From assembly GCA_030141605.1 (NCBI GenBank), contig JAQGDQ010000350.1:104098-168097 (forward strand): a stretch of 64,000 bases of DNA. Direction: 5' to 3'. The DNA is from Tubiluchus corallicola (lineage: Eukaryota > Animalia > Priapulida). Each line of letters starts with the position of its first letter. Positions within the stretch are counted from its first letter, which is position 1. A program made the translations under genes and the position numbers. The notes under the pieces are model-generated. The model had not been told where the DNA came from and did not search any database. It was given only the letters and a program-made list of their open reading frames with translations. Positions 1-64,000 of this stretch are shown here, in pieces.

Positions 1-369
1 GCAAAGGATGTTGAAGAAACTTTGCACTAAGTCTGAAAACCAGGCACACTGAATGTAGCAGTGTTTCATACAAAAAGGCTACAGTAATTCTGGGCAGCAT
101 GGTTTTGAGTCCTTTTGTCTGGGAGGTGGGGTGGCAGAAGAATAAAAATATTAATAATTCCTTTGATGCTTTTGGTTTTTATTTGAAAACCAAGATTTCT
201 GTTTCGCCTATTTGCATCGTTTTAACTCTGGAAACTTTATATTGTTCACCATTCAATATTCATTATTAAACATTAGCCTCCTTGTTCATTTCATCGTGTT
301 GTTCACATTATATTTTTATTACAGTTTTTCGAAGCAACAGTGAAGACTAGCTAGAAATGATAAGCTTAC

Positions 370-955
370 CATCAAGCATTATACTGAATGATGCAGGTCG
401 TCTGTCTGGATGCAATGTGAACATTCGCATGAAATCTGTGCCGGTATCCTTTATCATGATATCCGTGAGATCTGGGTTATCGTAAAAATCAAGATGTTCT
501 ATATCCGACTTTCGTGCGGTAATAATATGTATGATCTGTATAGTCTTTAACTTTGAAAAAGCTCTAGGATGCATTTCAGTTAACTTCCAACTGTTTTGCA
601 AAAACAGCCAGTGTACGGTGAAATTTTCTGGAAAATCATCTTCACCGAATTTTTCAATATTAGAGTCATCAATGATTAACCAATTTATTTTTCTTCCCTC
701 AAGTATTTCTGGATACCAACGGGATTCAGCATATTTCGTGATAATCAGACGCGTTATCAAACTAGGTGCACCTCGTATTATGTCATTTATCACAGGTAGA
801 CTAAGTTTAGGCTCTAATTCACTGCCACACCACTGATAACTATCGATAACTGGAACAGTGTAAATTCTAACTTCATAGTAGCTACAATTCATTTCCCAAA
901 TATAAAGCTCACACTTAAAACACAACAAGAGTACACCTAATAGACAAAGAAACAT
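370..955 (-). CDS. Exon 1 of LRR-module protein paralog B (signal peptide + first LRR module); gene continues beyond the left edge of the window
   Basis: ATG at 955 starts MFLCLLGVLLLCFKC (signal-peptide-like); LRR-like strands (ITRLII, INWLII, VHWLFL, IQIIHI, HPRAF); phase-1 donor G|GTAAGC at 370/369; same length as, and about 22 aa different from, exon 10366-10951. Confidence 0.8.
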
Positions 956-1179
956 GTTTTCAAACTTCAAAAAAGGTTTCAGTTCTGTAGCACCTAGCAA
1001 CCATAAGAATCCTCAACTTAGAATTAAAATGAGAAATTTAATATTGTTGTGAAACAATGGTTTATCAGACAATAAAATACTGGATTCTAGGTTGTCATTT
1101 TATTCTGCATAATTGATTGCAAGTTTAGAACTTGCTTGCAACGAATGAGCGGGCCTAACCATAAAGTAAAACCAGATCT

Positions 1180-1715
1180 AATCTTAAACTGTAAGTCAAT
1201 CTACTCTTTAAAATATAGAAAGGAAACATAATTATTATTTTTTTCAAAAATGACTTACGTGACAGATTAATTACCACACAAGCACAATTTCACGTTTGCA
1301 CCACTAGTTCTTTGCTGCTACATGCATTTCGCCATTCGTTAGTAGGCCTCAGTTCAGATGTGCTAGTTTATGACAAACTGCGCACGTTCAGCAGCTCATG
1401 CGTGAGCAGAATTGTAAATTTGAAATTTGAATTTTTATCTTAAAACTTGCCTAGTTTCAGTGCAACGAACTGAACTTCTTATAATAGCACTGTACTTCAA
1501 CTTTCGTTTTCGCAAACACGTACAACAGCTCAAGGAATATTTTTGCTGTGGAAAATTATGTTTGCACATGATGTCATGAATGGTTGGGCTGGCCCGCGTT
1601 TAATTTTTTAATCTATTATATAATTATCAGCAACGCTTTTGCAGTATTAATTTTTGTAATATGTATTATTTTTATCGGACGAAAATTGGGTAGTATATAA
1701 AAAAATCATCCTGTC
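1180..1715. mobile_element. Dispersed repeat, probable non-autonomous DNA transposon (family also at 11170-11310, 15700-16030, 49521-50075, 51850-52090, 61630-62215)
   Basis: Shared blocks (ttaaactgtaggtcaa, gcgccactagttct, gctcatgcgtgagc, tgatgtcat..gttgggct..cccgc) in direct and inverted copies; one end reads catcctgt, resembling a CAGGGTG-type Tc1/mariner terminus. Confidence 0.6.
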
Positions 1716-4133
1716 TTCCTACAGGAATTTCTTATAATAATGCCAATAGAAATGGTGCAGCTGCTACAAAATGCATTTGCACAATTATGTAAAAAAATTC
1801 TAGAAAAAAAATCAATTTTTAGAAAATCGATTTCCATAATTTACTCGTGATAGTATTTGTTATGCTTACATTACGAATGTCAATGTTAAACTTGCAAATT
1901 TCTAACAATATCCTAATTAAGATTAACACAGAAAACAGTCAAACGGGGTCTTTTGTCTTTAAGAATGCATTGGTTACAGTATTAGATTTGACAGAGTGAA
2001 CACTAGTATAAGCAGACATGAATGAACACGTCACGTTGATGCACTAGTTCTACAGGCTCTTCATATTCTGTCCTGTTCGAGTTACAGAACTCGTCAAACG
2101 TTTTTGAATTTAAGAGGGACTTCACAGCGTATAACAGATCCGAACCACCTTTTGGTAGGTTTCGCAATGAGCAGTTTCACCCTACAGGCTTCCACGCTGA
2201 AGAACGAACATGTGCTATAATTACAGTATTAGATGCTAGATGACTCTCTGTTGTAATTAATTTACACATTTGGCTGAATTGCTAAACCACAACTAATGCC
2301 TTCAGAATATTTATGTGTAAAACAAATTTAGAAGTTACTGATTCTGTTAACAGTTCAACAATTTATTATGTCGCTAAAACTATTACTCGTCTTTTTTTAT
2401 TATTGTATTTATGTGTTATGTTATTACGTATTTTAATTCTGCATTTTGTATGTGCATGATCTTATTTAAGAACCTCCTTGTGATTCGTATAAGAATTAAG
2501 AAGAAGAGTCGTTGTCAGACTCGTCTGATAATGGGATACGTTGTCGTAGCAACCACGTGTGTTTATAAAGCATCTCCTCACAAAGTACAGATGTAGCTGC
2601 CCCATCGCTCTGCTGCGTTAACCCTGCTCCCACAGTACATAGTCAAGTATTCAAATAGCGATTAGAATGGTGGCCAAAGCATGTAGATTGAGTGGTATAT
2701 AGATTGAGAAATATTGAAGTAAGTAGGACTCCCACCTATACCACAGGACCTACAGCCAAGCATCATAACAGTTGACGTCGACTTGTAATGAAGGGAATTC
2801 ACATGTAACTTTCCAAAAGGCTTTGGGATTTGTGCTTATTCAACGCAATGCATAATTGAAGATTTGTGACATTCAAGGTGCATAATAAGCAGTGCATTAG
2901 AGTCGTCATACATCAGCACTGCAATGAGGCATTGCAATAAACATGATTTCTTGTTCGTTGAAACAAAATGTCATAATAACACAGAGAAGTGTGGCGTGAA
3001 TCTCACAAATTTGGTTGTCAAAACGGTGCAATTTATTTGGATCAAAAAATATTTCGCATGTAAAATCTTTTGCAAATTACAAAGCATATTTTCAAAAAAT
3101 TCTGCAGACAACTACAAAACTTTAAAAAACAAAAAACTTTACACATATTTGGACAGTCAATGGCAGGATATTTTTTCGAGCCCCTAATAATAGTCAGAAA
3201 CTGACGGTAGACTTTGAGCAAACGATAGTTGTTTCATAGGATATCTCCCATGTTTAATGTCCTTCAAACTTAATTAAAATTTTTATGGCAAAATTTCCTT
3301 TGTAACCATGAATGTAAACTTAATCAATGTTCACATCAATGTGACATTGGAGACACCTAAAATATTCAACTTTGTCCGTTTCAGAGTTTCCTAATGTAAG
3401 GCAATAGTAGTGAGTAGTCTCCTGCATAAACTGTTTTAAAACTTTACTTCCATTTTAGGGCTACGGTGGCAAAACAGCTCAAGATAAATTATCAACAAAA
3501 TGTGAGAGGCAACTGCAATTCGTCCAGCAAGTAAAGGTTAGAAGCAACAGGGTATCAAAGTTGTCCATGGTGCATGCCAGAAATGGTTAAGGAAGTGTTG
3601 CAATTACTGCAACATCAAAAATAAGAAAAAATCGGAGATATTTTTAATCACAATTTTTAATAGGGCTTTAAAGCGCAAGGCGCTTGACTGCAGTTTGATA
3701 TAATAATATGTGCAGCACCGCATCTTTCTTGTGCAATTAGAGTAAATTAAACCACACCAATGTATAGCTGTTTCAAATACAACTGGAAATACTAGGAATT
3801 TTTTAAATAATTACTGACTCTAATTTAAAATATAAGATTTACAAAGACATAAACGAACTGCAACTTGTTTTACTAAGACAAGTATAGAGCTTAGTTCTAG
3901 CACAATACTGAGTAATTCTCTCACATTATCAATTCATTGGACACTATTTAACCATCTGTCCAAGCTAAAGTACAAGCTACATTTGCTGTGAAGCAGCACT
4001 GATTATCTATTAACGAGCAGATTTATTTCTTGTTTTGTTATTGTTTTTTAGTGATTTTTAATACTTTCTACAATATTTTTGTCTTTTATTAATTTAATGT
4101 CTATCATTTAAGAGGAAGCATGTTTTATTACCA

Positions 4134-4366
4134 TCATGGGCTAAACATAAGCCTCTCTGTTGTAAAACTTAACAAAATAGTTGTGAAACATATCTCAGCC
4201 GGTGAACCTCTTGAGATAAAACTTTTCTGTGTCTCTTCACAAAATTCATCCACTGAAATCTCTCTATCTGTATGCTGTATAGGTGGAACTGCACAATCAA
4301 TTGTCGAAAACAGCCATGGCTTTCCTTTTGTCCATTGCATGCTGCAGTTACAAACAAGACTGCTCA
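4134..4366 (-). CDS. Exon 5 (terminal) of LRR-module gene A: LRRCT-like cap and C-terminal tail
   Basis: Acceptor ttattttag| at 4367; phase 1; LSSLVCNCSMQWTK...IDC...FCEE repeats the CxCxMxW cap seen in exons 2-4; stop at 4134. Confidence 0.7.
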
Positions 4367-5639
4367 CTAAAATAAAATAATTCACCCTGAAAAAAGTTTG
4401 TTTGTACCTGTATGGTAAGACTAGCTTTGTAATGCTTAATAACTGGTATAAAGTTAGGTATTGGTGACAGAACACAGAAAGCCAATTTGCATTGAAAGAG
4501 AACAGAGTAATTTTCCCGATAACTGCTTAAAACATTCCTTGGTTTCCAAGAAATTGCGCACAAGAAAATCTTTATGTGACCAATTTATTTCATTTAAATC
4601 GTAATAAAAACTTGCACTGTTAAGCTTGCTAAACATGTTAGTTATTTAATTTCGATTTTTAAATTTGCTGAGCCATCAGAAAAATTAATGTTAAATTTCG
4701 TGTGTACCTGCTATTTGATATGTAAGCCTATACTTGCCACCATCCGCTTTCTTGAATTATCAGTCACTTTTCTCGGTACAGGACAGAAAAATTTATAAAA
4801 TTTGGGATCAATGTATGAACTGAAAGCTCCTTATTTTGCTACATTTCTCAACTAGAAGGTTTGAGTTGCACATAGCAAAACTGCAGCTTATTGATGGTGA
4901 TTGGATGCAAAACCTAAGCATGCTGAATGATTGCGACATTTATTGGCAAAGTTAGAAAATATAGCAGAAATGTTACGATTATAAAATCAGCATCTGAAAT
5001 GGAGGTTTTTACGTGGGACGTGCAGAAAAAAGCTAAGATTTGTAACGTGTGCAAGCTGGTATAAATGCAAATGCCAAAGTGTTTCATAGACCAAATTTTC
5101 ACATTCTGATTAAACCAGTTTTCACACATAACATAGTGGACAATACTTAAAAGTCTGTGAAAATTTTGAAAATCTTGTATATAATCTTGGTGAAAACTGT
5201 TCAAGTTTATAAAATTGGTTCACTAGCAGTTGTTTTAAAGCGAATCCTAGTAAATTCCAGTCAATTGGTTTTGGTGTAAAGACAAATGATAAATTGAAGT
5301 GTTCAAAATATGAAAATTGACTGTGCAGATTCAGTGAAATTTCCAGGTCTTAACACTGGTTTTAATATCAATTTTAGCGAACATATTTCAAATCTTTGCA
5401 GGCGTACCTCTTGTTAAATTAATGTTTTAAAACGTCTCTTAACTTTACTAAATGTAAACTGTATAAAGGCTTTTTTCCACGCTTTTATATCTTCTGATTT
5501 GAACTATTGTCCACTAGTTTGGTATTTTTGCGGTGCAGCGAACACACAAAAATTGCAAAAATTACAAGAACGTGCTTTAGTTTTGTCTTTAATGATTACT
5601 TTACTGATCATGACAGAATGTTGAAAAAAGCTAAAATTA

Positions 5640-5880
5640 AAAAGCTTATGGAAAATAGGCAAAGTTTAATAGCATTAGAGGTGTTTAAAATTCTACATAA
5701 ACTCCGTCCAAAAAGCTTATGTAACATTGTTAATCTGAGAGAAAGCTCTTAGCAAATGCAATATGATAACGTCATAAGTATTACCAGAGTAAGCACAGAA
5801 TTAGATGGAAAAAAGTAGTTTTCCGATATTCAGCTTCTAAAATTTGGAATGAAAAGCCCAATAATTTGTGCATAGTCACT
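5640..5880 (+). mobile_element. Degenerate non-LTR (CR1/L2-like) ORF2 C-terminal fragment in intron 4 of the LRR gene
   Basis: ALEVFKILHKLRPKSLCN..NLR followed, across stops, by FRYSASKIWN, typical of LINE ORF2 C-termini. Confidence 0.5.
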
Positions 5881-5963
5881 AACTATAATGATTTCTTGAG
5901 GCAAACTAACATATGGAGCAGGGACGTATGTGGTGCAGGCAAGCCAAAATAAGGAAAACTCAC

Positions 5964-6689
5964 ATGTTATCTCTAGAAGAATATAAGAGTATGATCTATC
6001 CTTGTGCAGAGTTGGCGTGTTCATTTGTGATATATTTGTTCCACTAATGATAATGGTAAAAATGGCATTGTTGTTTGATAAATCCATCTCCATAGATACA
6101 AGCTGCTTACAGTTCCTGATGACAATCTGTTCCACATAATTCATTTTGTAAAATGCTTTAGGGTGTATTGATTTCAACTCTTCATTATCGAACAGTTCAA
6201 TTATTGATGTCACATTTCCATAAATGGCTTCTTCGTCCAATCTTTCAATATCTGTCATTCTTAATGTGAACTGCCGTACTGTCTTCCCATCGAGAAACTT
6301 TCTTGGCAATTCTTTCTCTTTATAATCGATAATTTTTAGAAGGTTTGTGCTCCGGGGCAACGAATGCCAGATATCTACCAACTTGTCCATGAAGAGAACA
6401 CTACCATAGTCACCACATATTATATTACATTTCCTAGTTTGTTGCCAATTTATCCACACATCACATTCAGGTATTGGGAGATCACATACTGGATTGTGCG
6501 TTGTTGATTCAGAAGGTACTTTTGTTGTAGTCAAGACACAGTCCTTTAATGATTCTTTCACTTCATCAATAGAAAATTTAACACAGTACAACTGCCAATC
6601 ACACTGCTTGTAACACTCAACTTTACTTGATTTGTGCCAATGTTCACTTTCAGCCCACTTCAAATAACAATTGCAAAGAAGTCTATTTC
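5964..6689 (-). CDS. Exon 4 of LRR-module gene A
   Basis: Acceptor ttacag| at 6690; donor T|GTGAGT at 5964/5963; 726 nt, phase 1-1; GNRLLCNCYLKW cap, Thr-rich linker, Cys N-cap, LRRs with IHPKAF. Confidence 0.85.
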
Positions 6690-6789
6690 CTGTAATACAA
6701 TTAAGTTCCATAACAATAAGTTCTCCACAGAAATTTTATGAGAAACAGTTGGTATCTGGTAATATATTGCAGCAAATAAAAAAAACAAC

Positions 6790-6896
6790 ATTTTCATCAC
6801 CATCATCATCATCACTGTGTCATCATCATCATTATTATCATCATCATCATCATCATCATCATCCTCATCATCATCATCATCATCATCATTATTATC
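6790..6896. repeat. (CAT)n microsatellite in LRR intron 3
   Basis: Imperfect CAT array; it explains the poly-His/poly-Asp ORFs in the track. Confidence 0.95.
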
Positions 6897-7134
6897 CTTA
6901 TAAGTAGACACTGCATACAGCCACCTCTAAGGCTTAACCATAGAAATGAGTTTAATTCTCACAAGATAATAAATTTTACAGATTATGGATTAGTCAATAT
7001 GTGTAATTGGTCAAAAAAGGCGCAATCCTTCTATTTAAATTTTAACTCGGGATCTAGTAGCTTTTAAATTAGCAGTGAGACATGGTACAGTTGTAAATTA
7101 AGAAATTCTTTAAAAAATTCAGTATTGTGGCTAC

Positions 7135-7800
7135 CTTTCAGCTTGAGTTGAATGTTCTTGGAGTCATAATACATGTGTAATTTTGGTTTATCCATGTGCA
7201 TCATTCCAGTTTTTTCAATGTCAATTACACTTAGTTGGCGATTATTAGACAAATCCAAATTTATAGTTTCTAATTTGCGACAGTTTAGAATGATTATATT
7301 TTCAACAGAGTTTATCCAGTAAAATGCTTTTGGGTCGAGAACAGTTAATTCAGGAAGGCGTTTCAAAATGAGAGCAATCCTAATCGTTCCACCAATTGCT
7401 ATTTTTCCAATTGTTTCTAGTTTTGAATCCGTAATTTCCAAAGTGTCGACAGTTTTTCCTGCAAGAAAACGATCTGGAAGTTCCTTTTCCTGAAAATTAG
7501 CAATATAGACATATCGAGTCCAGTAAGGGAGTTCTTCCACGATTTCTTCCATGTCAATTATGAAAAGTGGATCATAATAACCACAAGCAACAAAACAACC
7601 AGTTAAATTATCAAGATATTCAACAACAATACACTCATGAAGCACGATGCCACAGTCAACCGTTAAACATCCAATGAATTCTCCAATTTGTATTTCTCTT
7701 GTTGTATGATTTACTGGTGGATCCTTACAATCGATAGCTGATTCTTTCCAATCTTGTGCTTTAGTCCACTCCATGCTACAATCACATTGTAAGGGATTTC
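7135..7800 (-). CDS. Exon 3 of LRR-module gene A
   Basis: Acceptor ttcacag| at 7801; donor AAAG|GTAGCC at 7135/7134; 666 nt, phase 1-1; GNPLQCDCSMEW cap, LRRs with LDPKAF and LDLSNN. Confidence 0.85.
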
Positions 7801-8864
7801 CTGTGAATAAATTAATAGCTAATCAAATTTGCTAACAAGTTGATGTTATTGTTTGCTGCCTGACTGACCTATATCTAACGTGTGTGTGATACATGTGTTT
7901 GGGCGTCATGTCATGTGTTCACTGTGGTTGGCCTTATTTCACGCGACATACCCAATTCTGAAACAATACGTATTCAAAATTTGGTGACATTTTTCCATTT
8001 AAAAATACTTAACAAACGGTCGTAGAATATATAACTCATTGAATTCACTGGCACGTATGCAATCAAAAGTCGCTGTCAGTATTTTCATTGAATAATAAAT
8101 AATGAAGTATCTTGGATCAATTATGTCAAAAATGGTACTCGTACTCCAGCCCTGTGGCTAGGTACCATCAATTTCTGTTACTAATGGCAACATCCATGAA
8201 AGTTTTGGATATATGAGAAAAAACTGCTCAACGTAACTCCGAGGCTCTTTTCCGGAAATGTTACAATAATAAACTTTGTATAAAAAACAGCTGTGTAGTC
8301 TTAATGATAAATTGTTAGTAAGATACTATATTGATTATTATTTTTTGTTTTTAGTGATGCTAAATAAAGCTAAAAATATAATGCTAAACTCTCTTATCCC
8401 CCAACTCATTAGTGTATCAACTTTTGGAACATAACACCGACTGTTGGCTATATTTTACAAACTTTACAAAATTGCATATTAGCTCACACAACCTCTTTAT
8501 TGAAAGTAATTAGAGCCATTAATTAATTATGGCCAGTAAAGATCAAAAAAATTGATGAAGAAAAAGCAATTAGTTCTTAAATGCAACCATTAGAACGATT
8601 TAAAACATAGCCTGTATGGATACAAGCCATAGACATAGATATTCCCATGTCAATCAAATTTTTCCAAACTTTATGGTACAGGAGACTATTTTAAAAGAAG
8701 AAAATAATATTCAATTGCAAAAAACCATATTCAATTGATAGCTTTTACAAGTGTTGTGATGCCTGCATGTTGTGTAATTTTTTATGTAAAGTGAATTGCA
8801 TATGGTTTAGTGTCCTTCGTCAATAAACTATTATTTTTATAATTATAATGAGTTCTATTTTTAC

Positions 8865-9596
8865 CTGTAAGTTTGATGATTAGCTGATCAGGAGTACTGC
8901 TTGGATGAAAATTTGGCATATCCATTTGAGTTATGCCAGTTTTGTCTATAGTGAGGATTTGCAAATAGCGACACTTCCGTAAGTCCAAATTTATAGATAT
9001 CAGACGTGGGGCGTCTGAAATTAATATATATTTAACATAACGCTGTAATTCAAATGCTCTTGGGTCAATGTAGTAAAGTTTATCATTGCTTATAATTCTG
9101 ATATTTTTTGCAACTTTTCCACTAATTTCACCAATTCCAACCCACTCTATACTGTTGTATTTCATTTCAAAGGTGTTAATCGTTTTGGATTTTAAAAATC
9201 GAAGTGGTAGTCGTCTTTCTACGTAATTACTGATATACAATGCATCAAAATTGTCAGGAACGGTTTTCTCTATGACATCCAAATTTCCGAAATCAAGTCT
9301 GAAGAACCAACCGCATTGAATCTGGCACGGATCTGTATTCAGAAAACGACACACTGGTAATTCTGGGCCGCACGGCTGTGGTTTTGGTGTGGTCGTAGGA
9401 GGGTTCGTCCATGTAGGGTGGATAATTGTTCTGATTGTTGACTCAGTAGTGGTTGTGGGGCATCCCAAGAATTCGTCAAAATCTGCAAGAGTCATAGGTG
9501 GATTTACTCGTGGAGGGTCCAGGCATTCTATTCTTGAAAACTGCCAATTCACAGCTTTTGTCCACCGCATTGAACAGTTACAAATCATTGGATTTT
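8865..9596 (-). CDS. Exon 2 of LRR-module gene A
   Basis: Acceptor ctttttag| at 9597; donor ACAG|GTAAAA at 8865/8864; 732 nt, phase 1-1; ENPMICNCSMRW cap, Thr/Pro-rich linker, LRRs with IDPRAF. Confidence 0.85.
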
Positions 9597-9766
9597 CTAA
9601 AAGAAATCAGCACAATTTAATGAATATATTCTTATTAATTTGTTTCGTGTTTATTCATAAAATTGTGTAATTTGTAATATAACTGATTGTTGCAAATTTG
9701 TTTGAACCTGTTTTCATGCTTTCGTTTTCTGCAACTTTTTAATTTTGGAAACTTCATTCTACCTTT

Positions 9767-9767
<1 letters not shown>

Positions 9768-9804
<37 letters not shown>

Positions 9805-9900
9805 CTTTCTCTTACTTTCTCTCTCTCTTTCCCATGTCTCTCTTGCACTCTCTGTCTTTCTCTTTCCCTCTGTCTCACATCCCTCCCCTCCCCCCTCTCT
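9768..9900. repeat. (CT)n microsatellite / polypyrimidine tract
   Basis: Direct reading. Confidence 0.9.
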
Positions 9901-10365
9901 TACAAACTTCTTAGAGTAATTTTGCTTTAAAAGGGGCTTCCATATATGTATTGCGTTTTAATCTTATCTGTTGTAATTATAAGGACATGATAAGACTCAG
10001 TATTTAACTATACTGGAGGCTGATCTTTATCTACTTTTTCATAAAGTTTGTTTAATTAATTTATATATCTTTTAATTGCTGATTTGTACAGTTTGCCTGC
10101 CGGAATTAGCCTAGCTCATGAGCCCATGCACAGTAAATTTGTTGTCTTCTTTTGCTGTCAGTATTGTGCCAGAAATTGATACAGCCTATTCTGGCACAGT
10201 AACGGTTTCCATGCTGAATCGGGTCAGTACAATTGTGGTGTGCAAGCGGTTTTGGAGCGGTATAGGCCCGATTGCTGATTTTAGCTTGCGTGTACTGGGC
10301 CAATATCGTACATGCAATAATGCTATGTAACTGGCTCATAATATCAATATTTATTGGGAGATTAC

Positions 10366-10951
10366 CATAAAATATTATACTGAATGTTTCTGGTCGTCTG
10401 TCTTTATGCAGTGTGAACATTCGCATGAAATCTGTGCCGGTATCCTTTATCATGACATCTGTGAGATCTGGGTTGTCGGAAAAATCAAGATGTTCTATAT
10501 CCAACTTTCGTGCTTTAATAATATAAATGATCTGTATAGTCTTTAACTTTGAAAAAGCTCTAGGATGCATTTCAGTTAACTTCCAACTGTTTTGCAAATA
10601 CAGCCTGCTTACGGTGAAATTTTCTGGAAAATCATCTTCACCAATTTTTTCAATGTTAGAGTCATCAATGATTAACCAATTTAATTTTCTTCCATCAAGT
10701 ATTTCTGGATACCAACGGGATTCAGCATATTTCGTGATAGTCAGAGTCGTTATCAAACTAGGTGCACCTCGTATTATATCATTTATCACAGGTAGACTAA
10801 GTTTAGGCTCTAATTCACTGCCACACCACTGATAGCTATCGATAACTGGAATAGTGTAAATTCTAACTTCATAGTAGCTACAATTCATTTCCCAAGTATA
10901 AAGCTCACACTTAAAACACAAGAAGAGTACACCTAATAGACAAAGAAACAT
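10366..10951 (-). CDS. Exon 1 of LRR-module gene A (spliced CDS 2943 nt, 980 aa)
   Basis: ATG at 10951 with hydrophobic N-terminus; donor TATG|GTAATC at 10366/10365, the same position as in paralog B; exon lengths 586+732+666+726+233 = 2943, in frame throughout. Confidence 0.85.
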
Positions 10952-12877
10952 GTTTTCAAACTTCAAAAAAGGTTTCAGTTTGTAGCACCTAGCAACCATA
11001 AGAATCCTCAATTTAGAATTAAAATGAAAAACTTAATATTGTTTTGAAACAATTGTTTATCAGACAATTAAATACTGTACTCTAGGATGTCATTCTATTC
11101 TGCATAATTGATTGCAAGTTTAGAACTTGCTTGCAAAGAATGAGCGAGCCTAACCATAAGGCAAAACCGGACCCAAAATTAAACTGTAGGTCAAAGAAAT
11201 CTAATTTTTAAAATATTGAAAGGAAACGTGCTATTTTTTCGAAAGTGACAAACACAATTTCACGTTCGCGCCACTACTTCTTCTCTGTTACATGCATTTC
11301 ACCATTCGCCTGATTAACTGCCTAACTGTAACACATATGCAATATTAAGTTTATAATATACATGTATGTTGCTCTGTTGTATGCGTTTTATTTTGTGCTT
11401 GAACCATTAAGCCACTTATATGTGGTTTCTTTGTTTAGATGTATAATGTTTTTAAGTAGTTTTTCTTTATCTTTTGTAACTTTTGGCCAAAGACTGAATC
11501 CACCCAAAAGGTAATCATGTGGTGGGGTAGGTGCTGTTGGCGCTCTTGCTGCAAACCACTTTCCAGTGGTCATACATGCTTGCATGTATCTTCTGCTCCA
11601 AATCTGCAAAAGACATTGTAAAACGTCGGAGAGAAACTACCACATAGATTCCTAGGTGCGCCCCGTTTAATTCTATGATGGAAAGCCGTGCAGTAATATA
11701 TAATAATCTTAATAAAACGTGACTATGCTCAACAGGTTACTGAACACTTTATAATCATGATCACAGTTTTTCTTAGTTCTCGCTCCATTTAATCTTTCAT
11801 TCACTACTCCCCCCACTTTTATGTATATATTATCATTATTCATTATTTCAATTATTAATCATTCTTTTTTAAGATTTCCACGTACAGTTTGGCCTGCCAA
11901 GCTATGCTTTTAGGCTCAAACTGTATGCATCAAAATTATTCTGTAATGAAATTTGCACATGTATATGCTGCATTTTGTAATTTCTCGATAATACTGCATT
12001 TATTTATATTTATATTTATATTTATATTTACCTAAATGGATAATTATCTGTATTTTAATGATAATTGTAAGATGCAATGTGGAAATGAATAAACTCTCTT
12101 AAACTCTCTAAACTCTTAAATTCACTATAAACATGTTGACAGTGGCAAAAGTGTAATTTCAGCACTTTCCATTAAACAAGTTACCCATGTGCTTATTGTG
12201 TTGAACTCTTACAGATTTGCAGTCTATTTGCACCTTCTGTTTTTTTCTTATTAATTAAAACGTTCGACCTCTGTTAATGTTCTGCAAAATTAATGCAATT
12301 TTCTACTGTCCTAAGTTGTGTATGAGATCTGTATTGCATCCATGTTTCACAATGATTTTAATAAAACTGAGTTAAAAAGTAATCAGTTGCAGAAAGTATT
12401 TATTTTCGTTTTATCCAGTCGGCCTGCTGTTTGATATCAGCACCTAAAATTTTATAAAGTTAGAACCAATAATGAGGCTTTGACACGTGCTTGTCAAAAC
12501 AGTGCTACCAGCAACCCAAACAACTGACCAATAAGAAAAACTCACTACGAAATCGGATATCCTAGCTGAAACAGCAAAGCATGTTTAGAGTTGAAAAATC
12601 ATTTTCTGAGAAAATTATGGCATTCCACTTACGTCTTGGTCATAGATAAAGATTTTAGCTCCTGGGGGGAAAAAGTGAGACAGACACAATGGATCGCATT
12701 AAAACACTGTGGACTGAGCACAATTACATTAAGTTTCATAATTTTTCGGTTAGTGTCGCCCTTTACATGACCTCAATTAAGAACTGATGAGAAACATGTA
12801 TTCCGATTGGAGATTTTGTGCAAAAAAGACGAATATTTAGCATTTCCAGTGGTCAGATTTAAAGGAAATTTATGGAA

Positions 12878-12993
12878 TTATTATTACTACTACTACTACA
12901 ATTGTTGTTTTTGTTGTTGTCATTATTATTATTATTATTATTGTTGTTGTTGTTGTTATTATTACTATTATTATTATTATTATTATTATTATT
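12878..12993. repeat. Compound (TAT/TAC/TGT)n microsatellite
   Basis: Direct reading. Confidence 0.9.
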
Positions 12994-13459
12994 CGTGGTA
13001 GCTAAGTTACAAACATTATAGAAAGTCACAACCAATAATCAATAATCACTAGTAATACGCGCGACTGACGCGAAATGACCTGAGAATATAACGGGCGTGG
13101 TGAATAAAGCAGCGTATGTCGTACGCCTTGTAATTATGAAGAGTTTTCGTATTGCTAAAGTCGTATGTTTTCATTTTTTGACACAAAATCGTGTAAGACG
13201 TAATCTACAGCATAATACGTAAGGCCATTTTTATTTCCTGGATAAAAAAATAGTGCTGTGTTTTCGTATTGCGAAAACTTTTTGGGCGCTATTACACTTT
13301 CGCACCGCCTAGCTTTTTATAGGTTATTACTCGTTTTTAGGCTCGTAAGTCATCATTCTATTAAAATTATTCTTACGTCATCAGTGAATGTTTCCGCTAA
13401 TCTAATTGTAATTTAATAATATATTTAATTATTACACTGTATTCACAGTTTTACACCTA

Positions 13460-13856
13460 TACAGGGCGTATCGCCATCTTGTTTGTGTGTGTAGTCACGT
13501 GACAAATTTCGTACTAGTTTATGCATTATCAGGGCCTAGGTTAAAAGGCACGTGACACACTTCCATCTTCACCGCATTTACGAAATAAAGAAAAAACCTT
13601 TACTTTTTTTATAATCTAATAGTAATAATACTACAGTAATAAATAAAATTAATGATAAATAACTGTAGTCGTCTAAAATAATTTCCCGCGGTACGATACA
13701 AACTCCCGTAGCTGCAACCCTAATAATCATAAATTATGCGAAGAAACTAAAAATACAGATTAAGGGCCACACACGTCACTGCGCGAGAGCGATTGCGCAT
13801 CAGTGATGTAAACACGGTTATTCACGTGCAGCTTTTAATGGCGGCTGTAGGTAAGT
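13460..13856 (+). promoter_or_regulatory. CpG-richer promoter-like region and probable 5' exon of the C2H2 gene
   Basis: E-boxes (gtcacgtgac 13494, gcacgtgac 13548, cacgtg 13823), YY1-like motifs (cgccatctt 13471; aatggcggc 13837), consensus donor AG|GTAAGT at 13850/13851 with a matching acceptor at 16355. Confidence 0.55.
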
Positions 13857-14249
13857 AATGCATGATTTTAATCTGGACTTATAAAGCGCAAGAAGCAATA
13901 ATATTATGGGAATATGGTGTATATTACGCCTGTTGGTCTGCTTTCTGGCTTGCAGGCGTGAAAACAACCAATAGGCCAGGAAAAGCTAGGCGGTGCGAAA
14001 GTGTAATAGCGCCAACTTTTTGTTTGAATATTAATGTTTTATATAAGCAGGGTGTTGCACCTTTTTTATTCCACGTCCATCTAAACCTTAACTGCCTTAA
14101 ATAATTGTCAGCCTGCGAAAACCTTACAGTGAACTTTATGATGACATATATTTTTAGTTTGGATACACTTGGTAACGAGCTAGGGTTTCAGGTGTTTTGA
14201 GTTGCTTACAGAACGAAGCAGCTGAATAATGCATTTAATCATAATAACA

Positions 14250-15156
14250 AATGTGTGCTTTCCGAGCAAAATCGTATATAAGTCGGCAATTATGCTTTTC
14301 TAGCTATTTACATATCCTGAATCTCATTTTCATGTTAATCATGTGCTCTACTCTACTTGTTATTTCTAAGTTCAGATCATCCACCTTAAATTTGAGGTGC
14401 AGGCTGCACACTGAAAAACATAATCTTGAGAAAATTGCTATTAAAGTTGATCATTGTTTTTTGTTGTGTTTCTACTTGGCAACCGTTCAAGTGTTGGTTG
14501 CTACAGTCTTTACAAGAACACATTGAAATAATGTTTAAAACCAATAAATGGCTCTTACTGACGAAGGTCGGGGCTTGGCAACAGAAAAATCTAAAACAAG
14601 ATGATTGCTTCATTGAGCTACAAAAAATACGAGAATACAAGTTTTTTACAATTCAGTACTAATTTCATGCCAGAAAAGTGAGTACGGGGCTCAAAAAAAA
14701 TGTGATTTTTAGTATTTTTGAACATTTTCTAGATAATTTGATGCTAAAATATAGCATTTGTTTTTATAAAAAGCAACAAATTAACATTTGACAAAATTTT
14801 TGGCACATTGTGCTTTGGAGCATCATAGCACTGTTTTAACTTCAATGTGGATTATCTCAGCTTAGAAATAACATAAAGCAATGAGCTTGGTATCAAAATA
14901 AACTAAGTAACAACATTTGTGCGTCTGCTAAGTGTTTTCTAGAAATGCGACAAAAAGGAATGGCCAACTTTAACAGTGATTTTCTCAAGATTATGTTTTT
15001 CAGTGTGCAGCCTGCACCTCAACTTCAATGTGGATTATCTCAGCTTAGAAATAACATAGAGCAATGAACTTGGTATCAAAATGGTCCTCATGAAATGGAG
15101 ATTCACGATATGTGGATAACTAGACTTACGGATGATTTTGCTATGCAAGCGCACAT
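14250..15156. mobile_element. Foldback/MITE-like element with long imperfect inverted arms
   Basis: ttgaggtgcaggctgcacactgaaaaacataatcttgagaaaat (about 14391-14435) is the reverse complement of about 14979-15022; weaker similarity extends to roughly 200 bp per arm. Confidence 0.7.
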
Positions 15157-16383
15157 ATAAAGATAACAATAAATTGTGTAAATATTTTTTTATTTGCTTC
15201 TGAATCGAACCAGATATTTTTGGTTTTACAGTAAATCTATTTTCGTTTAGAAATTTGGCTAACTGCTTTGTTTATGGTAGTAGTTACATGTTTCTATTTT
15301 TTCAGTGTTTGGATTTGCGTGCTTTAGATCAGTCTGCATTAATTCAATTCATTATAATTGTTTTTTCATTCATTTTATTTCTGTAGGGCACTATCAGCTG
15401 TATTTAAATGATGAGATTCCATTCTCTTCTATTTTGCATATACCTTAATTAAATTAAAAGTAAAATAACTTTTGCCATTTGTCTTCAATTTACAAAGCTG
15501 AGTTATGTGCAGTTTAATGACATCAGCGTCCAAATTTTATTGTATTCCACCTGCCAGTTGGTTGCCAAGCACACTTTCAAAGGTAAACAATAAGTTTTCA
15601 TATTACACTCCATTTTGAAGTACAGTAAAAAGCATACATTTTAACACCAATTAAACTGCAGAAGAGCATCTCTGATAATTAAGTAATAGATTAAAAACTT
15701 ATCAGAAGGCGGGCGAGCGGAACTATTAATGGCATTGCAGCTGAACATTATTTTCAATGGCAGACACATTCCGTGATCGTGTTGCAATAGAGTAAATTAA
15801 AGTATGGTGCTACTGTAGAACATTCAGGGTGATATACAAAAACTCTGCAGATATTCAAATTTCAAATTTTCCGCTGCTCATACATGAGATCCTGAACATG
15901 TGTGCAACATCACAAACGAACACCTCTGAACGGAGAAGCGCAGCACCAGTTTCCGAGGTGCAGGTGCTAGTGCCCATCTAACCAGTGAAGAACTAGACTC
16001 GCAAATATGAAATTGCATTTGTAAGCTAATAATTTTTTCACATTTATTATTCTTGAAAGAATAGTATGTTGGGACAGATTTTTCTTTAATGAGTTGAGGG
16101 GTGGTACATTTTTTAAGTGAGTATGCTTGAATACAAAGACTGGGCTGAAAAAGCTTCCCTTTTGCTCAGATTTCATTTTGCTCGCTGTATCAATTACAAT
16201 CTCAACTTACTTTTGTAGGCTATATTTTTTGAATTTTCTTTTATTTCTTTTATTCTTGTACACATCATGTTGAATTGTCCTTTACTCTTATTTAGAAAAT
16301 GATTATTTAATAAAATACGAGCCTTTATTTTTGTCTTTTGTTTCTTTTTTGGCAGATACAGATGAAGCTCATGAATAATCAAG

Positions 16384-17715
16384 ATGAATCCAACTGTTCA
16401 GACAGACTTTGTAAGTGTTAAAATGGAACATAATGTTTTAGAAAATGTCACAGAAGATTGCGACAACGATGTTCAAGCAGTTGTTGTCGTTCCAAAAATT
16501 GAAACTTGTATTTTAGGAAATGTGACAACAAATTATAGTAATGAAGAATTGATAAATCAGGATGTAGAAGTTTATTCTGCGCCAGTGAAATGTGAACCAG
16601 AAGTGTCAACATTCGATGTAAAAACTTACAGCAACAGTGAAATGGCATACCATGATGATCAAGATACTTTCATGCCTGAAGAACAAGAGACTAACATCTC
16701 AACTGAAGCTGTAGAAGGTGTGGCACATCATGACGATCAAGATGATGATGTCTGTGAAGAAAAGGTTTTTGCATGCGAACATTGTGGAGCTGTTTATTCT
16801 CGCTCCGGTTCTTTGAGACGTCACGTACGAACCCACGACAAAGATAAACCTTTAAAATGTGATTACTGTGAAGCTGAATTTATTTTTCCGTGCGATTATA
16901 AGCGTCATGTTAGAACTCACACAGGTGAAAAACCTTACAGATGTTCGCAATGTGATGCTGCGTTCATTAAAGCTTGGAGTTTGAAAAGTCATATGAGAAC
17001 TCACACAGGAGAGAAGCCTTTCAAATGTGATGAGTGTGATGCTGCATTCTCTTGGTCAAATGATTTAAAACGTCATGTAAGAATTCATACGGGAGAGAAA
17101 CCATATAAATGTAATCAGTGTGATGCTGCTTATACTTGGTCAAATGCATTGCAGCAACATTTGAGATCACACACCGGCGAGAAGCCATTTAAATGTGACT
17201 TATGCAACTCTGCCTTTTCTCATTCAAGCCACTTAAAATGTCATTTGAGGATTCACAATGATGAAAAACCTTTTAAATGTATCTGGTGCAAAGCCGCTTT
17301 TAATCAGTCGGGACACTTAAAAGAACATTTGAGAATTCATACGGGAGAAAAACCTTATAAATGTGACCACTGTTCTCTTACTTTTGCTCATTCAGGCAGT
17401 TTGAAACGACACTTAAAAACTCACACAGGAGAAAAACCGTATGAGTGTTGCCACTGCAATGCACGTTTTGCTCAATCGAGACACTTAAAAGAACACGTAA
17501 GAACTCACACAGGAGAAAAGCCTTACAAGTGTGATAGCTGTGATGCTGCTTTTGCACGCTCAGGCACTTTAAAGCGACATATAAGAACTCACACAGGATT
17601 GAAACCTTATAAATGTAATCAGTGTAGTGCAGCTTTCACTCGCTCTGGATCATTGGCTGGACATGTGAAAACTCACCAGAAGCAAAACCTCTCCAGCAAA
17701 ATTCATTGTTCCTAG
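16384..17715 (+). CDS. C2H2 (Kruppel-type) zinc-finger protein, 11 tandem fingers, acidic N-terminus, 443 aa
   Basis: 11 CxxC-x12-HxxxH units with TGEKP(Y/F) linkers; acceptor at 16355 upstream; AATAAA near 17781. Confidence 0.95.
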   Translation: MNPTVQTDFVSVKMEHNVLENVTEDCDNDVQAVVVVPKIETCILGNVTTNYSNEELINQDVEVYSAPVKCEPEVSTFDVKTYSNSEMAYHDDQDTFMPEEQETNISTEAVEGVAHHDDQDDDVCEEKVFACEHCGAVYSRSGSLRRHVRTHDKDKPLKCDYCEAEFIFPCDYKRHVRTHTGEKPYRCSQCDAAFIKAWSLKSHMRTHTGEKPFKCDECDAAFSWSNDLKRHVRIHTGEKPYKCNQCDAAYTWSNALQQHLRSHTGEKPFKCDLCNSAFSHSSHLKCHLRIHNDEKPFKCIWCKAAFNQSGHLKEHLRIHTGEKPYKCDHCSLTFAHSGSLKRHLKTHTGEKPYECCHCNARFAQSRHLKEHVRTHTGEKPYKCDSCDAAFARSGTLKRHIRTHTGLKPYKCNQCSAAFTRSGSLAGHVKTHQKQNLSSKIHCS

Positions 17716-17955
17716 TTAAAGTTTAGCCGCAATGTAAAAAATCTTGCAAGACAAGATGCAGCATCAATAACTCATTCTCAAATAAAAAATATGAGCATTT
17801 ATTAATACGAATTAAAGTGTCTTTCTTATCATATTTGTCATTAGAGATTATCAAGCTTATTTACGCCGTGTAAAAATAAATAAGTACTCGTGTTACAGTA
17901 AAATTTAGTTATTTTCCACTTTACCATTACCATAATTATTATTTTTATTATGAGA

Positions 17956-18415
17956 CAGTCAACTTCTGATATAAGGGACACTTCCGGTCGGGAAAAATAT
18001 ATCTGATGTCCCTTATAGTTGAAGTTGAGTCAGGCCGAGGCTGTATGTAGAGACCTGTACTTTTCTGTACTTTTACATATATTTTTATGGATTATTGCTA
18101 CATATTCAGTACGAACGGTATGCAGGAAGCTCCTTCAGTGATGCGAGATGTATGTGACTGCGGAAACCGAACTGTTCGAAGGCCGAGTTTGTGAAAAATT
18201 GAAATTAAAAACTGATCGAGTTTGCTTTGATCATGGGGTCCCTGATATGTGAGGAAATTTACCTGGGTTTCTATATATGCGGGACTTGAAGATATCCTCC
18301 CATATAAAAAGGTCTTTACATAGGAAAAACGTTACGAAAAATCAGGACCGATGTTGGTGGTCCCTTATAAGCGAATTTCCCTAATAAGCAAGTACCTTAT
18401 ACCCGACGTTGACTG
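17956..18415. mobile_element. Tigger/pogo-like MITE
   Basis: Imperfect TIRs cagtcaacttctgatataagg ... ccttatacccgacgttgactg, TA on the right flank, internal (t)cccttata subrepeats. Confidence 0.6.
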
Positions 18416-21400
18416 TATTTGTCACCAGAGATAGTTAAACTTATTTATACCATGTAAATAAAATAAATAAGTATTCTTGTTGCAGTAAAACCTAGTGTAT
18501 TTTTTATATCAATATTTTGCCGTACATCCTCAGTTATACGTAGCCAAAAGCTTAATACCCAAAATCTTAAATTAACATTCTCTACACTAACAATTGCTGA
18601 CTCAGTGAAATTCTGTTTAAATTGTTTTCTTCCAAATAAACATAAAAGGACTATAGCCTAGGTCACACTAAATTTGAGGTATTGGAAAAGGAGATCAGAT
18701 GACATGCCCGATCTAGACTGTCAACTGTGTGTTTGCACTTTCAAATAATTAATTATCATGCTTAATGATTAAAGAATTCATATATCACTGCAACACAACA
18801 AATAACTTCAAATATCGAATAATTGAAGGTTATTGTAAGAAATTTTTGAATATTTTCAGATTTTCAAAGTTTTTCCAAAACTTCAGTTAATAATTATTGA
18901 AAGTTTGTTTAATTACTAATAAATCTTAAGATTTTAGTAATTCACTCAGAACTAATTCTTTTCCATGTCTCTCTGCCTGTTGGTGATCTCTACACTGTCA
19001 GTAACATGACATTTTTAAAATTTTGTTTTTTTATCAAAACAACAATACAATATAGCAAAACACATTACGATAACATGGTATACATAGTAGAATTAACTTC
19101 ATAATAAGATCGACATGACATGACATCTATATAGATTTTTGCTTTCATTCTAGTCAGAAGCATTATGTGACTACAATGCAACCAATGGTGCTGGTGTTGA
19201 GATGCAAAAACTGGAAAGTAAAAATGATGGAATGATAGTGGAGAATGCAGGAGATGGGAATTAGTAGGATTAGGTTAGTGAAATGATGTGAATGAGAACA
19301 AATATGAGATTGCTATTAGGACAACTCAAAAATATAAACAGTTATGAACAGAAGACACTATGAGCCAGTCTGTCACTTACTGTGAATCTGAACATGCATC
19401 ATTTTAGGACATATACAGTCTTTAGGAATAAGACAATTATTTGCTAATGCAATGAAAACGATTGCAATGCTACATCATAGATGGCGCCAGGTGAATTATA
19501 ATCTCCGATTTTATTTGCTTCTATCGGTTTCCATACAAATTTTCCCCATGCAAATTAACTAACGTAGCACTGAAGCGCCACCTGCGGTAGAATTTTTTTG
19601 CCGATTGCCTGCTTCTCTTTGTGCATCCAACTTTTTGAACATGCAATAGTTATCTTTTCTGGAGTCTTATCGATATCTATAGTCTTATCAATAATAGACT
19701 CTTCTCTGGACCCTTCTCGATCAAAATTATAAATTTGCCAAACTCATCGACATTGCTATTAATATTAATAATATAAAATTTTATATGATAATTTTTTATT
19801 CATATGTGTGTATGCAGCTACTCTGTAAGATAAATAGTGTTTAAACTGTCAGAAACAGTTTTCCACTGCTCACCCATCCATTCTATCAACGAGGTTTAGT
19901 GGTAACAGGGTGCTTAAATACCAAATCAAATGCTTCCATTCTGCTGGTTGCTTTCGCTGCTATGGTGTGGGGATGGTGTTTGGTGCGATGTAGAATGGTG
20001 TATTGTTGGTGCAGAGTGGTGGGTTTTGTGTGGTGGATGTCGTATGGTTTGCTATTCTGGGTTTATGCTCAAATCTTTAGCTAATCTTATAATTAGTTTA
20101 GCTGGTAGGGCGATATTATATGAATGGAAAATTTTTCGCCAAACTACAATTAACCAAACGAAAGGTCCCGATCTGCCGATATATCTGCTAATTAGACAAA
20201 TAATTTATGATTTATTCCCCGACTACGAGGCTGCTAATTAGACAAATAATTTAGGATAACAAATGATTTATTCCCCGACTACGAGAGCTTGGGCGGGGTC
20301 AGAATGGCTATGGCAAATACCACAGCGCCCTCTAACCACGAAATACGCGGTGTGGGTAAATCTTTATCTCTCTAGTTTACTAGCTAAGCTCTGCAATAAG
20401 CCGTTTCAGTGTGAGAATGTTCTGCGCGTGTAGCAGATCGCTGGCTCCAGTCATTTGAGCTTATTGACTTCTGAGCGCTCTGTTACTTTTTACTGTCTCT
20501 GGGACAGAGTCCTGGGGTGTCACTGTTTCAAAATCCATGGCCCGACTTTCAGCCCTCATTAACTGTTTTCTAGATCAGCAGGCGGTCAGGCATCACATGA
20601 CCGAGGTCTGACAATCATCTCACTGACCAAACACCATGCGTTGTAGACGTTACTAATACGTTTCCAATTATCTTCAGCCAACTTACAGAACCACGCCTGT
20701 CTCGGAAGTACAAACCAACATGGGACAAATTTCTCTTAATTAATGCAAAGTTTATCTCGTAGCTTAGTTTTACGTTGATTTATTAATTCATATAAATTTA
20801 TCTAACATAACTGGAGTTATTAGAGACGCTTTCATAAGCATATTAAATGCGTGGTGAAAGCTGAACGAGTTCTCTTCTAGATATAATGAACAATCTCTTT
20901 TTAATTTCATTTATTCAATGGTCCAATTCTGATTATTCTTTGATGAAAAATTGTTAATTCCAAAATGAAATCACAACAACAGGGTGGGGATACTTACCTG
21001 TTTGTGGGAAAACGTATAGCTCTTATTTCTAGAGAACTGGCGTTTTTCTGAGCCCAAAATACCCAATTTTTTCCAACTTTTTACCGAACACTGCGTAGAA
21101 AAAACATTCTAGAACACTTTTTGGGCTCTTGGAGGGAGATATGTAGTTCTGTGCAAAGAAGAGGAAAATTGCCAAACGGTGATATAAACGATTGCTAAAC
21201 GGTGACGTTTGCATTATTCTGACGTCACTCCATTATATTCTGCCTGCGCTTTCACTTATTTTGCCAGCCAGGCTGCTCCTGGCTGTTATTATATAATGTG
21301 CTAATGAATATCTGTGCATTATTGATCATTGGTGGATAGGTCTTATAGCATTATCATAGCACACAGTTTCAGCCTTGAATAAAATGTTTTGCATAGTTTT

Positions 21401-22212
21401 GCTATACTGCTTATCCTGTTGGTGTTGTAGGTGTCCTCATCATCATCGTCATTTCATCATCATCACTGTCATCGTCATTACCATCATGATCATCATGTGA
21501 TGTGGTGGGTTGTGGTGTAGTGGGTGTGGTGAGTGCACGGTGGTTGATGTGGTGGTGGATGTGCCATGGTATGGTGTAATGTGAGTGGTGTAGTGCAGTT
21601 TGGATGACGTTGTACAGATGTGTGATGTGGTTAGTGTGCTGCGGTAGGGTGGTATGGTATGAATGGTGTATTGTGGTTGGTGCAGTGTGAACACTACGCG
21701 AAAGTCCACTTGGTTAAATAGTAAATAAAAATAATGCATTTTATTGAGTCACGCATAGCACCGATAAATGAATACAAGATTGAATACTGTAAAAACAGAT
21801 AAACAAGACTGAAAATAAGTGTTAGCAAAAAAACAGAGTTTTGTAGGAGACGTTGCTTACAAGAAAACATCGAAAAAATTTCACGAACATATTTTTAGGA
21901 TTACTGAGCAGCAGCAGCAGCAACAGTAGTAAAAGTTTTATTGCAAGTATTGTGATACAGCGACAGTTAGTTGGAATGAAATGTGTAACTATACGTAATA
22001 AATTAAAAATGTTCGCGCTAATTGGTAAATGTCGCCGACTCTCTAGGGTGGCACACTCACTAACCAAAATCGTCTTTTTAATCTTATTGAAAAGATGCAG
22101 TGATTTAAAATTTTACTTAGTTAGCAACATCTGTGCTACTACGCATGCTCCGACTACTTTTCCAAACTTCACACAATGTTATCTATATCGCCAGAGTTTA
22201 AATTTACAAGTT

Positions 22213-22410
22213 TTACACAGCGTTACTACTGAGGCGAGCCTTATTCTACACAGCGTTACTACTGAGGCGAGCCTTATTCTACACAGCGTTACTACTGAGG
22301 CGAGCCTTATTCTACACAGCGTTACTACTGAGGCGAGCCTTATTCTACACAGCGTTACTACTGAGGCGAGCCTTATTCTACACAGCGTTACTACTGAGGC
22401 GAGCCTTATC
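22213..22410. repeat. Minisatellite, 33-bp unit x6
   Basis: tacacagcgttactactgaggcgagccttattc repeated almost perfectly. Confidence 0.95.
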
Positions 22411-23439
22411 TAAGTGGCTATTGTGGCTTTTCATACAAAAAGAAACACTTGTTGGATTTCTCAGCTGACTGGACTTGTGTCTAAACGCCTTTTGCAGCAC
22501 ATTTGAAGACCTAGCAGAGAGTGCATCATTCGTAGGAACCTACGTACCCTGGCAGAGCTGAAACTGTGAAAATATGACTGTAAATTTTTTATTTTCTACT
22601 GTTCATTTAGTGCTTGAATTTCAGCTGTCTTTACTATGTAATCTAGATACTTAATATTTCACCGGTTAATAAGGTTTGCTATTACTGTATAATTTAGTTG
22701 GTGCTGCCACCTATTTTACAGTGCTTATGAACAGCAACGCATTCTAGACAAAGCAAACACTGTGGTATCACACAATTTATTTACAATGCAGAAAAATTAT
22801 GCAAAGCCAAAAAACTCCAATTTACATTCAGCACAACAATATTTTACGAAAACTCATATGTTTCATTTCACAAAATCAATTTATCTACATTGGAGAAAAA
22901 TAAGTCAAAAACTCCAATTAACATTTCGGCACAGTCATGTGTGCCATTTAATAATGTATTTATGAAGGCTCGGTAACTGGACCCATGGAGGACTCCGTAT
23001 TTTCGTTATGATTTTTATGATATTCATAAAATATGTGCAGAAAAAATATTCAAAACGTTCCAAAAATTTTCCAATGTTGAGAACAAGTCAAAGTTGATTG
23101 AAGACAGTTTCTCAATGATGGTCATGAGCAAAAATAACTATTTCAATGTTGGCTAGTGAAATACAGCTTTCTACTGGGAGGCTTCCAATGTGCCAAGTTA
23201 AATTCCAGTGCAAGATGACCCAAATTTCTCTTTGGAGGTTTGTAGAATTTAGATAAATTTCAATTAGAACGTTAATTGCTATTTGCAATTTACAACTTCA
23301 GCATCATCAGCGGAATACATTGCAGTTCTACGTAATATTTAAAGTTGACATTCAAGACAAATTCTCTGCAATACATTGTATTCTAAAGTGCAATATATGC
23401 TGCGATATTAACTGCAACATTTCCTATAAGCTGCAGTAT

Positions 23440-23885
23440 ATATCAAATAAACTGTAGTATATTCTATTAATTATAACATATCCTATAATCTGCAGTAATT
23501 TAACTGCAATATATCGAACAAACTGTAGTATATTTTGTTAATTGTAACATGCCCTAAAAACTGCAGTATTCTGTTAACTGCAATATGTCATACAAACTGT
23601 AGTATATTTTGTTAATTGTAACATGCCCTAAAAACTGCAGTATTCTGTTAACTGCAATATATTATACAAACTGTAGTATATTTTGTTAATTGTAACATGC
23701 CCTAAAAACTGCAGTATTCTGTTAACTGCAATATATCATACAAACTGTAGTATATTTTGTTAATTGTAACATGCCCTAAAAACTGCAGTATTCTGTTAAC
23801 TGCAATATATCATACAAACTGTAGTATATTTTGTTAATTGAAACATGCCCTAAAAACTGCAGTATTCTGTTAACTGCAACATATT
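23440..23885. repeat. Minisatellite, 60-bp unit, about 6-7 copies
   Basis: aaactgtagtatattttgttaattgtaacatgccctaaaaactgcagtattctgttaactgcaat recurs; the left edge is degenerate; period estimated by eye. Confidence 0.85.
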
Positions 23886-24499
23886 ATGTAAACTCCACTA
23901 TTATTAAAATAGTTGCACTGCATCGTACATAACGTTGTGAATAAGAACTATTTACAAGAGAAAGGACCATGATGCTGATGATGCTGGCTGTTTATGAGGC
24001 GGCAGTTACCGAGCCGATGAGGAGGAATTTTCTGAAGAGCAGGGGGAGGGGGATTGCAAACAATAATTATTAATAATAATTTCTACTTCTTGTGCTTTAA
24101 TGAAGAAGCGTAATTGTTCAAAGCACGCTCAAAACATTTGAATTATTCGAAGCACTATTTAAATAATTCATTTAATTAACATTTAATATGTTCATAATAG
24201 CATTTATCCCCCTCCCATGCCGATAGTGACCAGGCGGTGGGAAGCTTACTTTTAACAATATGGCAGTACATATTTCATTCATTATATATTCAAACATTAT
24301 CTATACATGGACAGCGGTGGTTACTATATATTAGGCAACATCATTAATTTATGCAAGGTGGCAAACTCGATGCGTATAGTCAAAATAATCGCATGACTAT
24401 ATACAAGGTTGTGTGCTAAAATAGCAATTATTGTCATAGAAAAAAAAACATCCAGCCATTATTCCTCATATCACAGATAAGAATGAACAAATCTTTATA

Positions 24500-25315
24500 T
24501 CACACAGTGATGGAAATTACCACAACTGGTTCATGAAAATATACATAATGTACTGATAGAATACCATATGTGGTATAGGGGCATAGTGATGCCACAGTAT
24601 TGTGATGGATGTTATAGAACAGTGATGGAAAACAACCATCATCAGATGAAAATACATATAATGTACTAATAGAATACCATATTTGGTATAGGGGCATAGT
24701 GATGCCACAGTATTGTGATGGATGTTATAGAACAGTGATGGAAAATAACCATCATCAGATGAAAATACATATAATGTACTGATAGAATACCATATTTGGT
24801 ATAGAGGCATAGTGATGCCACAGTATTGTGATGGATGTTATAGAACAGTGATGGAAAATAACCATCATCAGATGAAAATACATATAATGTACTGATAGAA
24901 TACCATATTTGGTATAGGGGCATAGTGATGCCACAGTATTGTGATGGATGTTATAGAACAGTGATGAAAATAACCACATCAATAAAATACATAATGTACT
25001 GATAGAATACCATATTTGGTATAGGGGCATAGTGATGCCACAGTATTGTGATGGATGTTATAGAACAGTGATGGAAAATAACCATCATCAGATGAAAATA
25101 CATATAATGTACTGATAGAATACCATATTTGGTATAGGGGCATAGTGATGCCACAGTATTGTGATGGATGTTATGGAACAGTGATGGAAAATAACCATCA
25201 TCAGATGAAAATACATATAATGTACTGATAGAATACCATATTTGGTATAGGGGCATAGTGATGCCACAGTATAGTGATGGATGTTATAGAACAGTGATGG
25301 AAAATACCATCATCA
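24500..25315. repeat. Tandem repeat, 113-bp unit x7
   Basis: catagtgatgccacag recurs at 24582, 24695, 24808, 24921, 25028, 25141 and 25254 (one 107-bp unit). Confidence 0.95.
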
Positions 25316-25739
25316 ATGTGTCACATAAAATGACGTGATAATAATGTAAAAACTGCCATCCAGGTGTCAAATAAAGGGATAATCGTAATGCGAGTCACTA
25401 TTGATGTCACATGAAAAACTGACATCATGGTGATAGATACATTAAAAAAAAGAAACTGAAAATGTTAAAGAAGTGACTTGATGAAAGTCCAAGTTCTAGT
25501 GGTGGAAACTGCTATTAATGTACCACATAAAGTCACATGACAATGATGAACGTAAACAATACTAAAAGTAGAATATTTCAAGAAATACCAAGGCATCGGA
25601 GCAAAACTCCTGTCATGACCAATGGAAAAATGCACCTTACTGAAAATTGCACATTCTAGTTGAACGTAAGAATCAGCATTGAAACAGTGACAACAATTAA
25701 TGGTACAGAAAACAGCATCCAATAAAAGCTTACATCGAA

Positions 25740-27060
25740 ATAATTATCATTGAAGCTGCAACAATTCTGGTACAGAAAACAGCATCCAATGAAAGATTGC
25801 GTGATCAAAATTCTCTGGATAAAATTGAACATAATCATCATTGAACTGTACCAACAATTATGGTACAAAAATCTGCATCCAATTGAAGATTGCGTGATCA
25901 AAATTCTCTGGATAAAACTGAACATAATCATCATTGAACTGTACCAACAATTATGGTACAAAAATCTGCATCCAATTAAAGATTGCGTGATCTACATTCT
26001 CTGGATAAAATTGAACATAATCATCATTGAACTGCGCCAACAATTATGGTACAAAAATCTGCATCCAATAAAAGATAGCGTGATCAAAATTCTCTGGATA
26101 AAATTGAACATAATTATCATTGAACTGTACCAACAATTATGGTACAAAAATCTGCATCCAATTAAAGATTGCGTGATCTACATTCTCTGGATAAAATTGA
26201 ACATAATTATCATTGAACTGTACCAACAATTATGGTACAAAAATCTGCATCCAATAAAAGATAGCGTGATCAAAATTCTCTGGATAAAATTGAACATAAT
26301 CATCATTGAACTGTACCAACAATTATGGTACAAAAATCTGCATCCAATTAAAGATTGCGTGATCTACATTCTCTGGATAAAATTGAACATAATCATCATT
26401 GAACTGCGCCAACAATTATGGTACAAAAATCTCCATCCAATAAAAGATTGCGTGATCAAAATTCTCTGGATAAAATTGAACATAATTATCATTGAACTGT
26501 ACCAACAATTGTGGTACAAAAATCTGCATCCAATTGAAGATTGCGTGATCAAAATTCTCTGGATAAAATCGAACATAATCGTCATTGAACTGTACCAACA
26601 ATTATGGTACAAAAATCTGCATCCAATTGAAGATTGCGTGATCAAAATTCTCTGGATAAAATCGAACATAATCATCATTGAACTGTACCAACAATTATGG
26701 TACAGAAAACAGCAACCAATAAAAGATTGCGTGATCAAAATTGCCTTGATAAAATTGAAAGTAATTATCATTGAAACTGTACCAACAATTATAGCAGAGA
26801 AAAAAGCTCCGTTAAAGATTGCCTGATCAAAATTGCCTTGATCAAATTGAAAGTAGTTGGCATTGAAACTGTACCAACAATTATAACAGAGAAAAAAACC
26901 TCCGTTAAAGATTGCCTGATCAAAATTGCCTTGATCAAATTGAAAGTAGTTGGCATTGAAGCTTTGTTGTCGTGGGCAAAATTGAAAGTATTCATCACTG
27001 AACTTATAGAAACAATTATAACACAGAAAAAAGTTACATTGTATGATGAAAATTGCATTG
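25740..27060. repeat. Tandem repeat, 93-bp unit x about 11, with diverged terminal units
   Basis: 31-aa periodicity (KILWIKLNIIIIELYQQLWYKNLHPIKDCVI) in ORF 25750-26826. Confidence 0.95.
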
Positions 27061-29597
27061 ATCAAGTTGAACATGACCAACACTGAAGCTGTACAAGCAG
27101 TTAACTTCAACTGGCTTTGCTAGATTTAGTCTACTACAAAAAGACAAGTTTAGGGATATTTCAGCATTCGACTGCAAAGTTATGTTATTGTAGAGGGACT
27201 GAAACTCAACTCATTAGGACTAATCATCGAAGAATAGACTTTGGACCAGCAATGTTAACTGTGTTTTTGAAATGGTCACCCGTTAGTTTACTGTCGGGTC
27301 TCTGCTCTACTTAACTTCGATTGCTAAGCTAAGCCCGCCATGTTTTGGCTAATGTAATTTTAGTAGTAGCCACTTATGCTTTTACTATCTTATCTTCGCT
27401 CCGTTTAATTTCAATTAGTAAGTAAAGTCAATCATATTCTAGGGTATGTGATTTTAGGAGTGGTCACTCATCCAACTACTTTCCAGTCTCAGCTCTGGTT
27501 AACTTTAATTGTGAAGGCTACTAATCTTGCCCTAAAGCTAAAATAATATTTTTAAACCGAACAAAAGGCCAATACCAGATGGCACAAGCATTCTGCTAAA
27601 CCTAGTTAGTCCTCCAAAGACTGCCATAAAAGCCCACATACCCACAGCCTAAAAAATTTATAAATGTAATGTTTTACAAAAATAACGTATTAAGGTATAT
27701 GCCAATGGCCTGCAATTAACAATGTTAGGTTGGGAGGTGAATTGGGGTTTGCGAAATTGGTAAGGTAATGAGAAAAAGTGAGCAATGTGACAATGCTTTT
27801 GAGCAAAGATTTACATGATCTGAATAATAATTTAAAATCGTTGTACAGTTCTTTAAACTGCACAATTTTTAATATGCTTCCCTCAAGTAACTACAGTATA
27901 TGTTAGTAGAAAGAAAACTGTCAGTCGTTAATGCCTAGGACTTGTCTGTCTTTAGTGAAAGTTTGTTCTGCTATACAGTAGCGATATGCACTGTACATGT
28001 ACATACTTCTATACACGCGCGCTATGTATAAAAGTACAAATTTTATGTACAGAATGCATACGTCTTACGGTATCACAGAGCTCAATGTCAGAACTTACTG
28101 TACTTATGGGAAGCATTTTGGTAAACAAAATCGCGAATCGTGGTAAAAAAATTCCTGGTTAGAAGCTTTTAAGTACAGCGTGGAGTCTCGTTTAGTAAAT
28201 TTTATAAAATGTTTCTTTTAAAGGCAACACGTAAAAGGAAATCAAGGAACTGCAGGCCCTTGTCAAGCAAAGGAAAGATTGGCCAGGAGGAGACTGCAGG
28301 CTGCCCATCCCATCCCACTACTTACACAAACCAACCTAGTTCCCCCTCAATTTACTCAGTATTAATACTGATATACAACTAGTAAGCAGTAAACGTATTT
28401 ATATACAATGGACTTTCAATATACTAGGAAGAATAAAAGACTCCCTTTATAACATACTTCGTGGGGATGACTGTTTTTCATTTCACACAGTGTGGAGGAC
28501 ATGGCTTTCTCCTAAAGAATGACAGATTTTCATTTCACAAACTGAGGGGATGGGAGGACATGGCTTTTTTCTTAAGCATGACACACTTTCATTTCACAGA
28601 GTAACAAACGATAACAACTTCAACATATCATTAGTTCCCAAGACAGCTATATTGAGGTTTTCAGGCAGCAGTATTTCATTTACTTTATCAAAGAAAAAAG
28701 TGTTCAACAGACTCACTCGAAATCCACAATTACAATTCAGCAATAATGGTGACCGTTATCTTTACATAAAAGGTCACAGTTTAGCTGAGAAAATGCGATT
28801 CTCATGCACTGAAATTGGAGGTTTACCAAATGAAAAATGCTTCTTACACAATGAAAAACTTAAATGAGTTTTAAGCTCTTGTTTGAATTCTGAACAGGAT
28901 GTAATTTCACAAATGTTTTGTGGTAAGTTGTACCACACATTAGTTGTCCACATGAAAAAGATATTTTACAGCTTACATAACAGTAGTTAAAATTTCTGCA
29001 TTTTTAGTACCACTGCACATGTAATACGGGGTAACTTCTTCTACCTTTGGCACCAGTATTGCACTTAAGCAGTGTGGCAATAAGTCAATGATTATTTTGA
29101 AAAAAAGACATACTAATGCAAGCGCGTCACTAATTTAGCGAAACCGCTATCAGACAAGATGCCTGCAGGGAAGATGGAAATGTAGCACTGGAACAAATTC
29201 TAGTAGCAGATAGCTGAATATTTTCTAATAAACGTAAATTATCTTCACTGCATACTGATCACACAACGTTGCCATATTCAATAGCTGGCAGAATAGTCAT
29301 AATGAATAATCATTCGCACGTCGCTCTAGAACTGATATGGCTTTCTTTCTAAAGCACGAATGACTTCTCATTTCAGAGAGGGGATGGGAGGATATGGCTT
29401 TCTTTTAAAGCACGTCAGACTTCCATTTTACGTGGTAGAGGAAGAAAGAAATTCTAGAATTTCTAACTGTAACTTCATTTTAATATTATTGTAATGAAAA
29501 CGATGCATTTTTTATACACCACCCGATATTAGATTCTATTTTGTATATACAGCATAGTACTTTCGTGCAAACTAAATTATTGCTTTTTATTTTTTAG

Positions 29598-30005
29598 CAC
29601 GTAGTTCCAGTGGAGCGAGCTGTTTATGAGGCGGGCTACTATCCACAGGTTTTCCATCCGCAGGAGCTGGAGTCATCGTCTGTCTCCTCTGTGGGTAGTA
29701 GTGACTCGGAGGATTCCGTTGCCAGGGGTATCGAGGCGTGGCAGCTCGATGTTCGTTTCAGGAGAGAGCACGGTTTTGCTCTTCCTGGATACCCCTGGCC
29801 ACCGTCGCCTGGCCGTCCCAGGCGGCGGTCGCATTCAGATGAGGTGGAAGAAGAGCGGGAGCGTGTCCGGCGTGTCCTTGAGGAGCGGGAACGCATTTTG
29901 TCGGACGCGTATGTCGATAGTGACCTGGATACATCGCATGATGTGAGTGATTATGAGAGATGGCGGTGGGAAGCAATCCATGGACAGCGGTGGTTCTCCG
30001 ACTGA
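29598..30005 (+). CDS. Terminal-exon-like ORF (acidic/Arg/Ser-rich, unknown function); inverted near-identical copy of 40595-41002
   Basis: Acceptor ttttttag| at 29597, phase 0, HVVPVERAVYEAGYYP...WFSD*; locally GC-rich; upstream exon uncertain. Confidence 0.45.
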   Translation, partial: HVVPVERAVYEAGYYPQVFHPQELESSSVSSVGSSDSEDSVARGIEAWQLDVRFRREHGFALPGYPWPPSPGRPRRRSHSDEVEEERERVRRVLEERERILSDAYVDSDLDTSHDVSDYERWRWEAIHGQRWFSD

Positions 30006-30258
30006 GGCGTTTTCGGTATGTCTCTTTTCTATACAATTAGTTTGACAGTAAGGCAGTGAACTATCAGAGTTGCTTTGGTTATGTCTGCTAGAACGGGGAG
30101 GTGAGTTCCCCCTTTTGCTCCTCTTCCGACCAATTGGGATAGTATGGCACATGTTTGCTTGGACTGTAAAGTGCAATGGTGTTATCATATGTTCTAATGG
30201 TTTGTATATACAGAAAAGTACTTTAGAGTAAACCAAATTATTGCTTTTTATTTTTTAG

Positions 30259-30860
30259 CACGTTGTTCCAATTTTACCAGTGGAGCGAGCTGTTTATGAG
30301 GCAGGCTGCTATCCACAGGTGTTCCATCCAGAGGACTTGCATTCATCATCTGTCTCCTCTGTGGGTAGCAGTGACTCGGAGTATTCTGTTGCCAGGGGTA
30401 TCGAGGCGTGGCAGCATGATGTTCATTTAAGGAGAGAGCACGGATTTGCTCTTCCTGGCTTCCCCTGGCCACCGTCGCCTGGCCGTCCCAGGCAGCGGAC
30501 ACACTCAGATGAGGTGGCAATTTTAGAGAGGAGAGCTTTTCCAACCGGCGAGGGCTGGCCGATTCCAATTCATCGGATGAGGCCTGCCAACTTCAGACTA
30601 CACCTGTATGCGAGAAGGCGTGTTGCATGAGTGGTTGCACCTGATGATGTAGGATAGACAATTACACTGTTCTGCTACTTTATTAAGACACAAGAAAAAT
30701 TTTACAGAGGAAATGGAAGTGGCCATTTTAGCGACTTTAGAGGCTTCAATTGGTTTACCCATTGCCATGGTGATGGAAACATCAACCAGAGATGTGCCAC
30801 TAACAGATCCACCTCTGCCTGTCCATGGCGTTATCAACAGCAGGATGGGAGAGAGTAGGT
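30259..30860 (+). pseudogene. Degenerate, rearranged copy of C2HC-finger gene exons
   Basis: Truncated copy of the terminal exon fused to an AFPTGEG exon copy with an in-frame stop, then a half finger CHGDGNINQRCATNRSTSACP at about 30763-30825. Confidence 0.55.
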
Positions 30861-32339
30861 GGAAGCGTTACAGATTTTTTTGTAATTTTAACCAGACAAA
30901 AAGAAATTTTGTTTTTCTGGATTTCTCATTTAATGTGCAATTGTCAAAAGTGCACAGTTAGAACTGACTATCAACTCTTAAACATCAAAAGTCATTATTA
31001 GATATAAAATTGATACTTATTTAGACATTGTCTCTAAACATGTTAAATGGGCAAAAGTAAGCCTACTTCAAAAATACGCTGCTAGACATGATTAAAAAAC
31101 GGGGAAATTTAGTGCAAAAGATCTGGTAATAATCTTTGGTTTGTTAGAAATTACCGGCAGCTTTATGTAAATTACAAATGCTACTTGCCGCCAATGAACA
31201 GTGATGCACAACCGTTACACATAGTAGCTTGTTTATGCAGAAATAATAGATGTGCAAAAAATGGTTTCCCTCATTTTGAAATGACAGCATTTAAGAATAC
31301 CAAATAACAGGTATAGTAACAAATGACAAGTCATAGCAGGTCTTTTTAAATGAATCTCTTGATCATTTTATGTTATGCAAATTTGGGACGAAATCAGATA
31401 GGTATTAATTGATTATTACTTTAAATTGGTTTTACGTGCTTTAAGAAATCACGGTAAAAGAAGAGGAGTAATTGATTCAAGTGTTACGACAATTAGCCTT
31501 AAAAATTTCTAAATTATATCTTTATTTCTGCTGCTTTCACGTGACGAAACACCCAAATTTTATCAAGGAATGAAAGCGGACATTTTAAGGCTTTTAGAGA
31601 ATTCAACAACGCCTCTAACTGCTTTCACAAGTATTTTAGACCTTATTCAACAATTATTTAGACCATATGGGAGGCCATTTCAGATTCTTCGTGCACTACT
31701 ATCAAGTTTCCATGCTGCCCACTCACTTTTGTAAACTTTATTTCTGTGACTGAAAATGAAGCAATTTGTCAGACACAAACCAATTTTGAGACAGCAAATA
31801 TTTCAAGCGGCAGCAGAATTTATTCCCGCATTGTACTGATTAACACAGCGAGATTAACTTCGACACAACAAAAATCTCAGTCAATAGTTCTGCAAAAAAA
31901 CACGAAAAGTTAAATGATAATTATGCAGCTACTCAATGTAACATTTCTTTACCTAAAGACCACAACTCACGCAATAATTAACTAATCAAATTAATGTTGC
32001 AGAAAATCTTCTGGGTGTTGATCATTAAAATGGTAATGACCCATAATCAACAATAGCCAATAGACATACGACAGAACAACAAAAAAATAGAATAATCTGT
32101 ACGCATCAACATTGTCACGCACCCTTTGGCTGTGGGTATGAACTGAGTAAAATTTAGAGAATGGAAAGATTTTTCGACTGTCATTTGCAGCCAAAATTTA
32201 CAAGCACCTTGAGAGAACAACAGCTCTTAAGAGAAAAACTACAGTGGTGTGTGCGGACTGCTTCGCCATGCAACCTGTTACTGTAACCATTTAAAAACCA
32301 ACGGAAAATAATAATCGAATAGAGAATGTTTTTCGTGTT

Positions 32340-32845
32340 TCTAAAAGGGCAGTTCCGATTCGTCGGGTGAGGCCTGCTAACTTCAGACGGTTGCATGAGT
32401 GGTTGCTACTGATCGGGTAGGATAATTCTACATTATTACTCTGTTCTGTTACTTTATTACGACACAAGAAAATTTTTACTGAGGAAATGGAAGTGGCCAT
32501 TTTAACGACTTTAGAGGCTTCAACGCCTCTAACTGCTGCTTTTGCGTGTTTGCTGAACAAGGATTTATTTTTCAGAGCTTGTCCAACCGGAGAGGGGCAG
32601 CCGGTCCCAGTTCGTTGGGTGCGGTCTGCCAATTTCGAACCGCACCCATGTGCAGGAAGGCGTGTGGTACACGCGGTTGCTGTTTTTTGTTTTTGTCTTT
32701 TAGGCAAAGATGCTCAAACTTTCAGGTCTGTTGCAGGCGTGGCGTGGCAACGTCATTGAGGGTTGGGCCAGGCACTATGTGATGGCAAACTATTCGTGTA
32801 ACAGTTGATGCTGGGCTTGTCTGGCCCTTCGTCTCACCTGGTAAG
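32340..32845 (+). pseudogene. Degenerate copies of the PTGEG exon and a frameshifted C2HC-finger exon
   Basis: tttcag|AGCTTGTCCAACCGGAGAG at about 32575; ttttag|GCAAAGATGC...CACCTG|GTAAGC at about 32704-32840, homologous to 43799-43930 but frameshifted. Confidence 0.6.
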
Positions 32846-35024
32846 CCGACTTTCTTTAAAATTTTAACCTGACAAAAAAGGAAATCTAATTTTTCCGGCA
32901 TTTTCATTTGATGTTCATTCGGTGTGTCTACTATAAAAATACGCTGCCAGACATGATTAAAAAATGGTTAAAACATTACCTCCTACTTAACAAGCGTTCT
33001 GCGAAAAAGCAACCAAAAGTTGAATGATAATTACGCAACTCGTCAATGTTGCATCCAATGTTGCACTGACTTAAAAACCACAACAATTAGATACCCAATT
33101 TAATGTTACAAAAAAGCTTCTGATTTTTGATCATATAAATGGCATAGACCCATAATTATATAATCATCAATACCCAATAGGGGCATACGACAGAACAACA
33201 AGTTCTTGTAAAAAAAAACTAGAATCATCTGTGTGCACAACGTTGTGAAGCAGCCTATTGCTGTAACTATGAACCAAATGAGATTTAGAGAATGGAAGAA
33301 TTTTTCCACTATCATCTACAGCCAAAATTTACAAGCACTTTGACAGAACAACGGCTCTTAGGACAAAAACCAGAATTATGTCTGTGGGACTGCTTCTCCA
33401 AAAAACTAAAACGTGTTTACAAATGAAAACGTTTCTCAACTGAAAAGAAATCTGCAAAAATCAACATTAAAACAAACTGTTCAAAGACACATGACAACAA
33501 CAACAATTACGACAACAGCTGATATTCACCAAACGAATTCACTTTACTGAAAATCTTGTGGTTTCTTTACAAAGAACATAGTTGTAGTGGGGATCCAGGA
33601 GATGATGATGATGATGATGATGGTGATTGTTATCATGAAAATACTGTAAAATAATATAATTCTTGTTGGAAAAACAATACACTTCTACATAGAAATGTCA
33701 ATGGTTCCTGTCAAGGAAGAAAAAAATGCGTTTCTGCATTCAATGAAGCATGACCAATTGTGAAAAATCTAGACAGAACATGCAAACTTGTTCGTTCACT
33801 ATTCACTCAATCAACCGAAAACCATTTAATACAATAGCCGATAAAGTGACGTGACGTCTATCGATTTTGACAGTTATTTTACCATAAATAGGTTAGTTAC
33901 TGTTACTGAAAGAAACGTTACTTGTCTTTTCCAGTAAATAGTAAAATTTAATGTGAGGTTTGCAATTGTATTGTCACATTTTTTCATTCTGTTTCTCATA
34001 TGCAAAAACTTTTTATCAAAAACAGTAAAATCCTTTTTCACATTGATTTTCTCTTGGTTCGTATTCAATGTTGTTATTTACCGCAAAGATGTGTTCTCCT
34101 GCATCGAGCAATGTCAAACTTTAGAAAACTCTTTGCTCTAAACTTCGTGCAGAATAACTATTGAATTTCTGCTGCTAAACCTACTAATTGAAATGACATT
34201 CTTTTCAGATGCTGCAATGGATTGGGGACCGTGGATGCTAGGCATACGGTACACAGGAGCATATAGCTTGTTCCTACAAGTACGAGGATAGAAGAGAGAG
34301 AGAAATTTTTGCTGACACTGAGCCTAAAAGACGACTGCAAGATCTTCACAGATATTCACAAATCCGTGTTCTAAATGTCATGCAAAATAACTACAGAATT
34401 TCAGCTGCCAAGTTATCGGAAGAGAGGTAATGTCAATTATTACTTATTTATTTATTTATTTATTATTGTTTTGTGATACAATGTTAGACCTACTATCCCG
34501 TGGTCAGCAAAATTAACTAACTAAACCATCGGTATAGGTCACACAGGACTACAGCTGCATGTCCGTGGATGTACGAGCATCAGAAAAGAGTAGAGACTCT
34601 AGCGCTTGACGGTCTCTAGAAGTTATCCTAAACAAGCCCAAGCCAGTATCAGTTAATCACCAAATTCACTCGATTAGAACTACACAATGAATCATAGGCG
34701 CTTGTTTACTGTTTTTACCATGTTCGAAAGCGCTAGGCAAGCTATGCAGTTGGCTAGGGCACCAAGTTTTAGAGGGGGTGCCAACTTTTAAAAATCTTTA
34801 GTTTCTAAGTTTAGCATAACTGAGAACATTTTTGAAAAATGGCTTAAGTACGCAACACTCATTAAACGAAACGAACTACTTGAATGATTTTCCTGTCAAA
34901 ATTCGTGATTCATTCATTTCAACAAATGACTTCGCACAGCTAAACGCTTTTTACTTTTACTCTCGTCTGGTTTTACATAATATTATGCCATTTCATTAAG
35001 AAACTACTGACGTGCTTTCGCCCA

Positions 35025-35148
35025 GTTTATACTGTATGAATACGAGATATTTATACTGTATGCATACAAGATATTTATACTGTATGCATACAAGATATTT
35101 ATACTGTATGCATACAAGATATTTATACTGTATGCATACAAGATATAT
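35025..35148. repeat. Minisatellite, 24-bp unit x5
   Basis: agatatttatactgtatgcataca repeated. Confidence 0.9.
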
Positions 35149-35779
35149 AAGCATTCTTCTATAAGCATATATAAAGACCTTCCGTTAATAAAAGACGACT
35201 TGCAATAAAATTCATCTAATTATGGCACATAAGCCTTTCAGAATCAAAGCCATCAAGAGCGGAGTAAACAAAGGTAAAACTCGGGTGAGTGGCGACGGTG
35301 AAAAACAAAAAGAAGAACTGCTAAAGGAAAAGACTTTGAAAAAGTTTCCAAAATTTTCTAATGAAAAGGTTCAACGAAAATCTGCCCGGAACCAGAAATT
35401 GCACAAATTTGTGATCGGGTCATAAATGAAATTTCAAATTCAATCGGTACACCTAGTTAGTACACTACAATAAATTTATAAAACCAAGAGGTCTCACGCA
35501 CATGTAATAGTCATAAAGTACCACTATACTTTATAATATTCAATATTTGGGTGTGGTGGGTGGTGGCTGCGGGAGAAGGGACAGAACGTTGAAAAGAGGG
35601 CACTAGAAATTATTTTGTCTTGTTGTTGCTATTGATCACATTACACAAAACTTTTCCATTAATATTTCTTCTTCAGACGACAGCATGCAAATGCTTCATG
35701 TGTTGTAAACTACACTGACCACCAAAGACCAATAACGTGCAAACATCTCACCTAGTGGTTTAGGGAGTAAGCAGTAACA

Positions 35780-38700
35780 CAGTGATTATTTATTTATTGT
35801 TTGGATTATTTACATAACTGTAGTAATTATTTATTTATTGTTTGGATTATTTATATAACTGTCACCTCAATTGTCTCTTAGAACTCAAGAATGGAGCTAA
35901 GTCGTCAAACTTGAGCAGGTCACAGCAAGAGATGGAAGAAAAATTGTGGTTGGGTAGGTGGTGACATGGGGGGCAGTTTAAGGTCAAAGTTTACAACAAG
36001 TTAAGGACTACAAGTGGCTGGGCAAACAAAGGGATTCCCCTTACTGTACCAAGTGAGGAAGTGGCATTAGAGAAGCGGACGGGGACCTTGAGTGGGTGGA
36101 TTAAAGTCAAAGAAGATGAAAGTTCAAAAACTACTACAGAAAGGAGGTTAGAAAACTGCAAGGAGCATGGTGACAGACATTATGCAACTAATAACAAGAG
36201 ATAGATGAGTAACGAAGATGGGATATTCAGCGAGTTTGAATGTGTAGTTCACAGGTAAAGGTTAAAACAAAAGCACAACGGCAAAAAATTCGGCAAGGAA
36301 AGGTAGAGACGTTGCTGTACCAGGTGAAAAAGGAGTTTGATGAAGTAATCAATGACTCTAGATTTGTGGTTGAAGGAGAAAGGATGCTACGATTTAGAAA
36401 CAATTATAAAAAACAGTTGCATTAAAGCAGTAAGGAGGAGTTTTGTGCCCGAACTGATGCAACTCATGTGACTCAAGGTCAAAGGTCATAACAATTCCTA
36501 CGCGTAGGTGGTCTGAGGTGACAGGCTGGAAAACAATTACAAAGCAACGAGGAGTTGGGAAAGCAGAAGATTACAACGTATTGTACTCGTGGGGGGAGGG
36601 GGGACTTTATCTTTTGATTCAAAATGCAGTGACAACTAAAAATCTCTATAAAAGGACAGTTGACAGGACTACGGTCAGCTGACTTACCTATAATGACGAA
36701 GACAGTGATACGGATTGATAAAAAGTGCCTGCTTTCTTACAACAAAAACATAACTTGCAACTGATCATTAAATTATATCTGCTGCTAAAAAAGCTTTTCT
36801 CAATCTAATATCAAGTTTTTTGCTGTAATTTCAGTTAAATTATTGCAGTAAAAACAAGTTTTATTTCACCAACAAAGGGCAACATTCCAAGATGGTTTTG
36901 TAATATAATTGCCAGAGCTTTTCTTGACAATTTAGTTAAAACTTTAGTCATAACTTCTTCAACACACAACGCATCACGTGCTCAAGTTACCGCAGGAGTC
37001 TGTTAATTAATATAATCCTAATTAGTGCAGCTCTAACTGCAAGATATTCAAAGTTTTACAAAGTACAAGCTGCGTCTTACTGTTTTCTTATTCATCTCGT
37101 GAATTTCGGACGACTTTGTAAGGCTTTGAATAAAATAATCTACTCTTTAATTAATAATTAGCAAGCGGCTCTAACGTGGCAAGGAGAGTAGGACCTTTTA
37201 AATAATGTAAATCTCATAAAAATAACAAAAAATGTTGACTGTTGAGACCCCTACGCTCCTTACCAGCCGCCCTGTTACTAATACTAACTAAAACTAAAAC
37301 TAACTAGCAATAATTATTAGTAACTTTCACTAATTATTACTAACTATCACTAACTATTGCTAAAACTGCTGCAGCTTGAACATGTGGCACATCAGATTTT
37401 TTGTGACAGTTTTTGAATAATTTCCGAACATTTTTGAAATTAAAACAGTCTTGAAATTGCCCAAGTAAATGGATTTTCAACAAGTTTTGTTCTCAGAACT
37501 AGGAGCTCAGAAAATGTCTACACTACAGTAACTTAATGATTACGTTTTTCACCCAGAATGTGTTGCGTAAATTAGTGCAGCAGATGTAATTAGTAACCTA
37601 GCTAGCATTGGTCTACTGATTAATTGCAAGTGAAATTAGTATCGATACAGCAGCACACTACTGCACAACAGTTTAATCACAGGAGACCGTAAAACAAAAA
37701 GTAGACATAATAAATATTTGAGCTATTATAAAAAAATAAAAAACTGTAAATAACAGAAATGATATTTTAAATGAAATATCCAAGAAATTGAAAAAACACG
37801 ATGTTTTACAGTTTTTACTGTTGTGTAGGCTGTTGATGTTGATGTAGAAACAAACCGTTTACTGTTGATGTAGAAACAAAAAATTGAAAATGGCACGCAG
37901 TTGTAAGGTCTAATGTTTTACAGCTAGAAATTTGCACACGGTTGTAAGGTCTCCTGTTCTAGATTGAGAGGCAAAATGAATAATATTAGCACATGGATTG
38001 CCATGTTATTTGCTTTTTAGCAGTAATTCAGCACAACTGCCTTTTTATAGATGTTTTGAGTTACCACAGCTTTTGACAATTAGTCACCCTTCCTTCAGTA
38101 AAATACGTTGCAAGTCTTTGCTTTCCTAACTGCTGCTGGTTTTAGCAATTGCGGCAGCCCATGACTTCGAACCACCTACATTTTACAATTGTGTGGCTTC
38201 TGACCTTGAACCTCCCTCTAAATTACATCAGTTTGGACACCCTCAGCTCCTTGCATTTTTATAACTGTCTCTTATAATAGTTTTTAAGTCTTAACATTCT
38301 TTACCTAGAACAACCAATCAAAACTCACTGATTACAACACAAAACTCGTTCTCTGCCCAGTACAGCAAGTTCTCCAGCTTTGCTTGCCAAATTCATTGCA
38401 GGTGTGCAATTATTGCAACCTTTAACTGTGAACTACCCACTGAAACTCACAAAATACCCATCTTAGTTACTCGCCCATTTCGTATTATGAGTCGCATAAG
38501 GTTGGTCAGCAAGTTCCTTGTAGTTTTATAACTTCCTCGCTGCAGTAGTAGTGAACCTCCACCTTCGTTGACCTCAATCCACCCACTCAAGGTCACCGAA
38601 CACTTCTCCAATGTCACTTCCTCACTTGGTATAGTAAGAAGAATACCTCTGTGAGCCCACCCCCTTGCAGTCCTGAACTTCTTGCAAACTTTAACTTTAA

Positions 38701-38850
38701 ACCTCCCACCAATGTCACCGGCTATCCAACTGAAATTTGCCTCCCATCTCGTACTGTAACTTACTCAAGTTTGGTGACTTAGCTCCTTACAATTGATGAA
38801 TTGCAAGACACAATGGAGATGACAATTACATAAATTAAATAATCACTGTG
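35780..38850. repeat. Diverged inverted repeat pair (about 35780-36530 vs about 38160-38850)
   Basis: e.g. taccaagtgaggaagtggcattagagaag..gaccttgagtgggtggatt (36047-36102) matches the reverse complement of 38575-38631. Confidence 0.75.
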
Positions 38851-40594
38851 TTGGAAGGTATCATTTTGACATTGTAAATGAAAATCTTCTACTGATATTT
38901 AGAGCAAGACTAGACATTTTTAGGCAAAACACTGGGCAGGGAAACAGCCGTTTTGAGGAAGGAAGTTACGCATCCTTGTGCTTGTTAAGTGTATGGATAA
39001 AAGGCTAATCAAAAAACTAATTTCAGTTCCGAGGTACAGTCAGTCCTAAAGCTATTTCTGGACTTTATAGATTTCTCACAATTGAACACGTCAGAAACTG
39101 CGAATATCTGTCATGTCAAAAACTGACTGACATCACCTTGAAGGTACGAAGTAAACGTGCTCAATGCGCATGCGTTGGTTGAAAAGAACAAATGAAACAA
39201 TCTAGATTAAACGTGCAAAATCCTGCCTAGCAATCATCAAACAAAACGATACCCAAGACACCATCCAAGGAACGCCAAAAAACTGCAAGTTTGTCTTAGT
39301 GGTTAAGAAAAGTTTTTAAGCAAATTTTCTTTAAATCATTAAATGAAGTGCCACTAGAAAAACCCAATAGAAACAATAGAACAAACCTTAGCTTACATGC
39401 AGACCAACTTTGCCAGTACATACATGGAAATACAAAAACAGGGGAGTGAACACCCCACCTGCTATATTGTCACTCAGAGAAAAATGACAGATTGCAATAC
39501 GCAATCTCGAAAATGAGTATGCCAAAAATGGCATATGAATTTCATATACTTGATTCCGTGGCGACTAAATATTTGACTGCTACTAAACTCAAACATTAAA
39601 AAGAAAAGTTTTAGAGACCATCAACTAGGTGGCTCCACTTCATTACTTGACTTATCTTGACAAACAACAAACTCATCAGAACCTGAACAGAAAGAGGAAT
39701 GTCCTTCAAATCAAAGTGTTGTGAGAATAATCTCACAATTTAAGAATACTGAGATTTAACGATTATATGAAAAATATCAATTTAAGATTATATGAAAAAG
39801 TGTTTCATATAAAACTTAGTATGAGGATAATTATAATAATGGCTTTTTCTATGACATAACACACAATGAAATATAACAGTAAAAAATGTTAAAAACCTTG
39901 TTGTTGCATTGAGCATCTAATGTCTCCACTGCTTGTGGAAAACATTGCTTTGGACATCTGATCTGGTCTGTGTCGCCACTCCTTGCATTTTATATATTGT
40001 AGAGAATTTCATGTTACCACTCATTGGATTGCACATCTGATGTTCACAGTAATTGCAGAGAATTTTGCATAGAACATACGATGTTACCACTCATTGGATT
40101 GCACATCTGATGTTCACAGTAATTGCAGAGAATGTTGCATAGAACACACGATGTTGCCAAACCACACCATTGCACGTATTCCTATATGAAAACGAAAAAA
40201 AGGTAAAAATGCTACAATCGCTTGCATGAAAAACATCAGTACTTTGGCATGTTGGCAGGGTGAGATGAAAATTGCTGTTACACATTTAGGATAATGGGTA
40301 AAAGAAAAATTTCTTGTGCCATACAGACAGAGGAGGAGGAGGAGGAGCAAGAGGAGGACTTGACCTTCCCATCCTAGCCAGCATAAGTGTCATACTATCC
40401 CAACTAGTCAGAAGAGGAGCAAGAGGAGGACTTGACCTTCCCGTCCTAGCAAACATAAGTGACATACTATCCCAATTGGTCGGAAGAGGAGCAATAGGGG
40501 GAACTCACCTCCCCGTCCTAACCAAAGCAACTCTGATAGTTCACTGCCTTACTGTCAAACTAATTGTATAGAAAAGAGACATACCGAAAACGCC

Positions 40595-41002
40595 TCAGTC
40601 GGAGAACCACCGCTGTCCATGGATTGCTTCCCACCGCCATCTCTCATAATCACTCACATCATGCGATGTATCCAGGTCACTATCGACATACGCGTCCGAC
40701 AAAATGCGTTCCCGCTCCTCAAGGACACGCCGGACACGCTCCCGCTCTTCTTCCACCTCATCTGAATGCGACCGCCGCCTGGGACGGCCAGGCGACGGTG
40801 GCCAGGGGTATCCAGGAAGAGCAAAACCGTGCTCTCTCCTGAAACGAACATCGAGCTGCCACGCCTCGATACCCCTGGCAACGGAATCCTCCGAGTCACT
40901 ACTACCCACAGAGGAGACAGACGATGACTCCAGCTCCTGTGGATGGAAAACCTGTGGATAGTAGCCCGCCTCATAAACAGCTCGCTCCAATGGAACTACG
41001 TG
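40595..41002 (-). CDS. Putative terminal exon of the C2HC-finger gene
   Basis: Acceptor ttttttag| at 41003, phase 0, open to the stop at 40595; joins in frame to exon 42622-42697. Confidence 0.55.
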   Translation of the reverse strand, partial: HVVPLERAVYEAGYYPQVFHPQELESSSVSSVGSSDSEDSVARGIEAWQLDVRFRREHGFALPGYPWPPSPGRPRRRSHSDEVEEERERVRRVLEERERILSDAYVDSDLDTSHDVSDYERWRWEAIHGQRWFSD

Positions 41003-42621
41003 CTAAAAAATAAAAAGCAATAATTTAGTTTGCACGAAAGTACTATGCTGTATATACAAAATAGAATCTAATATCGGGGGAAACATAACAAATGCACCAA
41101 AGTTTTGATTACAATAATATTAAAAGTGCCCTACTAATACAAAGTTGAAATTTCACTGTATTAGCCCTTGCCTGTAAATTTTACGGGCATTACAAGATTG
41201 AATGTTTTTCAAATTAGGGCTGAAAAGCTTTTGCAGGTAAAAAATTTAATTATGCAAACATTGTCAGCTAATAATCAACTAAAAAACAGCACGTTGATGT
41301 ATAAAGTACTACTCAGCAGATGGCAGCAGTGACGTAAAAGTCACATGTTTTAGTTTTTCAAATTATAGCCAAAAAGCTTTTGCAGGTTAAAAATTTAAAC
41401 ATCGAAACAATGTCAGCTAAGCATATACTAAAAACACTCACGTTAATGTGTTAGACCTTCAACAGAGAGCAGCCAAATATTCAATTAATTATATACAGGG
41501 CAGAATTCATTCGAGAATCACTAGATCTTAATCATCTGGACAGGCTATTCTATAACACTCACACGAACATCTGGTTGTAATTAAACACTTTTATTTTAAA
41601 TCAGCTTCGCATTAGATAAATGGCGTTTTACATTGTGCTGAAAAACTGACCACGTGGCGGACACCCGTCTGGGCGAGAGACCCGACAGGGTAACCAATTA
41701 ACAACAACAGGATCTAAAGTGAAAGTGAGACTGCAGCACGAGAGCCCATTTGATGTGCAAGAACTAAAAAGCAACAATTAATTAGGGCTAGCGGGTACCA
41801 AACGGCTTTTTTAAATCAGGTATTCGCAGAAACACCTTCCTTTTGCATAAACTTTGTCAAGTGTACAAACAGCAGGCATTTGCAAAAAAGATAAAGATTT
41901 TACAATTTCTGCGATTTCCCCCATTCATTTGTAACTTACTTAAAGCTCATCATAAAAACTAACCACGCAGCTGTACGAGCTTGTATAAAAATGACAAAGG
42001 ATTCCAGTTAAAAAAATACATAAAACGCCTAGGCATACACAAGTACAATACACATAATGTACATGATCAACGTGTCATTAAAACTTGTAAGCCTTCATGA
42101 CGTTTAATACAGACAACACAACTGAATATATATTTATGAAATTAAAATTATATTTCTTTATAAAATTAAAAAAAACATTAACACATTTTAACAAGAAACA
42201 CAATCTGTACCTAGAAGCTCAATTAATTATTTTGTATCATAATATGCACAGATAATATACTATTGAGTAATTCTACCAGACCCTCGTGTAAATTCATTAA
42301 CTTTTCTTGTTACGATGTCATAGACAATGTTTTTGAATTCTCGACAGTAAGAATGGCTCGAGTTTGATAAATATCCCACAATGTCATCAAATCTTATATC
42401 ATTTTTATTAAAAAAAATCAACGTTTCTATTGCACATTGGCAGTTAGCTTCAGGAAAGATGAAATGAATTTAAAAAAATGAGGAACAAATTTTCCCAAAT
42501 TTTCTAGTTCATTGTTTATAACCTGAGGATAAGAGCTGGTGTCCAGTGGAAACATTGAGTTTATTATAAGCAGAAGAAAATCGTTTACTAAAATAAAACT
42601 TGAAAATTAGAACCATCCTAC

Positions 42622-42697
42622 CTCACCAGCAGCAACCACGTGCCCTGCACGTCTTCTCGCGTATGGGTGCGGCCGACCCTCACCGGTAGGATAAGCT
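42622..42697 (-). CDS. Putative internal exon (AYPTGEGRPHPYARRRAGHVVAAGE) of the C2HC-finger gene
   Basis: Acceptor tttttcag| at 42698, phase 2 in; donor GAG|GTAGGA, phase 0 out. GTAGGAT is also kept in the paralogous copies near 30648 and 32417. Confidence 0.55.
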
Positions 42698-42785
42698 CTG
42701 AAAAATAAAACCTTGTTTAGCAAACATGTAATAGCAGTTAAGGGCACTGAAGCCCTAAAGGGCAGTTCACATTTTCTCGATAAAT

Positions 42786-43018
42786 CAGTGGTTCCCAAAG
42801 TAGGGGTAAATTACCCCCCGGGGGTAATATGTTTTTTTTTTTGGGGGGGGGGGGGGGGGGTAACGGGCACCCCTCTGAAAATTTTTAAAACTTTGCTTGG
42901 AATGCATTTTACATAGTTTTCACTTAGTTACTCACGTAAGTAGTACTAGGTGGGAGGTAATGGACACGATCGGGTTTCCCGATTTGGGTAACGGTCCGAG
43001 AAAGTTTGGGAACCACTG
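42786..43018. mobile_element. hAT (Charlie-like) MITE
   Basis: TIRs cagtggttcccaaa / tttgggaaccactg; perfect 8-bp TSD cgataaat at 42778-42785 and 43019-43026. Confidence 0.92.
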
Positions 43019-43798
43019 CGATAAATCATGGGTCATGCAGTAAAACTTATAGCAAAACGAAAATTGTCGTGAACTGATTCGCGAGTTTGTTTATGAACTT
43101 TATAAACTTTAGCAACATTACAACTTTACAGCAAGTTTGACTACAGTGAATCATTTTCTCACCTGACTGGTTTCTGATATGCATTACCCAAGCTTAACCA
43201 GTTTCAACTGATTTGAGCTTTTACAGTTTTAATCTAGTAGTCACAACGTAGTGTACAGAAAAGACAGTCAATAATAAAGTGTTTGTGCCACTAAAGCAGT
43301 TTGGTTTATGTTGCTACATATATTGACAGGAGGCTTTTTCACAAAAATGTAATTTTTGTGTCATCACATGGGCCAATTATATTATTATGCAGATACTTTC
43401 TCTATGTTTTTAAGCCAAAGTAAAGTAATGATCAGTTAAAACATTTCTGCTCTTGGCTTAAATTTTCAAAATTTGGGATTTCGCAACTTTGAACTTTTTA
43501 TTTATCAATTATTTCTGCATAAACGATCAACTGTGTCTGACGTTTGTGCATTACTGAACATTGGTGGGAGCTAGCATTTGTACTGCTATACTGAAACTGA
43601 AGTTTATTAACCAGTTTTTCACTCCAATTTCTTTAATCATGCCTGTCAGTGTCGATCATTTTGTTTATCAGGCTTACACATATCACACAGTTAAAGAAAC
43701 ATTCTAAACCAGTATTTGTGCTTTTATACATTATAAAAAGTTGATATTTAAGGGTTGAAAGTCAGTCCTAACTGTGCATTTCCGTAATACCTGCTCAC

Positions 43799-43930
43799 CT
43801 GGTGACACGAAGGGCCGGGACAGGCACGACATCAACCTCAAATGGACAGTTGGCCACCACATAGTGCCTGCCCCGACCTGCGATGATGTTGCCCAGCCCT
43901 CCACAGCTCAAAAAATTTGGGCATCTTCGT
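43799..43930 (-). CDS. 132-nt exon encoding a MYT1-like C2HC zinc finger (copy 3)
   Basis: ctctttcag| ... CAG|GTGAGC; phase 2-2; RRCPNFLSCGGLGNIIAGRGRHYVVANCPF. Confidence 0.7.
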
Positions 43931-44778
43931 CTGAAAGAGAAGCACAAAATAAGTTTCCATTTTCTGCAGAACAAGTTGCACAGACTGTTACTTTTGTCAA
44001 ACGTCAAACATCAAAAACACAATGACAACGACGATGACAACGGTGACAACAATGACAACAAGAGCAACAACAACAACAACAACACAACAAAAGTTATGTG
44101 ATAGAAAGATGCAGTTCCAGTTTAACAATTAACTGTCCAGTCATGTGATGTTCTTTGATTATTTTAGAATCACCACTCTTCCAACAGCCTGCGTTCCTAC
44201 AATTCTGTTACAAAAGTAAGAAAACAATATTCAAGCAAACTATGCTAAAAAAATGTCTGAAAAATCTGCGTGTTTCATGTAGATTTCAAGAAAGCCAATT
44301 TTTTTACTGTCCTCAGTAGGAGTTAGACGAATGGAAAGAAAAATAAATAAAATGACAATTTTGCAGAGTTGACAGCACAAATTTTGTACATTCATTAGTG
44401 AAAAGAAACAGCAAATATTTTGTTGCTGTGCGTCTTTGCTGTGCATCTTTGCTGTGCGTCTTTCAAGAGCAAAAAGGACGGAGGAAGGTTTATAGCTGAA
44501 TTCTAGCATGTTTGTTTTCCACCCTGGAGGTCACGGGTTCAATTCCTGATGACTAATACCAAAAGATTTAACATTCAGCAATGCTTGTTCTTTGATCAAC
44601 CACGCGGGTTTATTCAAGTAACGCGCAGGTAATAATAATTTGTTTATCAGGCTTATACATTTCACACATTTAAAGAAATATTCTAAACCAGTATTTGTGC
44701 TTTTATACATAATATAAAGTTGAAATTTAAGGGTTGAAAGTCAGTCCTAACTTTGCATTTCCATAATACCTGCTTTAC

Positions 44779-44910
44779 CTGGTGACACGAAGGGAAGGGA
44801 CAGGCACAACATCCACCTGAAACGGACAATTGGCCACCACATAGTGCCTGCGCCGACCTGCGATGATGTTGCCCAGCCCTCGGCAGCTCTCAAACTTTGG
44901 GCATCTTCGG
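44779..44910 (-). CDS. 132-nt exon encoding a MYT1-like C2HC zinc finger (copy 2)
   Basis: ctcctttag| ... CAG|GTAAAG; RRCPKFESCRGLGNIIAGRRRHYVVANCPF. Confidence 0.7.
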
Positions 44911-45364
44911 CTAAAGGAGAAAAACAAAATGAGTTTCCATTTTCTGCAGAACAAGTTGCACAGACTGTCACTTTTGTCAAACTTCAAACAAAATCAAAAC
45001 ACAACAACAACAGCGACGACGACGACAACGACAGCAACAGCAACAACAACAACAACACAAAAGTTATGGGATAGGAAGATGCAGTTCCGGTTTAACAATT
45101 AACTTTCCAGTCACGTGGTTTTCTTTGATTATTTTCGAATCACCACTCTTCCAACAGCTTGCATATCCCGCCGTTCCAACAATTCTGTTACAAAAGTAAG
45201 AAAACAATATTCAAGCAAACTATGCTAAAGAAATATCGGCGTGTTTAAGATTTCAAGAAAACTACATGAAAAAATTCCTGGAACTAAGTCACTCTTATTA
45301 TTCCAGTTGGTGGTTATTTATTAAACACGTGTTTGAGGAGAGAAGTACGAGGACCTAAACAACA

Positions 45365-45910
45365 ATGGCTTCAGGAGCAGCTGCCAGAAAGCAATCTGCT
45401 AGATTATCTATGCAACATTTCGAGATTTATGTTACTTGTAATCACTCACCCACTGTTGTATTTACGGACCATAATCCATTGACATTTTTACACAGATTCA
45501 GAAATAAGAATCAACGTTTATTGAGATGGAGTCTGTTCCTCCAACAGTATGATTTAATTACTAAACATGTCAAGGGTAAAGACAATGTGTTAGCGGACAC
45601 CTTATCAAGATACTGTTTAAAGTAAACCTAAGCAAAAAAACAAAGTTTTTTTTCTTATGGGGGGTGAGATGTTATGAACCGCCTGCCGATATTAATTTAA
45701 GCGCCAGGTTGGCTTCTCACCTGTGTTCTGTACCTGCTTTTGACCTAGTTAATTGTTATAGAGGTGGAAGTAATGTCGGCTGCTCAGGATGACAGCTCTG
45801 ATGTTTCGTTTTTCTTATTTTGTGTTTACTGGCAATAAAAATGAAGTAATGTCGCAAATGAATCTCCGTTTATTCACCATGTTTTGTGTAAATAATTCCA
45901 ACTCATAACA
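45365..45910 (+). mobile_element. 3' remnant of a Ty3/gypsy LTR retrotransposon (Gmr1-like): RNase H C-terminus, polypurine tract, 241-bp LTR
   Basis: VVFTDHNPLTFL...RLLRWSLFLQQY...HVKGKDNVLADTLSR ending at stop 45625; G-rich PPT at about 45657-45669; LTR 45670-45910 with tgttatga...tcataaca termini and an internal AATAAA. Confidence 0.85.
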
Positions 45911-46146
45911 CATATTCTCTCAATAAAGTTCAGCTTTCGTAAGTTTATGTACAAGCGCTGACGAAAGTTAAAATAGACCAATTTTTTTACTGTCCTCAGT
46001 AAGAGTTAGACGCATGGAAAGAAAAATAAATAAAATGACAATTTTCCAGTATTGACAGCACAAATTTTGTACATTCATTAGTGGAAAGAAACAGCAAATA
46101 TTTTGTTACTGCGCGTCTTTCAAGAGCAAAAAGTACGGGCGTGGAG

Positions 46147-46218
46147 GGTTTATAGCTGAATTCTAGCATGTTTGTTTCCCACCCTGGAGGTCGCGGGTTC
46201 AATTCCTGAACGACTAAT
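46147..46218 (+). other. Degenerate tRNA-derived (Gly-like/SINE head) sequence; second copy at about 44487-44556
   Basis: B-box GGGTTCAATTCC preceded by ..ttcccac..ggagg; acceptor and D stems not intact. Confidence 0.35.
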
Positions 46219-47505
46219 ACCAAAAGATTTAAAATTCAGAAACCCTCGTTCTTTGATCAAGCACGCGGGTTTATTCGAGTAACACGCAAGTAATGATAAT
46301 CAAGACCACCTTGAAAAGACAATGATCACTCGTGGCGAAGAAGTTTTAACCCACGAGAAATTAGATTATATTCAACTTAACTTTTACCTCTTGGACGAAA
46401 ATTGCTCGAAGTTGGTAGCTCAGTTGTTCACTTTCGCTTCACAACCACTTGCATAAATTGTTTTGAATTAAAAACAGCAGAATTTAGCAAGTTTTCACTG
46501 ACAATGGTTAAAGCAGCAAAGAGAACTATTGCAAACAAGACGATAAAAACTAGATTGATTTGCTGTAATGGTAGAAAACCACAATTACATGAATGTTGAT
46601 ACCCATTAAACTCCAAAGACAAAAAAGTAAATAACTGGAACACAGCCTCCCATTAGAAGCACAATTAATAACAATTAATAATAATTCTGTGGTGTGGTTG
46701 TGGGTTGTTGTGAGTTTACGCACACGATTCTTATTGACTAGTTAATGATAATAATAATAATATTAGCAATCATCATCATCATCATCATAATTCTTATCAT
46801 TATTACTGATCATTCTTCTCGCTATTACTAATTACAATAATGATACTGAAATCTGATAAAAGAAAATTTCCTTTTGGAAAAACAGCTAACGTTCAGAAAT
46901 TTGGTAATGTCTCGGCTGAATTAAAGGAAAACTGGACGATTGTTTAGACTCAATCTCATTTTAATTTACTGTCCAAATTATACATTTTCTTGCCTATAAA
47001 AGTTAACAATAGTTCCTTGTAATTGAATAATTAACTTAGAAAGTTAATTAACGGCAACCGAATACAGCCATTGCTTACGTCAGAAACTAACCACAGTTTG
47101 TGCAATGGCAGGCGTCTTCCTTTGCATGCCAAGCACATTTGCATAGGTGTTACAGGACTTTTTAAATACATGTCAGGAAAAATGGGGTCTACTTCATATG
47201 ACGTCATGAAACAAACACAGCAGTTCATGATCAGGACATTTGTGGGAGCTAGCATTTGTGCTGCTATACTGAAGGTTGTAACGCATTTGATAATCTGTAA
47301 TGTCTGAAGTTTATTAACCAGTTTTTCCCTCAAATTTCTTTAATCATGCCTAGTAGCATCGATCTTTTTGTATATCAGGCTTATACATTTCACACAGTTA
47401 AAGAAACCTTCTAAACCAGTATTTGTCCTTTTATACATAATAAAACGTTGAAATTTAAGGGTTGAAAGTCAGTCCTAACTTTGCATTTCCGTAATACCTG
47501 CTTAC

Positions 47506-47637
47506 CTGGTGACACGAAGGGCAGGGACAGGCACAACATCCACCTGAAACGGACAGTTGGCCACCACATAGTGCCTGCGCCGACCTGCGATGATGTTGCC
47601 CAGCCCTCGGCAGCTCTCAAACTTTGGGCATCTTCGC
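47506..47637 (-). CDS. 132-nt exon encoding a MYT1-like C2HC zinc finger (copy 1)
   Basis: ctctttcag| ... CAG|GTAAGC; RRCPKFESCRGLGNIIAGRRRHYVVANCPFQVDVVPVPALRVT. Confidence 0.7.
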
Positions 47638-47734
47638 CTGAAAGAGAAAAACAAAATAAGTTTCCATTTTCTGCAGAACAAGTTGAACAGACTGCATTAT
47701 TATTACCATCGTCATTATCATTAATATTATTATT

Positions 47735-47778
<44 letters not shown>

Positions 47779-47854
47779 TCTTATCATTATTACTAATCAT
47801 TCTTGTCATTATTTCTAATCACAATAATGATACTGAAATCTGATGCTGAAAGTT

Positions 47855-48562
47855 GGCTAAAAGTAAAGAGCAAGAATTTTGGTTAAAAGTAAAGAGCAAG
47901 AATTTTGGTTAAAAGTAAAGAGCAAGAATTTTGGTTAAAAGTAAAGAGCAAGAATTTTGGTTAAAAGTAAAGAGCAAGAATTTTGGTTAAAAGTAAAGAG
48001 CAAGGTTTTTGGTTAAAAGTAAAGAGCAAGAATTTTGGCTAAAAGTAAAGAGCAAGGTTTTTGGCTAAAAGTAAAGAGCAAGGTTTTTGGCTATAAATAA
48101 AAAGAAAGGTTTTTTGGCTAAAAGCAAAGAGCAAGGTTTTTGGCTAAAAGTAAAGAGCAAGGTTTTTTGGCTAAAAGTAAAGGGCAAGGTTTTTGGCTAA
48201 AAGTAAAGGGCAAGGTTTTTGGCTAAAAGTAAAGAGCAAGGTTTTTGGCTAAAAGTAAAGGGCAAGGTTTTTGGCTAAAAGTAAAGAGCAAGGTTTTTGG
48301 CTAAAAGTAAAGGGCAAGGTTTTTGGCTAAAAGTAAAGAGCAAGGTTTTTGGCTAAAGTAAAGAGCAAGGTTTTTGGCTAAAAGTAAAGGGCAAGGTTTT
48401 TGGCTAAAAGTAAAGAGCAAGGTTTTTTGGCTAAAAGTAAAGGGCAAGGTTTTTTGGCTAAAAGTAAAGAGCAAGAATTTTGGTTAAAAGTAAATAGCAA
48501 GGTTTTTGGCTATAAATAAAGAGAAAGGTTTTTTGGCTAAAAGCAAAGAGCAAGGTTTTTCG
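47855..48562. repeat. Minisatellite, 26-bp unit, about 27 copies
   Basis: ggctaaaagtaaagagcaaggttttt and the variant ggttaaaagtaaagagcaagaatttt. Confidence 0.95.
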
Positions 48563-49323
48563 CTGAGCTGGCTAAAAAAGCAAAATTTCTTTACGTACTG
48601 TTTAGGCATCTTGTTCAATTATTCAGACTGTTCAATCTGAAACAAGTAAAAAAATGTAGTATTATTATCACGCTCGGTCAGCTAAAATCACTTTGGCACT
48701 AAAACTGAACCTGATCTAGAGTTCGAATCCCACGCGTTCCGTGTTGAGCCGATCATTTGTTGCAGAAATACAAGAAAAAAATCTGTTGTTGACAGTGGAC
48801 GAATAAACACATGAACTGTAGGATAATTTAAAATTAAACAGAATATAGTCAAACTTACCAATTTAATCAAACGCAGTTGTAGTTTGTATCTGAAAAAATG
48901 ACAACTGTTAATTACATGCAATAAACGTTACCTTTGCAACAGCTCTGATGTAATTCTACAGGGGGGTCAGAATGTGTTATGACTAATATGAAGGCTTGGT
49001 GACGAAATAAGCAAAGAAATAATTTGCAAGTAGTTTGCAATTTCAGATTGAAAAACTTAATCTTAAAAGATAATAACATAATGGACCAATGTAATGTCAA
49101 AGTGCTTCTTGAGGTGGCAGACGCGGTAATTGTAGTTCAAAATTTTTGCATTTAAAAACGTAGACATTTAAAAAACGTGTGTTTATTTACTGTAGGGTAA
49201 TTTAAGATTAAACAAAGAGCAGTCAAGTTTAGCAAATCAACACAGCAAAAATTGACCTGAAAAAAACGACTTTTATTTACATGCAGTGAGTTAACTTTCT
49301 TACAATTTTATAGCAGCCCTGAC

Positions 49324-49508
49324 ATGAATGTACAGTTCTGTATTCAGTAAGCTGTTTGCCAGCATTCAACATCAGTGGTCACTGATATGAATGTACAGTT
49401 CTGTATTCAGTAAGCTGTTTGCCAGCATTCAACATCAGTGGACACTGATATGAATGTACAGTTTTGTATTCAGCAAGCTGTCTGCCAGCATTCAACATCA
49501 GTGGACAC
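49324..49508. repeat. Tandem repeat, 63-bp unit x3
   Basis: atgaatgtacagtt recurs at 49324, 49387 and 49450. Confidence 0.95.
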
Positions 49509-49520
49509 TTTGAAGGAAAT

Positions 49521-50075
49521 CAGGATAGTTTTTCACATACTACCCCATTTTCAAATCCAGTAGAAAGTATATATTTTAACGCAATTAATACTATAAAAGC
49601 GTTTCTGATATCTAAATAATAGATTAAAAACTTAATTAATGGCGGGCGAGTCCAACTGTTGATGACATCACAAACCAACATATTTTTCAACCGCAAAAAT
49701 GATTCTGTCAGATATTCGGTGTGTTGCACTAAAATAGGCATGTTTTAAGATAAAATTCTAATTGAAAATTCGCCATTGTGCTCACGCGAGGGCTGTGGAA
49801 CATGTGTAGTTCAACACAAACTAACACATCTGAGAGGTAGAACACCTGTTTTTGTGTAATACATTTCGCAAATACGAGCACCATTATCTAACTAGCACTT
49901 AACTAGCGAATGGCGAAATGCATTGGACAGTGAAGAACTAGTGGCGCGAATGTGAAATTGTGTTTGTGTGGTAATAATTCTTTCACGTAAGTCATTTAAA
50001 AAAAGGGATGTTTCCTTTCAACATTTTAAAGAGTAGATTGTTTTGACCTACAGTTTAAGATTGGGTCCGGTTTTG
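49521..50075. mobile_element. Inverted copy of the dispersed element at 1180-1715 / 61630-62215
   Basis: Reverse-complement similarity along its length (e.g. gaagaactagtggcgcgaatgtgaaattgtg; ttgacctacagtttaag). Confidence 0.65.
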
Positions 50076-52999
50076 CTTTAATGAATAAACTTGTGGCTGC
50101 TCAGATATTAACCAATAAGCTAACCAGGCTGTAGCCTAGTGCGACAAAGTTTGAGGGGCGTCACATTTTAAAAAAGTTCTTATTCTCCTCATGTATATTC
50201 ATGTAAAGCGCGTATTTTATAACACACCACAGGCAGTTTATAAGTGCCACATAACGAACAAGTGCAAGTTATTGCGCAATAAACAGTTGTGCAGTCTACG
50301 TTTAGTATAAGCGCTTTGAAATTGCATGTGATTAATAATAACTACATAAAAAATAGCTTAATAGTATTTCTAATACGCCACAAGTAATTGTTTAACCTGC
50401 TCATTACATAAACAATCATAAATTCTCAATAGAGATGGACTGGACACAACTATCAGCCTAGGGTGTCGTAAAGACTCAATATGCCCCTGATCTGAATGCG
50501 TACCCATGACCCGCAATACGCCCACATTTACTGGTTAACTCCAGTAAGACAGACGAATGTGTGTCGCCTATTCATTAACTAAGCGATATTTATGTTGGTT
50601 AACTTCGTTTGCGGAGATTATTCATCATGGAGGCACATTTTTTTGGGAAACATGTCGCTGATGACACAAGAAACACACCCAGGGCTACTTATATCCTCAC
50701 AAAAATCTGCATTTATCGTAAACAGAAATTTCAGAATTTCAAACATAATTGAAATTTGAGCAGCAACATTTTTAATAACTGTACTGTTTTTTCTACAGCG
50801 TGAAAATTGGCTTCTTTGTGACACTCAAAATTCATTTGCCAGGCTCAGTCTGAAGCCGGCAGACCAAGTCATTTTTGCTTCATAAGGTGAAGGAAAAATC
50901 TTAAAAAACAATAGTCAATTCGTAGATTTATAACTAGTTTTTTTATTTTTTAATACAGTGCTTCTTTTGGGACACCCTATACAAACAATCCAAGCGGCTG
51001 GCTGTGCTAAATGACATGTTTTTCACGTAAGGAAGCTAAACTGAGGTAATATACAAAGAAGCTAAACTGAGGTAATATACTTAATATACGTCAAAGCAAA
51101 CAAAGTCAAATATACAGAAATACAGAATTAATTATAAAACGTTCATAAAGGGCAAAAACAGACCGCAGCAGCAGCAGTAAAGAATTTGCGATTCAGATGC
51201 GCCAAGCAAAATCATTAGCTCAACAATAAACCGCTTTTATAAATTCTTGAACGCTAAACGTCTACTGCTCATGCGCAGAAAAAATGGTTGTTTACATTCG
51301 AACATTTTCGAAGAGATAATTAATTTGATTTTCCCAAAACGCGAAGTTTTGGATGAGTAACATGCGGCTAACGTAAGAACAGGACTGAATTTTAGAAGTG
51401 GCCAAAACAGCAGAAAGGACTAACTTTAGATGCAGCTTTAATGACAAACTGACTAATTGTTAGACGTGCTTTGTAAATGAGGAAAATGACCTTTAAATGT
51501 GGCTAGGTGTAAAACACAAAAACGATTGGTGTCCCAGCATTTATTATTTTGCTGTCTAACTGACAAAACTCGTTACCTAAGGCCAAGGCCTAGTACATGC
51601 AACTATACTTATGACTGTTACCTAAGGCCTAGTACATGCACCTGGACTTATGACTTGCAAACTATTTATTAAAACAATTAGATTGACATTAAGCAAATTT
51701 GCTATGAAATGAGGAAATAAATTAATGCCTGTCTTAACAATGCATTCCTATTGTAAACTGAATGAGAGTAAGACAGGGTGATTTTTCACATACTACCCGT
51801 TTTTCAAGTTCAATAAAAAGTATACATTTTAAAACAATTATTAGTGCAAAAGTGATGACGTCACGAACTAATAATTTTCAACAGCAAAAACATTCCACGA
51901 GCGTATTTGGAAAGCGAAAATTGAAGTACAGTGCTACTGTAAGATATTCAGTGTGTTGTACTAAAACTAGACAAGTTTAAACATAAAAATTCAATTTTGA
52001 AACGTCCCGCTGTGTTCATGCATGAACTGTCGAACGTGTGTTGTTGTCAGAAACCAACACATTCCATAAAAAACAAACTAATTTTTACTACTCAGTAAAC
52101 ACAATTTTGTTCAGCATAACAGAAACAAGACGCGAAGAAAGAAATTATAAAAAGTGCGAAATAAAAAATGCAACAATTTGCATTCGAATCAGTCATAAGT
52201 TTTACATGCATATTTATTATATAAGCCGTTTAAAAAATATATAGGTATGAATTTGTAAAATTGCAATATTTGAAATCCATTTAAAATTGAAACTATAGCT
52301 AATAGTAACGACTAGGGTAGATTATGAAGAGTTGTGAAAGATACTTAGATTATATATAGACATTGACACTTGCACATGTTGTAATAGTAACTGCAAGAGT
52401 GAACTGGTAATGGGATGGTTTATCCGTTAACCGTACGTTAATTATTAGCAAACTTATTTTTTAACTTAATTAATTTTAAATTTAAATCCGAGAATTAACA
52501 AAAAACCTGCATAGTCAAATAGCCCCATACGTACATACTCACATAGCCGCATGTGTCCGCCATGTTGAAAATTTAAAAAAATGCTTTCTTACCTTAGACA
52601 TTTGCACAAATAAACTACATTATAGTAACCATTAATAATTATAGATATCACTTAAGATAAACAATACACAATAACCAACACAAAGAGAAAAATAAATGGT
52701 ATTCATTAAAGATATTAAATAATAAATTCGCACTATATCTAATAACGTTAAATTCGCACTTACGTCGCTCAAACTAAGGAGACTGTACAATACTTGTCCT
52801 GTTCTTTTATACCCGATGAGGCTTCGGACGGGTCCATTTTAACAAGATAACGTGGGGTTTTTGTAGAACATGATTCCGATTATAAGAACACTGAACAGCC
52901 AAATACTCCACGTTTTCGAAAGAGTGGGACAGTAACACAGTAGTAGGTCAAGTTAATATGGGTATTTTAGTACTAAAAATCAACGACAGTTACTGTATG

Positions 53000-53040
<41 letters not shown>

Positions 53041-53399
53041 TCCCTCTCGCTTTTATGCAACAATTTTACAACTGATAATATAATAAATTCATGATTGTTA
53101 TAAATGATAAAATAAACTTATTTTTGAATTTTGACGGCAAACTCGTCCAAAAGAAAGGCGTGGGGGATCAGCCTGCATTTGAACCAGAAGCTATTTGCTT
53201 ACAAGTCGAACGCTGTGACCACTAGATTGCTGATATGGTGAGCGATCATGACAGATTTACATTTAATCTGTGTAATTCAATAACCAATCCAGCATTTCCG
53301 GGAGTAGAGACATGTCACTATGTTCATCTTGTAAGCGAAAGGTGCCGAGTTCAAATACATGATCTATTTGGACTTTTTTCTTTCGAACAAGACAATGAT

Positions 53400-54335
53400 G
53401 ATGAAGGTTTCACAGAAGACAAGCGATCTAAAAACCGTAGCAAGATTTGCAGCTCATAGTACAAAGCACTTTATTACAGGTACTGGAACGGCATCAAGTG
53501 TTAAATCCTGCAAACCACTGAGACGTTTGGATCCCGATACAGAGACAAACGACATAAAGTATCTTATAGGAAGGCAGTGCGATGTCACAGTTACAGCAGA
53601 GAGACTGCAAACGAAATACAACACGTTCTCTTCTTTTGTAATTATCTCTTAAAGGAATGGAGAAAAAGAACTTATAATGAACGCCTCGATTTGGCCGACA
53701 GGAGTGTTAGTGAAGCCATATTACCCTCCTGAAGCTGCTTCCAACTAGGATGAGAAATCAACGACGAAGAATTCACGAAAGAAAACTGATTGAACAGGCC
53801 TGCCTTGAAAACTGATAACGTTTTCAGGACAAGATCGTCTGCTTGTGCTAGAGCCAGCAAAACTGCAACACACCTCCAATTTCAGTGCCATCATACGGGC
53901 ATGAGAATAGGATTTTCTCAGCTAAACTGTGAACTTTTCTCTAAGGCTGTAAAGATAATAAAGGTCATCCAATATTGCCGAATTGTAACTGTGGATTGCG
54001 ATTTAAGTCTGTTGAACACTTTTTGTTGCACTGCCCATTGTATCAACAAACTAGGGTTGTTATGTTTGATAAATTAAGTACAATACTTCTGCCTAAAAAC
54101 CTTAATATAGCTGTCATAGGAAATAATGATCTGTTGAAGTTGTTATTATTCGGAAAAGATAAATTTAGCTATGTTGCTAACTGTAAAACATTCCATTGGT
54201 GGAACTTACTATTAACTGTGTAATTGTTGTATACATCTCCGTGTATTAATTTAACGTGTTAATGTGTTTTTGTTTCTTGTTGTAAATATGTAAATGTCTT
54301 ATGCTGTAAACCGTTGGTTTGAAATAAAAAACTAA
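53400..54335 (+). mobile_element. Internally deleted CR1/L2-like non-LTR retrotransposon relic
   Basis: ORF1-like C-terminus (RLDPDTETNDIK..KYNTFSSF..ASIWPTGVLVKPY) followed closely by ORF2 C-terminus (HTGMRIGFSQLN..; CNCG..SVEHFLLHCPLY..LLLFG) and an A-rich tail with AATAAA near 54323. Confidence 0.7.
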
Positions 54336-54356
54336 ATCAAGAAAAATATATAGGGG

Positions 54357-54624
54357 AAAACACCATTAATTGACATTGATTTGACCTTGGAATTTAGCAG
54401 ATTTTATCGCAGTATTTAAATTCATTCAATGCCAAGTAAAGAATTTGCCAAGAGACTTTGTTTGTTCTGACAGCGTTTATTAGTGTTTAGAGACAACAAA
54501 ACACTACAGTAATAACCGAAGTTTCTTGGCAAATTTTTGGCTCAATTTGGAATAGATTTACAAAAGATCGGCGATAAGATCTGCTAAATTCCAAGGTCAA
54601 ATCAAGTTCAATTAACGGTGTTTT
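54357..54624. mobile_element. Palindromic (foldback) MITE-like element
   Basis: aaaacaccattaattga..ttgatttgaccttggaatttagcagat is mirrored by atctgctaaattccaaggtcaaatcaa..tcaattaacggtgtttt. Confidence 0.75.
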
Positions 54625-54970
54625 ATGTGATGTATGTAATATGTGAGAAGCTTAAGCCATAGCGATATCATATGAAACAAAACACATTATTGTAAAATTG
54701 AAAATTTATTTTATTGTTTTCTATTGACAATCAATATTTTAAGTCAATCTTTAAACAACTGCGTTGGGATAGACAGCTTTAAAAATTTTGGGAATAAATT
54801 TAATTGGGAATACAAGATGATCATTAATCAGTATCATATTCTAAGAAAACATTAGTAACAATGATTCATCTGCTCTTGCAAAAATTAAATCACAGAAGAT
54901 TATATTTTATCTACTTTCATTATTTCACCACTGTTGACAATGATTTACAAGATGATCATTAAGTAATCTT

Positions 54971-55996
54971 CTAGCATTGTGCACAATAGCAATTGAATCT
55001 GCAGTCACAGAATCCAGTGAAGTAACCCAGGCGTGTACATTCATTGTGACATCGAGGGGTGTGTCCACCTAAACAAATCAATGAATTGAGTTTTCATCAA
55101 ACCAATGATGTTGTTTTTGTACTGACAAAGTTACAAAACTGCGATTTCTCGCATCACCCTGTATCGACCACCCTATAGGTTATGTTAACCATGTAAAGTC
55201 AAAGCATTTTTATATCATTTATACTCATAAGTACGTTACCGTTAAAATTTTAAACGGTTTTATACCGAAAGTAATCCAATTTAATAGCATTTTGTGAACA
55301 TACAATTAAGTTAGATCTTCTATACAAGCTGGCATTACTGACAAAATTTTATACTTTTATTAAACTCCCGTTTGTTTGCTTGTTTGTTTGTTTGTTTGTT
55401 GGTTTGTTTGTTTAACCAACATGTTGATTAACTTACTTGTACAGTAATAACTGCTCCGTTCCAAGGAAGGGTCGACCTTCTTGAACGAGAATTGTTTCTC
55501 GAAACCACCTAAACACAGAAACATAGCAATCAGAAATTGTACAGCAGATTTAAACGAACAGCTGTTCTGTCACAGAATTTTTGCCTAACGGTCACTAATA
55601 TAACGTTATGAAATTACTTATGTGAGTTCCATTTCTCTTGACATGTTGCTCTATGCATTCATATCTTGGCCTTTTCATTATGAGCCCGTAGGTCTTCTTA
55701 TCATGAGTGGCTACTGGCCTTTAATTGTGTATATAGAGTAAGAATGCACGTGTTACAGTTAAGTGTCGACTACAAAAAGCAGAAATGATATTTTAATGAG
55801 TTGAACTTATTAAACATTGAGGACTATTTTAAAGCAACTTTTGCTGACAAGCCAAGGCTTTTATATGCACCGTTTAAGTTCGTAGCGTTTTATTAAAATA
55901 TAAATTCAACTAACCACTACCTTCTACATCTTCAGCGTGGATAACTGCCACTACAGCAACCATCATAACAATCATTGAAATGATTATTCTCTTCAT
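54971..55996 (-). CDS. 8-Cys CS-alpha-beta defensin/toxin-like prepropeptide A, 83 aa; coding exons 55996-55915, 55508-55437, 55068-54971
   Basis: All introns GT-AG, phase 1. MKRIIISMIVMMVAVVAVIHA (signal) + EDVEGSGGFEKQFSFKKVDPSLER (pro) + SSYYCTSGHTPRCHNECTRLGYFTGFCDCRFNCYCAQC*; contains CxxxC, GxC and CxC motifs; exon lengths identical to paralog B. Confidence 0.88.
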
Positions 55997-56236
55997 TGTG
56001 AATCCAAATGTTACAATTCCTCTGAAAAAAATGAAAAAAACTTTCATTCATTGTAAACAAAAGCCTGTTGCAAACACACGCAACTTACTATATTCGGTAA
56101 ATTACAGAACACAAGAAGAAAGTTTTGCTTTGTAATAATACCAAAAACGACGACGACTGTGAAAATCACCACAAGTATATCAACATTTAAAATAATTATA
56201 ACAATCTTGTGTACCGAAAAAAGCAACTTGTTTTAC

Positions 56237-56357
56237 CTTATGTTTCCAAGCGATCTTTGTAAGCTCGTCTCTTGTCTTCAGAAAACTTCTTGCAATTCTG
56301 AGTTTAAAAGGCCTTTTATACGTGTAAATGACATCTTTCTGGAGGCAAATGACGTCA
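56237..56357 (-). promoter_or_regulatory. Core promoter and non-coding exon of peptide gene A
   Basis: TATAAAAG at 56320-56313, perfect CRE TGACGTCA at 56350-56357, donor AAG|GTAAAA at 56237/56236; conserved in paralog B. Confidence 0.65.
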
Positions 56358-56404
56358 AAAATTTTTATGATTTATTTAAAAGTGTCGGGTGTGTGGGTTG
56401 AGAA

Positions 56405-57153
56405 CCTTGATAAACGCAAATACGTTTAATGTGTGCCTAAACATTTGATAAACGCAAGTACGTTTAAACCTTTCATGCCCGTTGTATCCCGTGGGATATG
56501 AGAATATTTTCTGCCTTTAAAATTATTAAACTTTTAAAACTGACAGTTATTTGATCTGTTAATAGTTATTTTGATTTAAGCCAATAACAATAGACTAAAA
56601 TGGTGATAAAATGGCAAACTGGAAAATCTGTATAGCATAAAAACTGCGCAAGGTACAGTACTTTAGAGACGACTTTGTACAGATCAGCATAGCATGCATA
56701 CTAAATGTCTTAAATGCTTTAAAAAATTATCAGCAGCTGCAAAATGAAGCACATTTTATGCTTTCATTGAATTCCAATGTATCCCGTGGGATACAAGGCT
56801 ATATTTAGCACACGGGCACAGGTAGACAAAAATAATTATTATGTGTAAACAAGATGGAGTGAACAAAAGTACCAAATCAAAAAAAATTCTTATTTAAAAA
56901 ACAATTTGGGACTGAAAGGGTTAAGGTGTGCCTAAACATTTGATAAAAGCAAGTACGTTTAATGTGTGCCTAAACATTTGATAAACGCAAATACGTTTAA
57001 TGTCTGCCTAAACATTTGATAAACGCAAATACGTTTAATGTCTGCCTAAACATTTGATAAACGCAAATACGTTTAATGTCTGCCTAAACATTTGATAAAC
57101 GCAAATACGTTTAAGGTGTGCTTAAACATTTGGTAAACGCAAATACGTTTAAT
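56405..57153. repeat. Minisatellite, 38-bp unit, about 8 copies, split by a piggyBac-like insertion
   Basis: aaacatttgataaacgcaaatacgtttaatgtctgcct units on both sides of 56468-56920. Confidence 0.9.
56468..56920. mobile_element. piggyBac-like non-autonomous element
   Basis: TTAA duplicated at 56464-56467 and 56921-56924; imperfect TIRs acctttcatgccc / gggactgaaaggg; internal repeat gtatcccgtgggata. Confidence 0.75.
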
Positions 57154-58459
57154 GACCATAAACAAGTGTAAATATAATGACGAGCCACAAACAAGCTATA
57201 TGAACTTTTTTTAGGACACTTGTGAATTTTGTCTTATAAGTTTATGTAAATGTTATTGTCAGTATTTTCATATGTTAAAACGACCACGTTCCATTGAGTT
57301 TGTATTTCAGTTTAGTTTATGCAGTTTGACACCCTGAAATCGAATCCGGCATTCAGTGCCAGGATTGAGTACAATTGAGAACTGTGGTAGAACTGGAACT
57401 ACGGTTATTGACACAACGACCTGTATCACGACGAGAACTAATAGAGGTGTTTTAGCCATACTTGGGGAGCATGTGAATGATTACTTATACTTGGAGGCAT
57501 GTGAACGGTTACTCATATTTGGAGGCATGTGAACCTTCCTATAGAAGGTCCAAAAACGAGCAGCTGTATAATAAAGCCAGAAACAATTTTTAGCAGCTAT
57601 CCAATAAGTTAGCCAGCTCATTGTTGCTTAACTTTGGTTGCCAATTGCACTCAGTGTGACCTCTCAGCTGATATCTCGTCGTACCTTAATTGTGTTCAGT
57701 AAACGAACTTTTTGAATTTAGTTTTGATATGTCTGATTGATCATCTTTAATCAGTTCTTGTTTCATGATGAAACTAATTAAACGCAGTTTATTAAAATAT
57801 TTAATTATTTATGAAATCTTTGTCTCTGCTTCATTAAGCCACTCATATTTCATATATCGATGTTATCTTGGGTAACCTACATAATGGAGCGGGACTCTGA
57901 ATGATGCACAAGAGCAAAAGTGCCATTTCTAATGTGCCATTCATCTACTTAATTACAGTGCGAGTCCTTAATGTCATCCCCTGGAATCGAATAGCGAGTG
58001 GTGTTTGATTTCATTAAATTATTCAGTGTTTTTTAATTTTACGTTTGTGAAATTAAAGCGCTTACATAACAGCTACAAGTTTGTTTCTGTAAACTACATC
58101 CTACCCAAATCAAATAAGTGATCGAAAGCTGCTGACTAAATTAGGAAATCTGAGAATAAATGCTTCACTGAGGCTCGAATCGACAGCCTCCTGTTTTCAG
58201 GGAAGCTATGCTAAGTATGTTTAAAATGATTTTAGACAACTTAGTCGTGTGTTAAATATGATTTTAAAGATTTACGTTTACAAGAATAAAACAGACATTA
58301 ACTGCTTGTTCTTAAAAATTGTTTGTAATCAAGTTAAACTAACCGGGAAGCCATTTACGTCTGTATTTTTAAACTTATAAAATGAAAAAAGTGGCTGTTA
58401 GCTTTTTTGCTAGTTAATTTATTCACACTTTGAAAATACAGTCGCAATGAAAATACTTA

Positions 58460-59395
58460 CCGTAAAACGGGGTGAGTTCGCCACCCGAGGGTGAGTTCGC
58501 CACCCCTTACGTAATGGCCATTGTAGGTTCGCTGTAACTATTGTTCAGTGTTTAATGAACAGATATCATAATCACCGTCATTATAAACAGCTTGCGACAG
58601 TCATCTTCTTTCAATTCGCACTAGAAGTATTCCATTCTGCGCTACATATTATTTGTCTACTATTTCTTGCTACTTAACATGCCACGCACCTGCACCCCTG
58701 TATCGGGTCATAGATACCAAAATTACACCCCAGAAGCTCTGGAAGCTGCCCTACATGCCGTCAAGAATAACAACAGGACAATCAGCGCAGCGGCGAGGCA
58801 ATTCGGAGTTCCAAGAAAGACCCTTTCTGACAAACTCTCAGGAAGTCATCCGCGGAAGACCGGAGGTCAGCCAGTGTTCTCCGCCGCCGCTGAGTGGGGG
58901 TTCCCAATGACTGCCATCGATCTCCGACTACTGATTAAGAGTGTTATTGACGCGAAGGGAGTTCAGGAACGACGATTCAAGCCAAACACCCCTGGAATAG
59001 ACTTTGTCAAATCATTCGCCCGAAGGAACAATCTGGTTTTCAGAGTGGCTGGCAACATCAAGGGCGCCCGCGCGAAGATCAGTGCACAAGACGTTCAAGC
59101 CTTCCTTGCCAACGTAGAAGTTTCTATTTGAAAACTAAAACTAGACATTTTTCATAATTTTTTCATAGGGTGGCGAACTCACCCCCAACCAGCCAATCAC
59201 AACCAGTTAACTTCAGCTGCCTAGAATGGCATTAAACAGTGTTAAATTGTTGGTGGCGAATTCACCCCACGATAGTCTTTCATTCGAAAGGCAATATAAA
59301 GCTTGAACTAAGAAAATCGGTTGGGTAATTCTCTTGCTATGGCAGGAAACGTAAAAAATACCCCTAAAAAGTGGCGAACTCACCCCGTTTTACGG
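58460..59395 (+). mobile_element. pogo-family (Tc1/mariner) transposon deletion derivative
   Basis: Perfect 25-bp TIRs ccgtaaaacggggtgagttcgccac, TA flanks at 58458-59 and 59396-97, subterminal copies of gtggcgaactcacccc. Confidence 0.92.
58679..59131 (+). pseudogene. Truncated pogo-like transposase: HTH_psq plus partial CENP-B-type HTH, no DDE domain
   Basis: YTPEALEAALHAVK...ISAAARQFGVPRKTL...EWGFPMT...PGIDFVKSFARRN; stops before any catalytic domain. Confidence 0.8.
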
Positions 59396-60744
59396 TATAT
59401 GTATAACAATAATGCAGGTAACACGTAGGTACGTGATATAAAGACTCGTGATTATGCAAATGAGATTCACACTGTAACGGTTGATTATATATTTGAGTTG
59501 ACAATTTTTTCTTTCCTACCCAACATTATGTATTCTACCCGCATCACGTAGACTATCGTGACCCTGACTGATATTTTTGTTTCACGCTGTTTCAGTCGTT
59601 TTATCTACGTCCACGAAAAGTCAGAATATCCATCTGGAAATACGTCAAACACCCAAAGCAACAAACAGTGTGAATAACTCTGTTCAAAAGGGAATGGTGC
59701 CAATCAGACCTATAGGATTTCCAATTCTATTTTCAAATTACTAATCAAATATCATACAATATTTCTGCAACTTCACATCTAGAGCAAATTTTACGTTTAT
59801 AAGAATGGTCTTGAACTTTATAATTACTATTCCAGTTACTCGGTCTATAACAACTAAGTAACGTGTTCATTCCAAACTTAAACGTGTTTCTCTTCTGATT
59901 CTGTTCTTTCAAACATTCGGAATATTCGATAAAAAATTTTGGAATAAATCCATCGACAAATTATAATTTTGAAACATATTCCCTCGAAAATAAGGAAGTG
60001 TGAAAATGACCCTATTTCGCGTGTAAACGAAAGACGCTTGGTTCAAAACCAGGCTGTGTGAAGTCTTTTTCAAATTTCCTTTCTTTTGAGTAATTTTGGT
60101 TTCAACACTCAGTTGTAATAACATCTAAATATTAGAAAAGATTTAACCTACGACATAATTATAATTATGCCTTTTGCAATTTACATTTGGTTTTTGCAAG
60201 TTCAATGACCTTCAGGCAAAACGTTTTTGGGCATTTTCATACGCCATGCTGTTTGTACATGTCAACCTCGTTCAGGGACTACATGTACCAGGAGGGCAAT
60301 GCCCTAGCAGTTATCTGTTTGCATATTGAAATAAAATATAACTAGAAAATTTATAACCATGTGAACTAATAAAGAAATACTATCTGGGAGCTTGTTTGCT
60401 ATGATGATACGACTGGTGCGTCATAACATTTGCTGATTGTACTTGACAAAGTAGGCCTATGTATCTAATACAAATATATTCTCAAGAAAGCTGGCCTATA
60501 AATTTATTCCATTTTAACTCTTTGTCTTTACCGCAAAAACGAGCGAGATTATTTATTATAGTAATTTCAGGCAATATTTTCATGCCTACCGCATGAAGCT
60601 GTATTTGTAGTCACTAGCAATTTAATGCACTTGTTTCAAAGTTTAGAGAACGACACAGATTATGATAACATCTGATAACGTATTGTGCCATTAAATGGCA
60701 GGCAATATTACAATTTCAATACGTTTTGATGGCAGAGGTAGCTT

Positions 60745-61065
60745 ATGGCGACAAAGTTTGAGGGGCATCACATTTTAGAAAAAAATTTATTCTCCTCTGG
60801 AAAATTGTGTCTAGCTTCATATTTATGTAAAAGGCACATTTTTACAATACACCACAGGCAGTTATAAAGCAGGTTTCTATATAAACAGCACATAACGAAC
60901 AGGCACAAGTTATTACACACAACAAGCTGTTATGCAAATACATGTAATTAATAATGAACAGATGGAAACTAGATCAACGGTGTTCCTGATACACTACAGG
61001 CAATTGTTGAACCTGCTAATTACATTAACAATAGAGATGGGCGGGACAACTAGCAGCCTAGGGCT
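60745..61065. repeat. Dispersed direct repeat of about 50140-50465
   Basis: Shared gcgacaaagtttgagggg..cacatttta, caccacaggcagtt, cacataacgaaca, caatagagatgg..cagcctaggg. Confidence 0.7.
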
Positions 61066-61629
61066 TAAAGTATTCATATTCCCCTGTGTCAAAAGAGACA
61101 AAAATGTCATAAGTAATAAAATAAAGCATATTGTGCGTAGTTTAGGTTAGTAACGTAGAATGTGAAAGTTTATTATGAAACAGTAATTGGATATATGAGA
61201 TTCAATGAGGTAGCTGGAGCCAACATTTTTCACGAATGGTTCGTTTATTCAAACTATTCAGGTGCAAAAGACTTAAAGCTGAAAGATCACACCACGTGTA
61301 CTTAGGAGCTAAAGTTAAGCAACGCTGAATCTGCTCCATAAATAGATTAGTGGTGGAAAAATTGGTTCTGGACGATTTTATCTGCTATACTGCTGCGAAT
61401 TATTTGTCCTCTGTAGAAATGATACACATTACGTGACCATGCCTCTCATGGGTTAGACGCATCTGCCAGTTCACTAGCTCATCTTACTCGTGATATTTAG
61501 CTGGGTTACGATCACAACCACAAATTTTACGTAATCCCGCAATTTAATGCAAATCAGATTTTCAGGGTGCATAAAGTGCATAAAATAAACTCACATATTG
61601 TATTGAAAAACGTTAAAGCAAAAGCGGAT

Positions 61630-62215
61630 AAAACCTTAAACTGTAGGTCAAAACAATCTACCATTTAAAATATTGGAAAGAACCATGCTATTTTTTCAAA
61701 AATGATTTACGTGAAGGAATTATTAGCACATTAACATAATTTCAAGTTTGCGCCACTAGTTCTTTGCTGTTAAGTGCATTTCGCCGTTCGCTAGTTAGAC
61801 GGGCACTAGCGCCTGCATTTCGGAAACGCATTCCACAAAGAAGAGGTGGTGCCTCTCAGTTCATATGTCATAGTTTGTGACGAACTACACACGTTCGATA
61901 GCTCATGCGTGAGCACAGCAGTACATTTGAAATTTGCATTTTTTCTTAAAACTTAGTTTTAGTACAACACACTGAATATCTTACAGTAGCGCTGTACTTC
62001 CATTTTCGCTTTCACAAACACCTGCAACACGTTCGTGGAATATTTTTGCTGTTGAAAATTACGTTAGTTTGTGATGTCATCAGTAGTTGGGCTCGCCCGC
62101 CGTTAATTAAGATTTTAATCTATCATTTAGTTATCAGAAACGCTTTTGCAGTATTAATCGTATTAAAATGTATACTTTTATCGGAAAATGGGATAGTATG
62201 TGAAAACACATCCTG
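61630..62215. mobile_element. Copy of the dispersed element at 1180-1715
   Basis: Colinear similarity from cttaaactgtaggtcaa to catcctgtcttcct. Confidence 0.7.
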
Positions 62216-62503
62216 TCTTCCTTTAACTCAAAGTATTGATTTGTGTACAACATGTGAAAATACTGACGTTGGTGGAATAAAATAATCTCATTCATACCAA
62301 CTTTGTAAGACAAAATTCCCAGGTGCCTTAAAAACTAGGCCATTCATTTATGGCATAGCTTAAAGCTGATTACTACAGGTTTTGTTTACAAGAGCCATTA
62401 TGGCTTTTCAATATTTACCTTTGTTTGTGTTTAATAAACATATTTATGCTTATAAAATGTTTGACCATTCACTCGACCTTTTTTAACGAATCATAAAATT
62501 TTC

Positions 62504-62624
62504 TGATGTCATTTGCCTCCAGAAAGAGGTCATCTTCACGTATAAAAGGCCCTCTAAGCTCAGAGTTACAAGAAGTTTTCTGAAGACAAGACACGAGCTT
62601 ACAAAGATCGCCTGGAAACATAAG
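62504..62624 (+). promoter_or_regulatory. Core promoter and non-coding exon of peptide gene B
   Basis: CRE variant TGATGTCA at 62504, TATAAAAG at 62541, donor AAG|GTAAAA at 62624/62625, acceptor tttcag| at 62889. Confidence 0.65.
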
Positions 62625-62914
62625 GTAAAACAAGTTGGTTTTTTGCTGTACATTTACATCGGTAGATAAGCTTATTCTTATTATTCTCAATGTTGTTGCT
62701 GGGGTAGTCACTTCCACTGTCACTGCGGTTGTGGTTGCCACAGTCGTTGTCGAAGTTGTTGTTGTTTTTACATCACTAAAAGTAACACTTTCTACTTAAA
62801 AGTAAAATTTACTCAATTGTGCGAGTCGATATACAACTGCAAAACGAATGTGTTTTACAATGAATAAAAGTTTTTTCTTTTTTTTTCAGAGGAACTGTAA
62901 CATTTGGATTCTCA

Positions 62915-63911
62915 ATGAAGACAATAATCATTTCGCTGATTGTTATGATGGTTGCTGTATTTGCAGTTATCCACGCTGAAGATGAGGAAGGCAGTGGTTA
63001 GTTTAATTCATGTTTTAATAAAACATCACAAAGCACGCTAGTGTTAATATTTGTTACTAAACTAAATGTAAAACTCATATCTAAACTAAAATGTTGCCTA
63101 TAAAGCCTGGGATCGTCATCAAAAATTGCATTAAATTTTAATTTTAATAAATTCACTGCAGCGCCTCTTACGTGTACTCACTAAAATGGAAATAGTATAT
63201 TTCGCTTTTTGTAATTGTGTGTTAAATATAGTACGTGTATTCGAACTCTACAATTCTGTTATACGAATCGAAAAAGAGAAACCAATAGCCACTCATGATA
63301 AGAGGGTCAAGGGGTCAGAGAGAAAGACAAAGATGTGAATGCATCGGGCTAATATCAGCAGAAAAGGACCTCATATAGCTAATTTGCTAGTGACGAAATG
63401 TTCTTTTGACAATAAAGCTGTGTCAGAACATCCTGACGATGTCCTTTTTGAATTGACTTTATAAATTCAAATGTTTTTTTTTTTCATTTTTAGAAGCTGT
63501 CGAGAAACAATTCTCGTTTGAGAAGGTCGATCCTTCCTTGGAAAGGAGCAGTTATTACTGTAGAAGTAAGTTAGTTATATTTTCACAAAATGCTATTAAA
63601 TTAGATTTCCTTCTGTATAAAATGCTTTAAGACTTTAACAGTCAGCAATGTACATGAATATTATTGATATAAAAATGTTTTGACTTTACGTGATTAACAT
63701 AACCTATAGGGTGGTCGATACAGGGTGATGCGATAAATCGCAGTTTTGTAACTTTGTCTGTACAAAAACAGCCTCATTGGTTTGATGAAAACTCAATTCT
63801 TTGATTTGTTTAGATGGACACACCCCTCGATGTCACTATGAATGTACACGCATAGGTTACTTCACTGGATTCTGTGACTGCAGATTCGATTGCTATTGTG
63901 GACGATGCTAG
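62915..63911 (+). CDS. 8-Cys CS-alpha-beta defensin/toxin-like prepropeptide B, 83 aa; coding exons 62915-62996, 63494-63565, 63814-63911
   Basis: MKTIIISLIVMMVAVFAVIHA + EDEEGSEAVEKQFSFEKVDPSLER + SSYYCRNGHTPRCHYECTRIGYFTGFCDCRFDCYCGRC*; GT-AG phase-1 introns at the same positions as in paralog A. Confidence 0.88.
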
Positions 63912-64000
63912 AAGATTACTTAATGATCGTCTTGTAAATAATTGTCTGTTGTGGTGAAATAATGAAAGTAGATTAAGTATGATCTTCTGTGATTTAATCT

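What the first reader, a model, noticed from the sequence alone, without database searches (positions are those of the whole stretch)
4134..10951. Beads-on-a-string LRR protein assembled from symmetric phase-1 exon modules
Seen: five exons join in frame (980 aa) and all four introns are phase 1 at the same position, just inside the G/E-N-P motif that starts the CxCxMxW cap. Each internal exon holds the previous module's C-cap, a linker (Thr/Pro-rich in exons 2 and 4), a Cys N-cap and about 6 divergent LRR strands. The modules are strongly diverged from one another. There is a signal peptide and no TIR or kinase domain; the tail is only weakly hydrophobic (possible GPI signal). Inference: a lineage-specific multi-module recognition protein built by exon duplication; skipping any internal exon would keep the frame and could give combinatorial isoforms.
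Basis: partly seen in the sequence, partly recalled or inferred. Interest (0 to 1): 0.72.

Follow-up and report, generated by a model that had tools for sequence, protein, structure and literature searches.

The report
Four-bead surface LRR protein, unnamed family
This animal DNA holds a five-part reading frame for a predicted cell-surface protein made of four copies of a small leucine-rich-repeat binding unit from an unnamed family; it likely arose by gene fusion and exon copying and likely binds outside molecules with a fast-changing surface, while the idea that it makes many versions by exon skipping is untested.

Summary
The gene model holds. Five minus-strand exons join into 980 aa, and all four GT-AG introns are phase 1, five codons before the first cysteine of the C-cap. 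The G/E-N-P motif is present at only 2 of 4 junctions. A profile built only from 13 outside relatives finds exactly four modules and aligns without gaps across every junction. The modules fold as six-strand LRR solenoids resembling Slit2 D2 and the FSH receptor. The relatives are an unnamed family of mostly single-module proteins with a signal-like start and a GPI-like tail; two fragments are multi-module. The modules are old (24-39% identical). Frame-safe skipping follows automatically from copying one intron, gives at most 8 forms, and is untested. Verdict: a real Slit-like, four-module variant of a new LRR-only surface family, likely a multivalent recognition or adhesion protein. It is not Slit, a Toll receptor or an LGR.

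The parts
10366..10951 (-). Exon 1: predicted signal peptide (about aa 1-15, 10951-10907), two-Cys N-cap and six LRR strands of module 1; phase-1 donor
   Evidence: N-terminal hydropathy 3.04; Pfam LRR_8 E=6e-5, below the curated cut-off
9597..10365 (-). Intron 1, 769 nt, GT-AG, phase 1; contains a (CT)n run
8865..9596 (-). Exon 2: C-cap of module 1, Thr/Pro linker (29 aa), four-Cys N-cap and six LRR strands of module 2
7801..8864 (-). Intron 2, 1064 nt, GT-AG, phase 1
7135..7800 (-). Exon 3: C-cap of module 2, 4-aa linker, N-cap and LRRs of module 3; LRR part predicted at pLDDT 74-90
6690..7134 (-). Intron 3, 445 nt, GT-AG, phase 1; contains a (TCA)n run
5964..6689 (-). Exon 4: C-cap of module 3 (most diverged, two extra Cys), Ser/Thr/Pro linker (17 aa), N-cap and LRRs of module 4
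4367..5963 (-). Intron 4, 1597 nt, GT-AG, phase 1
4134..4366 (-). Exon 5: C-cap of module 4 and a 34-aa tail (4238-4137) with a weakly hydrophobic, GPI-signal-like stretch; TGA; AATAAA sites follow from 4129
370..955 (-). Exon 1 of a tandem paralog (586 nt, 35 nt and 22 aa differences, intact frame, strong phase-1 donor at the same site); the rest would lie beyond the window edge
363..1338 (.). Duplicated block (exon 1 plus upstream flank), 89% identical to 10359-11308; similarity ends at the donor site

Best explanation
The five exons join in frame into four capped leucine-rich-repeat modules of one unnamed family, predicted to be exported, likely tethered to the cell surface by a GPI anchor, and likely binding extracellular ligands multivalently through four different concave faces, as a recognition co-receptor or adhesion protein with no signalling tail of its own. 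Origin (inferred): the ancestor was a two-exon gene, [signal, N-cap, six LRRs] then a phase-1 intron then [C-cap, stalk, GPI signal], like the single-module relatives. Head-to-tail copies fused so that one copy's C-cap and stalk ran into the next copy's N-cap. That made the circularly permuted internal exon, and old duplications of exon plus intron (or further fusions) brought the number to four. The shared intron phase is a by-product of this history. The whole gene, or at least its 5' part, was copied again recently, and the copies differ mostly on the binding face. Shown: frame, splice geometry, family membership, tandem copy, clustering of substitutions. Predicted: fold, signal peptide, GPI anchor. 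Inferred: origin, ligand binding, any immune role.
For: Gap-free match of an outside-only HMM across 4 of 4 junctions, 134-188 bits against at most 65 for Slit-type domains. AF2 of exon 3: residues 82-221 at pLDDT 74-90, FSHR Z 14.4, rmsd 2.5, 147 aligned. AF2 of relative P0012: module at pLDDT about 80-98, Slit2 D2 Z 17.5, rmsd 3.0, 193 aligned. 19 of 154 proteins held score 83 bits or more on the family HMM (13 of them built it); all 19 are unnamed singletons held only by Logan. 13 of 13 near-complete single-module relatives end in a hydrophobic tail (13-residue mean 1.51-3.2; window 1.55) and 12 of 13 start with a hydrophobic stretch. P0004 and P0012 carry C-cap, linker, N-cap, LRRs and C-cap in one ORF, so multi-module forms exist elsewhere; P0008 has a long Thr-rich stalk after the C-cap. 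C-cap spacing C-x-C-x16-C is present in 3 of 4 window modules and 10 of 13 single-module relatives. Paralog substitutions: concave 7 of 25, other exposed-like 2 of 58 (p=0.003), strand core 2 of 15; 7 of 25 against 9 of 155 over residues 1-180 (p=0.002).
Against: Transcription and splicing of this locus are untested. The tail is among the weakest in the family and is followed by Glu and Arg, so the protein may be secreted rather than anchored; no GPI or signal-peptide predictor was run. Overall dN/dS of the paralog pair is 0.65 (bootstrap 0.31-1.55). Concave pN 0.15 against overall pS 0.07 is not clearly above 1 (p=0.05-0.12 depending on rounding), and concave positions are the most variable in the family anyway, so relaxed constraint is not excluded. 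Only one pair of sequences was compared. The trees are mostly unresolved with long branches, and do not separate fusion of diverged paralogs from old intragenic duplication (AU p=0.06 and 0.008 for one window clade; p=0.16 once P0007 and P0010 are allowed in). The N-cap and C-cap part of exon 3 was not modelled confidently (pLDDT below 50). No ligand is known for any member.
Confidence: 0.6

Rival explanations
1. A combinatorial receptor system: internal exons are skipped or exchanged between tandem paralogs, so that each LRR solenoid can take another module's C-cap, giving a variable repertoire.
For: All 8 exon combinations keep the frame and the cap register. Tandem paralog with concave-face divergence. 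Frame-preserving LRR exons are alternatively spliced in human NLRP3 (PMC6642158, passages). A spider LRR locus gives proteins with different LRR arrangements (PMC6700725, passages).
Against: Only three cassettes, so at most 8 forms. No further variant exon in the window. Introns share no homology beyond chance-level 13-36 nt hits, so ongoing exchange between modules is unlikely. Phase symmetry needs no selection for skipping, and symmetric exons are over-represented generally (PMC3632108, passages).
Confidence: 0.12
2. A non-immune extracellular scaffold or chaperone: a structural, cuticle, matrix or secretion component that holds partner proteins, as the 35-kDa LRR subunit of Oplophorus luciferase associates with its enzyme.
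For: The top ESM Atlas look-alike of exon 3 is an Oplophorus non-catalytic-subunit-like cluster (0.91, 152 shared features). That subunit's function is stated as unknown (PMC9491549, passage). No signalling domain. The nearest folds are developmental and hormone-binding LRRs.
Against: 152 shared features is below the 170 typical of same-family hits, and the same cluster ranks 8th for exon 1. Concave-face clustering of changes between recent copies fits changing ligands better than a fixed partner.
Confidence: 0.22
3. The locus is decaying or is mis-joined: separate remnants of tandem single-module genes, or a pseudogene.
For: Weak GPI-like tail, loss of the N-P motif at junctions 3 and 4, an unusual C-cap in module 3, and weak acceptor scores for exons 4 and 5.
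Against: No stop or frameshift in 980 codons although the modules are only 24-39% identical. Internal exons have no signal peptide or tail of their own. GT and AG sit at exactly homologous positions, with a gap-free family match. The same internal arrangement occurs in P0004 and P0012.
Confidence: 0.06

Closest known systems
Slit proteins, N-terminal region (four LRR domains)
   Same: Four separately capped LRR domains in a row. The family module's best structural match is Slit2 D2 (Z 17.5, tied within 1 with FSHR and TSHR). Slit2-N and the Slit-like, predicted GPI-anchored amphioxus FrLRR bind bacteria (PMC10199209, abstract and passages).
   Different: No EGF repeats, laminin-G domain or cystine knot; GPI-like tail instead; non-canonical caps; Slit-type domains score at most 65 bits on the family HMM against 134-188 for the window modules; one exon per module.
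LRR_Only class of extracellular LRR proteins (Dolan et al. 2007, PMC2235866): CD14, Connectin, Nyctalopin (GPI); Lrrc17 and Halfway (two capped blocks)
   Same: Signal peptide, only LRR blocks with Cys caps, GPI or secreted topology; two-block members are listed there (passages). Shrimp LvCD14L is a secreted LRR-only pattern receptor working through Tolls (PMC10178686, abstract).
   Different: Four blocks; repeats fail the strict LxxLxLxxN pattern; the N-cap lacks the canonical CxC and the C-cap is shorter than CT1; no orthology shown.
Glycoprotein-hormone receptor and LGR ectodomains (FSHR, LHCGR, TSHR)
   Same: Best sequence-profile hits (E about 1e-5) and top fold matches for the LRR part; similar degenerate repeats.
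   Different: No seven-transmembrane domain, no CT3 cap, six repeats per module; 13-18% identity.
[quoted passage not shown]
   Same: Top language-model look-alike of exon 3; an expanded single-domain family, with several members changing after Vibrio infection or salinity change in shrimp (PMC11532942, table passages).
   Different: No alignment to a named member was obtained; the match is lead-level only; this protein has four modules.
Symmetric (1-1) exon duplication in multidomain proteins
   Same: Phase-symmetric exons multiplied without breaking the frame (PMC3632108, passages).
   Different: The exon is not the folding unit: it carries the previous module's C-cap and the next module's N-cap and repeats.

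Membership tests
Unnamed Logan-only single-module LRR family (P0003, P0006, P0009 and others) | Scores on the family HMM well above other LRR domains | tested here: met
   4 modules at 134-188 bits against at most 65 for non-members among 154 proteins held
Unnamed Logan-only single-module LRR family | Six LRR strands and a short C-cap C-x-C-x16-C-x17-20-C | tested here: met
   6 strands in 4 of 4 modules; spacing in 3 of 4 caps, module 3 has x17 and extra Cys
Unnamed Logan-only single-module LRR family | Hydrophobic N-terminus and hydrophobic C-terminal tail | tested here: met
   N-terminus 3.04; tail 1.55, at the low end of the family range 1.51-3.2
Extracellular LRR superfamily, LRR_Only class | LRR solenoid fold | tested here: met
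Extracellular LRR superfamily, LRR_Only class | No other extracellular domain, no TIR | tested here: met
   The Pfam scan of the five exons shows no such domain; four family modules plus linkers and tail cover the chain
Extracellular LRR superfamily, LRR_Only class | Cleaved signal peptide and GPI anchor or secretion | tested here: inconclusive
   Hydropathy only; no SignalP or GPI predictor available
Canonical LRR-NT / LRR-CT1 capped type (patterns of PMC2235866) | LRR-NT C-x2-8-C-x-C-x6-19-C; CT1 with 19-34 residues between Cys 2 and 3; strict LxxLxLxxN | tested here: not met
   0 LRR-NT and 0 strict-LRR matches; spacing is 16-17; the two CT1 pattern hits use out-of-register Cys
Slit | Four capped LRR domains | tested here: met
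Slit | EGF repeats, laminin-G domain, C-terminal cystine knot | tested here: not met
   The ORF ends 34 aa after the fourth C-cap; no EGF motif; Slit architecture from PMC10199209
Toll-like receptors | Transmembrane helix plus TIR domain | tested here: not met
   No 19-residue window above 1.05 near the C-terminus; no TIR
LGR / glycoprotein-hormone receptors | CT3 cap and seven-transmembrane domain | tested here: not met
Oplophorus 35-kDa-subunit-like LRR proteins | Sequence relationship to named members | tested here: inconclusive
   Atlas 0.91 with 152 shared features for exon 3, 0.89 for exon 1; no named member was available to align
Combinatorial receptors (Dscam-like exon arrays, VLR-like cassettes; features recalled) | Large arrays of alternative cassettes | tested here: not met
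   Three internal exons and no further cassette within the 64 kb window; the rest of the genome could not be seen
Combinatorial receptors (Dscam-like exon arrays, VLR-like cassettes; features recalled) | Variable cassette use in RNA or rearranged DNA | not testable with these tools
   Needs reads from this organism

The most novel reading that the evidence does not exclude
An undescribed, expanding family of GPI-anchored LRR recognition proteins in an invertebrate lineage that builds a receptor repertoire on two levels: diversifying selection on the concave faces of tandem paralogs, and shuffling or skipping of circularly permuted module exons, where each skip gives a solenoid another module's cap. 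This would be a whole-domain cassette system distinct from Dscam, VLR and one-repeat-per-exon LRR arrays.
Probability: 0.1. Interest if true: 0.8.

Novelty: new variant of a known kind. Interest (0 to 1): 0.42.

Why it matters
It defines an unannotated family of surface LRR proteins that Pfam barely detects: all 19 relatives looked up are unnamed. It also shows a route from a one-module GPI-type gene to a Slit-like four-module chain, independent of Slit, through a circularly permuted exon. If the concave-face divergence holds across more paralogs, the family is a candidate invertebrate recognition repertoire that can be tested directly by binding assays and long-read cDNA. If not, it is an ordinary case of exon multiplication in a secreted protein.

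Tried and rejected
No whole genome is held, so family size, the rest of the paralog and the organism's lineage could not be determined. RNA: no RNA holder listed; the single run offered gave only 6 short partial contig matches and no joints; this says nothing about expression. Word-seeded homolog searches found nothing with exon 3 (longer proteins) or the five-row window alignment, and only 4 proteins with the family alignment, two of them its own rows. The metagenome scan found no relative. Foldseek gave no match at E<=0.001 for the exon-3 model, though its best rows were LRR proteins; a Foldseek run on the second model was not obtained. Most of the 150 best hits are long generic LRR proteins ranked by many weak stretches; 25 were read and membership was then judged by HMM on all 154 held. 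P0046 (Nymphon striatum, named LGR4) is only distantly related (at most 42 bits) and looks like two merged genes, so it does not identify the lineage. A Cys-containing frame at window 78-1 (E=0.34) was rejected as a paralog exon: the nearest AG gives the wrong phase. Alternative donors and acceptors near each boundary score lower or break the family register. Two AU tests did not finish; the tree left out P0042, P0053, P0060, P0086 and both halves of P0046. Nine literature searches listed no paper describing this family; the library lacks most subscription papers and no supplements were read. PMC13581211 gave no passage for the term sought. Earlier-findings look-ups by place and sequence were empty. 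No complex prediction was run, since no partner is proposed.
Full report
Observation. The window is 32-42% GC animal-type DNA rich in simple repeats. On the minus strand five exons (10951-10366, 9596-8865, 7800-7135, 6689-5964, 4366-4134) join into 980 aa without an internal stop. The four introns (769, 1064, 445, 1597 nt) are GT-AG and phase 1, and each splits the codon five residues before the first Cys of a CxC..W cap. The chance of each long exon being stop-free is 2e-7 to 4e-6. Donors are at the 92nd to 99th percentile of GT sites and acceptors at the 58th to 94th (donor matrix recalled). The strongest check is independent of the window: an HMM from 13 outside relatives finds exactly four domains in the joined chain (134, 174, 158, 188 bits) and aligns without a gap across all four junctions.

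Anatomy. Each module has a Cys N-cap, six LRR strands with periods of 23-26 and a short C-cap. LRR parts are 24-39% identical and C-caps 28-51%. Introns share only chance-level matches. Pfam barely sees the repeats (best LRR_8 E=6e-5, under the cut-off), and the canonical LRR, LRR-NT and CT1 patterns of PMC2235866 (passages read) are not met in register. AlphaFold2 of exon 3 gave a confident solenoid for residues 82-221 but not for the cap region; it matches FSHR (Z 14.4, rmsd 2.5, 147 aligned), LRIG1 and LGI1. A relative, P0012, folded with a 22-row alignment at mean pLDDT 83; its module matches Slit2 D2 (Z 17.5, rmsd 3.0, 193 aligned), FSHR and TSHR. A shared fold shows no function. The N-terminus is hydrophobic and there is no transmembrane-strength segment at the C-terminus.

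Relatives. A full HMMER search gave 824 proteins at E<=0.001 and listed 150. Most are long generic LRR proteins. On the family HMM, 19 of the 154 proteins held score 83 bits or more (13 of them built it) and the next non-member domain scores 65. All 19 are unnamed singletons held only by Logan, on contigs of 0.9-1.7 kb. Thirteen are near-complete single modules: 12 of 13 begin with a hydrophobic stretch and 13 of 13 end in a hydrophobic tail, the pattern of GPI-anchored proteins (interpretation from general knowledge). The window's tail lies at the same place and is among the weakest (1.55). P0004 and P0012 hold part of one module, a linker and a full second module in one ORF, so multi-module forms exist elsewhere. 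These ORFs run through the position where the window has introns, which suggests spliced transcripts (inference; their DNA was not seen). P0010 resembles module 1 and loses similarity exactly at that position, as intron read-through would (inference). P0007 is 47% identical to module 4. The lineage stayed unknown; ESM Atlas look-alikes are mostly arthropod and chordate LRR clusters, led by an Oplophorus-subunit-like cluster for exon 3 and a TSHR-like one for exon 1.

History. Trees place module 1 with P0010 (97/97 and 87/96, with a long-branch warning) and module 4 with P0007 (91/78 and 93/84). The window modules form one group in 0% of 200 bootstrap trees in both runs; AU p=0.06 (25 rows, mixture model) and 0.008 (19 rows, LG+G4), and 0.16 when P0007 and P0010 are allowed in. 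So the modules are old. The internal exon is a circular permutation of the folding unit. The simplest route (inferred) is a two-exon ancestor with one phase-1 intron before the C-cap, fusion of head-to-tail copies so that the C-cap and stalk ran into the next N-cap, then copying of exon plus intron or further fusions. The Thr-rich linkers resemble the stalk of P0008. On this reading the four introns are one intron, and their shared phase is a single fact, not four.

A second copy. Exon 1 and its upstream flank recur at 1338-363, 89% identical, head to tail 3.2 kb after the stop; similarity ends at the donor, and the rest lies beyond the window. The copy is intact, with 35 nt and 22 aa differences; dN/dS is 0.65 (0.31-1.55). 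With strands defined by pattern, changes fall on 7 of 25 concave positions against 9 of 155 others in residues 1-180 (p=0.002; the unshifted mask is the highest of 25 shifts), and against 2 of 58 other exposed-like positions in the LRR region (p=0.003). Against this: concave pN (0.15) is not clearly above pS (0.07) (p=0.05-0.12), concave positions are the most variable in the whole family, and this is one pair.

How it likely works. The chain would be exported, glycosylated (8 sequons), likely GPI-anchored, and would display four differently surfaced LRR beads on partly mucin-like linkers. Without a cytoplasmic part it would act by capture and avidity, alone or with a signalling receptor. Functional models in print: shrimp LvCD14L, an LRR-only pattern receptor acting through Tolls (PMC10178686, abstract), and amphioxus FrLRR and human Slit2-N, which bind bacteria (PMC10199209, abstract and passages). 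A non-immune scaffold role remains open; the Oplophorus 35-kDa subunit's function is unknown (PMC9491549, passage), though family namesakes change on infection or salinity change in shrimp (PMC11532942, table passages).

Exon skipping. All 8 combinations keep the frame, and each skip would give a solenoid the cap of a later module in register. Precedents exist for spliced LRR exons (PMC6642158, passages; PMC6700725, passages), and symmetric exons are common (PMC3632108, passages). But three cassettes give little diversity, no spare cassette lies in the window, and use in RNA is untested. Three earlier scan notes on other genomes reached similar verdicts on phase-symmetric arrays; they are unchecked and not independent support.

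Verdict. A real gene; a four-module, Slit-like variant of an undescribed LRR-only surface family; not Slit, TLR or LGR. New variant of a known kind; interest 0.42. The repertoire reading has about a 10% chance and would deserve 0.8.

Noticed in passing
window 955-370 (-) and 1338-363: Tandem paralog of exon 1; similarity with the first copy stops at the donor, and 8 of the last 15 codons differ, which may mark the end of a gene-conversion tract or a partial duplication.
   Followed up: partly
window 16375-17715 (+): Single long ORF (446 aa stop to stop) with a tandem array of C2H2 zinc fingers, the nearest other gene, divergently oriented.
   Followed up: partly
window 29478-30517 (+) and 40435-41125 (-): Three copies (87-96% identical) of an element carrying a 123-135 aa open frame with no Pfam match; probably a fragment of a mobile element.
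   Followed up: partly
window 58625-59131 (+): 168-aa frame with an HTH_psq domain (E=3e-7), likely the start of a pogo-like transposase (family label recalled).
   Followed up: partly
window 25740-26944, 24533-25315, 23438-23884, 47853-48564: Minisatellite arrays with units of 93, 113, 74 and 26 nt; the 93-nt array gives a 360-aa open frame with no Pfam match.
   Followed up: no
window 1340-1720: Dispersed repeat with copies near 15600-16000, 49500-50100, 51900-52100 and 61600-62200, lying at the upstream edge of the duplicated block.
   Followed up: no
window 10999-10951 (-): An upstream in-frame ATG adds 16 residues in the first copy but is out of frame in the paralog by a 1-nt indel, favouring the ATG at 10951 as the start.
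   Followed up: yes
protein P0046 (KAG1673515.1, Nymphon striatum): A 628-aa record named LGR4 looks like two tandem LRR genes merged by annotation, as a second signal-peptide-like stretch starts mid-protein.
   Followed up: no
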